Source: Botryllus schlosseri (Eukaryota). From it: 64,000 nucleotides of DNA. Position 1 is the stretch's first letter. The number at the start of each line of letters is the position of its first letter. The stretch covers positions 21,764,001 to 21,828,000 of the forward strand of contig CM119371.1 of assembly GCA_051294905.1 (NCBI GenBank), written 5' to 3'. Positions 1-64,000 of the stretch are shown here, piece by piece. Below the pieces are notes generated by a model that saw only the letters and a list, made by a program, of their open reading frames with translations, searched no databases and was not told where the DNA came from. The translations under genes and the position numbers were made by a program.

Positions 1-429
1 ATTGATTGATTCAGCTATTCTTGATCCAAACACACTAACATTGTAACTTACATGTATAAACACTTAAAAAATATCTTCAACTACAATAAGTTTGTTTGTT
101 TGTTTTATTACATGGCGCTTATCGCTATTATAGTCATTTGCGCCCAGTATATGAATTTCATAAATGCCACATGTCTTTGTGCTTTTTGCTCCTCGAACGC
201 GATCTTTAGCTGGCATCTTTCAAGAGTTGGGCTCTTGTTTTTTTATTAACGCATATAATTGGCGCTTGCAACTCGTGGTTATTTGCGCCCACACAGTAAA
301 TTTCATAATCGCATAATGACATGTCTTCATGAACTTCATTCAGTCTTTTTTTTTCGGCTCATTTGCTGCCTCCTTTCACGAGTTCGGCTCTCTCTTCGTC
401 TGGGCTTTTCAATGCGCTGTATTACAGCG

Positions 430-560
430 GGATCGGCGATGATGAGCCCAGATAAACCTCCGACACATAGAAACATGGCAGAGCCGAGACTCGAACCATC
501 AACCATCGATGTCGTGAGTCGTGACTGCAGTGTTTAACCAACTGCGCCATTCGCTTCCGA
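430..560 (-). mobile_element. tRNA-derived SINE head (Pol III A/B boxes)
   Basis: The minus strand reads TGGCGCAGTTGG (A box, 549-538) ... GGTTCGAGTC (B box, 497-488). No clean cloverleaf. Boundaries approximate. Confidence 0.5.
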
Positions 561-939
561 ACTAAAATAAGTTATATATATATAATATATATGTATGTGA
601 TAGAATAAACAGAAATTCAAGGTACGGCGCATTGCCCATAAAGGCGACATGACGGAATGCCGTCCACGGTCTTCTTGAAATGGTAGGGGGCTCCGTTGCG
701 ATAGATCGACGACCAGGACAATGCCAAAGTAGTAAACAATATTACTATTCGGAGTCAGATAGCCGTGAAGTACTAGCAGATTTTCGATATCTGTATACCC
801 ATTACATAATGCATCTTTTGGCACAGCTTGTTTCTGTTACACTCAACGCAGTTTGATGTATCATGTTTCTATCTTTCTGTAATCGTTTAATCGTTGCTGC
901 TGTCCGGCATAATGAAATCATGTAATTTCTGGATGCTGA

Positions 940-1188
940 ACAGTTGGAGATTTAAATTGTAACACTACAAAATGACCCCCATCTCAGTCTGCAGCAAACG
1001 TTTGGTGCATTGTTGATACCGAAAAGTACAGTGGTTTATGCGCAGCAGCTATGAAAAATGCAAGCGTCTATGGTTCAACTTATCGTTGTGAATCAGCCTT
1101 TTGGGACATGAACTTCATCAAAAACAAACACAAAACACGCTTACTTAATGCACATCTGGAACAGTCACTCCGAACTGCACTGTCTAAG
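940..1188 (+). pseudogene. hAT (Buster/Charlie, GTF2IRD2/EPM2AIP1-like) transposase C-terminal dimerisation-domain relic
   Basis: Frame from 1021 reads EKYSGLCAAAMKNASVYGSTYRCESAFWDMNFIKNKHKTRLLNAHLEQSLRTAL, matching the hATC motif GSTYxCExxFSxMxxIKxKxRxRL. Upstream sequence is broken by a stop and indels. Confidence 0.75.
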
Positions 1189-1586
1189 ACAGACTTAGAT
1201 GCAATATAGGTTCCGCAATATAGGCTCCGCCCTCAATTTGGCTATAAATCAACACAATTTAATTCATTTCCAAAACTGATCAAATTTAGCAAGGCAGGAC
1301 AGAACGACGCCAAGCTCTCTGTAGTCACTACCAGCATCAGGATTAGTCTCAGTGAAACCTACATTGAAATTAATTGATGTCCTTTTCAATGAGTTTTTGT
1401 TATTTTCAAACAAGTTTGTCAGCAATGTGAAAGACTAAACAACTGTAATGCGGATTCAAAATTGGCGTAAGATATACCTTATGTATACTATTATATCAGG
1501 GGTGGGCAGCCCGTACTGCCGCATGCGGTCGTAGAAGGGAATTTGTGCGGCCATCGACGCCTAATTCAATTAGTATGTGTTGGCAG

Positions 1587-4500
1587 CACTGAGCTATATA
1601 AACACTGGAGTGCGCTACTCGCGATATTTACGTTGTCACTAGAAACAGTTGCATTGTGGGGAATAGGCTGGACGATTTAGTACAGGAGCTTATGGAAAAA
1701 CGTCCAGTTTTAAAATATATTTGATTCGTATTGGGTTTGTAGTATTTTATACGAATGGAGCTTTGAATGAATAATCATCGTAACATTCAGGATTTGTTTC
1801 AGCCCAATATCTCGTGTTTATATCTGTGTTATCTGTGTATTTCGACATGTCGAAGATATAAGTGGTTTCGATTGTTCGTGGTAAAATAAGGTTGTCTATG
1901 TGTCATCGTATGTGTTTTTTGTGGTTATATTCCTGATGCAGATTGCTTTACTCGTATCCAGCATATTTTTCGTGTACAGAAATAACCAAGCTGTCAAAAG
2001 ATGTATAATGCCAGTTCAGTTATCTTTCAGATATATGTATCTATAGGAAGTAAAAGCATCTACGATTTCCAGCTTGAAGTTATCATCGGAGCGTGCCTCA
2101 GAATTACCTATCCTGGATTCAAAATCTTCATACTGCAATGGAGCTGATGTGAATGCTGTAACTGCCAGCTACGTGGTGGCTGTGAATATTGCTGATGGAG
2201 AAAATTCAGCATCATGGGACATATCAAAAGGCACTGCTGAAATCAATTGAATGCCATTGTGGTTATTCTACGTATTTATTGTTTCAGCGTATTTAAATAA
2301 ATCCAAAAAAGAGAAAGTAAAGATGTGTCTGCTATGTGTAGCGATGGGGTAGTGATTTCTGTAGAAGTGACTGAATGAGTTCATTGAATTAGAGAAACAA
2401 GAAATGCATGGGTCCTTATTCAGATGTAGCTAGAATTGCCCAATTCACAGTGAAATTGAGGCGATGTTGGTTACAGCAATCTGTGCACTGTGGGAGTTCA
2501 TAATAAATATTAATTTTATCGAATCAATACGGCACAAGATACAATCTAAATGGTGTACATGTATTTGATCATATTAATTACACCTATAGCTACCCATATA
2601 CGTGTGTACATGAAGCTTGGCCCGTTTTGCACTTTCATGAAACTAGAAATTAGATTAGATTCAAAACTAACTGGGCATGTGAACATTTCAACACAGTTGC
2701 CCACGATACTTGCCTACCCTACTAGATGAAGCACTCGAACCTGGCTTCAGATCAACCATTTCTGTGGTCACACGCAATAACGCGCTGTACTGCCTCGTCA
2801 CACGAAATACCGCGCTGTACTGTCTCGTACCAAAATGCTGAACTTTCGTTTTCAGAAACACGAGCTTCAGTTATGAGAAAGGAATTTTTCTATTAAAATA
2901 ACAACATAAAAAAATAAAAACAGAAATAAATTAATTAATTGTGATCGACTTTACGTCGCCTTCGGCGTAATTAACGGTGATCTGAAAGTCAAATGTGGGA
3001 TAAGTTAGGGCTTAATATCTGCGAACGAGGTATATAATAAACGAACCGATTCTGATCTTAGTTCCAATTTAATGGAATTTCTTCTCTTCTGGAGTTTTTG
3101 CAGTAAAATGATGAAATTCCAAGAAATTTGGTGCCCACTACCATCTTGCAAAGTACCCCATTCTGCTAGGCAGTTTCTGATTAGTTTGAGCATGTGACAA
3201 GGATCTAGAATTACTTGGATTTGATGATCGGGTAAATACGGATTAGTAAAACTAGACAATGTTCCTGGAGGATATATTTGCCCCTAATGCAGAAAGCATT
3301 GCGAAGTGACATGAAGGTCCGTCACATGTCAATAAAAAAACAGTTGCACCCGCTTCATTAAGCTTGTTTATGCAAATTCTGACCAAATTTGCTCGTTCCG
3401 ATCCTGTTAAACCATTAATGAAAAAGTATCCAAGCGGGATCTTCCAGGACGAATTGATACAAACAGCGATAAAAACTAATGCATCTTTAGCTAGAGGCAA
3501 AGAATCATCATCCTCACAGTCAGTACCCATGTCTACATATCCTCGGTATCGTTTTCCATCCCAAAAAACCTGTTTGCGGATCGACATTTCATCCATCATT
3601 ATGGAGCATATTACAGGATTTGCTGATGCCTCTACTTTTCCTCTGATAGCAGAAAAGGCAATACTAGTAAAACCAGGCTCAGCGGGAAGTTTTCCATACC
3701 AGCGTCTTATCACACTTGGATGGGGAAGAGCAAGTTGAAAATTCTGACGCACAAAATTGTATGCCTTAGTGGAATAATACTGAAGCGTCATTGCAAATGA
3801 TTGCAGTTCCTTAGAGTATTTGACTCCTCTTCCACCAGCTTTTAGCTTCATACGTTGCAAGAGCTCACTTGGTAGACCACTGAATTTTTGTGACATTACC
3901 TCTATGCACGAATCGATTATCAAATTGTTCTTCTTAAGAGATGCAATGACCTCATCCAGAGTTTTCACTTTTTTTTGCAGACGGTATGTTCTCATTCTGG
4001 CTGCAACCAACCTCTTTTTAATTTCTGCCACCCTACGGCGTTGCTGTTGAACGTCTTTTCGAGGAGACGTGTGCGCACAGTAGCTGTGGTCGTGAAGAAC
4101 TACTTCAGGTTCAGCGGTTTGTGCTTCATAATGCCGTTTCTTATCTGGAACTGCAGAAGGTCTCACTCGTCGGTTGTTCGAAGCCTGAAATTTGTGAATT
4201 TTATGTTAACTAGGGCTAAAATAAAGGTTTAGTAATTGGAACTCAAACTTCATAAATATATAGTCACTGTCTAGTGTTTACTGTACCTTTGGCCTCATAT
4301 ATTTTGGAAAATTCAGAAATCTTGTCGGCACCGCATTCGTCCTTAAACGAATTCTCCCGCCAACACGGTAAATATCACTTTCTGAAAAATGATCAGAGCA
4401 GATGACCGACGATCTTGCAGGCTTCCAGTCTTTTTTCTAATACATTCTATCCATCTTTCTTTCAGGGAATCATTGGTAGGAAAGCTGCGTTGTTGAGAAC

Positions 4501-5636
4501 ATTGTATCAGTTCACAAGTAATTCTATGATACGAAGCACACCAAATTGACCATTCTTTGTTATGAACGATGATAAAAGTAGCAGGAACATATGTGAAATT
4601 ATCTTGTTTGATTTAAATATATCTGTTACTTTCTACCCCAGAAGGATAAACTATTAGGTAACCTTTTAAATCTAAAGCCAAAGATAAACCTAAAAATAAC
4701 ATCTTACGAGACAAATCGAACGTCTGGCACGCACAAAGCTATAATGAACTCAACCACGGAATTAGCAATTTGAACTTTAGTGTGAGCATCTGGCACCAGT
4801 AATATAGAATTATTACTCAACTATGCTGGACAAAACCGTGTGGCCCTCAATTATACCTTTCCTTCTAGTCCTACCTCCAACCTTCACAACAATTTTAAGC
4901 AAGGATTGAGTACTAAGCTAGTTATTGGCTGAACTGCCCATACACAATACAAACAGTGACCTGGCTGGTCATGCTATTACAGGTATACTGATGAACTGAC
5001 ATGGTGCTGGGACTGCTGATATAGTCTGCTCTGATCATACCAACATCCATATACTTGTGACAAAATGTTCTGGTATAATGACACTTTAACATGGCCTATT
5101 CATTAATGCTGTGGCTTATCTGGACATTGATTGACTGTGATGGTCAGGAGATATTAAATTTAGAAACTGATTCTTCGAAGATAGTCTTGCTGCCCTGCAT
5201 ATTCTGCCATTCACTCACCGGTGAAATGTTCTTGGATGCCGACGCTTTACCAAAGACTCTTCATCGCTACTACCATCGCTATTACTTCTCATATATGACT
5301 CCGTGGATATCTTTTTCTGCCTTTTACTGCACCCATAGGCGCAACAAACACTACCACCAAAACGAGATGTCTTCGACATGTCGAAATACACAGATAACAC
5401 AGATATAAACACGAGATATTGGGCTGAAACAAATCCTGAATGTTACGATGATTATTCATTCAAAGCTCCATTCGTATAAAATACTACAAACCCAATACGA
5501 ATCAAATATATTTTAAAACTGGACGTTTTTCCATAAGCGCCTGTACTAAGCCGTCCAGCCTATTCCCCACAATGCAACTGTAACATGGTGACAACGCAAA
5601 TTTGCATAGCCGGAGATGGCAGTAGTTCGGGGCTTG
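1587..5636 (-). mobile_element. P-element superfamily (THAP9-like) DNA transposon, 4050 bp, defective
   Basis: 8-bp TSD GTTGGCAG (1579-1586, 5637-5644); CA...TG termini; ~230-bp subterminal inverted repeats (~1625-1856 vs ~5370-5600). The empty target site is visible in a paralogous MITE at ~42130-42150 (ATGTGTTGGCGGCCGTAGAC). Encodes a THAP + P-transposase. Confidence 0.9.
3005..5379 (-). pseudogene. THAP9/P-element transposase, three exons (5379-5219, 4484-4287, 4184-~3005), frameshifted and truncated
   Basis: GT-AG introns join CCAYGC..FHR|FP..ERW..WKP..ICSDHF..NAVPTRF (THAP C2CH + AVPT). This is followed by a DHSY HCF-1-binding motif, a coiled coil, YSTKAYNFVR..LPHPSVIRRW, DEMSIRK, WKIPLGYF, TCDG and DPCHMLKLIRN. 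Frameshifts at the A6 run (~4431-4436) and at ~3255. Similarity is lost after LQKLQ (~3090). A possible decayed C-terminus lies at ~1860-2450. Confidence 0.9.
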
Positions 5637-7336
5637 GTTGGCAGCCGTAGACATGCAAATTGCAATTACGAATTCACTCCCGAATTTTCGAGAGATTTTA
5701 TTCAATCTTGAAATTTTCTGCGCGCTCCGCGCTGTTCATCAAGACTCCATTTTTCGATTTTAATGCAGTAGCGCCCTTCTTAATTGGAGCAGGAATGGGA
5801 ATCCTCGATAAACAACAATTTATTCGCGGCTCTGAAAAATTTTCGCGCGGTGCGCGACAATATGCACTTCCAGCAACTATTCATAACATCGCCACTGGCG
5901 ATTTCGGTGCGTAGAATAGGGCGCTGTGAAAAGTAGAATAGTCCGGAGTTCACCGGGAATGGAGATGGACAGTTTACCATAGGCATTTTGTGTCCAGATC
6001 GTTCATTGCGGCTATGCCCTGGAATGCGGCCTTAGGCTACATAAGTATTCGAAATGCGGCCACGAATAGCAGGAAGGTTGCCTACCTGTGTATTAGATGA
6101 TGTGCTCTCTTTGACATTACGATAAATGTAAGTGGGGTCATGGGGAGCGCGATTTTTTCGACCATCGCCAAGGGGGGCGCGTGTCAAAAAAGGTTGAGAA
6201 CCGCTGTCTTAGAGTGAGCTTTAAGTCCCTAAATTTAAAAAAGATATATGCCACTTGAATATATTGTCGAATACTTGAAATTCCAAAATTCCTTTGCGGG
6301 CCGCACAAAATGTTCTCGAGGGCCGCGTGTTTGAGACCTCTGCTATAGACAGAGGTAAACCTTGTAGTTTGTACCGAGCATGTAACCGATTTAGAATTTT
6401 AATTAAAGTAGGTCTTATGACAAAAACACCAAAATAGACACTCGGTTAAATAAAGATGAATTCCGGAAAAACTGCAAGCTCAACACTATGGTAACCTTTT
6501 AAGCTGCATACAGCTCGAAAGGCAGCGACCTAATCAATAAGCTTTGTAGGCCTACCAAACCAAATACATTTCGTTGCATTGTAGTTCCCAAACCGGGCGA
6601 TGTGTAGGGGGCAAAACCTAGATTAAATGAAAAAACTTCTCGCCTTCGGCACGATTTACCCCCTTCCAGCATAATGTTTTGCTCTGTGTATTGTCGGACT
6701 TTGATATTTCAGAATTCCCTCATCCCCTTCCATGCCTCCTCGCCATCTTATCCGTGTCAGCGGTGTAAGAAGTTGGCCGTGGTACAAGTCGGCAGCTAAG
6801 GAATGAAAATGAAGAAAATCGGCCTGGTGTAAATCACCATAGTAGTCGAGAAACATCATGAATACCGCAACAACAACAACAACAACAACAAAAAAAACCT
6901 TGCATGCCATCAAACTAGTTGTCGAGATTGCTTGAATTCCGGTTCCTCTTTTTAACCAGGGCTTTGGAGCCGGAGCCGGAGCCCGGAGCTGGAGCCCCCC
7001 AGCCGTGTATTTTCGCCGGAGCTGGAGCCGGAGCCGGAGCTCTACATGAAATTCAGCCGGAGCCGGAGCCGGAGCCCGTTATTTGAGGAGTAGCTCCGGC
7101 TCCGACGTATTTCATAAGATGCTATCATATGCCTATGCAACAACCACATCTTCTGATTCATCATATTTGAACAGCAGGCCTGAATTTTATTGCTGTGCAC
7201 AGAAAGTGCGTTGTAGTGCAACTATGATGTTGTCGACGATTGGCAAGTATTCATTATGACGTCACAAGCCGGCATGGCGGCACCTATGTCTTCGTTGCTA
7301 CATCGGATGTTACTGACGGCTAACATGACTCTAGAT

Positions 7337-9197
7337 CAGTGGTTCTCAACCACCGGTCCGCGGACCGGTGCCGGTCCGTGACGACATTCCTGCCGGTCCG
7401 CCAGGCATATTACAATTTTATACCTTAATTTCATGATGCAATTTGTTGAAACATTATCCAACTTTTTTCAATATTTTTCACACTTTGCACGATTTAGTGT
7501 CACTAAATGTCCTAATTACTGGGTGGTCTTCTCCGAAGAAAAACGCATGAGTTATGGAAGTAGTCACTTCGACGTCAGCCATTACCACGCCACCACGCAC
7601 CAACACATACTGAAGTTTAACTTAAAATGCGACTCCGAAAAGTGTGCCAAAATATTCGGCAGCGAGAGAACCTTGGCCGAAAGGGACTGCCCTTTGTTGC
7701 CCGGAAACTTCGATACACATGGCTAACGGTCCATAGGCGCCTAAATGGCTGGTGCCGAATCTCGGTGTCCTAGCAATCTGTACCACACAGGACAAATGCC
7801 ATCTCAAAGAGAAAATTATTTGCCAGTGAAGAAATACCAATTTGAAATCGTGTGCGTCGTGCGCATGTGGGCGATTTCAATATGTATTGACTATCTAACA
7901 CGAAATGATGCCACAAAATAATGATCTGCAACGAAGCAAATATTCTAACAGTCACGTCCGAATACGTTTAACTATTAATTACGTGCCCTAAATTTTCTAA
8001 GATAACATCTACTCAGCTCTACCGGAAAATCTGATAATTCAGTGAGTATAAAAATATATAGCAAGATATTGAATTACCAATATTGTTTATTGACCGATTC
8101 AGCCATGAATTATAGAAAATTTTCGCGCCTCGCGCGATTACGGCTCTAATCCTCTCTGCCCATAATGAGAAGAATTGATGTGTTCACAACTACTGGTGAA
8201 AACATCCATCCAACTGTGATGTCTGATGTCTAAGTCCCCCCTCCCCATTAGTTTGCTTATCACCCCGGGCATAAGACTACTGACTCACTACCGTAAAATT
8301 AGATGGATACCATCATGAACATAATTAATTACGATCAAAATCCTCAAAATGTCACTCTCTAGCACAGGGGTCGCCAACTCATAACGGGTCGCAGGCCACT
8401 TTTCAAATTTCGTAGCGGCCGCAGGCCGCATGAATTCAATATCGTTATCAAATATACCACTCAGTTTGACAACCACATTTTAAAACTTCATGTCAGTGCA
8501 ACGCTGAGTTATCTAACATAGGCGATGGGCATAGTTATACCACAAAAGAAGTAATATTTTATCGAAGGAATACAAATACAACAAAAATCATGACGATCAA
8601 TTTCATTTTATTCTGAACTCCGAGCTGTGCACGATACCTGGCAACGCTTTTCAGCGACTAAGGAATCGATATTGGGGCTGACGTAACTAGCTGAAAGACC
8701 ATCTCCACACGTCAAGCTTGAGTTTGTGGCTAAGCCCTAAGCCGTTTTCCAAGCATCTAACGGTCTTGGCAATATTTGGGCCATTGCAATTCAAGGCAAT
8801 ATGCCCATGCCCAATGCTCATTCGTATCAGCTTATTCTTCCTCGCTGTGATGCTGATGCCATCGCCAATGCCGTTTTAGGTGAGGAATAGTGATGTTGGG
8901 CAAAGGAGAGCAGTTTATTGTGAAACAACAACAACAATATGTTAAAACCGTCGTCAATTTCAGCATTTCAAAATGCTTTTCTTAGCGTTGTTCCGAAATC
9001 TCAAATCAAGTCGCGGGCAGCATGCGGCCCGCGAACTGCGTGTTGGTGACCCCTGGTCTAGCACTATATTGCAAAAAAACTGTTGCATAGGCTACTTTAC
9101 ATTTTGGGTTGATTTCAATTTTTGAAAGTTCACCGGTCCGCCAACTACTTTTTGAAATTTTACCGGTCCGCGGGGTGAAAAAGGTTGAGAACCACTG
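7337..9197 (+). mobile_element. hAT (Buster/Charlie-type) MITE nested in the GGAGCC MITE
   Basis: TIR CAGTGGTTCTCAACC...GGTTGAGAACCACTG; TSD CTCTAGAT on both sides. The empty site is present in the paralogous copy at ~45515. Confidence 0.9.
8365..9055. mobile_element. hAT Buster-type MITE with transposase C-terminal relic (third nesting level)
   Basis: TIR CAGGGGTCGCCAAC...GTTGGTGACCCCTG; TSD CTCTAGCA/GTCTAGCA. The minus strand at ~8610-8680 encodes PNIDSLVAEKRCQVS, resembling the Charlie/GTF2IRD2-type C-terminus. Confidence 0.8.
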
Positions 9198-10573
9198 CTC
9201 TAGATTACTATAGATAACTAACCTATGGGTATATTAGTAATCTATATAGACCAGAAATGGCAAACCTTTTCGGCTAAAGGGGCACACGCAATTGAAGAAC
9301 GAGTGTGCGGTCCACTAGCCGCGCCAAGCGTGTAAAGTCTAGTTTATAAATAAACTAGGTCAATAATATTATTACTTGAGTATATTACGGGTCTACTGTA
9401 TACCGCCCGCTAGGCTCAGTTTCAAGGACACGACTATTCGGCGTCAGGCCACATCTATATCGAAGGTCTCCGATCATATGCGACAATCACTTTGTGCCTG
9501 CATTTCACAGTCAACGATTATTATGCGAGCGCAAACGCGAAAAGACTTTATCCCGTAATTGCGAATACAGTTAGACTGTAGAGTATAGTCATACTCTATA
9601 GTTAGACTCAATCGGGTATATTAGGCTTTTTTTCATTTTCAGTAGCGGTTAGGCTACCAAGCAAGAAATCGTGTGACAATTAAACACGCGAAGCGTGAAG
9701 AAAATTTTCACTACTATTGTAGTTTATTGCAATGTACGACGATTTACTATAAATGTAACTGGATCCTGGATCTGCCAATACGTCGGAACTGATATTTTAG
9801 TAATCAAAATCTCAAGTGTCACAGCCAGACTTGTAATTTTTGGTTGGCATTGCACGTTCACAATCTGAGCAATTCATTTTCGATAATATAATAGGAAATT
9901 ACCTCGCGGGCCGCGCAGAACCTTCCCGCGGGCCAAATGTGGCCAACCCTGACATAGATAGACCCATTCGATAATTTCAGAGTCGGAGTCGGAGCTGGAG
10001 CCGGAGCAGTGGTAATAATGCGGCTCCGGAGCTGGAGCCGGAGCTAATGTATTCTAGAAGAAAGCTCCGGAGCCGGAGCTGGAGCCGGAGCTGGAGCCGT
10101 TTAAATTTACTGCTGCTCCAAAGCCCTGTTTTTAACACTTTGTGATATCATGATAAGGGGATGCGAAATATCTCCCTATCACAAAGATGAAGCGCCTCTA
10201 AAAAGGGAACTATTGTTATAGAGTCTTTATAGCAGAACGTGGATAGGAATTTAAAATAAGTGGAAAATGCATCATGTTTAGCATTGTTTCGAATCATGAC
10301 GGAAAATATCTATTTATTTAATTGAGCGTCACACATTTATTACCTAACATCAACGCATTCATTGAGCACCATTTAATAACAATGTAATTTAAAAATAAAA
10401 TTAAAATACTCCGCATAATATAGCTAGGATTTTTCGCCTCGGCCCGACAACGTATTTTCTACTTCTCATTCGGCCCGCGGAGAAAAATATTTGCCCTTCC
10501 ATGCCGTAAGCTGTATAAAATGAACTTAAAATTCGTTCACTTTCCAGCCTGTTCACTGATATGCCGCGATTAC

Positions 10574-11084
10574 GTCACAAGGCTCCGAGTCATAAGTCAA
10601 TCTCACTTTTATAGTTTGGACCCGAGTAAAGTCGAGTCATTTTCAATTCACCACCGAGTCAAGTCCGAGTCCAAGTCACGAAGAAGAGGGTCGAGTCCGA
10701 GTCATGGTATTATGACTCGAGTCCGAGTCCAAGTCAACGTGTTAACTGGTCAGTTTCCGGTTAAAGTCTTTTTAATCCCACTTTCTCTAACTCTGCCTGG
10801 TGATATCGAATGTTTCGCATTTATAATATACTAATTTCCTCAATTTTAGCAGTTTTTGGCTGCAATTTCAACTACCAACTTACCAATAGCCGTAATCCCC
10901 CCACAGTGTGGTTAGTTTACTATTCTTCGAAATTACAATGAAATGTCGGTCTTGGCCGTCTGAGTCTCGAGTCATTTGACTTGCTTCGAGTCATGCGCAA
11001 TGACTCGAGTCAGAGACGAGCCAATACATAGATTGACTCGAGTCGAGTCATCAGAAAATCGCGACTCGAGTCCTTACAATCCTG
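10574..11084 (-). mobile_element. (GAGTC/GACTC)-rich MITE, partial copy
   Basis: Reverse-complement homologue of 52033-52617; one TIR (TTACAATCCTG) retained. Confidence 0.75.
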
Positions 11085-12229
11085 TTTGAGGACTAGAAAC
11101 TTGTTTACTGGTGTCAAGTTTGAACTAGTCCTTTAAGATTTAGTGCCGAGCAGGTTGCCATGGAGTATAATTTACGCCAGATTTGGGACAAAGCACGTAA
11201 ACACACATTCGATCAAAAGTGCGTGAATTTCAGAAGGACTGCGAGGTTCGCTCAACAACGAGGCTTTTTATCCAAGCGGCACACTGCTTGGAAGGCAGCG
11301 ATCAAGACAATAAGCTTTTTAGTATCCCAAATACATTGTGATCTCTTGATAGAAAAACGCGGATAGGGGTTTGAAGAGAGCTGCTGATGTATCATTTTAA
11401 ACATTGTTCCGAAATATGACAACAAATGAATATTATTTTTTGGTAATCAACCGTCACTTTTTCATAGCCTAATATCGACACATCCACTGAGCAGCTTTTA
11501 TTACCAATGTAATTCACTGCTTGCAATTTGCAAATATCAATACTCTGGGGCTGGAGAATACAGCGAAACTTTGTGACTCAGTCCGCCTACCTATTTGATG
11601 CTTCTCATTTGGCCCGCTGAACAATTATTCACCCACCCCTGGTCAGGGGCATAACTTCTGCTATGGCATTTGAGTGCTATCAATGACTGTTCGGCGATGT
11701 TGCGTTATTTATCAAAATGAAACCCCGTCCATTCACCAAGTTTTCCTAACACTACAGTTGTCGGAGGCCAATTGAGATAAGGGACTATTTGTTTGACGAT
11801 TTACAATATCAAATGTTTACGGGACCACTAGCATAGCGAGGATTTACCGAAATCAAATTAGTCTCGCCATACTACTTCGCATAGCAACATAAATAATTCC
11901 GAAGTGAATTTGTTAGGTAGTTAGATCTCCGTCTTCTCAACGAATACGAGTATAACGTATGACCTTAAGTTACTTCGATTTCGAAAGGAAAACGGTTATT
12001 TTGCATCTTTGTTCCACTGAATGTTGGAGCTTGTATTGCTATTAGATGAGCTACAAAACTAGTCGATAGTGAATTCGAGAAAACGAATACAAACTTCAGA
12101 AAAGAATGAACGTCTCTTATAAATATTTGACGCAAATGGACAATACAATTTCGGAAAAATAGATATGCATTGGTCCATACAAGGGGCGGTCATGGTCTAT
12201 ATTCTGCGTACCAATTTTGAATATGAGCT

Positions 12230-12420
12230 TGTTGGAGGTACAGTACTTCAATATACGATTGAGTAGTATATGCATATTGAAATGAACCCGAATATTTTTT
12301 CGACTGTCGCTCGTCACGGGTAATCGTTAGCAACTAAATTAGACAATTACACCTGTCGAGTGTCATCCGAAACTATTCGGGTTCATTTCAATATGAATAT
12401 ACTATTTAATCGTTTTATAT
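12230..12420. repeat. Palindromic foldback element, degenerate copy
   Basis: CATATTGAAATGAACCCGAATA ... TATTCGGGTTCATTTCAATATG inverted arms; same family as 31617-31864. Confidence 0.7.
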
Positions 12421-13349
12421 AAATCAGTTGCATCGAGCAATTCAGATTCTCGAATAAATGCATTATACGTGTATGTGAAATATTCGAATATTGATCACTT
12501 TGCACTTATATGCGGGTTAGCGACATAACATAATCCCACGAAATCGTTGAAAAAATGCAACCTATACTTCAGCAATGTTTGGGCAATTACTTTTCTCGGA
12601 CTCAGATGAGAAGCCAAAATAATTTAGGCGGACCAAACCAAAAGATTTCACGATATTCTGAGGAGTGTATTTTTTTAATTATTTTTTGATAGCAGTGAAT
12701 TATATTGCTGCCACATGCTTGTCGTGAATGTGTTAATGTTATATATGTCATGGAAAGGTGCGGATATCGGTGTTACCTCGTGTTACGACGCGTTACCCCG
12801 TCAACTCTGTATCTAATTTCCTATGTACAGCTAAAACGATACTGTACTCGTTCAATTATGAAATACGACTCTTCCAATAGAACCACAGCAGTATGCAATG
12901 CATCTTATAAGATCGCGCAAGGCAAGAGCACTTTGAACATGATAAATTCTCCTTGGTTAAGATAAACTAACCTTGAATTCTTCTGAAACGACATATCCGG
13001 ACTTCGAGCGATCGGTACGAATGAATTCTACTTGAAGAGGTGATGAGTCAGTTTATTTGCAGGAATACCGTTTCTCAAATAATGTTACAGCGATTTGAAA
13101 TACATTTGTCATGTTAACGTAAAGCAAATGCGGTTTTCCACCTATACTGACCTTTATATGATAGATTGATAAACTTTTACACACACATAATAATTTTCAT
13201 TTTGCTTCAAACGACAATGCTTCACCAGGTGACAAAGTGCTAAAAGCATTCACAGTCAGTTTAATGATCATAACTATAGATTCTAGAACAGAGGTTCCCA
13301 ACCTTTTTGTCGTCGCGGACCCCTTATGCAGCGTCAGGAACCTCCCCGG

Positions 13350-13766
13350 CAGGGATGGTGTGAACGCGAGGTTCACGTTTGCGTTCTGTGTGTGAGCCTC
13401 AGAGATTTAGAGGTCCGCGTTCACATTTGAACCTTAGTAGGTTCTGTACTGTGTACCTTTTTCATACATTACAATTTTCACTTCATTATAACATAGCTTT
13501 GATTTAAATGTATTACATTTCAACTGCGGGCCAATATATGCGTGGTGCTGGCAGCATAAAAAATCAACACTGAGCAAGCATGCACCTTGACAATCTCACA
13601 AATTTTACTTAATAAAACAAAATTGTACATTGTACATTGTACAATTGTACAAAATTGTAACATATGAAAAAGATATACAGTGCAGACAGGTGCGAACGTG
13701 AACCTCTAAATTTCTGTGGTTCACACACAGAACGGAAACGTGAACCTCACGTTCACACCATCCCCG
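13350..13766. mobile_element. MITE with ~80-bp TIRs nested in a hAT MITE starting at 13289
   Basis: CAGGGATGGTGTGAACGCGAGGTTCACGTTT... vs ...AAACGTGAACCTCACGTTCACACCATCCCCG. The host's 5' end matches the family at 49830. Confidence 0.7.
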
Positions 13767-14943
13767 CGCCCCCGATACCAATACACTTAGTGCAAAACAT
13801 CAGTCCGTTGATTTTTCATCATATAGTGATATAGTCGTCACGCTTTGATGTCGTTTTCTCTATCAGTGTCGGCGGCATATTTAAACATATCTTTCTATGT
13901 GTATTAAGTAAATACATGTTCCTTATTCCTCTTAGTCCTTTACTTGCCGTGTTACTGACGTGCGATACCGAGTAGCATCAGGCAAAAATTAGCAATCGGA
14001 TGTTATTGTTTCGTGAAATAATGAAATTCTGTACTGGTGAAGACTTGATTAAAAGTCTCTTTTACATTGCGGATACTGCGCTATAGGCTGCTGTGTGGCA
14101 GGCAACTTGCTATCGACATGTCCAGGTCCTGGTCCATGTCCATTCGTAAGTGCAATAAAGTTGGCCTTCCACGTCATAAATTCATGATTTTCGCATTCAT
14201 CAATTCGCAAGATTTCCGTCCCATGGTTTCATCTTTGTGGTCAATAAATTGTATGAGTCCCGTATTCATCTTTATATATCTGTCATAGGTCTGGAGTCCT
14301 AACATTTTTAGCGTGAAAACCTTATTTGTGGTAATCATGGTCTTTTTCGACTAATTCACAAATGCTAATGTTACTGGAAAATGATCACATTTCACAAGCA
14401 AGGCTGAGTAGTCAGGGTCCCAGATTCGTTAAACAGTCTCCAGTTCAATTCGATTTCGACGTCACGAAAACACGCACTAGCTGGAGTCGGACTCGGGGTT
14501 TGTTAAAATGCAACCAACTATTATAAAACTGAACCAATTTATCCCAAATATTACTAGAAAGTGTCATTGCAATAGCAAGTTTTCGCATATAGTTGTCACG
14601 CAAAAACTCAAATTCAGAAACTTTTATCATTTCTGCGGTCATAGTTTTTATTATTTCCGGGAAACATACATGTTTTAAAATGGGGAGCATATATAATTTC
14701 ACGAGTCGATTTGCGGGAGTTATGCCAGGGAAATACTGGAAGTTGTAGTCGGTTTGTCAAGCGAACCGCAAGACATGTCAAATTAACCGTATACAATGCG
14801 CAACACGAACCTCAGAATTACCTTGGTTCTCATATCAAGCGCGAACGTCAACGAAAAAGTCACTCCAAGTCACATCGTACTTGTGATGAGTGTGAGAAAT
14901 GAAAAACCATGCATATAAGCGACTGTTTGTGACATCTTGTAAG

Positions 14944-15137
14944 CAATGTTCCCTCTAATTTTTGACGATTTTGCGCACACTCACCAGCTTACTGCGCAGA
15001 CCCTTGGACAACAGTGAGTAACGACTAAAAAAAAGGCCATCACTTCGGATTTTTTGTGCGCAACTTAGATTTTCTGTGCGCAGAGACCGTGTCAGTACTG
15101 CGCATTTGCGCACGTGCGCAGCTTAGAGGGAACATTG
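14944..15137 (+). mobile_element. 194-bp hAT MITE
   Basis: TIR CAATGTTCCCTCTAA...TTAGAGGGAACATTG; perfect TSD CTTGTAAG. Related copies are nested at ~30290-30475 and ~47259-47443. Confidence 0.85.
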
Positions 15138-15929
15138 CTTGTAAGAATACCCTATTTTAAAAGTATTTGTTCGTAAAACCACTGGCCCTGACGATAAAGC
15201 AATAAATTGGACATTGATGACCTTTTTTATATATTGATATTCAACGCCGCTAAAATATGGTGAAAGCTGGTATTTCGGGAGCCGAGTCGGGAATATGACC
15301 TTTTTTAGTCAACACAGCTCTATTGCTCAAAACATTTCCAAACCATTAGTTTTCTTTCCCGGTAAAAGAGCTTTCAGAATATTTGTAATGCCTTTTAAAG
15401 TTTGTTGATTAGTCAACGGGTATAAGTGGTACCATATGTCCCCTATTAGGAAATGTTTTCCTCTTTTTCTGAGAAATGTGAATGGTCCTCGGAAGATTCC
15501 CAAACTGTCTCTTTTTTCGTATTTCGCCATTGCTTATATTTTCCTCGAGACTTTTAGCCGAGGCGTTGTAGTTATTTTACAAACAAATTACTGTTGTCAT
15601 GAAAAATCCTAAATTTCTAGTTTAAAAATAGTTTCCCATCCGATTGCGCGACCAGTTGTAGCTTCTTGATTGATACTGTCAGCATTGTTCGGCGTTCTCT
15701 GTAACTACTTGGCCTGAATATATTTGTGGTAAAGACTTTTTGCAGAATTTTTGGTATAGCCGGTTATATTTTATGTTGTAAGCCGTAATTCTAATCATGT
15801 CTCTTGGCTACATCAAATTTGACACAATTTACATAGAAAGTGATAACAGTATCACTAGTCAACCGCTTTATTGTTTTGCAGGATTCCTCATACGTCTGAG
15901 ATTCGGGAAGCAGCTTCTTTACGACTAGA

Positions 15930-16802
15930 ATGTTATTGTCTATTCTATTTTGGCTAATTGATGTCGGCACTGATGTTTATGTGAACTTATTCTATTGGCG
16001 GAAACAGGACGACTTTCAAAGGGGGCCGCTACTGGCAATATTCGCTAACATCAGTTTATGCATCGGTGTAATAGTAACCTTAGTGACACTATACCTCATG
16101 ACAAAGGTCGATGACTCCAATGAAAAGAATAAGAAACTGACCACTGGAAGAAAGTATGAAATGTTTGTGGAATCACTTCCACAGTTATGCATAAGTCTCT
16201 TCGCCCTGTACGTGGGATTTGAAGGAAGACAACAAGGGGCTCTGTTCGTCTCAGCTGCCTTCTCGTTCGTTTCAGTGATTGCGGTTGTTCTAAGTCTTAA
16301 ATCTCCATTTGGAGAGAGATTTGAGCCGCACTCAAAAGTAGCAAAATTGCTAAAGATGCTTTGGATGACGTACGCATTAGCAGGACGAATAACTACATTA
16401 TTTTTCCTTGCGATACAGCCTGGACCTGATTTTATTTTGTTTTTCCTCGGTCGAATGATTCTTGGGGTGGTTGTACTAAATCGAGTTGGAGGATGCTGTA
16501 GTAATAGTGTAAAGATATGGAGACAACCCGGTATTGCTGTACTTTCCGTTTTCTTCTACGTGGAAGATAAAGACCTGAAACGTTCTGCACGATTTTTTGC
16601 TTATTATACGACAGAAAATGTGATTTTGGTGATATGTTCAACCTTTATTGGGCAGGAGGAACCCCAACTGATTTTTTTTGCCGTCACCATGACATTACAC
16701 ATATTCGCCACGCTTACATTCATTATATACTATGTGGTCGAGAAACCCCATCGTGTTATTGAGACTCAGAATGATGCTTATAACCTAGAAGATAGAACCT
16801 AG
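15930..16802 (+). CDS. XK-related (XKR scramblase family) multi-pass membrane protein, 290 aa, intronless CDS
   Basis: DVGTD in the first TM, EMFVESLPQL motif, conserved R (AGRI) and TENV motif, and many hydrophobic segments. Upstream in-frame stop; a plausible acceptor TTTTGCAG at 15881 suggests a 5' UTR intron. Confidence 0.85.
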   Translation: MLLSILFWLIDVGTDVYVNLFYWRKQDDFQRGPLLAIFANISLCIGVIVTLVTLYLMTKVDDSNEKNKKLTTGRKYEMFVESLPQLCISLFALYVGFEGRQQGALFVSAAFSFVSVIAVVLSLKSPFGERFEPHSKVAKLLKMLWMTYALAGRITTLFFLAIQPGPDFILFFLGRMILGVVVLNRVGGCCSNSVKIWRQPGIAVLSVFFYVEDKDLKRSARFFAYYTTENVILVICSTFIGQEEPQLIFFAVTMTLHIFATLTFIIYYVVEKPHRVIETQNDAYNLEDRT

Positions 16803-18472
16803 ACCACATCTGCAACACAGATCATTATAGTTAACCACTTTCACCAATCAAACTTCAGTGAAAAATTCAATTATCTCCTTGAATATATTGTTCGTGGCAT
16901 ACTAAACTAATTCCCATCGCCATAGCCTATATAGATTGAATCTTGCTTTATTAAATACAAAATAACATAAAGTACTTTAAGTCTTTTCATTGTAGTCATA
17001 TATGAAGTATGACAATTTAAAATGTATGCACCATGTTCTTAGTATCGCTAGTTTGACTGAGCCATTTATGGATCTATTATGAAATCTTAAATTATTTCAT
17101 GCTTGATACTTGGAACTTGAATTTGTAAATTAGCCGTGTATATCCCCACCATCCAATATGATTTGCCAATAAATGCAATTGTCGAATGCTAATTCTGTGA
17201 TGGAAACAAGTCAGATTTCCTGATATTGTCAGGTCTACCGCGCCCCGAAACTGGCCCTTGTACAAGGTAAGCGTATAAACTTTATTCGTGATAATTTGCA
17301 ATTTATACATATTAAAAAGCGATGTCGTGAATGTTTTATACATGTTCCCAAGTTCTTTACATAGGAAATGATGAAGTGAATAAGTATATTGAATTATATT
17401 ATTAAAATATTTCTTGTCAATGGCATAAAAGCAATTTTATCTGTATTCGATTTTCTGATGACTTTACCCGTACGAATGCAATGTAAATAATATTCCTGTT
17501 ATTATTTTAAATGGATAACTGTTGAAGATCACATCATGAAGAATAAATCTGAGTTACATTAAAATTGTGTACTCGCGCTTAGAGGGATCTAAAAATCAGT
17601 TTTTCGCCCCCTGTCTTGAAAGTCTTGACGGTGAAACTGCTGGTAATGAGAACATGCGACTGCGAATAACCAGAGCTGTATTCTTCGCATCAGTCGTGAC
17701 GGGGCGCAATGAGAAGATCAGTGGTTCTTTACTGGCGACACCTGGTTATTTAAAACATATATTATAACCTAGGTTTGGATTTTCTAAGCTCGGGTTAGTT
17801 GTCACGTAGCACCTTTCTACCCAATTACAATGAACAAGTCGTGATTCCCAAGACAATACAAAACAACATCAAATGAAAGTTGAAAATGGTTTGAAGGCCC
17901 ATAAGTGAGTGGTTAAATGGTAGTTCTTATCGAAGAGTAGAATAATTTCAGCAGTGTCTCGATAGTGGCTAGTGTAGTGATATAGTGATCATCCAACCAT
18001 GAATGTATCACATCCTTAGAGTAATATGCTTCTAGTATAGAGCCCTGATTGGAGGGAATCAGCTAGACTCTTTTGGGTCTGAGATATATGCGTATGTCTT
18101 GTGTAATATTTGCGTCTCAAGAAGATCTGGCCAGAATACAGGATTCCAGGTTAATTAATCAGGCAGCTACACCCCAATACTTTGGTTAGCCATACTTGTA
18201 CTCGTAGGAACCTAATACCACCGCATGGCGCCCGGAGTGAGGCATCATGTCTATGCGACGCAAAGGTCATTGATCCGAATGACCCAGACCAACACATTGT
18301 TTTCGCCGACGGCAAACCAAACATGAGACAGATCGTCAACTTTTGGCAGAAATAAGTCATTCATGGTGCACTGATTCGATAACAGCACAGCGTATATTGG
18401 TTCAAAATTCACAGACAATCAATCGACCTTACATTACATTCATATTATAGAATTCTTCTTCTTAGAGTAGAC

Positions 18473-19380
18473 CAGAGGTCTCAAACACGAGGTCGGCAAG
18501 GACATTTTGTGCGGCCCGCGAAAGCATTTTGTAAATTCAAGCATTCGACAAAATATTCAAGTGTCATTTTTTTAGATTTAAGAACTTGAAGTTCACTCTA
18601 AAACTACTTCAAACAACTGAAATCTAAACAAACTTAACCATCACATCACTTCTAAAATAGGCCTATATGCTGTGGAATATTCTCTGGACCAATTTATTCA
18701 ACTGGAAATATTATTCGCGCCACGAACGATTTTATGTGAATGAGTTTTTTGATTTTATACCACCAGAAATAGTGTTGAAAATGGACAGGCGGCACGGGGA
18801 ATCTTATTGAAAGCGCAAAGGGTACGATCGCTAAAACAGTTGAGAAATAATGCTATTACAATGGAACAATATTGATTACATTTAAGTTGTTATTGATCTG
18901 TTCCAAAATATTATTCGAAGAAAATCTACTTATCACGACTATATCAGAAACGCCGACTAGGCTACACTGCCCACATGCTCTGATATCAGATCAATCTTTA
19001 GTAAATTCTAAAATAGTGTACATAAAATTGAGACACGTCAAGGGTAGGCCTACCCTAGCTGCAATATTATAACCCGACAGTTTTTACGATGTCACCATGC
19101 GTCCTGTCGCATGATATCAATAACTCTATATTTCAACAAGTAATGCCTGCACAAAAACTCTGAAAATGTGATTTTTTCGTGCCTATCGTGAATAGTATAA
19201 TAGTAAATGACATTTTCACGATGTTTGTGGAATGCCTGTCTACAAGGTGCTGGCGTCAAATAAGGCCTTCTTGCATATTACGCCTATACATTCACAATCC
19301 CTGTTATTGATGCTGCGGCACGCGGCGTCATCAAAAATTAGGAATTTGGCCCGTGAGCGCATTTGAGTTTGAGACCTGTG
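18473..19380 (+). mobile_element. hAT MITE (CAGAGGTCTCAAAC family)
   Basis: TIR CAGAGGTCTCAAAC...GTTTGAGACCTGTG; TSD GAGTAGAC/GTGTAGAC. Relatives at 34359-35923 and ~6205-6342. Confidence 0.8.
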
Positions 19381-19428
19381 GTGTAGACTGTAGGGATTTA
19401 ATGTTTTCTTTCAGTTACTACTTAACGA

Positions 19429-21262
19429 CGGACTTGGACAACTAGGTAGGGGAGATGTGGTGCCGATGGATCACTGTGACCGAAAATACTTGAAAAATTC
19501 TCTATGATTATTCCCTGATTACACTGCTTGAATTTGTCTACAACTACATGCTGACAGAATCTTTCCTTACATGCGAAAAAATTCGACCTGCGTGAGTTAG
19601 GGGGTCTGTGACGAATGATTTACGTTTTAGGGGTGTAAAGTAAATTTGGATCGACATTTGCATTTTTCTATATCACCTTTAAACAACCCCGCCATAATTT
19701 TTGATGTGGAGTATAGGACTTGTATCAGGGTATATAATGGCACATATTTTTCGAATCGATACCATCCTTGAGTGGACTATTTTCAAGTCAATTACAATAT
19801 TTATGGGGTGGGGGACGTATGGTACCATAGCCAAATCAAGCAAAATAGACGAACCAACTAATCACTTAACAGCAGAAACTCGCCTATATATATATGGGCC
19901 GTAAATCATAGTTACCTGTGTTGTTTTATTGCTATTACGGGGTATTTGAAAGTCAAAATGTTGATTTGTGGGTAATATGTATGTGGCATTATTTTATGAG
20001 TTTAGGCGTGAATCAAAACATGATTTTATGCCAACATTTGAGTTGATATAATCTATTTTATTCTTGAAGGTGGCGACGAAACATTCTTTATTGGCTTGCT
20101 GTATCTTAGCTTATAGTACACAACAAAACAAGTTACCAAATTTGAGATTTTGAGCGTATGTCTCATAGGTCCCATGGTCGTGTGCCCTTGGGCCCACCGG
20201 GTGGGGACCGATGACACGTTCGAGCAACAAATTTTAAACGTTCATAATATAAATATTTTTCGAAAAGGCGGATATTCATGTAAATGTCCGCGATAGGTAG
20301 ACCTTGTATCGAAGTGTTGTGACAGCAAAAGATCTGCTATCATCAGCTGAAGATTTGAGGGCCAGAGATCATTTTGCAATTTTTGATCCATCGGTACCAC
20401 ATCTCCCCTACTTCTAGTTGTCTAATTTCAATAAATTAGAGCTAAATGCCAGTAATCTGATTCAAATCCAATTTGCGAAATGTTTCCATGCTCCAATTCT
20501 AATTCTAATATTATTTGGAAATGTTCCAATGCGCTAACTATAATTCTGATCTAATTTGTTAAATGTTTTTATACCTTAATATTAGTTCTTATCGTACATA
20601 CTGTTTTCCTGAAAATGCTTCTCTGCCCACGGCATTTTGCAATGAGGTAACAGCTTGTAGTTTGCAAACAGCATTCTAGTTTCGAACACAACAGCGACGA
20701 ATTGCAACGAAGAAAAAGAGATATAGTTAACACACGCTTGTTCACGTTCGTGCTCTCAACTACATCAAAACAAAAGCCTGATTGTTTCAGATCTAATCAA
20801 AGAAAATATATTAGAAAATGAAGTGGAAGGATATTTCGCAGCAGAGCGTGAGAGCATGTACTGTGTGTGATGTTTTGAGTTACTGGAAAAGAGGAAATCA
20901 TTTTGCTAATTTAAGGGGCAGTGTTATGTAGCACAAAACGACCAAGGCTTGGCGTATACCGACTTCACCCATTCTGATGGTTACGGAAATTCACTGTGAT
21001 TAAATATGAACTGATTTTTGCTGTAATAATTTCCCATTCACAATTTCATTCAATTTCCAAGTTTTAGCGGACTTAGTAATTCTAATTCAAATCTAATTTG
21101 GAAAAAATAAATAACTCTAATCCTAATTCTAGTCTAATTTGGGAAAAGCTGTGTCGCTTTAATTCTAATTCTAGTCTAATTTGAAAAAAAAACTCGTTTA
21201 GCTCTAATTCTAATTATAATCTAATTCGGAAGACTTGAAAATGTTCTAGTTGTCCAAGTCTG
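19429..21262. mobile_element. MITE with (C/A)GACTTGGACAACTAG termini and AATTCT-rich internal repeats
   Basis: Inverted termini at 19429 and 21262; related end at ~37215. TSD not clean. Confidence 0.55.
19449..20408. mobile_element. Tc1/mariner-pogo-like non-autonomous element
   Basis: 25-bp TIR GGGGAGATGTGGT(G/A)CCGATGGATCA flanked by TA on both sides. Superfamily inferred from the TA flanks only. Confidence 0.7.
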
Positions 21263-21345
21263 GAACGAAGTAAACAACGCTTTTAACAACTTAAATGCTG
21301 TGAGGCGCAGTCTCTGTTCATTTGATTTGGAATTACCGTATAACC

Positions 21346-22537
21346 CAGTGGTTCTGAACCTTCTTGACCTCGCGGCACCCTTTGGAAATGAGAAATAGTT
21401 CGCGGCACACCATCAGAGTGGCTCGAAACTTTTTTTGGCTTACGGCAACTGCAAACTACCAGAATACTGCACCCAGTAGCAACGCCGACTAATGTGACCA
21501 CCACCGCATTCAATCCAAAATGTTTCTGGACTTCCATACTTTTGAAATAAACTTCTCCATTTTAATAATTCTAAAAGTAAACTTTTGTACGTGAAGCGTC
21601 CCTTATGTAACTTACTAAGCCGTGATGCAAAGTTTCGTGTTACTCGGGCCGGAATATCGTTCCTTCGTGATTACAACAAACAGGGCGTATTCAGTAAAAG
21701 CGGTGATTTTGATATATAACACTTCGCATAAACTTCAAGCTGCACTTAGATGCGAGTGCATAAAATTTGTTTGACAATAAATCTGCCCAGTGCTGCATTG
21801 GGTCGAAGAGGTCAAGCACGATTGCCGCTAAGGAATACGGATGCGTAGAGGTTTAGGCTATACCAGGCTATAAAATGCATTTTAAGCAGATCGTGTGGCA
21901 TGCGTGAGGATAGCCACACCTCAATAGCTCTACTGGCGGGCCACCAGCAGTTCAATTATACTTCCAACAAAAAAAGAATATAACCTCAGCGGCGGAGAGG
22001 TTTCTTAACTGATATAATTTGATCAATCTTACTTCTCAATTCTCATATTCGTCGACACAACATTGTGCTACAGGCCTACATTTTAATGGCAGTGCCGGCA
22101 CGATACCTTACACTACAGTGACAATGTGGATTACCATGTTCGAAATTAGAATTTGTAAACGCGAACGTCAATCCCAATGGAGTTCAGTTCTCGCTGGTGA
22201 TCGGGGAGACAGTGAGATTAAAAAACTGCATTTCTTGTCATACAGACGCCATCACGTTTGCTCTTGTCTGCATGCGATCAATCAACGTATTGTGCAAAAT
22301 TAAATTAAGCCTTCTAGGCACGCGATCTGCCCGATAAATCTAATTTGAGGGGTATGTTGATTGCGGGCATATAATATGAATTTTGATTTGTTAAATGTAC
22401 AAACTTCACATCAAGCTCGATTTGGGCTAGAATTATTTTGCGCCTAATTTCAAAAATCCGACGAAATCGCTCGCGGCACACTTGCGAGACGTGAATGTCA
22501 CACTAGTGTTCCGCGGTACTCCGGTTGAGAACCATTG
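21346..22537 (+). mobile_element. hAT MITE
   Basis: TIR CAGTGGTTCTGAACC...GGTTGAGAACCATTG; perfect TSD GTATAACC. Confidence 0.85.
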
Positions 22538-24332
22538 GTATAACCCTTCCTTTACGACACGTCAAGTAATTACGCTCAATTTTGGATAGTAATTACAGGG
22601 CTTTAGAGACAATTTTCGTTGGTATTTATTTTTTTCCCTGCCGTAAGCGTGCCAAACGAAGTTCTTAAGTTCTTTTCAAAGTGATGCTGGTTGCTGTCGT
22701 ATGCTGTTTCAGATTAAGCGAAAAGGACATCGAACGGTTTCGATAATTGGGGAACAATTCTGGCATGAATTTCGGTGACGCAACCAGCGTTACCGATTCG
22801 CAATGAAACGAGATATCGAGAAAACGGTTGACGCCGACAGTCCACGACGACAGCGGCAAAAGGTTGCTGACTGTTGACCAACTGTCTACATCTGATTATC
22901 AACGTAATACCGCTGCCTACGGCAATCGGTCGACTCGACCTCGACCGACGTAAGACCGCTCTCTACAGCATCAAACGACCAAGACTAGCGTCGACAACAA
23001 AAAGCGTAGCCCCGTACGAGATGCCAGCTATGGTGCGGCGAGAGCCGAATTTCCTCGTAGTTTGTTCAACGCCACACCGACCCGAGAAGCCAAACAAATA
23101 TTACGCAGTTCACACACCCGGAAAGAAGAGCAAGACCCCATCTTAAATATGCATTGGACAGGCACAACATGCAGATGTCCCTCAGCTGTTGAGTAGCAGA
23201 TGTGCAACGCGAGACAGAAGCTACGTCGAGTATGCTCAGTCGAACTATATACTAACCGAAGTATAAGTACCGTTTTCAACTGCCACACTTGTTCATATTA
23301 GTAGTCTAAGGGTTTTTTGCTTACCACTTGAGTCGTGCATTATATACCGACACAGGAGTGTTTTGTACAATTTTAGCAGGCCACACTTGTACAATGCCAG
23401 GGCTGCTGTTTGAAGTAAGTTATCCTCTTTTGGTGGGCAGCTGTGCCACTCTTGATTACTTGAGACATCAATGGGAAATATTGTGTTACTCCTACCATTA
23501 TAAGCTAGGGTACATTTTTGTGTATTTTTTGTGTGTATTAGGCCTACCTTACTAGTGTATGTTGTGTCGTGTTATTTGGATCGGGTTGACTTGTATATTA
23601 AAAAACCATTATTATAAACCTTACACGTATAACGTGACTTACGCGAACGAAAAATATTTTCAGCCTAATTCCTTGCCCTTGTTTCGATTTTGTGTTAGCA
23701 TAGCAAGCATGTTAGCTTCGGATACGCATGTACCATGTGTAGATAAAATATATATAGGCCTACCCTGATTCTGCGCATACTGGGAACTAATCTACCTAAG
23801 ACTAGCGCGACTCGTTTTTATAAGCACATCACTGAGATAATTAAAACTGTAGTGGCCAATCTGAAATCACACTCGCGATCCGAATTATGTCCAACTCGTT
23901 TAGAATCTCTGTGATGTTTAGGAGTTGAAACCTCAAACTGCGTGGGCCTTGAGATCGAGCTATCGACTCAGAAATTGCTGATATAGGAAGTATTTAACTT
24001 GGGACAGTGGTTCTCAAACTTTTCAAGCCATCGCAGTCAGGATGCTAGCAAACCTAACGGAAAGTTTGTTGGCATGGAAGGTTACCAGTTTGGATGAGAT
24101 GTTTTTTAATATGAAATTCTGACTAAATACAGACGCACCCCCAGTTTGAGAACCACCGCCCTAGAATTATTATGGTGAAATATGCTAAGAAAAAGTTTGA
24201 TCAAGTCCTTGCATTTATTCGATTTTTAGTATGCATTTTATGAATATTTGTAATCAGTTTCTATAGACGCTCGGACCGCCCAAAACGATGTTTCAGGCCG
24301 CATGCGGCCGGGGGGCCGTAGTATGTCCACCC

Positions 24333-24407
24333 AATGGCGTAGTGGTATAATCCACAGCTGCAACACCAATGGGTTGCGAATTCGAGTCCGACCGAGCTCG
24401 ACTAAGG
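24333..24407 (+). mobile_element. tRNA-derived SINE head interrupted by a hAT MITE
   Basis: A-box-like TGGCGTAGTGG and B-box-like ATTCGAGTCC; presumably continues after 25656. Confidence 0.4.
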
Positions 24408-25648
24408 CAGTGCTATTCAACCGGGGTTGTCGTACACCCTAGGGTGTACCAGAATTTGCAAAGGGTGTACCACTCGGATGGGGTGTACAGGGGTGCACCA
24501 GATACGAATTACAATGAGCCGATGGCTAGCTATCACAAAGACAGGTTTATGGGTCAGTACAAGCTGACGCACAGGTTAATGAGCAATATGGTACGATGTT
24601 ATCTCAAGTGTAATACTGTATCCCGCTTGATTGTGATGTCATAAGCAAATATTTCTATTCATTTAGCCGTCGGCAATAGACCAATGGTTCCGTTTGGTGT
24701 TGGAAAGTATGCAGTTAACAAACATGTGTTCGGCTAGTCATTTGTCTTTAGTGATTTTTGAGGAAATCGCCGCGATAGCTCAAACTTCCTACCTGACGTT
24801 AATAAATACCGCAATGCACATAAATGAAGTGACGTAGCCAGCCAGGGTCGAAATAGCTTCCATGTTGAAATCGAAACCCTTTTGTTTTAAAATGCACCGA
24901 TTTTATGTCCAATATTCCGACATACATTTGCAATTTAGTATTTTGGTATTAGTGATGCAAATTAGCGACAATACACTGTGTATAGCGGCATACGATCTGA
25001 GTTTACTGACACCTCTTGCAGCCCATGTGCTACTATTGATTGCGTAATGGTGTGGCGCAGGCCTGATACGCAGCAGGCTGGTGCGCCTGCTATCATCGCT
25101 GATCTGAATTACCGATTCTGCAGCAGCAGCTTTCCTACTTTCTCCCCAATACTGTTACATTTAGGTTGATTATCGTTCGTAATGCCATGCTGTTTTGGGG
25201 CTGACACGAAATAAATTCCAATTTGCGTGGCGGGCGGCCTAACTGGCTGCGAATAGACTCTGTGACCAAATACTATTTTATTCATATCCAAATTTTTTGA
25301 CGGCAATAACTCCGCTTCTACTGTTTGGAATTGAACCAAAGTTGAAGAACATCGTTTTTATACACAACGTAATAATTTCATAGAGTGAACAAAAAAATTT
25401 CAAACTTTTCGTTATTTATTTTTATGTAATGAATAGAAACTTTCTTCTTCCGTAGCAATGCGGATACTGGTTGGAATTGAACCAAATTTGGTGTGTAGGC
25501 TTTTAAGTTAACCTAACAATTATATCAAGTAGCCAGTACGATTTGAGAAAAAAAAGTCATTTTTGAAGACCCCTAATGAACAGGGGTGTACGAGTTTTGA
25601 GCAAACGTTAAAAGGGTGTACCACTTCGAAAAAGGTTGAAAAGCACTG
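24408..25648 (+). mobile_element. hAT MITE
   Basis: TIR CAGTGCTATTCAACC...GGTTGAAAAGCACTG; perfect TSD GACTAAGG; GGGTGTAC subterminal motifs. Confidence 0.85.
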
Positions 25649-28600
25649 GACTAAGGTATTGCTATCAAATTTTTGCTGTTTATCTAGGCTTCTCCTCGCC
25701 ACGTGACCCGCACACGCGAGGTCTTAATAAAAGATTAGAGGTGGACCGTGCTACAATTCGGCAAATACGAAATCTAGTTCTATTTGTGTTCTTCGGCTAT
25801 TAAAACTTTTACATTAAGAGCAATTCGAATTTTCAGCAACCTACTTCATAATTCATAAACTATACCAATTCACGGGACAGCGTGGATATAAATTCAGGCC
25901 AGCACTAACGGAACACAAGCTGCTTGAAAAATATCATTTAGGAAAATAGAGATAAAACTTTGTACATGTACTTGTACATTGTACCGCTTTCCGTTACATA
26001 CTGACGGCAATGATGACGGCCGATATACAATATATCCCATTGACCTTCGTTAGCGTCTCCCTACTTGAATAATGGGGGTGAAATAATCCTCTTTTGCTAT
26101 GGTGATATGCACATGCTCACCAATCCAAGACAAAAGCATATACTATACTATCGTCTTTTTTACGCTTACTAGTCTTTAACGGAGTGAATTTTACCTTTCA
26201 AATTTTTAGCCCTACCGCCCATCCCCCTAGTTACACCCTTGGTGAGGAGTTCCAATATCATTTGAATAACACCAATTACAACGGACTGACGAGAAACAAT
26301 TACAAGCTTCAACAAGTTTTTGTATCCGCCTGAAACTGTGATGACCTCAGGAATATCCATAACCTTATCGCATGAGAACGACTGATTTAATTATAAATGT
26401 TGATGAACTGAAATTTAGTGTTATGTAATGTTATTTAAATTTTCCAAACCTCCGTGTCTATCAGCTCTACCAGTCAATCTCATGGAGCGGGCTGAGAGTG
26501 GGTCTACGCAGTAAAAGGAGTATATGGAATTAGAAGAAATGCATAATAAAAATTGTTATACAATAAGACGATGAAACAACATTTTGTGCAGATGTGCAAC
26601 AGATTGGCTACTATGTAGCAGTAGCTTAAGCTCTCAATCATGTGTCTCATTTCAAATATTTCACTAAAATCCCTTTTGGCCAAACGAGTTGTTCGATTTT
26701 TAGAAGAACGTCTACTAGTGCTTGGATGGCCAGGTCTAAAAATCTGTTCTGCACTCATATCCAAAATACGGCGTATTTTGCGCGAGTGAAAAATGCTTGC
26801 TGGAGAAATCGTTTTTGAGAGCGGACACAAATGTCCCGGAGGCTCCAGTCTGTCGAAAGCGTGAAAATTCCACATGTCTTATGTCTTGGAAAATACAGTC
26901 GAAAACGATCAAGGAGAGCAGGCACACTAGAGCTTGCTACCTCGCTCCAACATGTGTTCTTACTTTCGATTTCCTATTTTCGGTCTCGCGAGTAAATTAG
27001 AAGAGCAAATAATCACACAATACCGTGTGTTCTGCTCTTTAGCTCAATCTAACTTTAGAATTTATAACAGTTTAATAACGGTAGAACAGCTTTTAGACTA
27101 CCGCCTAAATCTGAGTTTTTGTGGCATCTCACGACCCGGGCCTCACACATGAAAAGGAATTCATATTTAATACTAAAAGTTGTATGCTACGATTTTACGG
27201 ACACGTATGACGTACAGACTGCGCTCACCACAATTCAACCACGCACAGCTCTACAAAACATGCCTGACGCACGCGATTTCAAATTAGAGTGAACTAGATT
27301 CCTCCGCGTGTCGCATTTGCACTGCTGTCAACTCAGATTGCAAGAATCCGACTATTCCGTGCCGACAATATAGCATATCCTTATCGAGAGGTTGGCCATC
27401 CAGCATCGGTGATTTTTAGACGAAGGTTTTGCCGCCGCTTATGTTTTGTCACCGCGATTTTTCAGTGACACGTTGGTCAAAACTTTACGTCTTCATGTGC
27501 CCCGATGCAAAAGGGGTTGGCCTCGAAATGAATGAGTCGCATAAGCGTGAACTAGCTCGTTGCACACCCTTACACCAGTTCATCCCAACTGTCTTCGATC
27601 ATGTTTTTCAGAAAAACCAGTCGGACGAATCTTAACATGAATTCTCATGATAAAGTCATATTTTTTGCGTGCCTCGCTTATTGGCTACAGTACCAAACAC
27701 ATGGCTCAGACAGGCTAATACACTGTATATCTGCCAATACACCAGTTCCCAAACCAGGCTTTGCGTTACGTAATATATAGAGTGCGAAAATATCAATTCT
27801 CTATGGCTTGTGAGGGCTATGCGATTTGTGGTGAGTCGTAAGTCAAACAAGTTTGGGCAATTGCGTCGCAACCAGAAATGTTACACTGACTTTACATTTC
27901 CTATTTGGTTTATTTGAAATATTCCACGTCGGAAAACCTAACAATTATTCACGATTTTCATTCGCACTTGATCCCGATTGTCATTCGCACCTTTCGCACT
28001 GATTTTTTTTTCATTCGCACAAGTGCGAACCGTCACACAGGTTGAGAAGCACGGTTTTGCAGTACTTTTCGGACAATTCATTTTCTACTTCAACTTGAAG
28101 AAGCTTGAAATGTTCTTAAAATTGCCAATTCTGCTTGTATGTTGCAATTGAATATAATAATGCATTTATCCTAGTACTTCATGAGTGGCAACGTTGACTA
28201 CTTTGCCCATGTCTGCATTTGTGCATGCGGGTTCTACATAGGGCAAATTGATTGAGAGTTCAGGGTTTTGGTTAGGGTAAGGTTCAATGTTTGATTCTGG
28301 GGTTAGGTTCTGATTTGGTTTTATATAAAAAAAAATACTTCAGAGTGGTTTTGATATGAATGACATGCACAAAATCGGTAAATGGCCCTAATTGTTGGTC
28401 GCATCCAAAAAAAAAACATTTGTGACATTACCAATGATACGGTGACCACTGATCTAGCATACATAAATTGCACAAGGCCTACATGAAACATGTAATCCCG
28501 GTAAAATACACAGTTAGTAACATGAACTCACCCTGTTCATATTGACTCGTGAAATGTCAAGAGTCTGTGCGTCATAAGATCAACAGCATGACATTAGCAC

Positions 28601-29720
28601 ATGATTCCTCTCACGCGATGCTGGATTGAGTATTAGGTTTTGAGTCGAGTCGGGTATTCGAGTGCAGCTCAGTATGTTGTGATAGGAACATGAATGGGGT
28701 GGTAAGTTTAATTTGTACCAAATAATATGCAAGTTCTACATCACGATAAATTAATTTCGCGTTTTGACCATGCACATTTTACCACACTTTACGACAAGGC
28801 TGTGGGGTTGATGACGATTTCTATGATATATCATTTCTAACTATCATCCGTAATTTGTGTTCCTTATTTCGTATATGCTATGACACTTGAGAAAATACCA
28901 TCGAAACTATTTTTAATATTAAGTTCTTATTGGAAAGGACCATATCATTTGAAAACTAGGATCAATCATCTCTCACTACTTGAATCAAATCATTCCAGTC
29001 AATACTCAATTCTGTCTCCTGTGTACTGGGATCATTATGCTCATCTCCAATCGTGAGACCTATTAATTTCATAAAACAAATGCCTCCTAATTTTTCATAA
29101 CATAAATACTCGATAGTTTGGAGCGTATATAGTATGCTGATAGATATAAATATATAGTTTATGTGTTCGCCATTACCTATTCCAATTTGTTCTGCAATGG
29201 AGTAATATCGTAACTATAGTTTGCTATGGGAAATATATGTGTGTGTGTGTTTGCGAATCGCATTTATAAGAATAATGCTGAAATAGGGGTATAGAACTAG
29301 GTACGACGCCCCCAAGACGTTAGGATATACTCCATATTATTATGGCGCAAAATACCATTGCGTTTCGGGGGCTGACAAAGGTCATGGTCAGATCTTAGAA
29401 AGTGACCGCACTCATGAAACTCAAGAAACTCCCATCTTGCTGAGCTTACATTGTTTTCCAATATTTGGATTTGCAAAAATGTGAATTAGTCTCGAATACA
29501 AATATTGAAACAGCAGCGATCTTGGAAATTTTCTGCAAGGATTCTGTGGCGAGAAATAGTCGGCATACCATTGCCCCCGAGTTATGTTCAAGTAGTATCG
29601 AAATTCAACATCTTGCGGAAACCTTGTTGATTGACTGTTCGTACAAGTCGTACAACAATATTGTGTTGTTTTGATTCGATGAATGTATCAATTAACTCAA
29701 TTCAACTGATCGATATATCG

Positions 29721-31258
29721 CAGTGGTTCTTAACCTTGCCACCAGCGCCCCCCAGGGGGCGCTGGTGAACTTGAAGGGGGGCGGAAACGCTCAGGGGGCG
29801 ATATGGGGGGCGCTGGGCTCAGGGGGGCGGTATGGGGGGCGCTGGAGAAAAATGGCTTCGCAGTAGATGATGTGGTGATAGGACATATCCTTAATGAGTA
29901 TTCAGAGCAAATTAACACCGAAAACGTCGTTACATATAGCCTTCAAAATACATATAGGTTTAATTGTCCATGAACGCCTAAATGACTGACACCGAATGTT
30001 CCTGTCTTGGCAATCAGAACCCCAGAAGACGAATTCCATCTGGCAGGTAAAAATTCTATGTCAGTAAGGAAATATCAATCTGAAATCGTTTGCGTCTTTT
30101 AGTTTAGTACGATTGGGCGACAGGTATATTCCTGTTGGACGATATCCCCGTTGAGCGATTCTATATTTTTTGATATTGCAGACAGGGGGTCATGAAATAA
30201 CATCTTGCAACGAAGTCATACCAACGGGTTCGCCCGCCCGAATATGTTTAATTATTAGTAACGGGCCCTACAGTTTCCAAAAAACCTCACAATGTTCGCT
30301 TTAAGTTTTGATGAGTCTGCGCACACTCAACAACTCACTGCGCTGACCCTTGGACAACAGTGCGTAACGACTAAAATAAGGTAATAACTCCGGATTTGTT
30401 GTGCGCAACGTAGATTTTCTGTGTGCAGAGACCGTGTCAGCACTGCGCGGGTGCGCAGCTTGGAGGGAACATTGCACCTCACTTAGCTCTACCGGTAAAT
30501 GTGTTTACGTGAGCAGAGAGAGGATTAAAATTGATCTCAATTTACATGCAATTCCCGATGATATTGACCAATTCAATCATTAATTAGTGAAATTTTTCGC
30601 ACTTCGCGCGAATAGGCGAGAATAGCTGGTTCAGTAAATGGACACGCAATGTAGATACCTAATAGGCTATCAGCAAATAGCGGACAGCCTAGTGGGGGTC
30701 TGGGAGTGAAGTCCCCCGGAAGTTTGGTTTCTCACCTAATGTGGGCCCAGGACCAACGTTTTTTGTTTGGGGGGGGGGGGGGCTGTTACGGCCCTGGTAA
30801 CGAATAATTGTACCTGCGGGCACGCCCGAATATGTTTAATTAATAATTACGTGCCCTGTATTTTCCTATACAACAGCTCACTCAGTGCTACTGGTAAATC
30901 TGATTACGTGGGCTGAGAGGATAAAAAGTTTATATAGCGACTTATATATGTAATTATCACCTATCCATTCATGCATTATGGAAAAGTTTGGTACTTAGGG
31001 CGACCAGGCCACACAAACATTGCTGACCATCAAATCACGATATGGGGTTCGTGGGGGCGAAGCCCTTAGAAGTTCGGTTTATCACGCTATGGGTGCGCAA
31101 GGCAATCGTTTTTAGGGGGGTTAACGAAGTGCTGTTACGGCCCTCCCTCTTACTCATTGTCTTTATTACATTCCTTAAAATATGAAGTTGGGGGGGGGCG
31201 CTGGAGCACGATAATTTTTGAAAGGGGGCGCTGGAAGAAAAAAGGTTAAGAACCACTG
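29721..31258 (+). mobile_element. Young hAT MITE, copy A (left inversion breakpoint)
   Basis: Perfect TIR CAGTGGTTCTTAACCTT...AAGGTTAAGAACCACTG. Appears identical to the reverse complement of 46480-48012 apart from a G14 vs G9 run. Flanks ATATATCG / ATATAAAC do not match each other. Confidence 0.95.
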
Positions 31259-31616
31259 ATATAAACAAATCCTCACATATCCACTGATGCACTCCTTGAC
31301 TCATGATATGACATACACACGATCTGTGCTTATGTACACATCTGCTTCTTGTTAGATTCAAAGACTAGTGGCAGACTCTTACTCTGTGAATGTGAAATCA
31401 AATACGTTGTTCGTGAGTAATATACTATGCGCAGGACAGTCGCCAAATTGTATTTTAGCTCGCTTATTTAGAAGCATAACGCAAGTAAAGGCTGCAATAT
31501 CAGTACACATTTCAGATGCCTTAGGCGTCTCGAATCCATTACAAATTGTAAACTAAACGTATATGCCTCATGGTTATTTTTTCAATTTTAGGATGCTGCT
31601 ATACAAAATGATATCC

Positions 31617-31864
31617 ATTCATATTGAAATGAACCCGAATATTTTCGGCTGACAATCGTCAGGGGTAATCGTCAGCAACTAGTAGCGAATTGGAAAGAAC
31701 ATTGTGTGATACGATTTTGTGATACGATTGTTGATATACAATGTTCTTTCCAATTCTCTACTAGTTGCTGACGATTACCCCTGACGAGTGTCAGCCGAAA
31801 ATATTCGGGTTCATTTCAATATGAATATACTATTCAATTGTATATTGAAGTTCTGTACCTCCAA
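31617..31864. repeat. Palindromic foldback element with ~90-bp near-perfect arms
   Basis: 31617-31706 is the reverse complement of 31738-31826 with few mismatches. Confidence 0.85.
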
Positions 31865-32108
31865 GAAATTCTTAAAATGCTATCAGGGAATTTCAACCAA
31901 GTCGACGTTGCATTGAACGGTAAAAGTGTATGCTGCGAAACAGTGGACGATCGTTATAAATCAGCTTATATTCCAGGGTAAACATTAGCATCCAGGTAAT
32001 TTGTTTATTTCGATGTATAAGACAAGTCAAGGTTTTCTAATCAAGACACACTCAGGCCTGTATCTATGGTCCCGTTGAATCCATTCTGAAAGTCAATATT
32101 GCCTAAAC

Positions 32109-32935
32109 CAGGGGTTGGCAAACTTTTGAGCTCGCGGGCCGCATTCAATATATGAATCCATTCGCGGGCCGCACCATATAAAATAGGGATTATAAACCAA
32201 AACGCAATATTGGTATTTGAATATATAGTGAGGACAAGGAGATATTATATATGCCTATTTAAAACAATCAAAACATTGCGTTGATGATATTGCACACGCG
32301 TCAGAAACAGTGGCGAGATTTCATAGGCTAGTCGACCTCGATGACCAATTTTTCAGAACTATAGAGATGAAAGTAGGTTGTCCCGATTCTTAGAACAGGA
32401 TTGAAATTTAAATCTGTGAGCAGCGTTCCGTTCATAGATTTGCTTATTCCACTTCTGGATCTGTTCCTGGACACACAATGCTGACAGCATCATAACCATG
32501 TTAGCTTCAAACACGCTTCTACTATGTGCAGATAAAATATAAATAATACCCTAAGTCTGCGCATACAGAGTAGAAATTTACCTAAGGCACGCCCGAATCG
32601 TTTTTTATAAGCACATCACTGAAATAAATAAAACTATAGTGGCAACCGAGGCGAGCAAACCTAACGGATAGCTACATGGCATGAAAGGTTACCACTGGGG
32701 ATGAGAGATTTTTAAATATGAAATTCAGCTTAAAAATACAGAGTAATAAGTATGAATGGGATGTAGATCACGTGAAGCGCGAATTATTTTTTTAGTTGAG
32801 CTCAGCTTCGCGCCCATCTTCAGATGCCCGTTTGGGGAGGGGGGGCTGCGCGCCCAGTTTGAGAACCACTGCCTTCGAATTATCCTGTTAGAATATACTA
32901 AGAAATCTTAAATCAAGGCCCAGCTTTAACCCCTG
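32109..32935 (+). mobile_element. hAT MITE
   Basis: CAGGGGTT...AACCCCTG termini; perfect TSD GCCTAAAC. Internal homology to ~23700-24200. Confidence 0.8.
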
Positions 32936-33077
32936 GCCTAAACACTAAACAGGAAGCGTTTCAAACGTGTTTTGAATCAATACCAAGTAGTTAAATTCAT
33001 ATAAAAATCCATGCATCTCTTCTCTGATTTTCTCTAGATTCTGGGATGCTGCTTTAAGACCGCATGCTGCAAGACCA

Positions 33078-33332
33078 GTGGTGTCAATTCTCGGTAATGT
33101 CCATTCTCTGTGGTGTCAATTCTCGGTAATGTCCATTCTCTGTGGTGTCAATTCTCGGTAATGTACATTCTCTGTGGTGTCAATTCTCGGTAATGTCCAT
33201 TCTCTGTGGTGTCAATTCTCGGTAATGTCCATTCTCGGTGGTGTCAATTCTCGGTAATGTCCGTTCTCGGTGGTGTCAATTCTCGGTAATGGCATTCTCG
33301 GTAATGGTTTTCTCGGTATTGTCCGGACACCG
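33078..33332. repeat. 32-bp minisatellite, ~7 copies, ending in a TIR-like TGTCCGGACACCG
   Basis: Unit GTGGTGTCAATTCTCGGTAATGTCCATTCTCT repeated head-to-tail without spacers. Confidence 0.9.
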
Positions 33333-33739
33333 GTCGAAGGTACCGGCGCTACTACTCAAGTCGATGTAGAAATATCGCCGTCAATTTATACCCGATCACA
33401 AGTAGATGCAACAGTTCCCAATACATGTCAAAGCTACGTCAAGTGGAAGTAGAATACGAAATGTCGGAAGAGTACTCAACTATGGTAAGCAGTTTTTCGT
33501 GGGTTTCCACATTCAAAATTGCGATATGTATATTCTGGACTAATGTAAAATTACTAATGGCATATGGCACTACTAAAAGGAAGACTCTTCAAAACTATAT
33601 TCAGTTATTCCTGATTCCGGCTCTGTTACAGTGGCGGCTCGTGACAATATCGGGTGGTGGGGCAAGGGCCGCAAGTGACTTGTTATCAATATGACGTCAC
33701 AGTAGCGTTTTTCAACGTTCATGATGGTCACATGAATTT

Positions 33740-34088
33740 CCCGTAAACAATGATTTTGGGATTTTTGGTGCGCTTTCACACGCTCTGACAAATGCTTCAG
33801 ATCGCGATAACCAATTTTGTTCCAACAAGAGCCACTGCTTCCGGTAACGGCACTGTCGAATAAAAGACAGTAAAAGCAAATCAAGGCGTTTTTATCCTCG
33901 CTATAATTAAGCCATTCATTTTTATCGAAATGCGCTGAAGAAAAGGCACGAGTGCGTTTTCCTCCGGCGTACGATTGGACCAATGGGCAATTTCTAGGCT
34001 GATACGGACCTAGTCGCTTTACCTCTAATTTTTGCTCTTAAGGCAGCTGGCTAAACGGCGTACGGAGCAAAGATTCAACACGATTCAT
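33740..34088 (-). pseudogene. N-terminal fragment of ZMYM1-like/TTF-zinc-finger hAT transposase
   Basis: MNRVESLLRTPFSQLP*EQKLEVKRLGPYQP...RAFSSAHFDKNEWLNYSEDKNALICFYCLLF...GYRDLKHLSERVKAHQKSQNH. One in-frame stop; catalytic region deleted. Confidence 0.85.
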
Positions 34089-34358
34089 GTCCGCACTTGA
34101 CCTGACTACTTATCTGCAGAAATGGAAATGACTATAAATCGAGAGATTGCGTATGCCTTCCTGGAAAGGTCAACGAGTTCGGACACATACGCAATTGTTA
34201 TCTCATAGATTGGACAAGGAAATGTCATATTGAATCCAAAACATCATTCTGAAGAACTACGGATAGCAGCCTCGGAAATTCGGTCCCGGTACAGCTTGGG
34301 AGATTTTGACCTTGAGGCTGGAGATTGTCACACGACACATACGGCTTACGGTCTATAG

Positions 34359-35923
34359 CAGAGGTCTCAAACACGCGGCCCGCGGGCCGCATGCGGCCCG
34401 CGAGACCATTTTGTGCGGCCCGCGACGGCATTTGGGATTTCGAAGTATTTCGACAATATTTTACTACCAATTTTTGAGAACTTAAAATTCGCTCTAAAAC
34501 TACTCCTGAAACTACTCAAACTTCACTAATACATCACTTTTAAAAGTTACCACTCGGTGGAATATCAACTATTAGGTGGCATTACTTGTTTAATTTTAGT
34601 GAAACATGACCCGTTGATGATTCGTGCCTGAAAATTGTGATTTGGACTTGAGGCGACCCTCTGTAGAATTACTCGTACTCGTCACGTCAAACGTTATAAT
34701 CAGAGAAGGACTTTTGAGATTCGGAATGCCGTGACTTGGTACAACCACGCACGCAACAAACCATGGTGTCATATATGGTGTGGACACAAGCAAATCTCTC
34801 GGCTCAGTGCAATCGGTGTACGTCACACTTTCCATTTGGTCGAAGGCAATTTGTCGGTAATTTTTGTACGGCTTATCCTGTATTAGCCTAGATTTTATAA
34901 AACGGGTATCAATTGAAAGCTACCGCAGCACTGGTTGTGAAAATATTAATTTGTTCTGTTCGTGGTCCTGAACTCCCCAAAATAAGCCTCGAATGTTGCA
35001 TTGCATGTGAGTTTGGTATTGTGATGCAGCAATGACGCCTGCCTGGGAGCAGGCGAGGAGCACCGCAAGCTGCAAGCGTATTGGCCATTGCTACGCAGGC
35101 GATTGAGCAGTGAGCACTCTCACTCTCGTGCGCATTTGCTCCTGAGGTGCTCAGACGTATCGTTGCGTCACAATACCAAACTCACTAACAATGCAACATT
35201 TGAGGCTAATTTTGGCGAGTTCCAGGGTCACGAACAGAATTAAATTAATATTTTCGTAATCAGTACCGTGATAGCTTTCCATTGATCATAAATTACCGTC
35301 AAATTGCCTTTGACCAAATGGAAAGTGTTACAAAGACCAATTTCACTGAGTCGTGAGATTTGCTTGTGTACACACCATATAGGACACTATGAACAAACTA
35401 TCAAACTAGTAGGAGAAATAGTATAATATCAAAAGATCGTAGCTTGCGTTGCGTAGCTTATTTAGATATCAAAGCATGTAGGTATGGCAACCGACATTGG
35501 CATTATGTCGCCCCTTTGATGTATAGTTAGTTACATCCCGTGTCATCTTGGGTATCTTTATATATGTTATTGTCGCCAATTTAATGTGGCGAGTATTAAC
35601 TAGTCGTAGCCTACGCTTCACAGCTGTAGCGAACGGATTCTTCGGCGATTGCACATTTCTATTGTTATTGCACAGATCCATTATGTTCAAAGTTGTTATT
35701 GATCTGTTCCAACATTCGAAGGTAAAATCAAACTCTGATTCTATTTGACTTCCGTGATTACATGTCAATATAGCCTAGTTATCAGGAGTAGACCTATGCT
35801 CGAAACCCGGAAATAAGGCCTACTTTGAAATACATTGAATACCCCTATTATTGGTGGTGCGGCCCGCGACGCCATCAAAAATAGGAAATTGGCCCGCGAG
35901 CACATTTGAGTTTGAGACCTCTG
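34359..35923 (+). mobile_element. hAT MITE (CAGAGGTCTCAAAC family) nested in the Tip100-like element
   Basis: Perfect TIR CAGAGGTCTCAAAC...GTTTGAGACCTCTG; perfect TSD GTCTATAG. Confidence 0.9.
34762..35391. mobile_element. Foldback MITE with ~260-bp imperfect TIRs and 7-bp TSD (Galileo/P-superfamily-like)
   Basis: Termini CATGGTGTCATATATGGTGT...ACACCATATAGGACACTATG; TSD AACAAAC on both sides. Second copy at 53957-54514. Confidence 0.8.
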
Positions 35924-37689
35924 GTCTATAGTGTCTACTGTATATATGTCTGCTGCAAAATCGCCTTCAGAAAATATATTACCGAATAAATACGTGGATC
36001 AAAGCCGAAAACTTGGTACACTGTTACATGAAATCATCGAAAAGTAGCCTCATGACCGTTTTCGGTATGGTACACTGTCAAAATTAATACGAATTGATCA
36101 ACGCCGAATTTTGCGTAAAATTTACTGAGGAATAGGCTGATCAAGCGATAAGCTGTTAGCCGCCATCGAAAACGAAACAGCTATCGCGCTTGACAGGGGT
36201 TGTAATTGTGAGCAAATGGCCCGAAGGCCACCATTCCACGGTGAAATTGACATTGGAGAATATAAAATAAAACTAAATATTTGAATGCAAACCGAGGATG
36301 TTAGTAAACTGTTTCATGATATCATCATCTTATCACCTGTCTCAGTATGGAACACAGATACACCGGCTTTTGCGTGAAATCCGCAATGCGTTAGGTAGGC
36401 TAAGTGTCAGATCAGCGCACATCTCTACCATACTCGAACTTGATAACGAAATTGCTGCCCTAATCATTGAGTGCCAACCTTGAGACTTGGCACGGCGTTC
36501 GATACTAAAATCAAGACATACCATGTAAAAGCTCATGAGGGATCTAGCTAAGGAGCATCGTTAAAATTAATGGAGACCAATACCGGCTTTGCGTGAAATA
36601 TGTTTGCGATACATGACGGATCAGCACACACTCGACTTTGGAAACGGAATTACTACCCTAAACTTTGAGTAGAAACCCTGAAACTTAGGACAGTGTTAAA
36701 TACCACCATCACGACATGACATACCAAGTTTCAAGAATTATCATGGTGTTAAACACCATCAAAATCGACCTATACCAGCAAAGGTCGACTCAACGCATAT
36801 CACGGTATCCGAGTTCAGATATAGATACGATTGTTACATCACACCTTAGGGGCGACAGGCATATATGCCCCGGTTGCTCGGCCATTTTACGAATAGGAGA
36901 GAGTATATCACCGTTTCTTAATTGTGCGCGGCTTTGAGAGAATAGATAGTGAAAGCTTGTTATGAGCGCTACCGGGGCATGCCCCGGCTAGGCATTCACA
37001 AAGCGAAAACACAGAAGAGAATTCGATTTTCGCAGAGACTTCTCTATGTATGGGCATTTGCAAGCGAAAGCACAAGAAGAACGCGGGTTTCGCTGTGATC
37101 TCGGTATATATTGAGCGCTGTACGTCTATAAATGGTTAAACTGTTATTGAACAGAATTTTAGGTGGGGCAATGCCCCAGTTGCCCTATAGGACGAGCCGC
37201 CACTGCTCTGTTACCAGACTTGGAAAACTAGATATTCCAGATGTCTAATTATAATATTTGAAACGAAATACCGGTAATTCAATACTAATTTGTGAAATCT
37301 TTCTATGCTCTAATTCTAATTCAAATCGAATTTGAGAAATCTTTCTATGGTAAAATTTTAATTCTAATCTTATGTATGGTTTTCGGGAAATGCTACAGGA
37401 AAACTGGATCGTGCGAAACGAGCCAAGCTTTCTGTACAATAGGGTTGTTAAAAAAAAAACGTTTTTTCCAAATCTCACTCGCTTGGTGACTAAATCGTCA
37501 GGCTGTCTAAGAAAATGATGCACACCAAATTTTACTCAATTCCAACCAGTAAAGGCCGTGCAATCTTGAATCGAAATTTTTAATTTATCGGGATCAATTA
37601 TAGAAAAAAAATTCAAATTTTTCTGTCAACCCCATGAAATTGTTGAGCTGTCTTCAAAGGCGATACAAAACAAATTTGAGTCAATTCCA

Positions 37690-38491
37690 ACTATAGAAGC
37701 GAAGCTATTCGATTTTTTCGTTGATAATCCCATGATCAATGATCATGCCAATGTCAGTATCACGGCAATACACAAGGCTACCGGAAGTAGCCCTACGATG
37801 AAAACGCCGTCTCTCATGATCGCAAGTGATATATCCTCTCTCTCCCTTGCCAAGTAATATTTTCTCAATTCGCAAGGATGCTAAAAGTTCCGAACTTTTA
37901 TTATCCAAGTCCCAAAGCCCTACTGAGATCATTTGACTTGTCTTCATGGACTACACTACGTTCTGAATCACCTTCGATTTCGAAATCTTCATTATTAGGC
38001 CTGTTATCCCTGCGATCTTCATCTTCCACCAAATTATCGAGCGTAAAAGAGTTTCAAGTTTCAATGGATAAGCTAAACGGGGCATTGTACCAATAGTTGA
38101 GGGTAAATGTAATGTTTATTTTACTTGCCATATCCATCAGTTTGCATCAAATATATGTCTGACATCTCCTCGGATGATTGCATCCTCTAACCAAAAATGG
38201 GCGAAGCCATCGGTCTTCTAAATCGATACCAGTACATCTGTTCCTAATAATTCATATCACCCCCTAGCTATATAACTCATTATATGATTGAAGTTTTGAT
38301 TTATATATGGTATGGAAAAGTAATATGGCTAAATTCGTGAAAATTCACATATTTTGGGCACATGTTGTAGGTAGAGCAATAACTCGATGTGATAGAAGAA
38401 AACCAATGGAATGTTTGGAACCAGCACGCCAAAATTAGTCTAAATCAAGTACAGATTACTGTCAACAAATGTTCAAAATTGTTGCCCAGTG
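37690..38491 (-). mobile_element. Chapaev3-like element, 5' fragment
   Basis: Inverted homologue of 39285-40030; CACTGGGCAAC terminus next to TTA; decayed SELLASLRIEKILL...LVYC. Confidence 0.7.
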
Positions 38492-39284
38492 TTAATAATG
38501 TTGCTATGCGACGAGGATTGCGTTACCATGGCAAGACCTGTTTGATTTCCGTAAATCATTGCTATGCTAATCGCCCCGTAAACATTTCGAATTGTCCTAT
38601 TTCAATTGGCTTCCGTCGACTGTAGTGTTAGGAGTTAGGCAACATTGCTAAACGACCGGACTTCCATTTTGTTAAATTACTCCATATCTTCGAACAGTTA
38701 CTGATAGCACTTGAATACCAAGACAGAAGTTATGTCCTGGCCTAGATTAAGCGCCGCGCTACAACGTCGTTAAACGAAAGAATACGTTGCGGCCCCTCAA
38801 TAAAGGAGAATTTCTCGAGAGGTTGCCTGAAGAGTGCGGTTGGGCCGATTCCACTATCTTATCAGTAGCGAAAACCTTTGCCGGAGTTCACGAAACAGCG
38901 ACATGCTTCAACATATAGTTATCAACCGAGATCCTCATCAATAGATGAATAGTATTTATCGTGTGGTATGAACATGGTTAATTAAGATGAGATATTATAT
39001 TACATGCTCTAAATTTAAGAATATACCGCTTCCATGAGCTCTACTGGTAAATCTGATCACATAACCTATCTGTAATATGTGCAACTACCAATAATTCTGA
39101 CTAAATACCTTTCACATATTATAATTATATATTCATGTATTTCATCATATTATGTTCATTCATTAATTTGCGACCTCCGCACGAGTAGAAAATAATGCGG
39201 GTCATTCATGAGTCGCGTATAGCCGGACATATTTTGCAACGGAAGAGGTATGTGATTGCGTGAGGTTGAGCAATGTGCATATTA

Positions 39285-40854
39285 CACTGGGCAACGATTT
39301 TGAACGAAAAATTTGTTGACTTTGCTTTTGCATATGATTTAGGCTAATTTAGGCGTGCTGATTACAAAAATGTCACTGGTTTTGTTCTATCACGTCCAGT
39401 TTTTGCTCTACAACATATGACCTAAACATCCCAATTTTACGAATTTAGCTATGTTTATTTTCTATACCATACAGAAATCCATACTTTTATCATATGATAA
39501 ATTATAAAGCCAATAGTCAATTGAATTAAATGAAAGATGGTACCGGTATCGATTTAAGCCGATGCTTCCGCCTATTTATGGTTTGCGGATACAATCATCC
39601 GAAGGATATTTCGGACACTTTTTTGATGCATACTGCAGGATATGACAAGAAAAATAAACATTTCATTTACTGTCAGCTATATGACCAATGCCAAATCCAG
39701 CTGTAATTACAAACTCCTCTACGCTGGGTAATTTGGATCAGGCTGAGGATCCTAGAGATAGCAGGCCTAATGATGAAGATTTTGAAATCGAAGACGATTC
39801 AGAATGTAGGATAGTCCATCGACACAAGTTAAATGATCTGACGTAGCCTTTGGGACATGGAATAGAATTATTCGGAATTTTTAACATCCTTACGAATTGA
39901 TAAAAAATTACTTGGCGAGATACAAAGATATCTCGCTTTCGATCACGAGAAACGGCGTTTTCATCGTAGGGCTACTTACGATAGCTTTGCTTATTGTCGT
40001 GATACTGGCCCTGGCATGATACTGTTACCATGGGTTGCAAGGGAAGTTATGAATCCCAATTTACAACTCAAGTGAATGACAAATGTCTACTGGTAGCTCA
40101 AAAAGGTACCTAAAATGTGCGATCTCCAACATGGCAACGTATTAGCTTCAGTAACAATTGCACACTCAATTAATCTGCGTGAATAACACAAAAACATTGA
40201 ATTGTTGCAATATCACAAGCACGATTGGCACGTAGCCTATGTGTCAGCTTTGAAATATTGTGTTTTCTTAGTGGTTAGACAATAAGGATGCACGTGTAAC
40301 CCTGATAGCCACTGTCATATATGAATGTCGAACAGCATACACTCAAAAAAGCTAAAATATCTAAATGATTTCCCGAGAAACCTTGGCATAGTCAGCGATG
40401 GTCAAGGAGAGAAGGTCCCGCAATATCTGAAGATTATGGGGGGAGGGGGGAAGATACCACAATAGATTGGAGCTTACATGTGTTAGCTGACTGTTGCTCG
40501 AGTATCAATCGAGACAGCCTGTAGAACTATGAGTGTTTAACGTGAATTTGAACCCGGAAACTCGCATTTGATTTGTCCTGAACAAGCATAATCTGTTCAA
40601 ATCAACCAAATAAAGCATGGAAAATGTCGATCGAAGTCGATCGATTTACTTTCGACTGCTTGTGCTTCTTGAAACATTTCAACTCAAAATAATAAAAGTA
40701 GTACATTTTTGTGGATTATGAGACAATGAGGTGGGTGCCTAACCCAAAAACGTGACGTGATAGAGAATAACGGAAGTGATTTATGAATTCGTCGCCTAGA
40801 AGTTAGTCATAACCATTTGTCTGATAATGGTCAACAAAATTGTGTTGACCAGTA
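39285..40854 (+). mobile_element. Chapaev3-like (CMC) DNA transposon relic with decayed transposase
   Basis: TTA|CACTGGGCAAC...GTTGACCAGT termini. Broken reading includes NDL, SSKRYLKC..HGNVLASVTIAHS and DFPRNLGIVSDGQGEK..LKIM..RY..LADCC, matching the FPENLGAVSDEQGERFHQD / MADYCW motifs. Confidence 0.75.
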
Positions 40855-41338
40855 TTGCTGTATAAAAGGATTGAATTACGGACAGGGAAACGTCCAGATG
40901 CTGTGTTTATACTCTAATGGGGGCTCAAGACTGCGTTTTTGCGAGAAGAAAATGACAATGTGCTCTTATCTCTTAAGGTCCTACTTAATATGCACCCTTG
41001 GTACCTCTTTTGAATATAAACGTGGAACGCACCACATGCGCTATACCACTGTCGTACCATGCAAGTCATTGGTGGAAGAGGTCCATAAAAGTATCATCGC
41101 ACGTATAGGCCATATGACGGGCTATGTGAAGTGAAAAATTGCGAAATGACACCAAAGCTACGTTTGTACTGCGATAAAGTAGTCCATATACATAACAGGT
41201 ATCAGTAATATTACTTCACAGACCGCGTCAAATTATTACAAAGGGATCATATTGACCACTGTCCTCGTACTGCAGTGGCTCTCAACCGCCAGTCCGTGAC
41301 AAGTTTCCTAACGGCCCGCCTGATATATTAGAATAGTA

Positions 41339-42608
41339 CAGGGGTTCTCAACCTGGGGGGCGCGCCCCCCTTGGGGGGCGCGGGAGGCTCTCAGGGGGGG
41401 CGCGAGAAATTGACGAAGTCAGTATAGGGGGGGCGCGAGAAATTGACAAAGTCAGTATAAATTGTACGTGTCTGAACATGTGTGTTCACATCCATTGTGA
41501 GAAGACGATTAATGAAGATGAAATTTATTCCATATTCAAGAAAGCTTGCAAAATACAAACTCTAGCAACAGCGCTCAACTGAGTATAGTCTGATTTCAAC
41601 TTATTCTGAGCAAATTTTTGAAATTCTTTGGAGATATAGAGAGCAATTCCCACTTGTAAGTCATTCATTGCTTCATAGCTTTGACAGTAGCCTAAAGCTT
41701 GTCGCGCTGGGCAGCTCTTGTTAGTAGCTTGCGAACTGCACTGCCTAAGACAGACTTAGATGCAACATAGGTTGGCCGGTTTCGCCCCCAATTAGGCTAT
41801 AAATCAACACAATTAATTTATTTCGAAAACTGATCAAATTTAGCCTGGCAGGACAGAACGACGCCTTGCTCTCGGTACTCACTACCAGCATCAGGATTAG
41901 TCTCAGGGTGACCTACATTGAAATTAATTAATGGATGTCTTGTTCCATGTTTTTTTGTTATTTTCAAACAAGTTTGAAGAAATTTGTCAGCAATATAAAA
42001 GACTCAACAACTGGAATGCAGATTCAAAATTGACGTAACATCTACCTTATGTATACTATTAGATCAGGGGTGGGCAGCCTGCAGCCGTAGAAGGGAATTT
42101 GAGCGGCCGTCGACGCCTAATTCAATTAGTATGTGTTGGCGGCCGTAGACATGCAAATTGCAATTACGAATTCACTCCCACATTTTCGAGAGATTTTAAT
42201 TAATCTTGAAATTTTCTTCGCCCTCCGCGCAATTCAACAAGACTTCATTTTTCAATTTTAATGCAGTAGCGCCCTTCTTAATCTGAGCCGGAATGGGAAG
42301 TGGCAAGAAATAGCAATTCGTTCGCGGCCCTGAAAAATGTTCGCGCTCCGCGCGACAATATGCTCCTCCCGGCAGCTATTCATAACATTGCCACTCAAGA
42401 TTTCGGTGCGTACAATAGGCCATTGTGAAAAGTAGAATAGTCCGGAGTTCACCGGGAATGGATATGGACAGTTTACCGTAGGAATTTTGCGTCCAGATCG
42501 TTCATTGCGGCGATTATCATGACGATAAATGCAAGGGGGGTGAGGGGGGCGCGAGTTTTTTGACCATCTCCAAGGGGGGCGCGTGTCAAAAAAGGTTGAG
42601 AACCACTG
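41339..42608 (+). mobile_element. hAT MITE; uninterrupted paralogue of the element hosting the P insertion
   Basis: TIR CAGGGGTTCTCAACC...GGTTGAGAACCACTG; perfect TSD GAATAGTA. ~41733-42608 aligns by eye with ~1171-1586 plus 5645-6207. Confidence 0.9.
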
Positions 42609-42725
42609 GAATAGTATATCTCAATTCCCAAATACAAGAAGTTGATCCCGTGTCCGTCCATAATAGAAATAGGACATCTAATTTTGATTTAGAATTTAAT
42701 GACGTATTTATCTGCGTGGTATGAC

Positions 42726-44169
42726 CAGGGCCGTAACTGCCGCACCCCAAACCCCCCAATTAGGGGGGGGGGGAGCTCGAAGGGGGCCCCGAATTCTTTC
42801 GTGAATTAGCATAAATTATATTGTATTTTTTTTGAAACTTTATGTAACCTTTTTCAAAAAATTTTCGCCCTGCGCACGATTTCAACTTACCAGATGTTAC
42901 GATTATTGGGTAGGCTAGTCTTTCCCCAAGGAAAAATAGGCAAGATTTATAGAAATGGGCATATCGGCGGTGGCCATTACCGCTCCACGACGCACCAAGA
43001 AATATAAAGTTTTAGGCCATGTAACACGCGACTCCAAGAAGTGTGCCAGAACGATCGGCAGCGAGAAACCTTGGCCGAAAGGGATCGCCTTTATGGTGAC
43101 CGAAAACATCGTTATATATACGAAATAATAGGTTTATTTGTCCATAGGCGCCTAACTGACTGACGCCGAATGTTCCTGTCTTGGTAATCTGAACATCACA
43201 AGACAAATACCATCCGCCAGGGAAAATTAGATGCCAGTGAAGAAATACCAATTTAAAATCGCGTGACCTTTTAGTTTAGTATTCTATATTTTTCGACATA
43301 GCAGACAGGAGGTCACGAAATAACATCATGTAACGAAGTTATACCAACGAGTCCGCTCGTCAGAAGATGTTCAATTATTATTTGCGGGTTCTACAGTTTC
43401 TGAGACACCTCACTCATCTCTGCCGGTAAATCCGATTACGTGAGTAGAGAGGATAAGAAATTGATAGCAATATATATGCAATTCCCGATCTTATTGGCCG
43501 ATTTTATTATGAATTATCAAAAATTGTCGCGCTTATCGCTGGCTAACTAAACAATACAACTGTAATTTCGTGGCAAAAGCGCACAACGTGACTGGGGGGT
43601 CGGGGGTCGGGTCTGTTTATCACCCTATGGGAGTCCAAGACTCAAGTTTTATTGGGGGGCCTGGCGAAGTGCTGTTTCGTTCCTGCCAACGTGTATACAC
43701 CCGGATATGTTCAATTCTTATTGAGGGGTCATACCATTTCAAGCACACTATACTCAGCTCTACCGGTAAAACAAATTGCGGGACCATAAAGAGGATAAAA
43801 ATTGTTAGCAATATATAAGCAATAATGATCATATTGACCGCTTCAGTCATGAATTATAGAAAATTCCCGCGCTTCGCCCGATTAAGCAAGCAAAGCTGAC
43901 TCCCTAAACGGACACCCATTGTATCAACAGCGTCATATTGACCGATTCAGTCATGAATTATACAAATTTCTCGCGCATGGCGCGATTAGACAAGCAAGGT
44001 AGATTCACTAAACGGTCACTCAACGAAGAAACAAGTTATAGGCAATGTAAACACATAAACAGCGTAAAGTCGGAGGGGTTCTTCCCCAGAAGTTCGGTTT
44101 ACAACCATATGGGCGGCCCAAGACCAACATTTTTTTGCGGGAGGCTGAAAAAGTGCTGTTACGGCCCTG
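42726..44169 (+). mobile_element. hAT MITE (CAGGGCCGTAAC family)
   Basis: TIR CAGGGCCGTAAC...GTTACGGCCCTG; TSD GGTATGAC/GGTATGAA; internal tandemly repeated module. Confidence 0.8.
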
Positions 44170-45114
44170 GGTATGAAATCGAGGGTTTATTGTCTATTTC
44201 GGGCGAACGTCTCAATGGTGCAAGTGCTAAAAGAGATTGTTTAAAAGTAACCTTCAACTCATATCAGAGCAGTTATATGCGAACGCTTCGAAAACTATTA
44301 AACAAACTTCGTTAAACTCCCACAGTAAAATTAAGTGTCACTTGACAGTATAATGAAGGCTCTAGTAACTCGCTAACTCGCATTTTTCCAAATATGCCGA
44401 ACAATCACAATCTGGTTAGTGGTCTTTATCAGGACTTCGCGAACTTCTACTTGCAGAAACTTCAATTGGGACACATTTCGATGTATAGTATCAAAAAGAC
44501 ACATAGTTCATTTATGTTGCATGAATTTGTCGTCATTAAAATGAGATTGAATTTTTGTTTTTGAAAGTTGTTGAGGTCGAAAAAGGTTAAGTACCACTGC
44601 TATATTCACAGCAGTCACAGCTTATTCTATAATCCTACTTCGAATTAAGTACTAAGCCACCTAGCACAAACTATCCTCTATATATATTGCTACAAGTGAA
44701 CCGCCACTGAAACACCATCTTTGAAGCAAAAATTCCGATGAATACAAAAATTTTCACGTGGAAAACGGTGGCAAATTGTTAATATGGCTGCATAACATGC
44801 ATATGATAATTCAGCCGTCTCATATGGACCAACCAAATGACCCGTACTGTCATCAATATGTTTGCGGATAAAGAAGTGACGATGTGACCTTAGGAAAGGT
44901 AAACTAGCTAAGACACATTTATTCAACTCGAGTCATCGAGTGATATGCTTTATTGTTTGATATCAAATATGTACAGAACGTGATATCATTACTAAGTATC
45001 TATTTCCACCGCTGGTCCAAACTTCACCACTGTCTAATTCTGAAACACCGTATGTAGAATTGATATTATTAGGTAGAGATAGAACTTGCTGTTTCAATTA
45101 AATAACATTACAGC

Positions 45115-46397
45115 CAGGGCTTTGGAGCCGGAGCCGGAGCCCGGAGCCGGAGCCCCAGAGCCGTGCATTTTCACCGGAGCTGGAGCCGGAGCCGGAGCTG
45201 GAGCCGGAGCCGGAGCTCTACATAAAATTCAGCCGGAGCCGGAGCCGGAGCTAGAGCCCGTTATTTGAGGAGTAGCTCCGGCTCCGACCTATTTCATAAG
45301 ATGCTATTATATATGCAACGATCACATCTGCTGATTTGTCATTATTGAACAGCAGGCCTGAATTTTAATGCTGAGCAAAGCAATGGCATAAGAGTAAACT
45401 GCGTTCTAGTGCAACTTTGATGTTGTCGACAATTGACAAGTATTAATTATGACGTCACATGGCGGCACCTATATGTCTTCGTTGCTACATCGGATGTTAC
45501 TGACGGCTGACAGACTCTAGATTACCATAGATAATTAACCTATGGGTAGATTAGTAATCTATATAGACCAGGAATGGCCAACCTTTTCGGCGAGTGCGCG
45601 GTCCACTAGCCGCGCCAAGCGGGTAAAATTTTCAAAGTTTATGAATAAACTAGGTCATAATATTATTACTTGAGTATTTCGGGTCTATTGTATACCGCCC
45701 GCTAGGCTCCGCTAGGCTCAGTTTGCAAGGACGCGGCTTTTCGACGTCTGGCCACATCGATATCGAAGGTCTCCGATAATATGCGACAATCATTTTGTGC
45801 TTACATTTCACCGTCGACGATCTTTATGCGAGCGCAAACGCGAAAAGACTCTCCCGTAATTGAGAATACAGTTAAACTCAATCGGGTAAATTAGGCGTTT
45901 TTTCATTTTCAGTAGGGGGCAGGCTACCAAGCAAGAAATCGTGTGACAATGAAACACGCGAAGCGTGGAGAAAAATCACGCTACTATTTTAGTTTATTGT
46001 AATGTACGACGATTTACTGAAAATGTGACTGCACCCTGGATCTGCCAATGCGTCGGAACTGATATCTTAGTCATCAACATCACAAGTGTCGCAGCCAGAA
46101 TTGTAATTTTTGGTTGGCATTGCAAGTTCACAATCCGATCAATTCATTTTCGATAACACAATAGGAAATTACCTCGCAGGCCACGCAAAACCCTCTCCCG
46201 GGCCACATTGGCTCGCGGAATGGCCACCCCTGATATATACAGACCCATTCGATAATTTCAGAGCCGGAGCCGGAGCTGGAGCCGGAGCAGTGGTAATAAT
46301 GCGGCTCCGGAGCCGGAGCCGGAGCTAGTGTATGATAGAAGAAAGCTCCGGAGCCGGAGCTGGAGCAGTTTAACTTTACGGCTGCTCCAAAGCCCTG
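45115..46397 (+). mobile_element. GGAGCC-array hAT MITE, second copy
   Basis: Same TIRs as 6957-10128; TSD ATTACAGC/ATTTCAGC; lacks the 7337-9197 insertion. Confidence 0.9.
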
Positions 46398-46479
46398 ATT
46401 TCAGCGAGCATGTGGATGTTGAGCCAATTGTACCAGTAGCTATGGTTTGTACAGCGGCAGTGGTAATGAATCGATATAT

Positions 46480-48012
46480 CAGTGGTTCTTAACCTTTTTT
46501 CTTCCAGCGCCCCCTTTCAAAAATTATCGTGCTCCAGCGCCCCCCCCCAACTTCATATTTTAAGGAATGTAATAAAGACAATGAGTAAGAGGGAGGGCCG
46601 TAACAGCACTTCGTTAACCCCCCTAAAAACGATTGCCTTGCGCACCCATAGCGTGATAAACCGAACTTCTAAGGGCTTCGCCCCCACGAACCCCATATCG
46701 TGATTTGATGGTCAGCAATGTTTGTGTGGCCTGGTCGCCCTAAGTACCAAACTTTTCCATAATGCATGAATGGATAGGTGATAATTACATATATAAGTCG
46801 CTATATAAACTTTTTATCCTCTCAGCCCACGTAATCAGATTTACCAGTAGCACTGAGTGAGCTGTTGTATAGGAAAATACAGGGCACGTAATTATTAATT
46901 AAACATATTCGGGCGTGCCCGCAGGTACAATTATTCGTTACCAGGGCCGTAACAGCCCCCCCCCAAACAAAAAACGTTGGTCCTGGGCCCACATTAGGTG
47001 AGAAACCAAACTTCCGGGGGACTTCACTCCCAGACCCCCACTAGGCTGTCCGCTATTTGCTGATAGCCTATTAGGTATCTACATTGCGTGTCCATTTACT
47101 GAACCAGCTATTCTCGCCTATTCGCGCGAAGTGCGAAAAATTTCACTAATTAATGATTGAATTGGTCAATATCATCGGGAATTGCATGTAAATTGAGATC
47201 AATTTTAATCCTCTCTCTGCTCACGTAAACACATTTACCGGTAGAGCTAAGTGAGGTGCAATGTTCCCTCCAAGCTGCGCACCCGCGCAGTGCTGACACG
47301 GTCTCTGCACACAGAAAATCTACGTTGCGCACAACAAATCCGGAGTTATTACCTTATTTTAGTCGTTACGCACTGTTGTCCAAGGGTCAGCGCAGTGAGT
47401 TGTTGAGTGTGCGCAGACTCATCAAAACTTAAAGCGAACATTGTGAGGTTTTTTGGAAACTGTAGGGCCCGTTACTAATAATTAAACATATTCGGGCGGG
47501 CGAACCCGTTGGTATGACTTCGTTGCAAGATGTTATTTCATGACCCCCTGTCTGCAATATCAAAAAATATAGAATCGCTCAACGGGGATATCGTCCAACA
47601 GGAATATACCTGTCGCCCAATCGTACTAAACTAAAAGACGCAAACGATTTCAGATTGATATTTCCTTACTGACATAGAATTTTTACCTGCCAGATGGAAT
47701 TCGTCTTCTGGGGTTCTGATTGCCAAGACAGGAACATTCGGTGTCAGTCATTTAGGCGTTCATGGACAATTAAACCTATATGTATTTTGAAGGCTATATG
47801 TAACGACGTTTTCGGTGTTAATTTGCTCTGAATACTCATTAAGGATATGTCCTATCACCACATCATCTACTGCGAAGCCATTTTTCTCCAGCGCCCCCCA
47901 TACCGCCCCCCTGAGCCCAGCGCCCCCCATATCGCCCCCTGAGCGTTTCCGCCCCCCTTCAAGTTCACCAGCGCCCCCTGGGGGGCGCTGGTGGCAAGGT
48001 TAAGAACCACTG
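46480..48012 (-). mobile_element. Young hAT MITE, copy B (right inversion breakpoint)
   Basis: Reverse complement of 29721-31258, giving identical ORF translations in the track. Flanks CGATATAT / GTTTATAT. Confidence 0.95.
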
Positions 48013-48703
48013 GTTTATATCGATCAAAAGGACAGTCTGGTAAACTTTGGCAAGGCTATGTTTCCCTCTCCAAATTGGTAAAACATTGAAGACCAAGCTA
48101 ATCCGTGCACTGTTACACACCGAGTTGACCGTAGTAGTGTGCGTTGCTACGCAGTAGATGTAAATTTCTACTCGATGACAAGTATATAGAAGTCGCAATG
48201 TCAAATCTATGCCAAAACTGCTTCAAATAAAAATTAACATATGAATGGAACTCAGAGAAGTAGCTTAAAAAGAAGTAGTCTGGTTGATGGGTCACGTGCT
48301 TACTCTTAGCAGAAAATCTGAGGGGGCCACTTCAAAATATGCTCAATAAAGCAAGCCTGTTCCTAGTCAAGTCTGTCGTATTCATAGCATAGGACTAGAG
48401 CAATCTCATATTTTAACCTGTGTTATAATATCAATAAGATTTACTGGCACCAATTTATGGGAATCGACAGCTTTCATCAAATGTCCATTGCTCACCTCAG
48501 ATATCTTTGCTCCAACCCTTTGCCACCAATTTTGTCCAAGAATTGCTTGCTTGTTTGTATGTTACACTTGTTTTCTCATGAGGAGAAATCGATAATTGCA
48601 TTCTTCAGGAGCCGCAAGATTTGTGATATTAGGCCAAGTCTGAAGTAGAATAGAGAATATGTTTACCCGCCTAACATTACATATAATAACAGGGTGATAG
48701 GCC

Positions 48704-51010
48704 CACTGGCGTAGCCAGCGAGGGTCGAAAGGGGCGATCGCCCCCCCCCCCCAAATTATTGGAAAATTTTTCGTAAAATCAATAAATATGACATTATTTT
48801 AGGGCAGATGAATGCAACCTAAAAAATCTCTTCGCGCTTTGCGCGATTTAGTGTCCATGATCATAACTGTCTGGATTTTATTATCGGTGTCCCGAAAAAA
48901 ATCTTCCGCAAATACCCATAATTGATTTTAGCTGCATTCTTAGTTACGAGAATACAACAGTACCAGTAGATAGACGAGAGTAACTCAAGGTCGTTGGGTT
49001 GATTGAGTTTAGGGTTGTCAGTTCAGTATGGGGATTGGGGACTGTTAGCTCCGACAATTCCTGTTACGGGACACACGAAGACATATAAAGTAGGTTACAT
49101 GCGACTCCGCAAAGTGCGCTCCCAAATTGATTGACGGCCTTAAAACCGACGCTTGTATTCGATATAGATTTTCGGGTACTTAAATGGCTGGCGCCTAATG
49201 ATCCTTTCCCTGCAATCAGACTTCTCCGACATGAATGCGACTGGCACAGGAAAATATCGCCATCTCCCTTTAAAAAGTGCTAATTTGAAATCGCACGAGT
49301 CTGATCAAAAGAGTTTTTTTTAATTTGGTCTGGTATATATATCAGCAATTCCAATCTCTTAACTAGCATCAATCTTTACCAGAGGTCATTAAATAACCGT
49401 GCTTCAACGAAGTAATTATTTGGAATGGAATCCACTTGCTCATATACACGCACCAATATTATTAATCAAATACTTTCATTTATTCAAAAACATGTACGCT
49501 CCGCGCGACTAGGTCCGAAATGCACACGGCTTTTCAACTGGAAGCTTCCATAGGGTATGTGTGTGCGTGCGTCTAAGAAGCGTCTGAATAAAGGGTAGTG
49601 ATGAAATTGCCCATGGCAGGATGTACGGTTCTGCGAGGTGTTCCCACGGGAGAGCTTCCCTAAACTCATAAAAATCCCCCCCCCCCCGCCCGCAAAAAAA
49701 TGTAATTCTGGCTACGACCTTGTGTGTGAGCGATCTCTTGAGAGGTGACAGCTTTCTCCGCAAGTCATGAAGTAATAGCAATAAATGACAACTGTCCCGT
49801 CCAGCGTCCACCCTATACAATCTTTAAATCAGTGGTTCTCAACCTTTTTGTCGTCGCGGACCCTCTTTGCACCTTCACGTACCCCGGCGGACCTCCAGTT
49901 CTTATTTCAAATTTGCCTCTATCATCATGCAACCTTCATCTGCCTTGTGCAATTATTATCTGTAGACTAGTGATAAACAACAGCGAAATGACCTTTCTTG
50001 AAAATAACATCGACTTTTTATTATTTTAATGCGAATTCTGTAGCTGCATTTCTTGAAATTCAGGGCTATGTCTTGAAAATCCACGTCGTCGATTTGATAT
50101 GAACGAGTGCCGAGAATCCATTTCCACAGAGATAGGTGGTGGCGAATGTAATAATAACACGTAACGCGTCCGACGACACATTTGGCTATGATGGCAACAC
50201 ACATGGATCAATATGTCCTCCAGCCTATTAGTCATTTCTATCTAGCAGCTTATCGTGAAGTTATTCTGGAATAGCGGTCGGTGTATTTCATAGGAGAAAA
50301 TGGATCTCTGCATACAATTATTTCCAAAACCCCAGCAAAACATCCCTAAACAGCAATGTGTTCGTATAAGTAGGCTATTGGCAATTTAAATGACTTTGCA
50401 CGGTGAAATATTTCATCTCAGACGGCCATTCTCTGTTTATGTGAGTCCTGAACTTTCAGCAGTTATGAAGCGAGAGTGCTTCATCATCTCTCTAATTGAA
50501 AACAAACCAAAAATAGTTTATTATTATTAGGTTATCAACCATTTTGCAAATTTGGAGTTTCGTGGATCTCTTAAAAAGGCTTTGCGGACCACCGGTTGAG
50601 AACCACTGCTCTAAATAGTCTTGCCGTGTGTTATGAACATAGTACATAGTTCAAGTGTACTAGCCCTGAATGTTCGATGACACCACTTCTATCAGCTTTG
50701 TCGGTAAATCTGATAATGAAAACGTATTTGCAATATGCAAGTAAGAATATAATGAACAATTTTCATTCTTTAACCAAAAATTTTTCGCGCTTCGCGTGAA
50801 AGTGTTGACGTCAGAGTTTTCTACAATCACACATCACTTTATATGAGCGGAATATATGCATAAAGATCGCCTCAGATGTTGTGTTAGTCATCCAATAAGG
50901 GCCCAAGACCATCGTTTTAGCCCATTTTTCCTTATCTTAAGGTGGGAGGGGCTCATTTACGTCATCGAATTTTTCGCCCCCCCCAAATATTTTTTCTGGC
51001 TACGCCCTTG
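48704..51010 (+). mobile_element. hAT non-autonomous element with a nested MITE (49830-50608)
   Basis: CACTGGCGTAGCCAG...CTGGCTACGCCCTTG; perfect TSD GATAGGCC. Inner element CAGTGGTTCTCAACC...GGTTGAGAACCACTG with TSD CTTTAAAT/CTCTAAAT. Confidence 0.85.
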
Positions 51011-52032
51011 GATAGGCCTATAACATAACTCACCATAGTCAGTGGTAGCCTTTACACTTACACAGATCGGAGTCTGCTTTGGTAATTATACTACATATAT
51101 AACGACAATTGAATCGATTTTTTTCTTTCAATGCACTTACAATCACTGTTGATCAAATCCAAATTCATTTATAATCACAGTCACGGCTGATGCTGTACCT
51201 GTAATATATCCGTTGTAGCCATCAAACTACTGCGTCTTGTGTATTGGTATCGGTACTGGTGGTCCAGCAATGTATGTGAATTCATAGTACGGTCACTACA
51301 GGCAGGGGGGTGAGCTCGAAGGGAGCCCAAAATTATTTGGCAAATTAACATCTATTTACAAAATAAATATATGTTTAATTGTCCATGGACGCCTAAATGA
51401 CTGGCGCCGAATGTTATTGTCTTGAAAATCTGAACATTACAAGACAAATACCATCCTGCAGGGAAAATTATATGCCTGTTAAGAAATACCAATTTGAAAT
51501 CGCGTGCGTTTTCTAGTTTAGTAGGATACGTTTGGCCGATTCTTTATGTTATGATATAGCAGACAGGAGGCCACGAAATAACATGATGTTACGGAGTCAT
51601 ACCAACGGGCCCTACAGTTTCCAAGACACCTCACTCAGCTCTACCGGTACTTCTGATTACGTCAACAGAGAGGACAGGAAATTGATAGCAATATAATTAT
51701 ATGCAATTGCCGATCTTATTGATTGATTTTATCATGAATTATCGGAAATTTTCGCGCATTACGCGCTTGCTCACAAAACAGTACGTCTAATTTCGTGGCA
51801 AAAGTGAACAACGTGATTGGGGTTGGACTTATCACCCTATGTGAGCCCAAGATCCAATTTTTTCGGGAGGGAGGCTGACGAAGTGTTATTTTGTTCCTGT
51901 CAACGGATATAGGCCCGAAGATGTTTAATTATTATTGAGGGGTCCTACCTTTTCAAAAACACCTCACTCAGCTCTACCTGTAAATCTGATTAGGTGAGCA
52001 GAGAGGGGATGGAAATTGATAGCAATATATAT

Positions 52033-52617
52033 CAGGGTTGTAATGACTCGAGCCATGACACGACTCGAGTTCGACTCGAGTCACGATTTTCTGATAACTC
52101 GACTTGACTCGAGTCATTTTTTTAAACTACGAAAATGACTCGACTCGACTCGAGTCAATCTGTGTATTGACTCGACTTGGACTCGAGTCATTGCGCATGA
52201 CTCGAACCAAGTCATTGACTCGAGACTCTGACGGCCAAGACCGACATTTCATTGTAATTCCGAAGCCAACACACCATTGGGATTTCGTCTGTTGGTACTG
52301 TTACATAAAAATGCGACCAGAAGCTGCTAAGAATTAGGGAAATTGTTATATTATAAATGCGAACCATTCGATATCATCGAACAGAGTTATAAAAAGTGGG
52401 TTTACCAAGACTTCAACTGGAAACCTATCAGTCAACACAATGACTTGGACTCGGACTCGAGTCATAATACCATGACTCGGACTCGAACCTCTGCTCGCTG
52501 ACTTGGACTCGGACTTGACTCGGTGGTGAATTGAAATGACTCGACTTGACTCGAGTCAAAACTATAAAATTGAGATTGACTTGTGACTCGGAGCCTTGTG
52601 ACTTGGTTACAACCCTG
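52033..52617 (+). mobile_element. (GACTC/GAGTC)-rich hAT MITE, full length
   Basis: TIR CAGGGTTGTAA...TTACAACCCTG; TSD ATATATAT; splits a repeat module that resumes at 52618. Confidence 0.9.
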
Positions 52618-53956
52618 ATATATATGCAATTCGCGATCATATTGACCATTTCAATCATGAATTATAGAATTTTTTGGCGCCTGGCGCGTCTAGGCGAGTG
52701 AAGTTCACTCAATAATCGGTACCCCACAAATTCGGCTTATCATCATAAGGGGGTGGCAAGACTGGCGTTTTAAGAGGCGTAAGCGCGGAAATTCAGCATA
52801 TAACGAAACATACGGGTAGCGAAACTAAACTGCAGCAGCAGCTGTTCTGCCGTTCTGGAGACGACGGTTTGAACGTTCCATTATGGCGTGACACTTGTAT
52901 CTCTATCTGGGCCAAATGTGAAGTAAAAAAATACTTTGACCGGCCGAGCGCAAAATTAAAACTATATATGCTGAGGCGTGTTTTTTTTTAATTGAAAGCA
53001 GTGAAATATTATGTTGATAACAACAGTTGTTCGTGAATGTGTCAATATTAGGTCATGAAAAGGTGCGACTGTCAGAGATCAATTTTTTTTTTAAATTTTA
53101 CAATATTGAAATAGAATCTATATACTTCATAGTTCATGGAGCCATACATTAATGCGTAGATGCAACTCCGCCCGTTGGCAACTGGGCGAAGTTTAGTCCG
53201 CAAATTTCAGTTTTGTGATCCAGAACTCTGGTGATAGGATGGCAGTATCCATAGTGGACGAAAGAGGCCGTGTGCAAACGCATCCATCCAAATTCTAGAT
53301 TGTTTGATGGGTTGCTTAGTTGAAGCATCGCATGCACAAAGGCAGGGTAACCGGATTTGTGACTGGGGGTGTTATACCATCACAGGCCGAATACCATGCA
53401 GTGAACTTCGATTTCATGGGACGATGACGCCACGAATCTCTGAATGGGATGTACCAGTTCATTAACATCGTTTCGTGGCAATTTAAGAATTACATTTGAA
53501 GATATACAGTCAATAGGGCCCGGGATCGTAACCCTGATTACATTTCCATATCCTGATGGCGTTTTTACTAGAAATAATTCGCGATCATTTATTTTCAGAT
53601 GACGTTAGCTTGCGCTCTGACACTACAGTAAGTGCGTCTACTCAGAACTCTACTTACCGCTACAATATATTTCCCGAAGTATTAATGTGGTTGACTCGTT
53701 ATCATCAACGAGAACGGGTTGGAATGTGACTGGATTACATTTACACCCTTGGCCGGCGGTCAGGTATACCTTTATCGCCAAAGACGCCCTATATCTTCAA
53801 TTCGATCTCCCAAGGAGCCATTAATCAATGTTTACCGAATGTGACGTCCCAATTAAAGATTAGTGACGCCATAGTGGTGCGTAATCGAAGTTATGTTATT
53901 AGTCGTGGGCGAAACTCGTTTCCTGTGCACTCCTAACGTTGATCGCGTGCTTTAAC

Positions 53957-54514
53957 AATGGTGTCCTATATGGTGTCGACACAAGAAAATCTCACGGCTC
54001 AGTGAAATTGGTCTACGTCACAATTTCTATTTGGCTACAGGCAATTTGACGATAACTTTTGACCGGCTTGCCGAGAATTAAATATGGTAGAATGGGTATC
54101 AATTATAAGCTGACTCTGCACTGATTACGAAAATATAGATTTCATTCTGATCATGGCCCTGGAACCCTCACAATCAGCCTCTAACTCCAACTCTCGCCGA
54201 GCAGCTGCTCTCATGCTCTTGACCTACTCTCTGGTCTCGCCGGACAGCATTGCTGCGTCCCAATGCCAATCTCAATAACAATTAAAATTTGAGGCTGGCT
54301 GTGGGGGTTCCATGACCATGAGCGGAATAAAATTTATATTTACGTTATCACTACGTAGTCAGATTATGATAGATACCCGTTTTACCATATTTAATTCTCG
54401 ACAAGCCGGTCAAAAGTTACCGTCAAATTGCCTGTAGCCAAAGGAAATTGTGACGTAGACCAATTTAACCGAGCCGTCAGATTTTCTTGTGTCGACACCA
54501 TATAGGACACTATG
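53957..54514. mobile_element. Foldback MITE, second copy (7-bp TSD)
   Basis: Arms of ~230 bp; TSD CTTTAAC/CTTTGAC. Confidence 0.8.
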
Positions 54515-55257
54515 CTTTGACCAATGAAATAAATGGAAATATCGAAATGACTATATCGTCAGTGATCGCACATGAATATATTCGGAACATGTGTTTCGGA
54601 CAAGCTATTGTTAACTCAATCCTACAAATATGCCATCGATGTTCGAAAGGTGGAATGTAAATCCCTACGACATCTACCACCTACTCAACAGCTTGTTTGC
54701 AATGTCAGCGCAATATTATAAAGACTACAATATAGGGTTACGATACGTTATCTTTTGGGAGGATTTGCCTTCTTTCTTGGCTTATTTGAAAGTGTCCTCG
54801 GGGGACGCCTAAATGTCTGTTTTCTTGAAAATGTGTCCTCTTCTTTGAGAATTGCGGTTGAAAGTAGGCCTACGTGGAAATTGGACTGATATATAGTAAA
54901 CAGAGGGAATGTAACGGACTGACGGGTACCTTTTTTTAAGTCATTCTCGAATTCGGGTAAAATTTACCATTATCAGGATTTCACTCCAGTACTGTAAGTT
55001 GTAGGCCTAAATCTGAAAATTTTGATAAATTATCCTCTTTTCAGAATTCCAAAATATGATAACCCTATTATAATAGGTATTCCTTTCCCACAATAGGCTA
55101 CATGTTATGGGAGAAGCCTTGTGTCTGGATTAAAGATTTTAATTAGGAATCAGTCAACCTCCTTAAATCTACTACAATCCAGTACTAACAAAGAACTTCT
55201 CCAAGCTTCTCATAGACACCAACCGTGCCAGACTCGAGAAAAGTCTGATCATTCAAT

Positions 55258-56235
55258 ATGCCTGCAAATATTGGGAACATTTTTTCATCTGAAAAATGGA
55301 AGAAAATACGGTTTTGCGGAAGTATTGCAATATTGATACTCGATTTCGTCTCGGATCTAAATGCGAACATCATCTATTGGAGGAACAAAGACGAATCACC
55401 TACGGGCCTCGGAATCGCAATATTTGCGACAATAAGCTTGGTTCTAGGATTCCTCATATTGTCGATCACAGTATTCGAAACATATATCGAAGATGCAGAA
55501 TACGAAAATGAAAATCGTCGGTCAACTCGATTCATAGAAGCGATTGTGGAATCGATTCCACAGTTATGGATTAGTCTTTACGTTCTGTCTGTGAGCGATG
55601 ATCAGGAGCTTCGAGAGAGAATATATTTATACGCGTCGGCCGCCATATCGTTTTTAACAGTTGTTTCAATATTATTCGAAATTGATAAGGTCATGAAAGG
55701 AGAGAACATTGTCCCAAAGCCGTTTGCACTGAAAGCGCTTCAATTCACATGGGAGTCGACTTCATTTTTCGTAAGAATGACTGCATTAGTCTATATATCT
55801 GTTGAACTTGATTGGTGGACAGCGTTGTTTATTGGATTCCATTTAATATGTTTCGTGGTATTCGACTATATTACGAATGTATTTGGCGACCATGAAATCG
55901 AATTGTCCCTACCAAGGCGAATTTTGGCGGCTGGGGTTTTCGTCTTTTTCGTAATTGACTTTAATGCTACACCGAATCAAATCGCTGCGTTATTCATATT
56001 GCACACCACGCAAAATGTGTTTGCGATATTATTGACAATTTTACTTTGGGCCGATAAACCCTTCTACTTGTTTTCGAATTTCCTCGTTTTAAACATGTCA
56101 GTCCACATAATCTCTCTGGTTTCATCAGCAATTTACTATGTCATCATGGAACGCAATCCTGATTATTCGCGTAGCCAGGATAAAAATTCGGGTGGCGGAG
56201 TTGGAATGTCATTAATCGCTGCCACTGATATATGA
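55258..56235 (+). CDS. XK-related membrane protein, 325 aa, intronless CDS
   Basis: DFVSD, YWRNKD, EAIVESIPQL, FVRM and TQNV motifs are collinear with the 15930 ORF. In-frame stop upstream of the ATG; AATAAA at ~56361. Confidence 0.85.
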   Translation: MPANIGNIFSSEKWKKIRFCGSIAILILDFVSDLNANIIYWRNKDESPTGLGIAIFATISLVLGFLILSITVFETYIEDAEYENENRRSTRFIEAIVESIPQLWISLYVLSVSDDQELRERIYLYASAAISFLTVVSILFEIDKVMKGENIVPKPFALKALQFTWESTSFFVRMTALVYISVELDWWTALFIGFHLICFVVFDYITNVFGDHEIELSLPRRILAAGVFVFFVIDFNATPNQIAALFILHTTQNVFAILLTILLWADKPFYLFSNFLVLNMSVHIISLVSSAIYYVIMERNPDYSRSQDKNSGGGVGMSLIAATDI

Positions 56236-57529
56236 TGTCACGGCTGCATCCTAACATCAGTAGGTCCACACCGAAAACTTAGGATGACACAAAATCGACT
56301 TTCGCCTCTCAGTATACATGTGTCTGTGGACATAGCCAATCAATTGTTTCGTTTAACCTAATAAATAAAGTATGAAAATAATATTCGTGGTAAAGCGTCA
56401 AAACTACGATTACAGCAAAATTTGGAAGTAGTCGATTACGATTGCGATTACATTGGAAAAATAATCACGAAATACCAACGATTTAATTTATTTTGTTTCT
56501 TAGAATTTATCTTTGAAGACATATTAGAAAACAGTAGGACGATAGCGATAAGATATGGTTAAGAAAGAACAATTATCATTTTTGTTGTGACATTATTCGT
56601 GTGTTACGCTACATACGAATTGCTCAACTTCATAGCTAACGGTTTGTCGCATCTAACGATTTTGATTGTAGCCAGGGTAGTAAGTCATGCACCCCAAACC
56701 CTCCAATTGAGCGCCAACAATCATTTCGTAAATCAACCTAATTATGGAATATACTTTTAAGGGATTCATTTTACTTGAAAATCTTCTTCGTCGTTCGCAA
56801 TTTATTGTCGCCTAATATATTTGTTTTAATATGCATACCCCTTCCCTGACTGCACGAACTGTGCTACCAAAGAAAGACCCAGACAGGAACTTTCTATCTG
56901 AATATGTCCGTAGTCGCACTGAATGGGCGTATGTAATAGTACTGTCCTGCCAATCTCATCACCACAGTACAAATACCACCGGGGACACCCACAGACAATT
57001 GACAATTAATGTTCGCATGTCACGAAAGAAGTTTTTCTATTTAGTTCAGTCTGCTACGCTTGCGCGACTCCAATATCTTTTGACTAAATAGCAGCCGGGC
57101 GCTCACGTATTAATAACATGCAACGTAGCAATAATAACAACGGTTTGCGCCGAATATGCTAGAATTATTGATTATGTGCCCTAAATTTTTACAGTCACCT
57201 CCTCCCTAACTCTACCGTTAAATCTGACCACGTGGTATGAAAGAGGATAAAAAATGAAGAGAATGATATTCGAATACCAATATTATTGACGAAATTCAGT
57301 CATGAATCAGATGTTTGAATGATCACCTTATATATTGGGGTCCAAGACCAAAGTTTAGGGGAAGGGTTGACGAAGTGCTGCATCAGTCCTGGTTCTGGCT
57401 ACAACCCAAGCTGGTTCTCATCAGTGGTTCTCAACTCCCGTTCCGTGGCGACTTTCCTGCCGGTCCGCCAGGTATTATATAATTTAATACTTGAATGTTT
57501 CTATGCTCGAATTCTAATTCTAAAGCTAC

Positions 57530-59771
57530 CGAAAGTAGGCCTACGAAGAAAAAGCTGTTTCTTCTGATCGAAAGTGAGATACCTTCTCTACCTTGCCAAG
57601 CAATGCTTTCTCGCTTCATAAGGATGTTAAAGGTTCCGAAGATTGCTATTCCAAGTCCCAAAGCTTAGGCCTATGTCAGATCAATAAACTCGTGTTGATG
57701 GACTACTCTACGTTCTGAATCAACTTCGATGTCAAAATATTCATCATTTGGCCTGCTATCCCTAAGATCTTCATCTTGATGCAAATTATCGAGCGTGTAG
57801 GTGTTTCAGCTTACACTGGATATAAGCTGAATGGGGCATATTGGACCTAGAGCTGATAAATATCACGTTTATTTTTCTTGCCATGTCCTGCAGTTTGCAT
57901 CAAATATGTGTGTGAAATATCCTCGGATGACTGCATCCTCTAACCTAGAATGGGTGAAAACATCGGCCTAGATCAGGGGTGGGCAATTATTTTTCTTCGC
58001 GGGCCAAATAAGGAGCAGAAATATGTTGGCGGGCCTAGTCAGAAATATTAGGACATCCAGAGTATTGATTGTATTTCTATATCGGAAGCAATGTATTACA
58101 TGAAATCGTGCTGAGTGGATGTGTTCATATTGAGGAATGACAAAGTGACGGTTAATTATCCATAAAAATATCTATTTGCTGTCATATTTTGAAACAATGT
58201 CAAACATGATACATTTTGAACTTTTGAGATGCACGATGAACGAAATGTATTGTATGCCCTAATCGCGCGAAGCGCGGAATATTTTCATCATTCAGTCGGT
58301 CAATAAAATTGGTAATTGCAAATATATTGGCATATTTTTTAACCTCTCTCAGCCCACGTAGTGGCCTACTCAGTTTTACCGCTACAGCTGAGTGAGGTAC
58401 TGTCTTGGAAATATTCGGGAGGGTCCGTTAGTATAATTACTTCGTTACATGTTGTTATTTCGTGACCTCCCGTCTGCTATGTGAAAAGACATTGAAATCG
58501 TCGAAGCGTACCAAACTAAAAGGCGACCCCGTTTCCCGATTGGTATTTCTTAATTGGCAAATATTGGCTATATGGACAATTGGACTTTGTGGTTTTCGGT
58601 CAACATAAGGGCAATCCTTTTCGACCAAGGTTTTCTCGCTGTCGAGCTTTATTCTCTTTACTTAATTAATTTGATCAGCAGCTGCAATTGCAGTGCCTTC
58701 TCGGAATCCCGTGTTGGCCTATCTTGGTGCGTCGGGGCGCGATCATGGCTAACGCCGAAATGCCCATTCTAAAAACCATTGAATGAAGTTGCATAATTTT
58801 TCAAAAAAATACCCTATAATTTATGTTCCCCATTAAATAATTTTGGGCGTCTGTCGAGCTCGCCACGCAATTGGGGGGGTGGAGGTGCGGTAGTTAGGCT
58901 ACGTTCCTAAGGATAATATATGGCATTGTCTTGGTAGCTGGTTTCTGAGAAGTGTGCAGCTTGCAGAAATGGCCTTGTTGATTAGCGAAGGTTGCAGTTA
59001 TTAACCATCTTTGAATTTCAACTTTCGGCTTTATTTTTTTTTGACATCCTTTATGGCTGGTGATATATTCATAGAAATCATGGGCATTGATTCACTTGTT
59101 TCATGAATTATGGATTCGAAAACACATCACGTAACAATTTGAAACACAGACCGTGGCATGTGTAATGTGACAATGGTAACAAAGAAGATTTGGTGACTTA
59201 TTCTTGTGACTTTAATTCTAACGGCATAACTTGCTACATTGACTTTAGTTTTAACCTGGTTTAGGCACGTGAGGTACGTAAAGGCTGCGCAATCACGGTA
59301 CGTTAATGAACAGGCTTGATAGTAAATGAATTTCCGGTCCAGTTTATACGTCGTATGGTTTTAGTCCACGCAGCAACACTAATCAATAGGTTTGATATTT
59401 TAAATTGCAAGCAGCCTTTCGCGGGTCGCACAGAATCGCTCGGCGGGCCGCATTTGGCACGCGGGCCTCACTTTGCCCAGGCCTGGCCTGGATCGATACC
59501 AGTAGGCCTACCTTTTTCCAACATAATTCAATCGAGCCCTTGACTATATAACTTATTATATGGTAAAAGTGTGGATTTTTATATAATATGGAAAAGTAAT
59601 ATATCGCTAAATTCGTAAAAATTTGCATATTTTAGGCGTATGTCATAGAGCAAAAAGTTGACGTGATAGAAGAAAACCAGTGTCATTTTTGGAATCAGCG
59701 TGCCAAAATTAGCTTAATTCAGGTGCTAAATCAAACTCAACAAATTTTCCTTACAAAATTGCTGCTCAGTG
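57530..59771 (-). mobile_element. Chapaev3-like 5' fragment interrupted by a hAT MITE (57974-59485)
   Basis: 57530-57970 and 59490-59771 align with ~37790-38491. Inner MITE CAGGGGTGGGCAA...TTGCCCAGGCCTG with TSD GCCTAGAT/GCCTGGAT. Confidence 0.7.
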
Positions 59772-62091
59772 TTATTGGACTGGAAAATGTTTACGGGAGA
59801 TCCTGTTGTGTGGACTGAAAAAGATTATTTTTCCATACTAGGGTCCCGTAAGTCCCACTTCATAATAATACTGCGGTGGTCTTGACTAAAAGGAAGGGTC
59901 GTTTTCCAGTGCGACTCCCGAATATCCAGCCCTTGAACATCCACATTACAGATTTCGTGTCATTTATGACGTTTTTGGGTTGTTCCTGTAAAGGTGAACA
60001 ATTGGACGTCCTCGGAGGACATTTTCGATTTCACGAAAAAGAAGGACAATTCCTCCAAATATTTTCTGCAGACTTTGTCAGCAGTGCGCGCGCGCGCAGC
60101 TAAGGGAAACATTAATTGAGAGATAGGGAATCATTTATTATTTACCATCCTTAGAAATCAACATTACAGACTGGGCCTATAAATACAATAATAACATATA
60201 TAAATAAACAGTAAAAACGGTAGGTCTATATATATATACGTGTTATCGTAGCCGGCCACCCATCCGTTAAAGTAGGCTACATCGAGTTACTACCTCTATG
60301 GGTGGATAGACGAATTGCGTAACTATCCCGCAATCCGGCTCGATAGTCCCTTCAGGTATTCTTATCCTGCCCGCAGACTGACGAAGATGCACATTGCACC
60401 GTTGCGCACCTCTGTTCTCACCGAGTCTCTGTCCGCATTACATCACTAACAAAGTACTGTGCGAACGAGACTTTGGAGAGGACATCAGCGTCTTTCGCCT
60501 ACGATACTGTCACGAGAGGCGTGACGTATTTTTCGACTTCCATTCTCGACAGTATTCGCCGCATACGTAGGTCAATGAAGACAAGTATCTCATCTGGTCT
60601 GGTGACTCATCACGGACGCCTGAACTGATTCTGTTATCTCTTCTTGAATATATTAGGTTATTCCTCATTTTTTCGAGTATTATATTTATCAAGAATAGAA
60701 AATATTGCACTAATTCATACAGGTAAAACCATAACTGCAAAAATGTATGATGCAATATTTTCACCCTCAACATGATCACACAATATTATAAATATCAAGG
60801 TCGATGTGGTTCGCTATGACGGACAGGCGTGACCTCGTAATATTCAACACAATACAATATTCCTAGCGATATGGGATGGGCTGGTAATAATCAACAGCTA
60901 TAGGCTGTTCATCATGTCCAATCGCAGTCGCAGTCATTAATTTCACGCCTTTGCCGACTGCCTTATAAACGAAGTGGTGAAGTATATCCCACAGCATATA
61001 AACTCATTGACTAAGGCATATCAAAGGGAATATTTGAAGGTATCTAGAGTCATGAGAGAAAATACAGGTTGGGACATCATCAAATCTTCAGGTAGGACGT
61101 AGAGCCTAGTCTAGTGCCTAGTCACAGCATTCTATTGCATCACTGTGCCATCCCAATGACGACAAATCGAAATTCAATGGGCGAGAAGATATCTACTCAA
61201 AATCATCACATATTCAACTTCGGCAGCACTCAGTTTCTCACTGTAAAGGCAAGGGTGGTCAAACTGATTTAAGCTGGTACTAGGTGTAAATAAAGGGAAG
61301 AGTGATGTTGAATATTTTTACTCAATTACAAGTAGAAGTTATTATATTCAAGGTGTGCCACCAAGATTTCAAGTAGTAGAATTGGACAGGTGCTACGAAG
61401 TTTATTTGTCCATGCCATGGGTTTTTGTGGTTGCGAGATGCATCTTAGGGACCAACGAAAAGTGACGAATGGCAATAAAGAGGTGGAACTTTCCAAATTA
61501 TGATCTGTCACCCTCACATTAGTACTCATCACTAAATTTCCACGTCACCTTCACCCAAGAAAGTGACACGAACCTATCCAAATTCTACTCTCAATTTGGC
61601 GAAATCTAAAACGTAAAAAGTAACAAGTTCATATTAATAAACCTACCGAAAATATGTAGTCTAAAATCGTAACCGCTTAAGTAGTGGAAGTAAACAAACA
61701 AACCTTAATGCTATTCGATTTTATTGTTGATAGCAACTTTTTCAACCGATACGGCTCGAAAACGTAAAAAGTATTTTCTAAAAAACTGACCAGAAGTAGT
61801 GAAAGTAGACTAAAAACTTGACCATTAGAGCAAGCAGCACAAGCACCTACTCTGAAGAAGTAGAGTGCTCCATTAGTGAGCATATCTACTAGTACGTGAT
61901 TTCACATACCTGCACTCTAAAATTGCACATGCACAATAATAAAAAACATTTCGCTAAAAATTAGTGCCATAAAACACGGGAAGCTGAACCATATCATCGG
62001 AAAACGTTACTTCCACGTTGAAAGTCAATTTGTTACGAAAAAGGTTTACTAAAACCGAATGAAGGTGTCCTTGATCACAAGGCGTCCTTTA

Positions 62092-62264
62092 TCACTCAGC
62101 GTCGCTATTATCGTTAGAATCCAGTAGCGGTTCGTGTGACAGTTCCTTCCTTCGTTTCGGATTGTACAAGATGTAATGTTGCACCATGAAGAGAATGTCG
62201 AAAAGCACGCTGAAGAGTCCCAGTCCGAATTTGGTCGGGTCGCCGAAAACAAGATCCCACTCCT
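62092..62264 (-). CDS. CTNS: Cystinosin (lysosomal cystine/H+ symporter), last coding exon; upstream exons not seen in this window
   Basis: [33 protein letters not shown] matches cystinosin TM7 (human [33 protein letters not shown]). Phase-1 acceptor TTGTGTTACAG at 62265; stop TAA at 62092. Confidence 0.92.
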
Positions 62265-62800
62265 CTGTAACACAAGACAAATTACATGAAGACGGTGTGG
62301 ATTGGAATGAGGGGTGCATTGGTCCAGTTGCTTAATTGTAGGGATGGGCAAAATCGAGTACCTAATTCATTTCTAGTCAAATATTGAGCCAGTATTGTAG
62401 TCAATAATTAGATTAGCACTCATGAGTAGGGCGCTTTTTTTACCTAAAAAAAGAAAGTTTTGACCTAGAAAATCAAAATTTTGACTTTTTTTTACCTAAA
62501 CAAACTGAATTTTGACCAAATTTTGACCTGACATATGCAAATTTGGTGATTTCCCACATACTGTCAAAATTGTAACACTTATCTTCATTTCTGGTTGGAA
62601 CTGACTGTCCTAACGAAGTTGCTTGGCCTGAAAAAACGTTTTTGGCTTAGATACAGGCAACTTATTACATGAAAAAACATTATTTGAACGAAATCTGGCC
62701 CTATGGAGAATTCCAGTGGTTACAATATGTATTATGGTAGAAATAATTAAAAAAAATTGTAGTACTACGAGAGATACTTTCCTACATTCTTGGGTAGAAA

Positions 62801-62860
62801 CAGTGGCGTATCCAGGGGGGGGTTTAGGGGGTCGGAACCCCCCCCTTTTCAAAATCCTAA
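62801..62860 (+). mobile_element. hAT MITE 5' end in the CTNS intron
   Basis: CAGTGGCGTATCCAGGGGGGGGTTTAGGGGGTCGGAACCCCC, similar to the 48704 family. The other end was not found in the window. Confidence 0.55.
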
Positions 62861-64000
62861 AAATTCATGTTAAATATAGCCTCTAATATTTGCTAATTTA
62901 TTAGTTCAACATATTCATTTTTACGTATGAGAAGGCGAATATGGCGTCTTAATGTTATTTAAGGGGACTAAAACCCCTACAAAATATTGGAATTATGCGC
63001 CGAATTAGTCGAAAGGATAAAATAGGTCGTTATATTTCGCTAATTGCGTACGAATTCTGCGCTTGTTCAGCTACATTTCAGCTGTGGCAGATGCTGACGT
63101 TCACAACTTTCTTCCCTCGATTTCTCTCTCGCCTTGCTAAAACGAGAGACGCATTTTAGGAAAATCTAATCTAATTGGCCGACGCGATACCGCCGATACG
63201 TAATTGCAAAGACAAAGTTGTCGGCAATGAACATCGCCCGCGAATTCGCTACACCTGCTCGCCTTGAAATCCTAATTAAGAATTGCACGGCGTGTTGATT
63301 GATCAGCGAGACGCAGACACGGCGGCACCGGTACGACAATGCTATTCTCAAATCCACATTGTCTTCGCGATTATCGGCGAGAAATGCCCTACGATTGACA
63401 TTCACATTTCAAAATACAAGCCTAGCAATCCACGTTCTCGATTGTTAGGTGGCTTGCTGTCGTCCAAATACAGGCCTATGTTGCCGCTGAACGGGAGAAT
63501 TGAGTAGGCCTATTAGTAAAGTTAACGTAATGATATCGGCTGACAAGGTCCTCTGTCGCTCAAGTTATTATCCCAGTGTGTACTCTGTATTAATAGAGCG
63601 ACTTGCGTGCCTGCAATTAAGGGCTAATTATCTTCGCGCGTACTACACGCTCAACCGTGCGGCTAGTAAAGCCATCGAAATGCACACATTCGTGTGCAGC
63701 TGTACACTCCACACCTCTCTGTGGCGATCGCGATCGCGATCGCCCTCGTGTCTGCTACCGCACTATTCCGCGCTTGTTCGTCCGCTGCGATACTACCGGC
63801 TGTGCGCATAATATAGTCAAAACCTAACAAAATCGTGCATCTCTGGTCGGAACTAGGCGCTTGGAGACCGGCGGCGTTAGTCGGCTCATGACTAAATGTG
63901 AGCATTTACGAATTTCGTTCAATCATAACGTAAAAACACGAAATTTCAGGCATTGTCTGTATCGAATTTGTACATCTCCCACTCACCGCAAATCTCTTTT

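Follow-up and report, generated by a model that had tools for sequence, protein, structure and literature searches.

A probable, recent 15.2-kb inversion recorded by the exchanged target site duplications of two near-identical, inverted hAT copies

The window, that is the whole 64-kb stretch of DNA analysed, contains two XK-related genes lying on the same strand, a single-frame one at 15900..16802 (+; PF09815, E 1.4e-13) and a second one at 55249..56235 (+; PF09815, E 3.2e-18). The two are 28.5% identical, and a homolog search with the XK protein returned one match, at 34%. Both genes are located outside a segment of 15,221 bp (31259..46479) which, as argued below, would have been inverted. 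About half of this segment is made up of repeats that occur elsewhere in the window, and intact hAT-like elements, each with its own target site duplication (TSD), lie inside it at 33629-37205, 34359-35923, 41339-42608, 42726-44169, 45115-46397 and 45569-46232. No gene was found within the segment by tblastn, Pfam and Rfam, searches which short exons could escape; likewise, neither a third XK gene nor any other exon was found there by a gene-order test or by tblastn, the latter returning the two known XK genes only. Among the 147 frames of at least 55 aa scanned against Pfam (all 108 in 26000-46479 and 39 of the 87 to the right of the segment's right-hand border element), none matched at the curated cut-off, and two gave weak matches below it (E 0.047 and 0.013); left of 26000, 2 of 141 frames were scanned. 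Rfam gave 0 matches over 26000-52000.

The segment is bordered by two copies of one element, namely copy A (29721..31258, + strand, 1538 bp) and its inverted twin, copy B (46480..48012, - strand, 1533 bp), arranged in such a way that the right ends of both point inward. In a global alignment, A and the reverse complement of B differ by 0 substitutions and by a single 5-base gap, which falls in a run of 14 G in A (about 30760..30773, + strand, positions taken from the alignment) that counts 9 in B (about 46965-46973). The identity extends to the final base at both ends, and the substitution divergence between the twins is below 0.2%. The coordinates and flanks of both copies, as given in the initial annotation, were all reproduced, and its remark that the G-run is the only difference between them is borne out by this alignment.

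Copy A has perfect terminal inverted repeats (TIRs) of 17 bp and GC-rich GGGGGCG subterminal repeats at both ends; its longest stop-free frame measures 79 codons, and its frames of at least 55 aa have no match in Pfam. Non-autonomous hAT elements are recognised by an 8-bp TSD, TIRs of 5-27 bp and a length below 4 kb, and the Buster family of hAT by the target consensus nnnTAnnn (PMC3517528). Copies A and B have 8-bp TSDs (once the swap described below is undone), short TIRs, a length under 4 kb and no transposase coding capacity; a central TA is present in both of their targets (n=2 sites for this element), as it is in 10 of 12 other elements examined. On the sequence of its ends and targets, the element is thus classed as a non-autonomous Buster-type hAT. 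In this it resembles the Mar MITE of Drosophila willistoni, which has an 8-bp nnnTAnnn TSD and short TIRs starting with CAG and is non-coding; Mar was classified by a relic transposase (PMC3517528), whereas the present element is likened to it by TSD, TIR and coding features. Neither an autonomous partner nor a transposase of the element was found within the 64-kb window, and its left end had 0 matches in metagenome contigs. Judging from contig depth, the family is very abundant.

The window harbours 15 other complete hAT-like elements flanked by direct 8-bp TSDs that have at most one mismatch, 13 of them from a CAG...CTG scan and 2 from other scans, in keeping with the earlier statement that nearly all other intact MITEs here have matching flanks; 8 of the 15 TSDs are exact and 7 contain a mismatch. 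The same CAG...CTG scan yielded 17 TIR-like pairs without a TSD, A and B among them, and the remaining 15 were judged by eye to lie inside long inverted arms, to be cross-pairings of different elements or to belong to the P-like element at 1646-5580. Orphan element ends are present in the window as well.

The flanks of A and B are exchanged. The left flank of A (29713..29720, +) is the outer half of the target 1 duplication, ATATATCG, with a central TA, and its displaced half, the reverse complement CGATATAT, is the left flank of B (46472..46479, -). The right flank of A (31259..31266, +) is the displaced half of the target 2 duplication, ATATAAAC, also with a central TA, and its outer half, the reverse complement GTTTATAT, is the right flank of B (48013..48020, -). 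The reciprocal exchange of 8-bp flanks that had been noticed at this locus is therefore exact at both ends, and undoing it gives two exact 8-bp duplications. The joint chance of both exact swaps is 4.9e-7 when the null consists of the window 8-mers of type nnnTAnnn, and 1.8e-6 under a more generous null. When flanks are compared as reverse complements (at most 1 mismatch), the only matching left-left pair out of 171 is A/B itself, and the matching right-right pairs (3/210) are A/B and two unrelated pairs; A/B alone match reciprocally at both ends, and lone matches of this kind are attributable to target preference.

That such lone matches arise by chance, and that the left and right flanks of copy A are alike at 5/8 letters, might suggest that no inversion took place at all, the TSDs having simply decayed or the inner 8-mers alone having been exchanged by conversion. 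This explanation would nonetheless require six reciprocal changes beside elements with zero substitutions, and 13 identical letters in a repeat contig (see below) indicate that the 8-mer at 31259 forms one stretch with the adjoining inner flank; this explanation is extremely improbable and close to refuted. Both target sites share 11 contiguous letters (29707..29717, +, that is 6 upstream letters and the first 5 of the TSD; partner at 48016..48026, -, on the target 2 side). A segmental duplication including the flanks was rejected, for the similarity ends 11 letters into the outer flanks and omits the 3 letters adjoining the element. Template switching at the 11-letter match as the origin of B was rejected too, because A's TSD would have been copied, whereas B has its own. 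A likeness of this kind to the flank of the donor could aid target choice.

Information on the junctions comes from four runs containing the region, all of them contig sets and all from one sample; runs X5-X7 contain next to none of the region's words. Contig comparison places target 2 in an older multi-copy repeat (31259..31440, +), to which belongs a contig of 151 letters whose depth (930 in X3, 725 in X4) far exceeds the value of about 4-12 seen in single-copy pieces. All 13 letters of 31259-31271 recur in this contig, and the 10 letters preceding them there resemble, by eye, the outer flank of B at 8/10, the left flank of A at 5/10 and the element end at 2/10, a comparison that draws on a single contig from a single sample, for which 30 of the 105 loose letters were listed, and in which about 3 letters tell B from A. 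The likeness to the outer flank of B has a binomial p of 5.6e-4, and the best match in the window is at 48013-48030. The 13 letters and the 8/10 match imply that target 2 was once a single site, at which the right flank of A was joined to that of B; at target 2, and there only, the un-flipped join is weakly supported by a paralogous, multi-copy repeat contig. Extra matches with 3 mismatches at 39936 and 57557 were discarded, being part of another repeat and giving no alignment across the junction.

No paralog in the window and no split element across the reconstructed junction was detected by BLAST, an end-pairing scan, pairwise alignment or nhmmer. The 15 contig joints listed, of 2313 in 27000-46479, include none at a breakpoint and are dominated by repeats; within 31231-31540, no contig of any of the four runs extends over 31275-31285, a gap which proves nothing, and the contigs listed there do not include the assembled junction. 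Those listed for the two intervals comprise no empty-site allele, and neither copy A nor copy B is spanned by a read or a contig.

Exactly the same sequence, the repeat-contig evidence included, would be expected if two inverted insertions of the ordinary sort, both with a TSD of their own, had been mis-joined during assembly, the 1.5-kb repeat being crossed wrongly at both copies, and the region is represented by contig sets only (4 runs, no library on record). Yet the G-runs of 14 and 9 letters have been kept apart, and hence the twins were not collapsed into one consensus; furthermore, the window has no N and sits on an assembled piece of more than 30 Mb, and a length of 1.5 kb would usually be crossed by long reads. 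A mis-join is accordingly regarded as unlikely.

The arrangement is thus likely to be a real, recent inversion of 15.2 kb, recorded by the swapped TSDs of near-identical inverted hAT copies, and the flip would reside in the chromosome rather than in the assembly alone. The initial annotation had proposed a recent inversion due to ectopic recombination or alternative transposition, with the possibility of recurrent flipping. Of these, a recent inversion with hAT twins at its borders stands as the best reading, the two mechanisms being indistinguishable with identical copies; recurrent flipping finds no support, as nothing shows both orientations.

As to the mechanism, a two-step origin, by a local hop and subsequent ectopic recombination, is given an even chance. 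In the first step, a copy would have hopped locally with copy gain, by means of a transposase supplied from elsewhere, and landed inverted about 15 kb off, in a second nnnTAnnn site. In the second, a crossover between the identical 1.5-kb copies, possibly initiated by a transposase break, would have flipped the intervening DNA and moved half of each TSD to the opposite breakpoint; slippage of the G-run in one copy would have come last. Both steps have precedents in rice, where 2 of 270 regenerants had gained an additional linked copy from a single Ds, and where inversions by homologous recombination made up 11% of the rearrangements obtained from an identical inverted Ds pair (PMC3239180). Against the two-step route it may be said that, with a divergence under 0.2%, both events would have to have taken place before the first substitution arose.

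The other route to be weighed is hybrid element insertion, in which a left and a right end from sister chromatids are inserted together 15 kb away, so that a single event inverts the DNA in between, exchanges the TSDs and leaves two identical copies in opposite orientation (a geometry derived within this analysis). Ectopic recombination predicts chimeric copies and hybrid element insertion identical ones (PMC2775673); the identity of A and B bar the length of a homopolymer is what that paper expects of the latter, a necessary rather than a sufficient feature, and one event replaces two. The twins also carry a C at 30731, where A accounts for more than 99.7% of the contig depth of the family in all four runs (40 of 736 rows listed), a weak signal, given that contigs drop rare variants; the shared minority allele suggests a parent-daughter link between A and B, in favour of the two-step route, and fits, weakly, a one-step origin as well. 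On the other hand, the identity is not diagnostic, since a fresh local hop likewise yields identical copies, and the inward right ends fit either route. By analogy with Ac/Ds, the best-studied hAT, whose standard elements have their competent 5' and 3' ends on a single chromatid (PMC3239180), the one-step route would be disfavoured. No natural animal inversion attributed to hybrid element insertion was found in the mostly freely accessible parts of the literature. Since A and B differ by no substitution, nothing in them could reveal a crossover or speak against one, and with identical copies the two routes are inseparable here. Hybrid element insertion is considered possible but doubtful, and somewhat more doubtful still is the wider proposition that it took place here and that one-step inversions of 10-15 kb recur across this hAT-rich genome.

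Close inverted repeats are able to convert one another, and in so abundant a family A and B might be older, independent insertions which recombined and were later homogenised by gene conversion, with possibly repeated flipping. Yet the identity of the copies includes their outermost bases on either side, their two TSD pairs are perfect as opposed to the mismatches seen in 7/15 of the other elements, and nothing is left that would mark two parental copies; a history of this kind seems very unlikely.

Exchanged TSDs at a transposon-bounded inversion are an already published signature, known from Galileo and BuT5. The Galileo inversions of Drosophila buzzatii, e.g. 2z3, likewise have opposite copies at their breakpoints and exchanged TSDs; however, Galileo, with its long TIRs and TSDs of 7 bp, is a member of the P superfamily, its copies are chimeric, which is proof of ectopic recombination, and the empty sites were sequenced (PMC2775673), whereas the present copies are hAT elements with 8-bp TSDs, identical to each other and enclosing 15 kb. 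The MITE BuT5, found at both breakpoints of inversions 2s (D. mojavensis) and 2x3 (D. uniseta), is closer in being non-autonomous, non-coding and about 1 kb long, with exchanged 8- or 9-bp TSDs; it relies on a P-element transposase and its inversions are fixed (PMC3698922), in contrast to the Buster-type ends and targets and the apparently very young event described here. The rice OsRLG5-161 Ds pair shares with A/B the hAT superfamily, an inverted local extra copy and 8-bp TSDs, and shows inversion by homologous recombination, but it is a transgenic Ac-family pair from tissue culture, spaced by 1.1 kb (PMC3239180), as compared with 15.2 kb in a natural animal genome. In the accessible parts of the literature, no locus of this type was found reported beyond the Galileo, BuT5 and rice Ds cases.

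A lone case has little weight, the signature being known and no gene having been found within the segment; its value is that it looks very young, is resolved to the base and comes from an animal genome in which hAT elements are active. Moreover, only where identical twins have exchanged their TSDs does sequence fail to separate the two routes. Should swapped twins be common in this genome, a genome-wide census could test which route makes small natural inversions; should the one-step reading be true, the genome would offer a natural setting for telling the two routes apart, by counts of swapped and unswapped twins according to age.

The inversion is probably neutral and possibly heterozygous. 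Contigs of a single sample show other alleles nearby and, along with the low divergence of the twins, make it plausible that the inversion is polymorphic.

Copies A (29721-31258, + strand) and B (46480-48012, - strand), the near-identical inverted elements that enclose a 15,221-bp segment (31259..46479), differ in a global alignment by one 5-base gap inside a G-run and by no substitution. The left flanks of A and B are reverse complements of each other, and so are the right flanks; the joint probability of both exact matches is 5e-7 to 2e-6 under nulls allowing for a hAT target preference. Chance matches at a single end do exist (2 unrelated right-end pairs of 210 are reverse-complement with at most one mismatch), and a match of this kind at both ends is found in the A/B pair only. 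The initial annotation had reported the coordinates, strands and flanks of the two copies exactly, and its reciprocal TSD swap and its reading of the G-run as the only difference are both confirmed. Its remark that nearly all other intact elements have matching flanks also holds, as 15 further complete CAG...CTG elements carry direct 8-bp TSDs (8 exact, 7 with one mismatch). Decay of the TSDs as the origin of the swap fits these flanks poorly and is scarcely credible; conversion of old copies, as the origin of the likeness of the twins, is likewise a poor fit and very improbable.

The twin element has perfect 17-bp TIRs, GC-rich subterminal repeats and a longest stop-free frame of 79 codons, and both of its targets have a central TA. 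These features agree with the criteria for hAT elements and with the target consensus of the Buster family in PMC3517528, the Buster assignment being based on two target sites and not on a transposase. A piece of ~190 bp within A and B (30290-30475) also stands alone at 14944-15138, with short inverted ends and 84% alike, which would make the twin element itself composite. Contigs of the one sample covering the region contain the family in very high abundance; in-window relatives are partial only (68-84% alike, in pieces of at least 45 bases). At position 30731 both twins have C, and among the matches listed A occupies more than 99.7% of the aligned contig depth in all four runs, contigs being prone to drop rare variants; the shared C gives a hint of a parent-daughter relation between A and B, as opposed to two draws from a uniform burst.

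The structure is the already known exchanged-TSD inversion signature, described in Drosophila for Galileo (PMC2775673) and for BuT5 (PMC3698922); unlike those cases, it involves a putative Buster-type hAT and a 15-kb segment. According to PMC2775673, such inversions can arise by ectopic recombination between two inverted copies, which leaves them chimeric, and also by hybrid element insertion starting from one site, which leaves them identical. Since A and B are identical, a crossover can be neither demonstrated nor excluded. The favoured route, held with roughly even confidence, is one in which the element would hop locally, giving a linked second copy, and recombination between the two copies would then invert the DNA between them. 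Each of the two steps has a precedent in rice for a hAT element: in PMC3239180, 2 of 270 plants had gained a linked second copy from a single Ds, and inversions by homologous recombination made up 11% of later rearrangements. The same paper locates the competent ends of standard Ac/Ds on one chromatid. Hybrid element insertion would make the inversion and the twins in a single event and predicts identical copies; it is a tentative second choice. A census of twins across the Botryllus schlosseri genome could tell the two routes apart.

Target 2 (31259-31266 and 48013-48020, - strand) sits within an older multi-copy repeat. A high-depth 151-letter contig (runs X3 and X4) aligns to 31287-31329, and the loose end preceding the aligned part contains the 13 letters of 31259-31271. 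By eye, the 10 letters before these agree with the outer flank of B at 8 positions (p ~6e-4), with the left flank of A at 5 and with the element end at 2, in one contig of one sample where the two candidate flanks can be told apart by about three letters. An 18-letter contig motif has its best match in the window at 48013-48030. The DNA right of A and that right of B were thus probably once a single site. The contig informs the ancestral join and not the chromosomal reality of the flip, because an assembly mis-join would produce the same sequence, the join seen in the repeat contig included; such a mis-join is unlikely, and the differing G-run lengths of A and B speak mildly against it.

Divergence between the twins is at most 0.2% (95% upper bound; 0 substitutions over ~1520 positions). 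In X1, X3 and X4, one contig has eight variant letters nearby (28473-28517), and a 292-letter contig of X2 starting at 31300 has two. If these contigs represent the second haplotype, the twins would postdate the separation of the haplotypes and the inversion would probably be present in heterozygous state, the sample being possibly the window's own source and hence not independent support.

Both target sites share 11 contiguous letters (29707-29717, 48016-48026), six of them outside the TSD; among pairs of sites drawn at random from the window and similar in their core, 0.03% have a shared run of this kind, in a post hoc test whose null is inflated by repeats. The run may come from a target preference that reaches beyond the TSD, from chance, or from local insertion being guided by resemblance to the donor flank. 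Target 1 (29713-29720 and 46472-46479, - strand), as reconstructed, forms a palindrome of 14 bp whose midpoint lies one base away from that of the TSD, and it resembles a hairpin-repair footprint. The terminal hexamer of the element recurs inside the segment at 31281-31286 (22 bases from the inner end) and ~46458-46463 (~16 bases), each time oriented like the adjacent element end.

The window is animal DNA dense in non-autonomous transposons. Outside the segment lie two single-frame genes of the XK-related (scramblase) family in tandem orientation (15900-16802 and 55249-56235, both + strand); they are divergent (28.5% identical), and the second has one database homolog only (34%). A C-terminal cystinosin exon (62095-62331, - strand; E 1e-12 to solved cystinosin chains) is also outside. 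Within the segment, no further XK copy and no Rfam match was found, and no frame of at least 55 aa reached the Pfam cut-off, which short exons could escape. A 154-aa frame at 33576-34037, without a Pfam match, resembles by eye an N-terminal zinc-finger piece of a hAT transposase. A P-superfamily-like element (1646-5580; ~215-bp TIRs, 98% complementary) carries a 317-aa transposase fragment (3252-4205, - strand; PF21787, PF12017) and lacks an 8-bp TSD at those ends that were checked. Elements of hAT-like type are nested three deep, each with its TSD (8365-9055 in 7337-9197 in 6957-10128), and further nests occur at 34359-35923 within 33629-37205 and at 45569-46232 within 45115-46397. The segment also contains a tandem array of seven 32-bp units (33078-33299) and an older inverted pair (37742-38497 and 39280-40020, 76% alike), more copies of which lie at 57522-57969 and 59492-59775.
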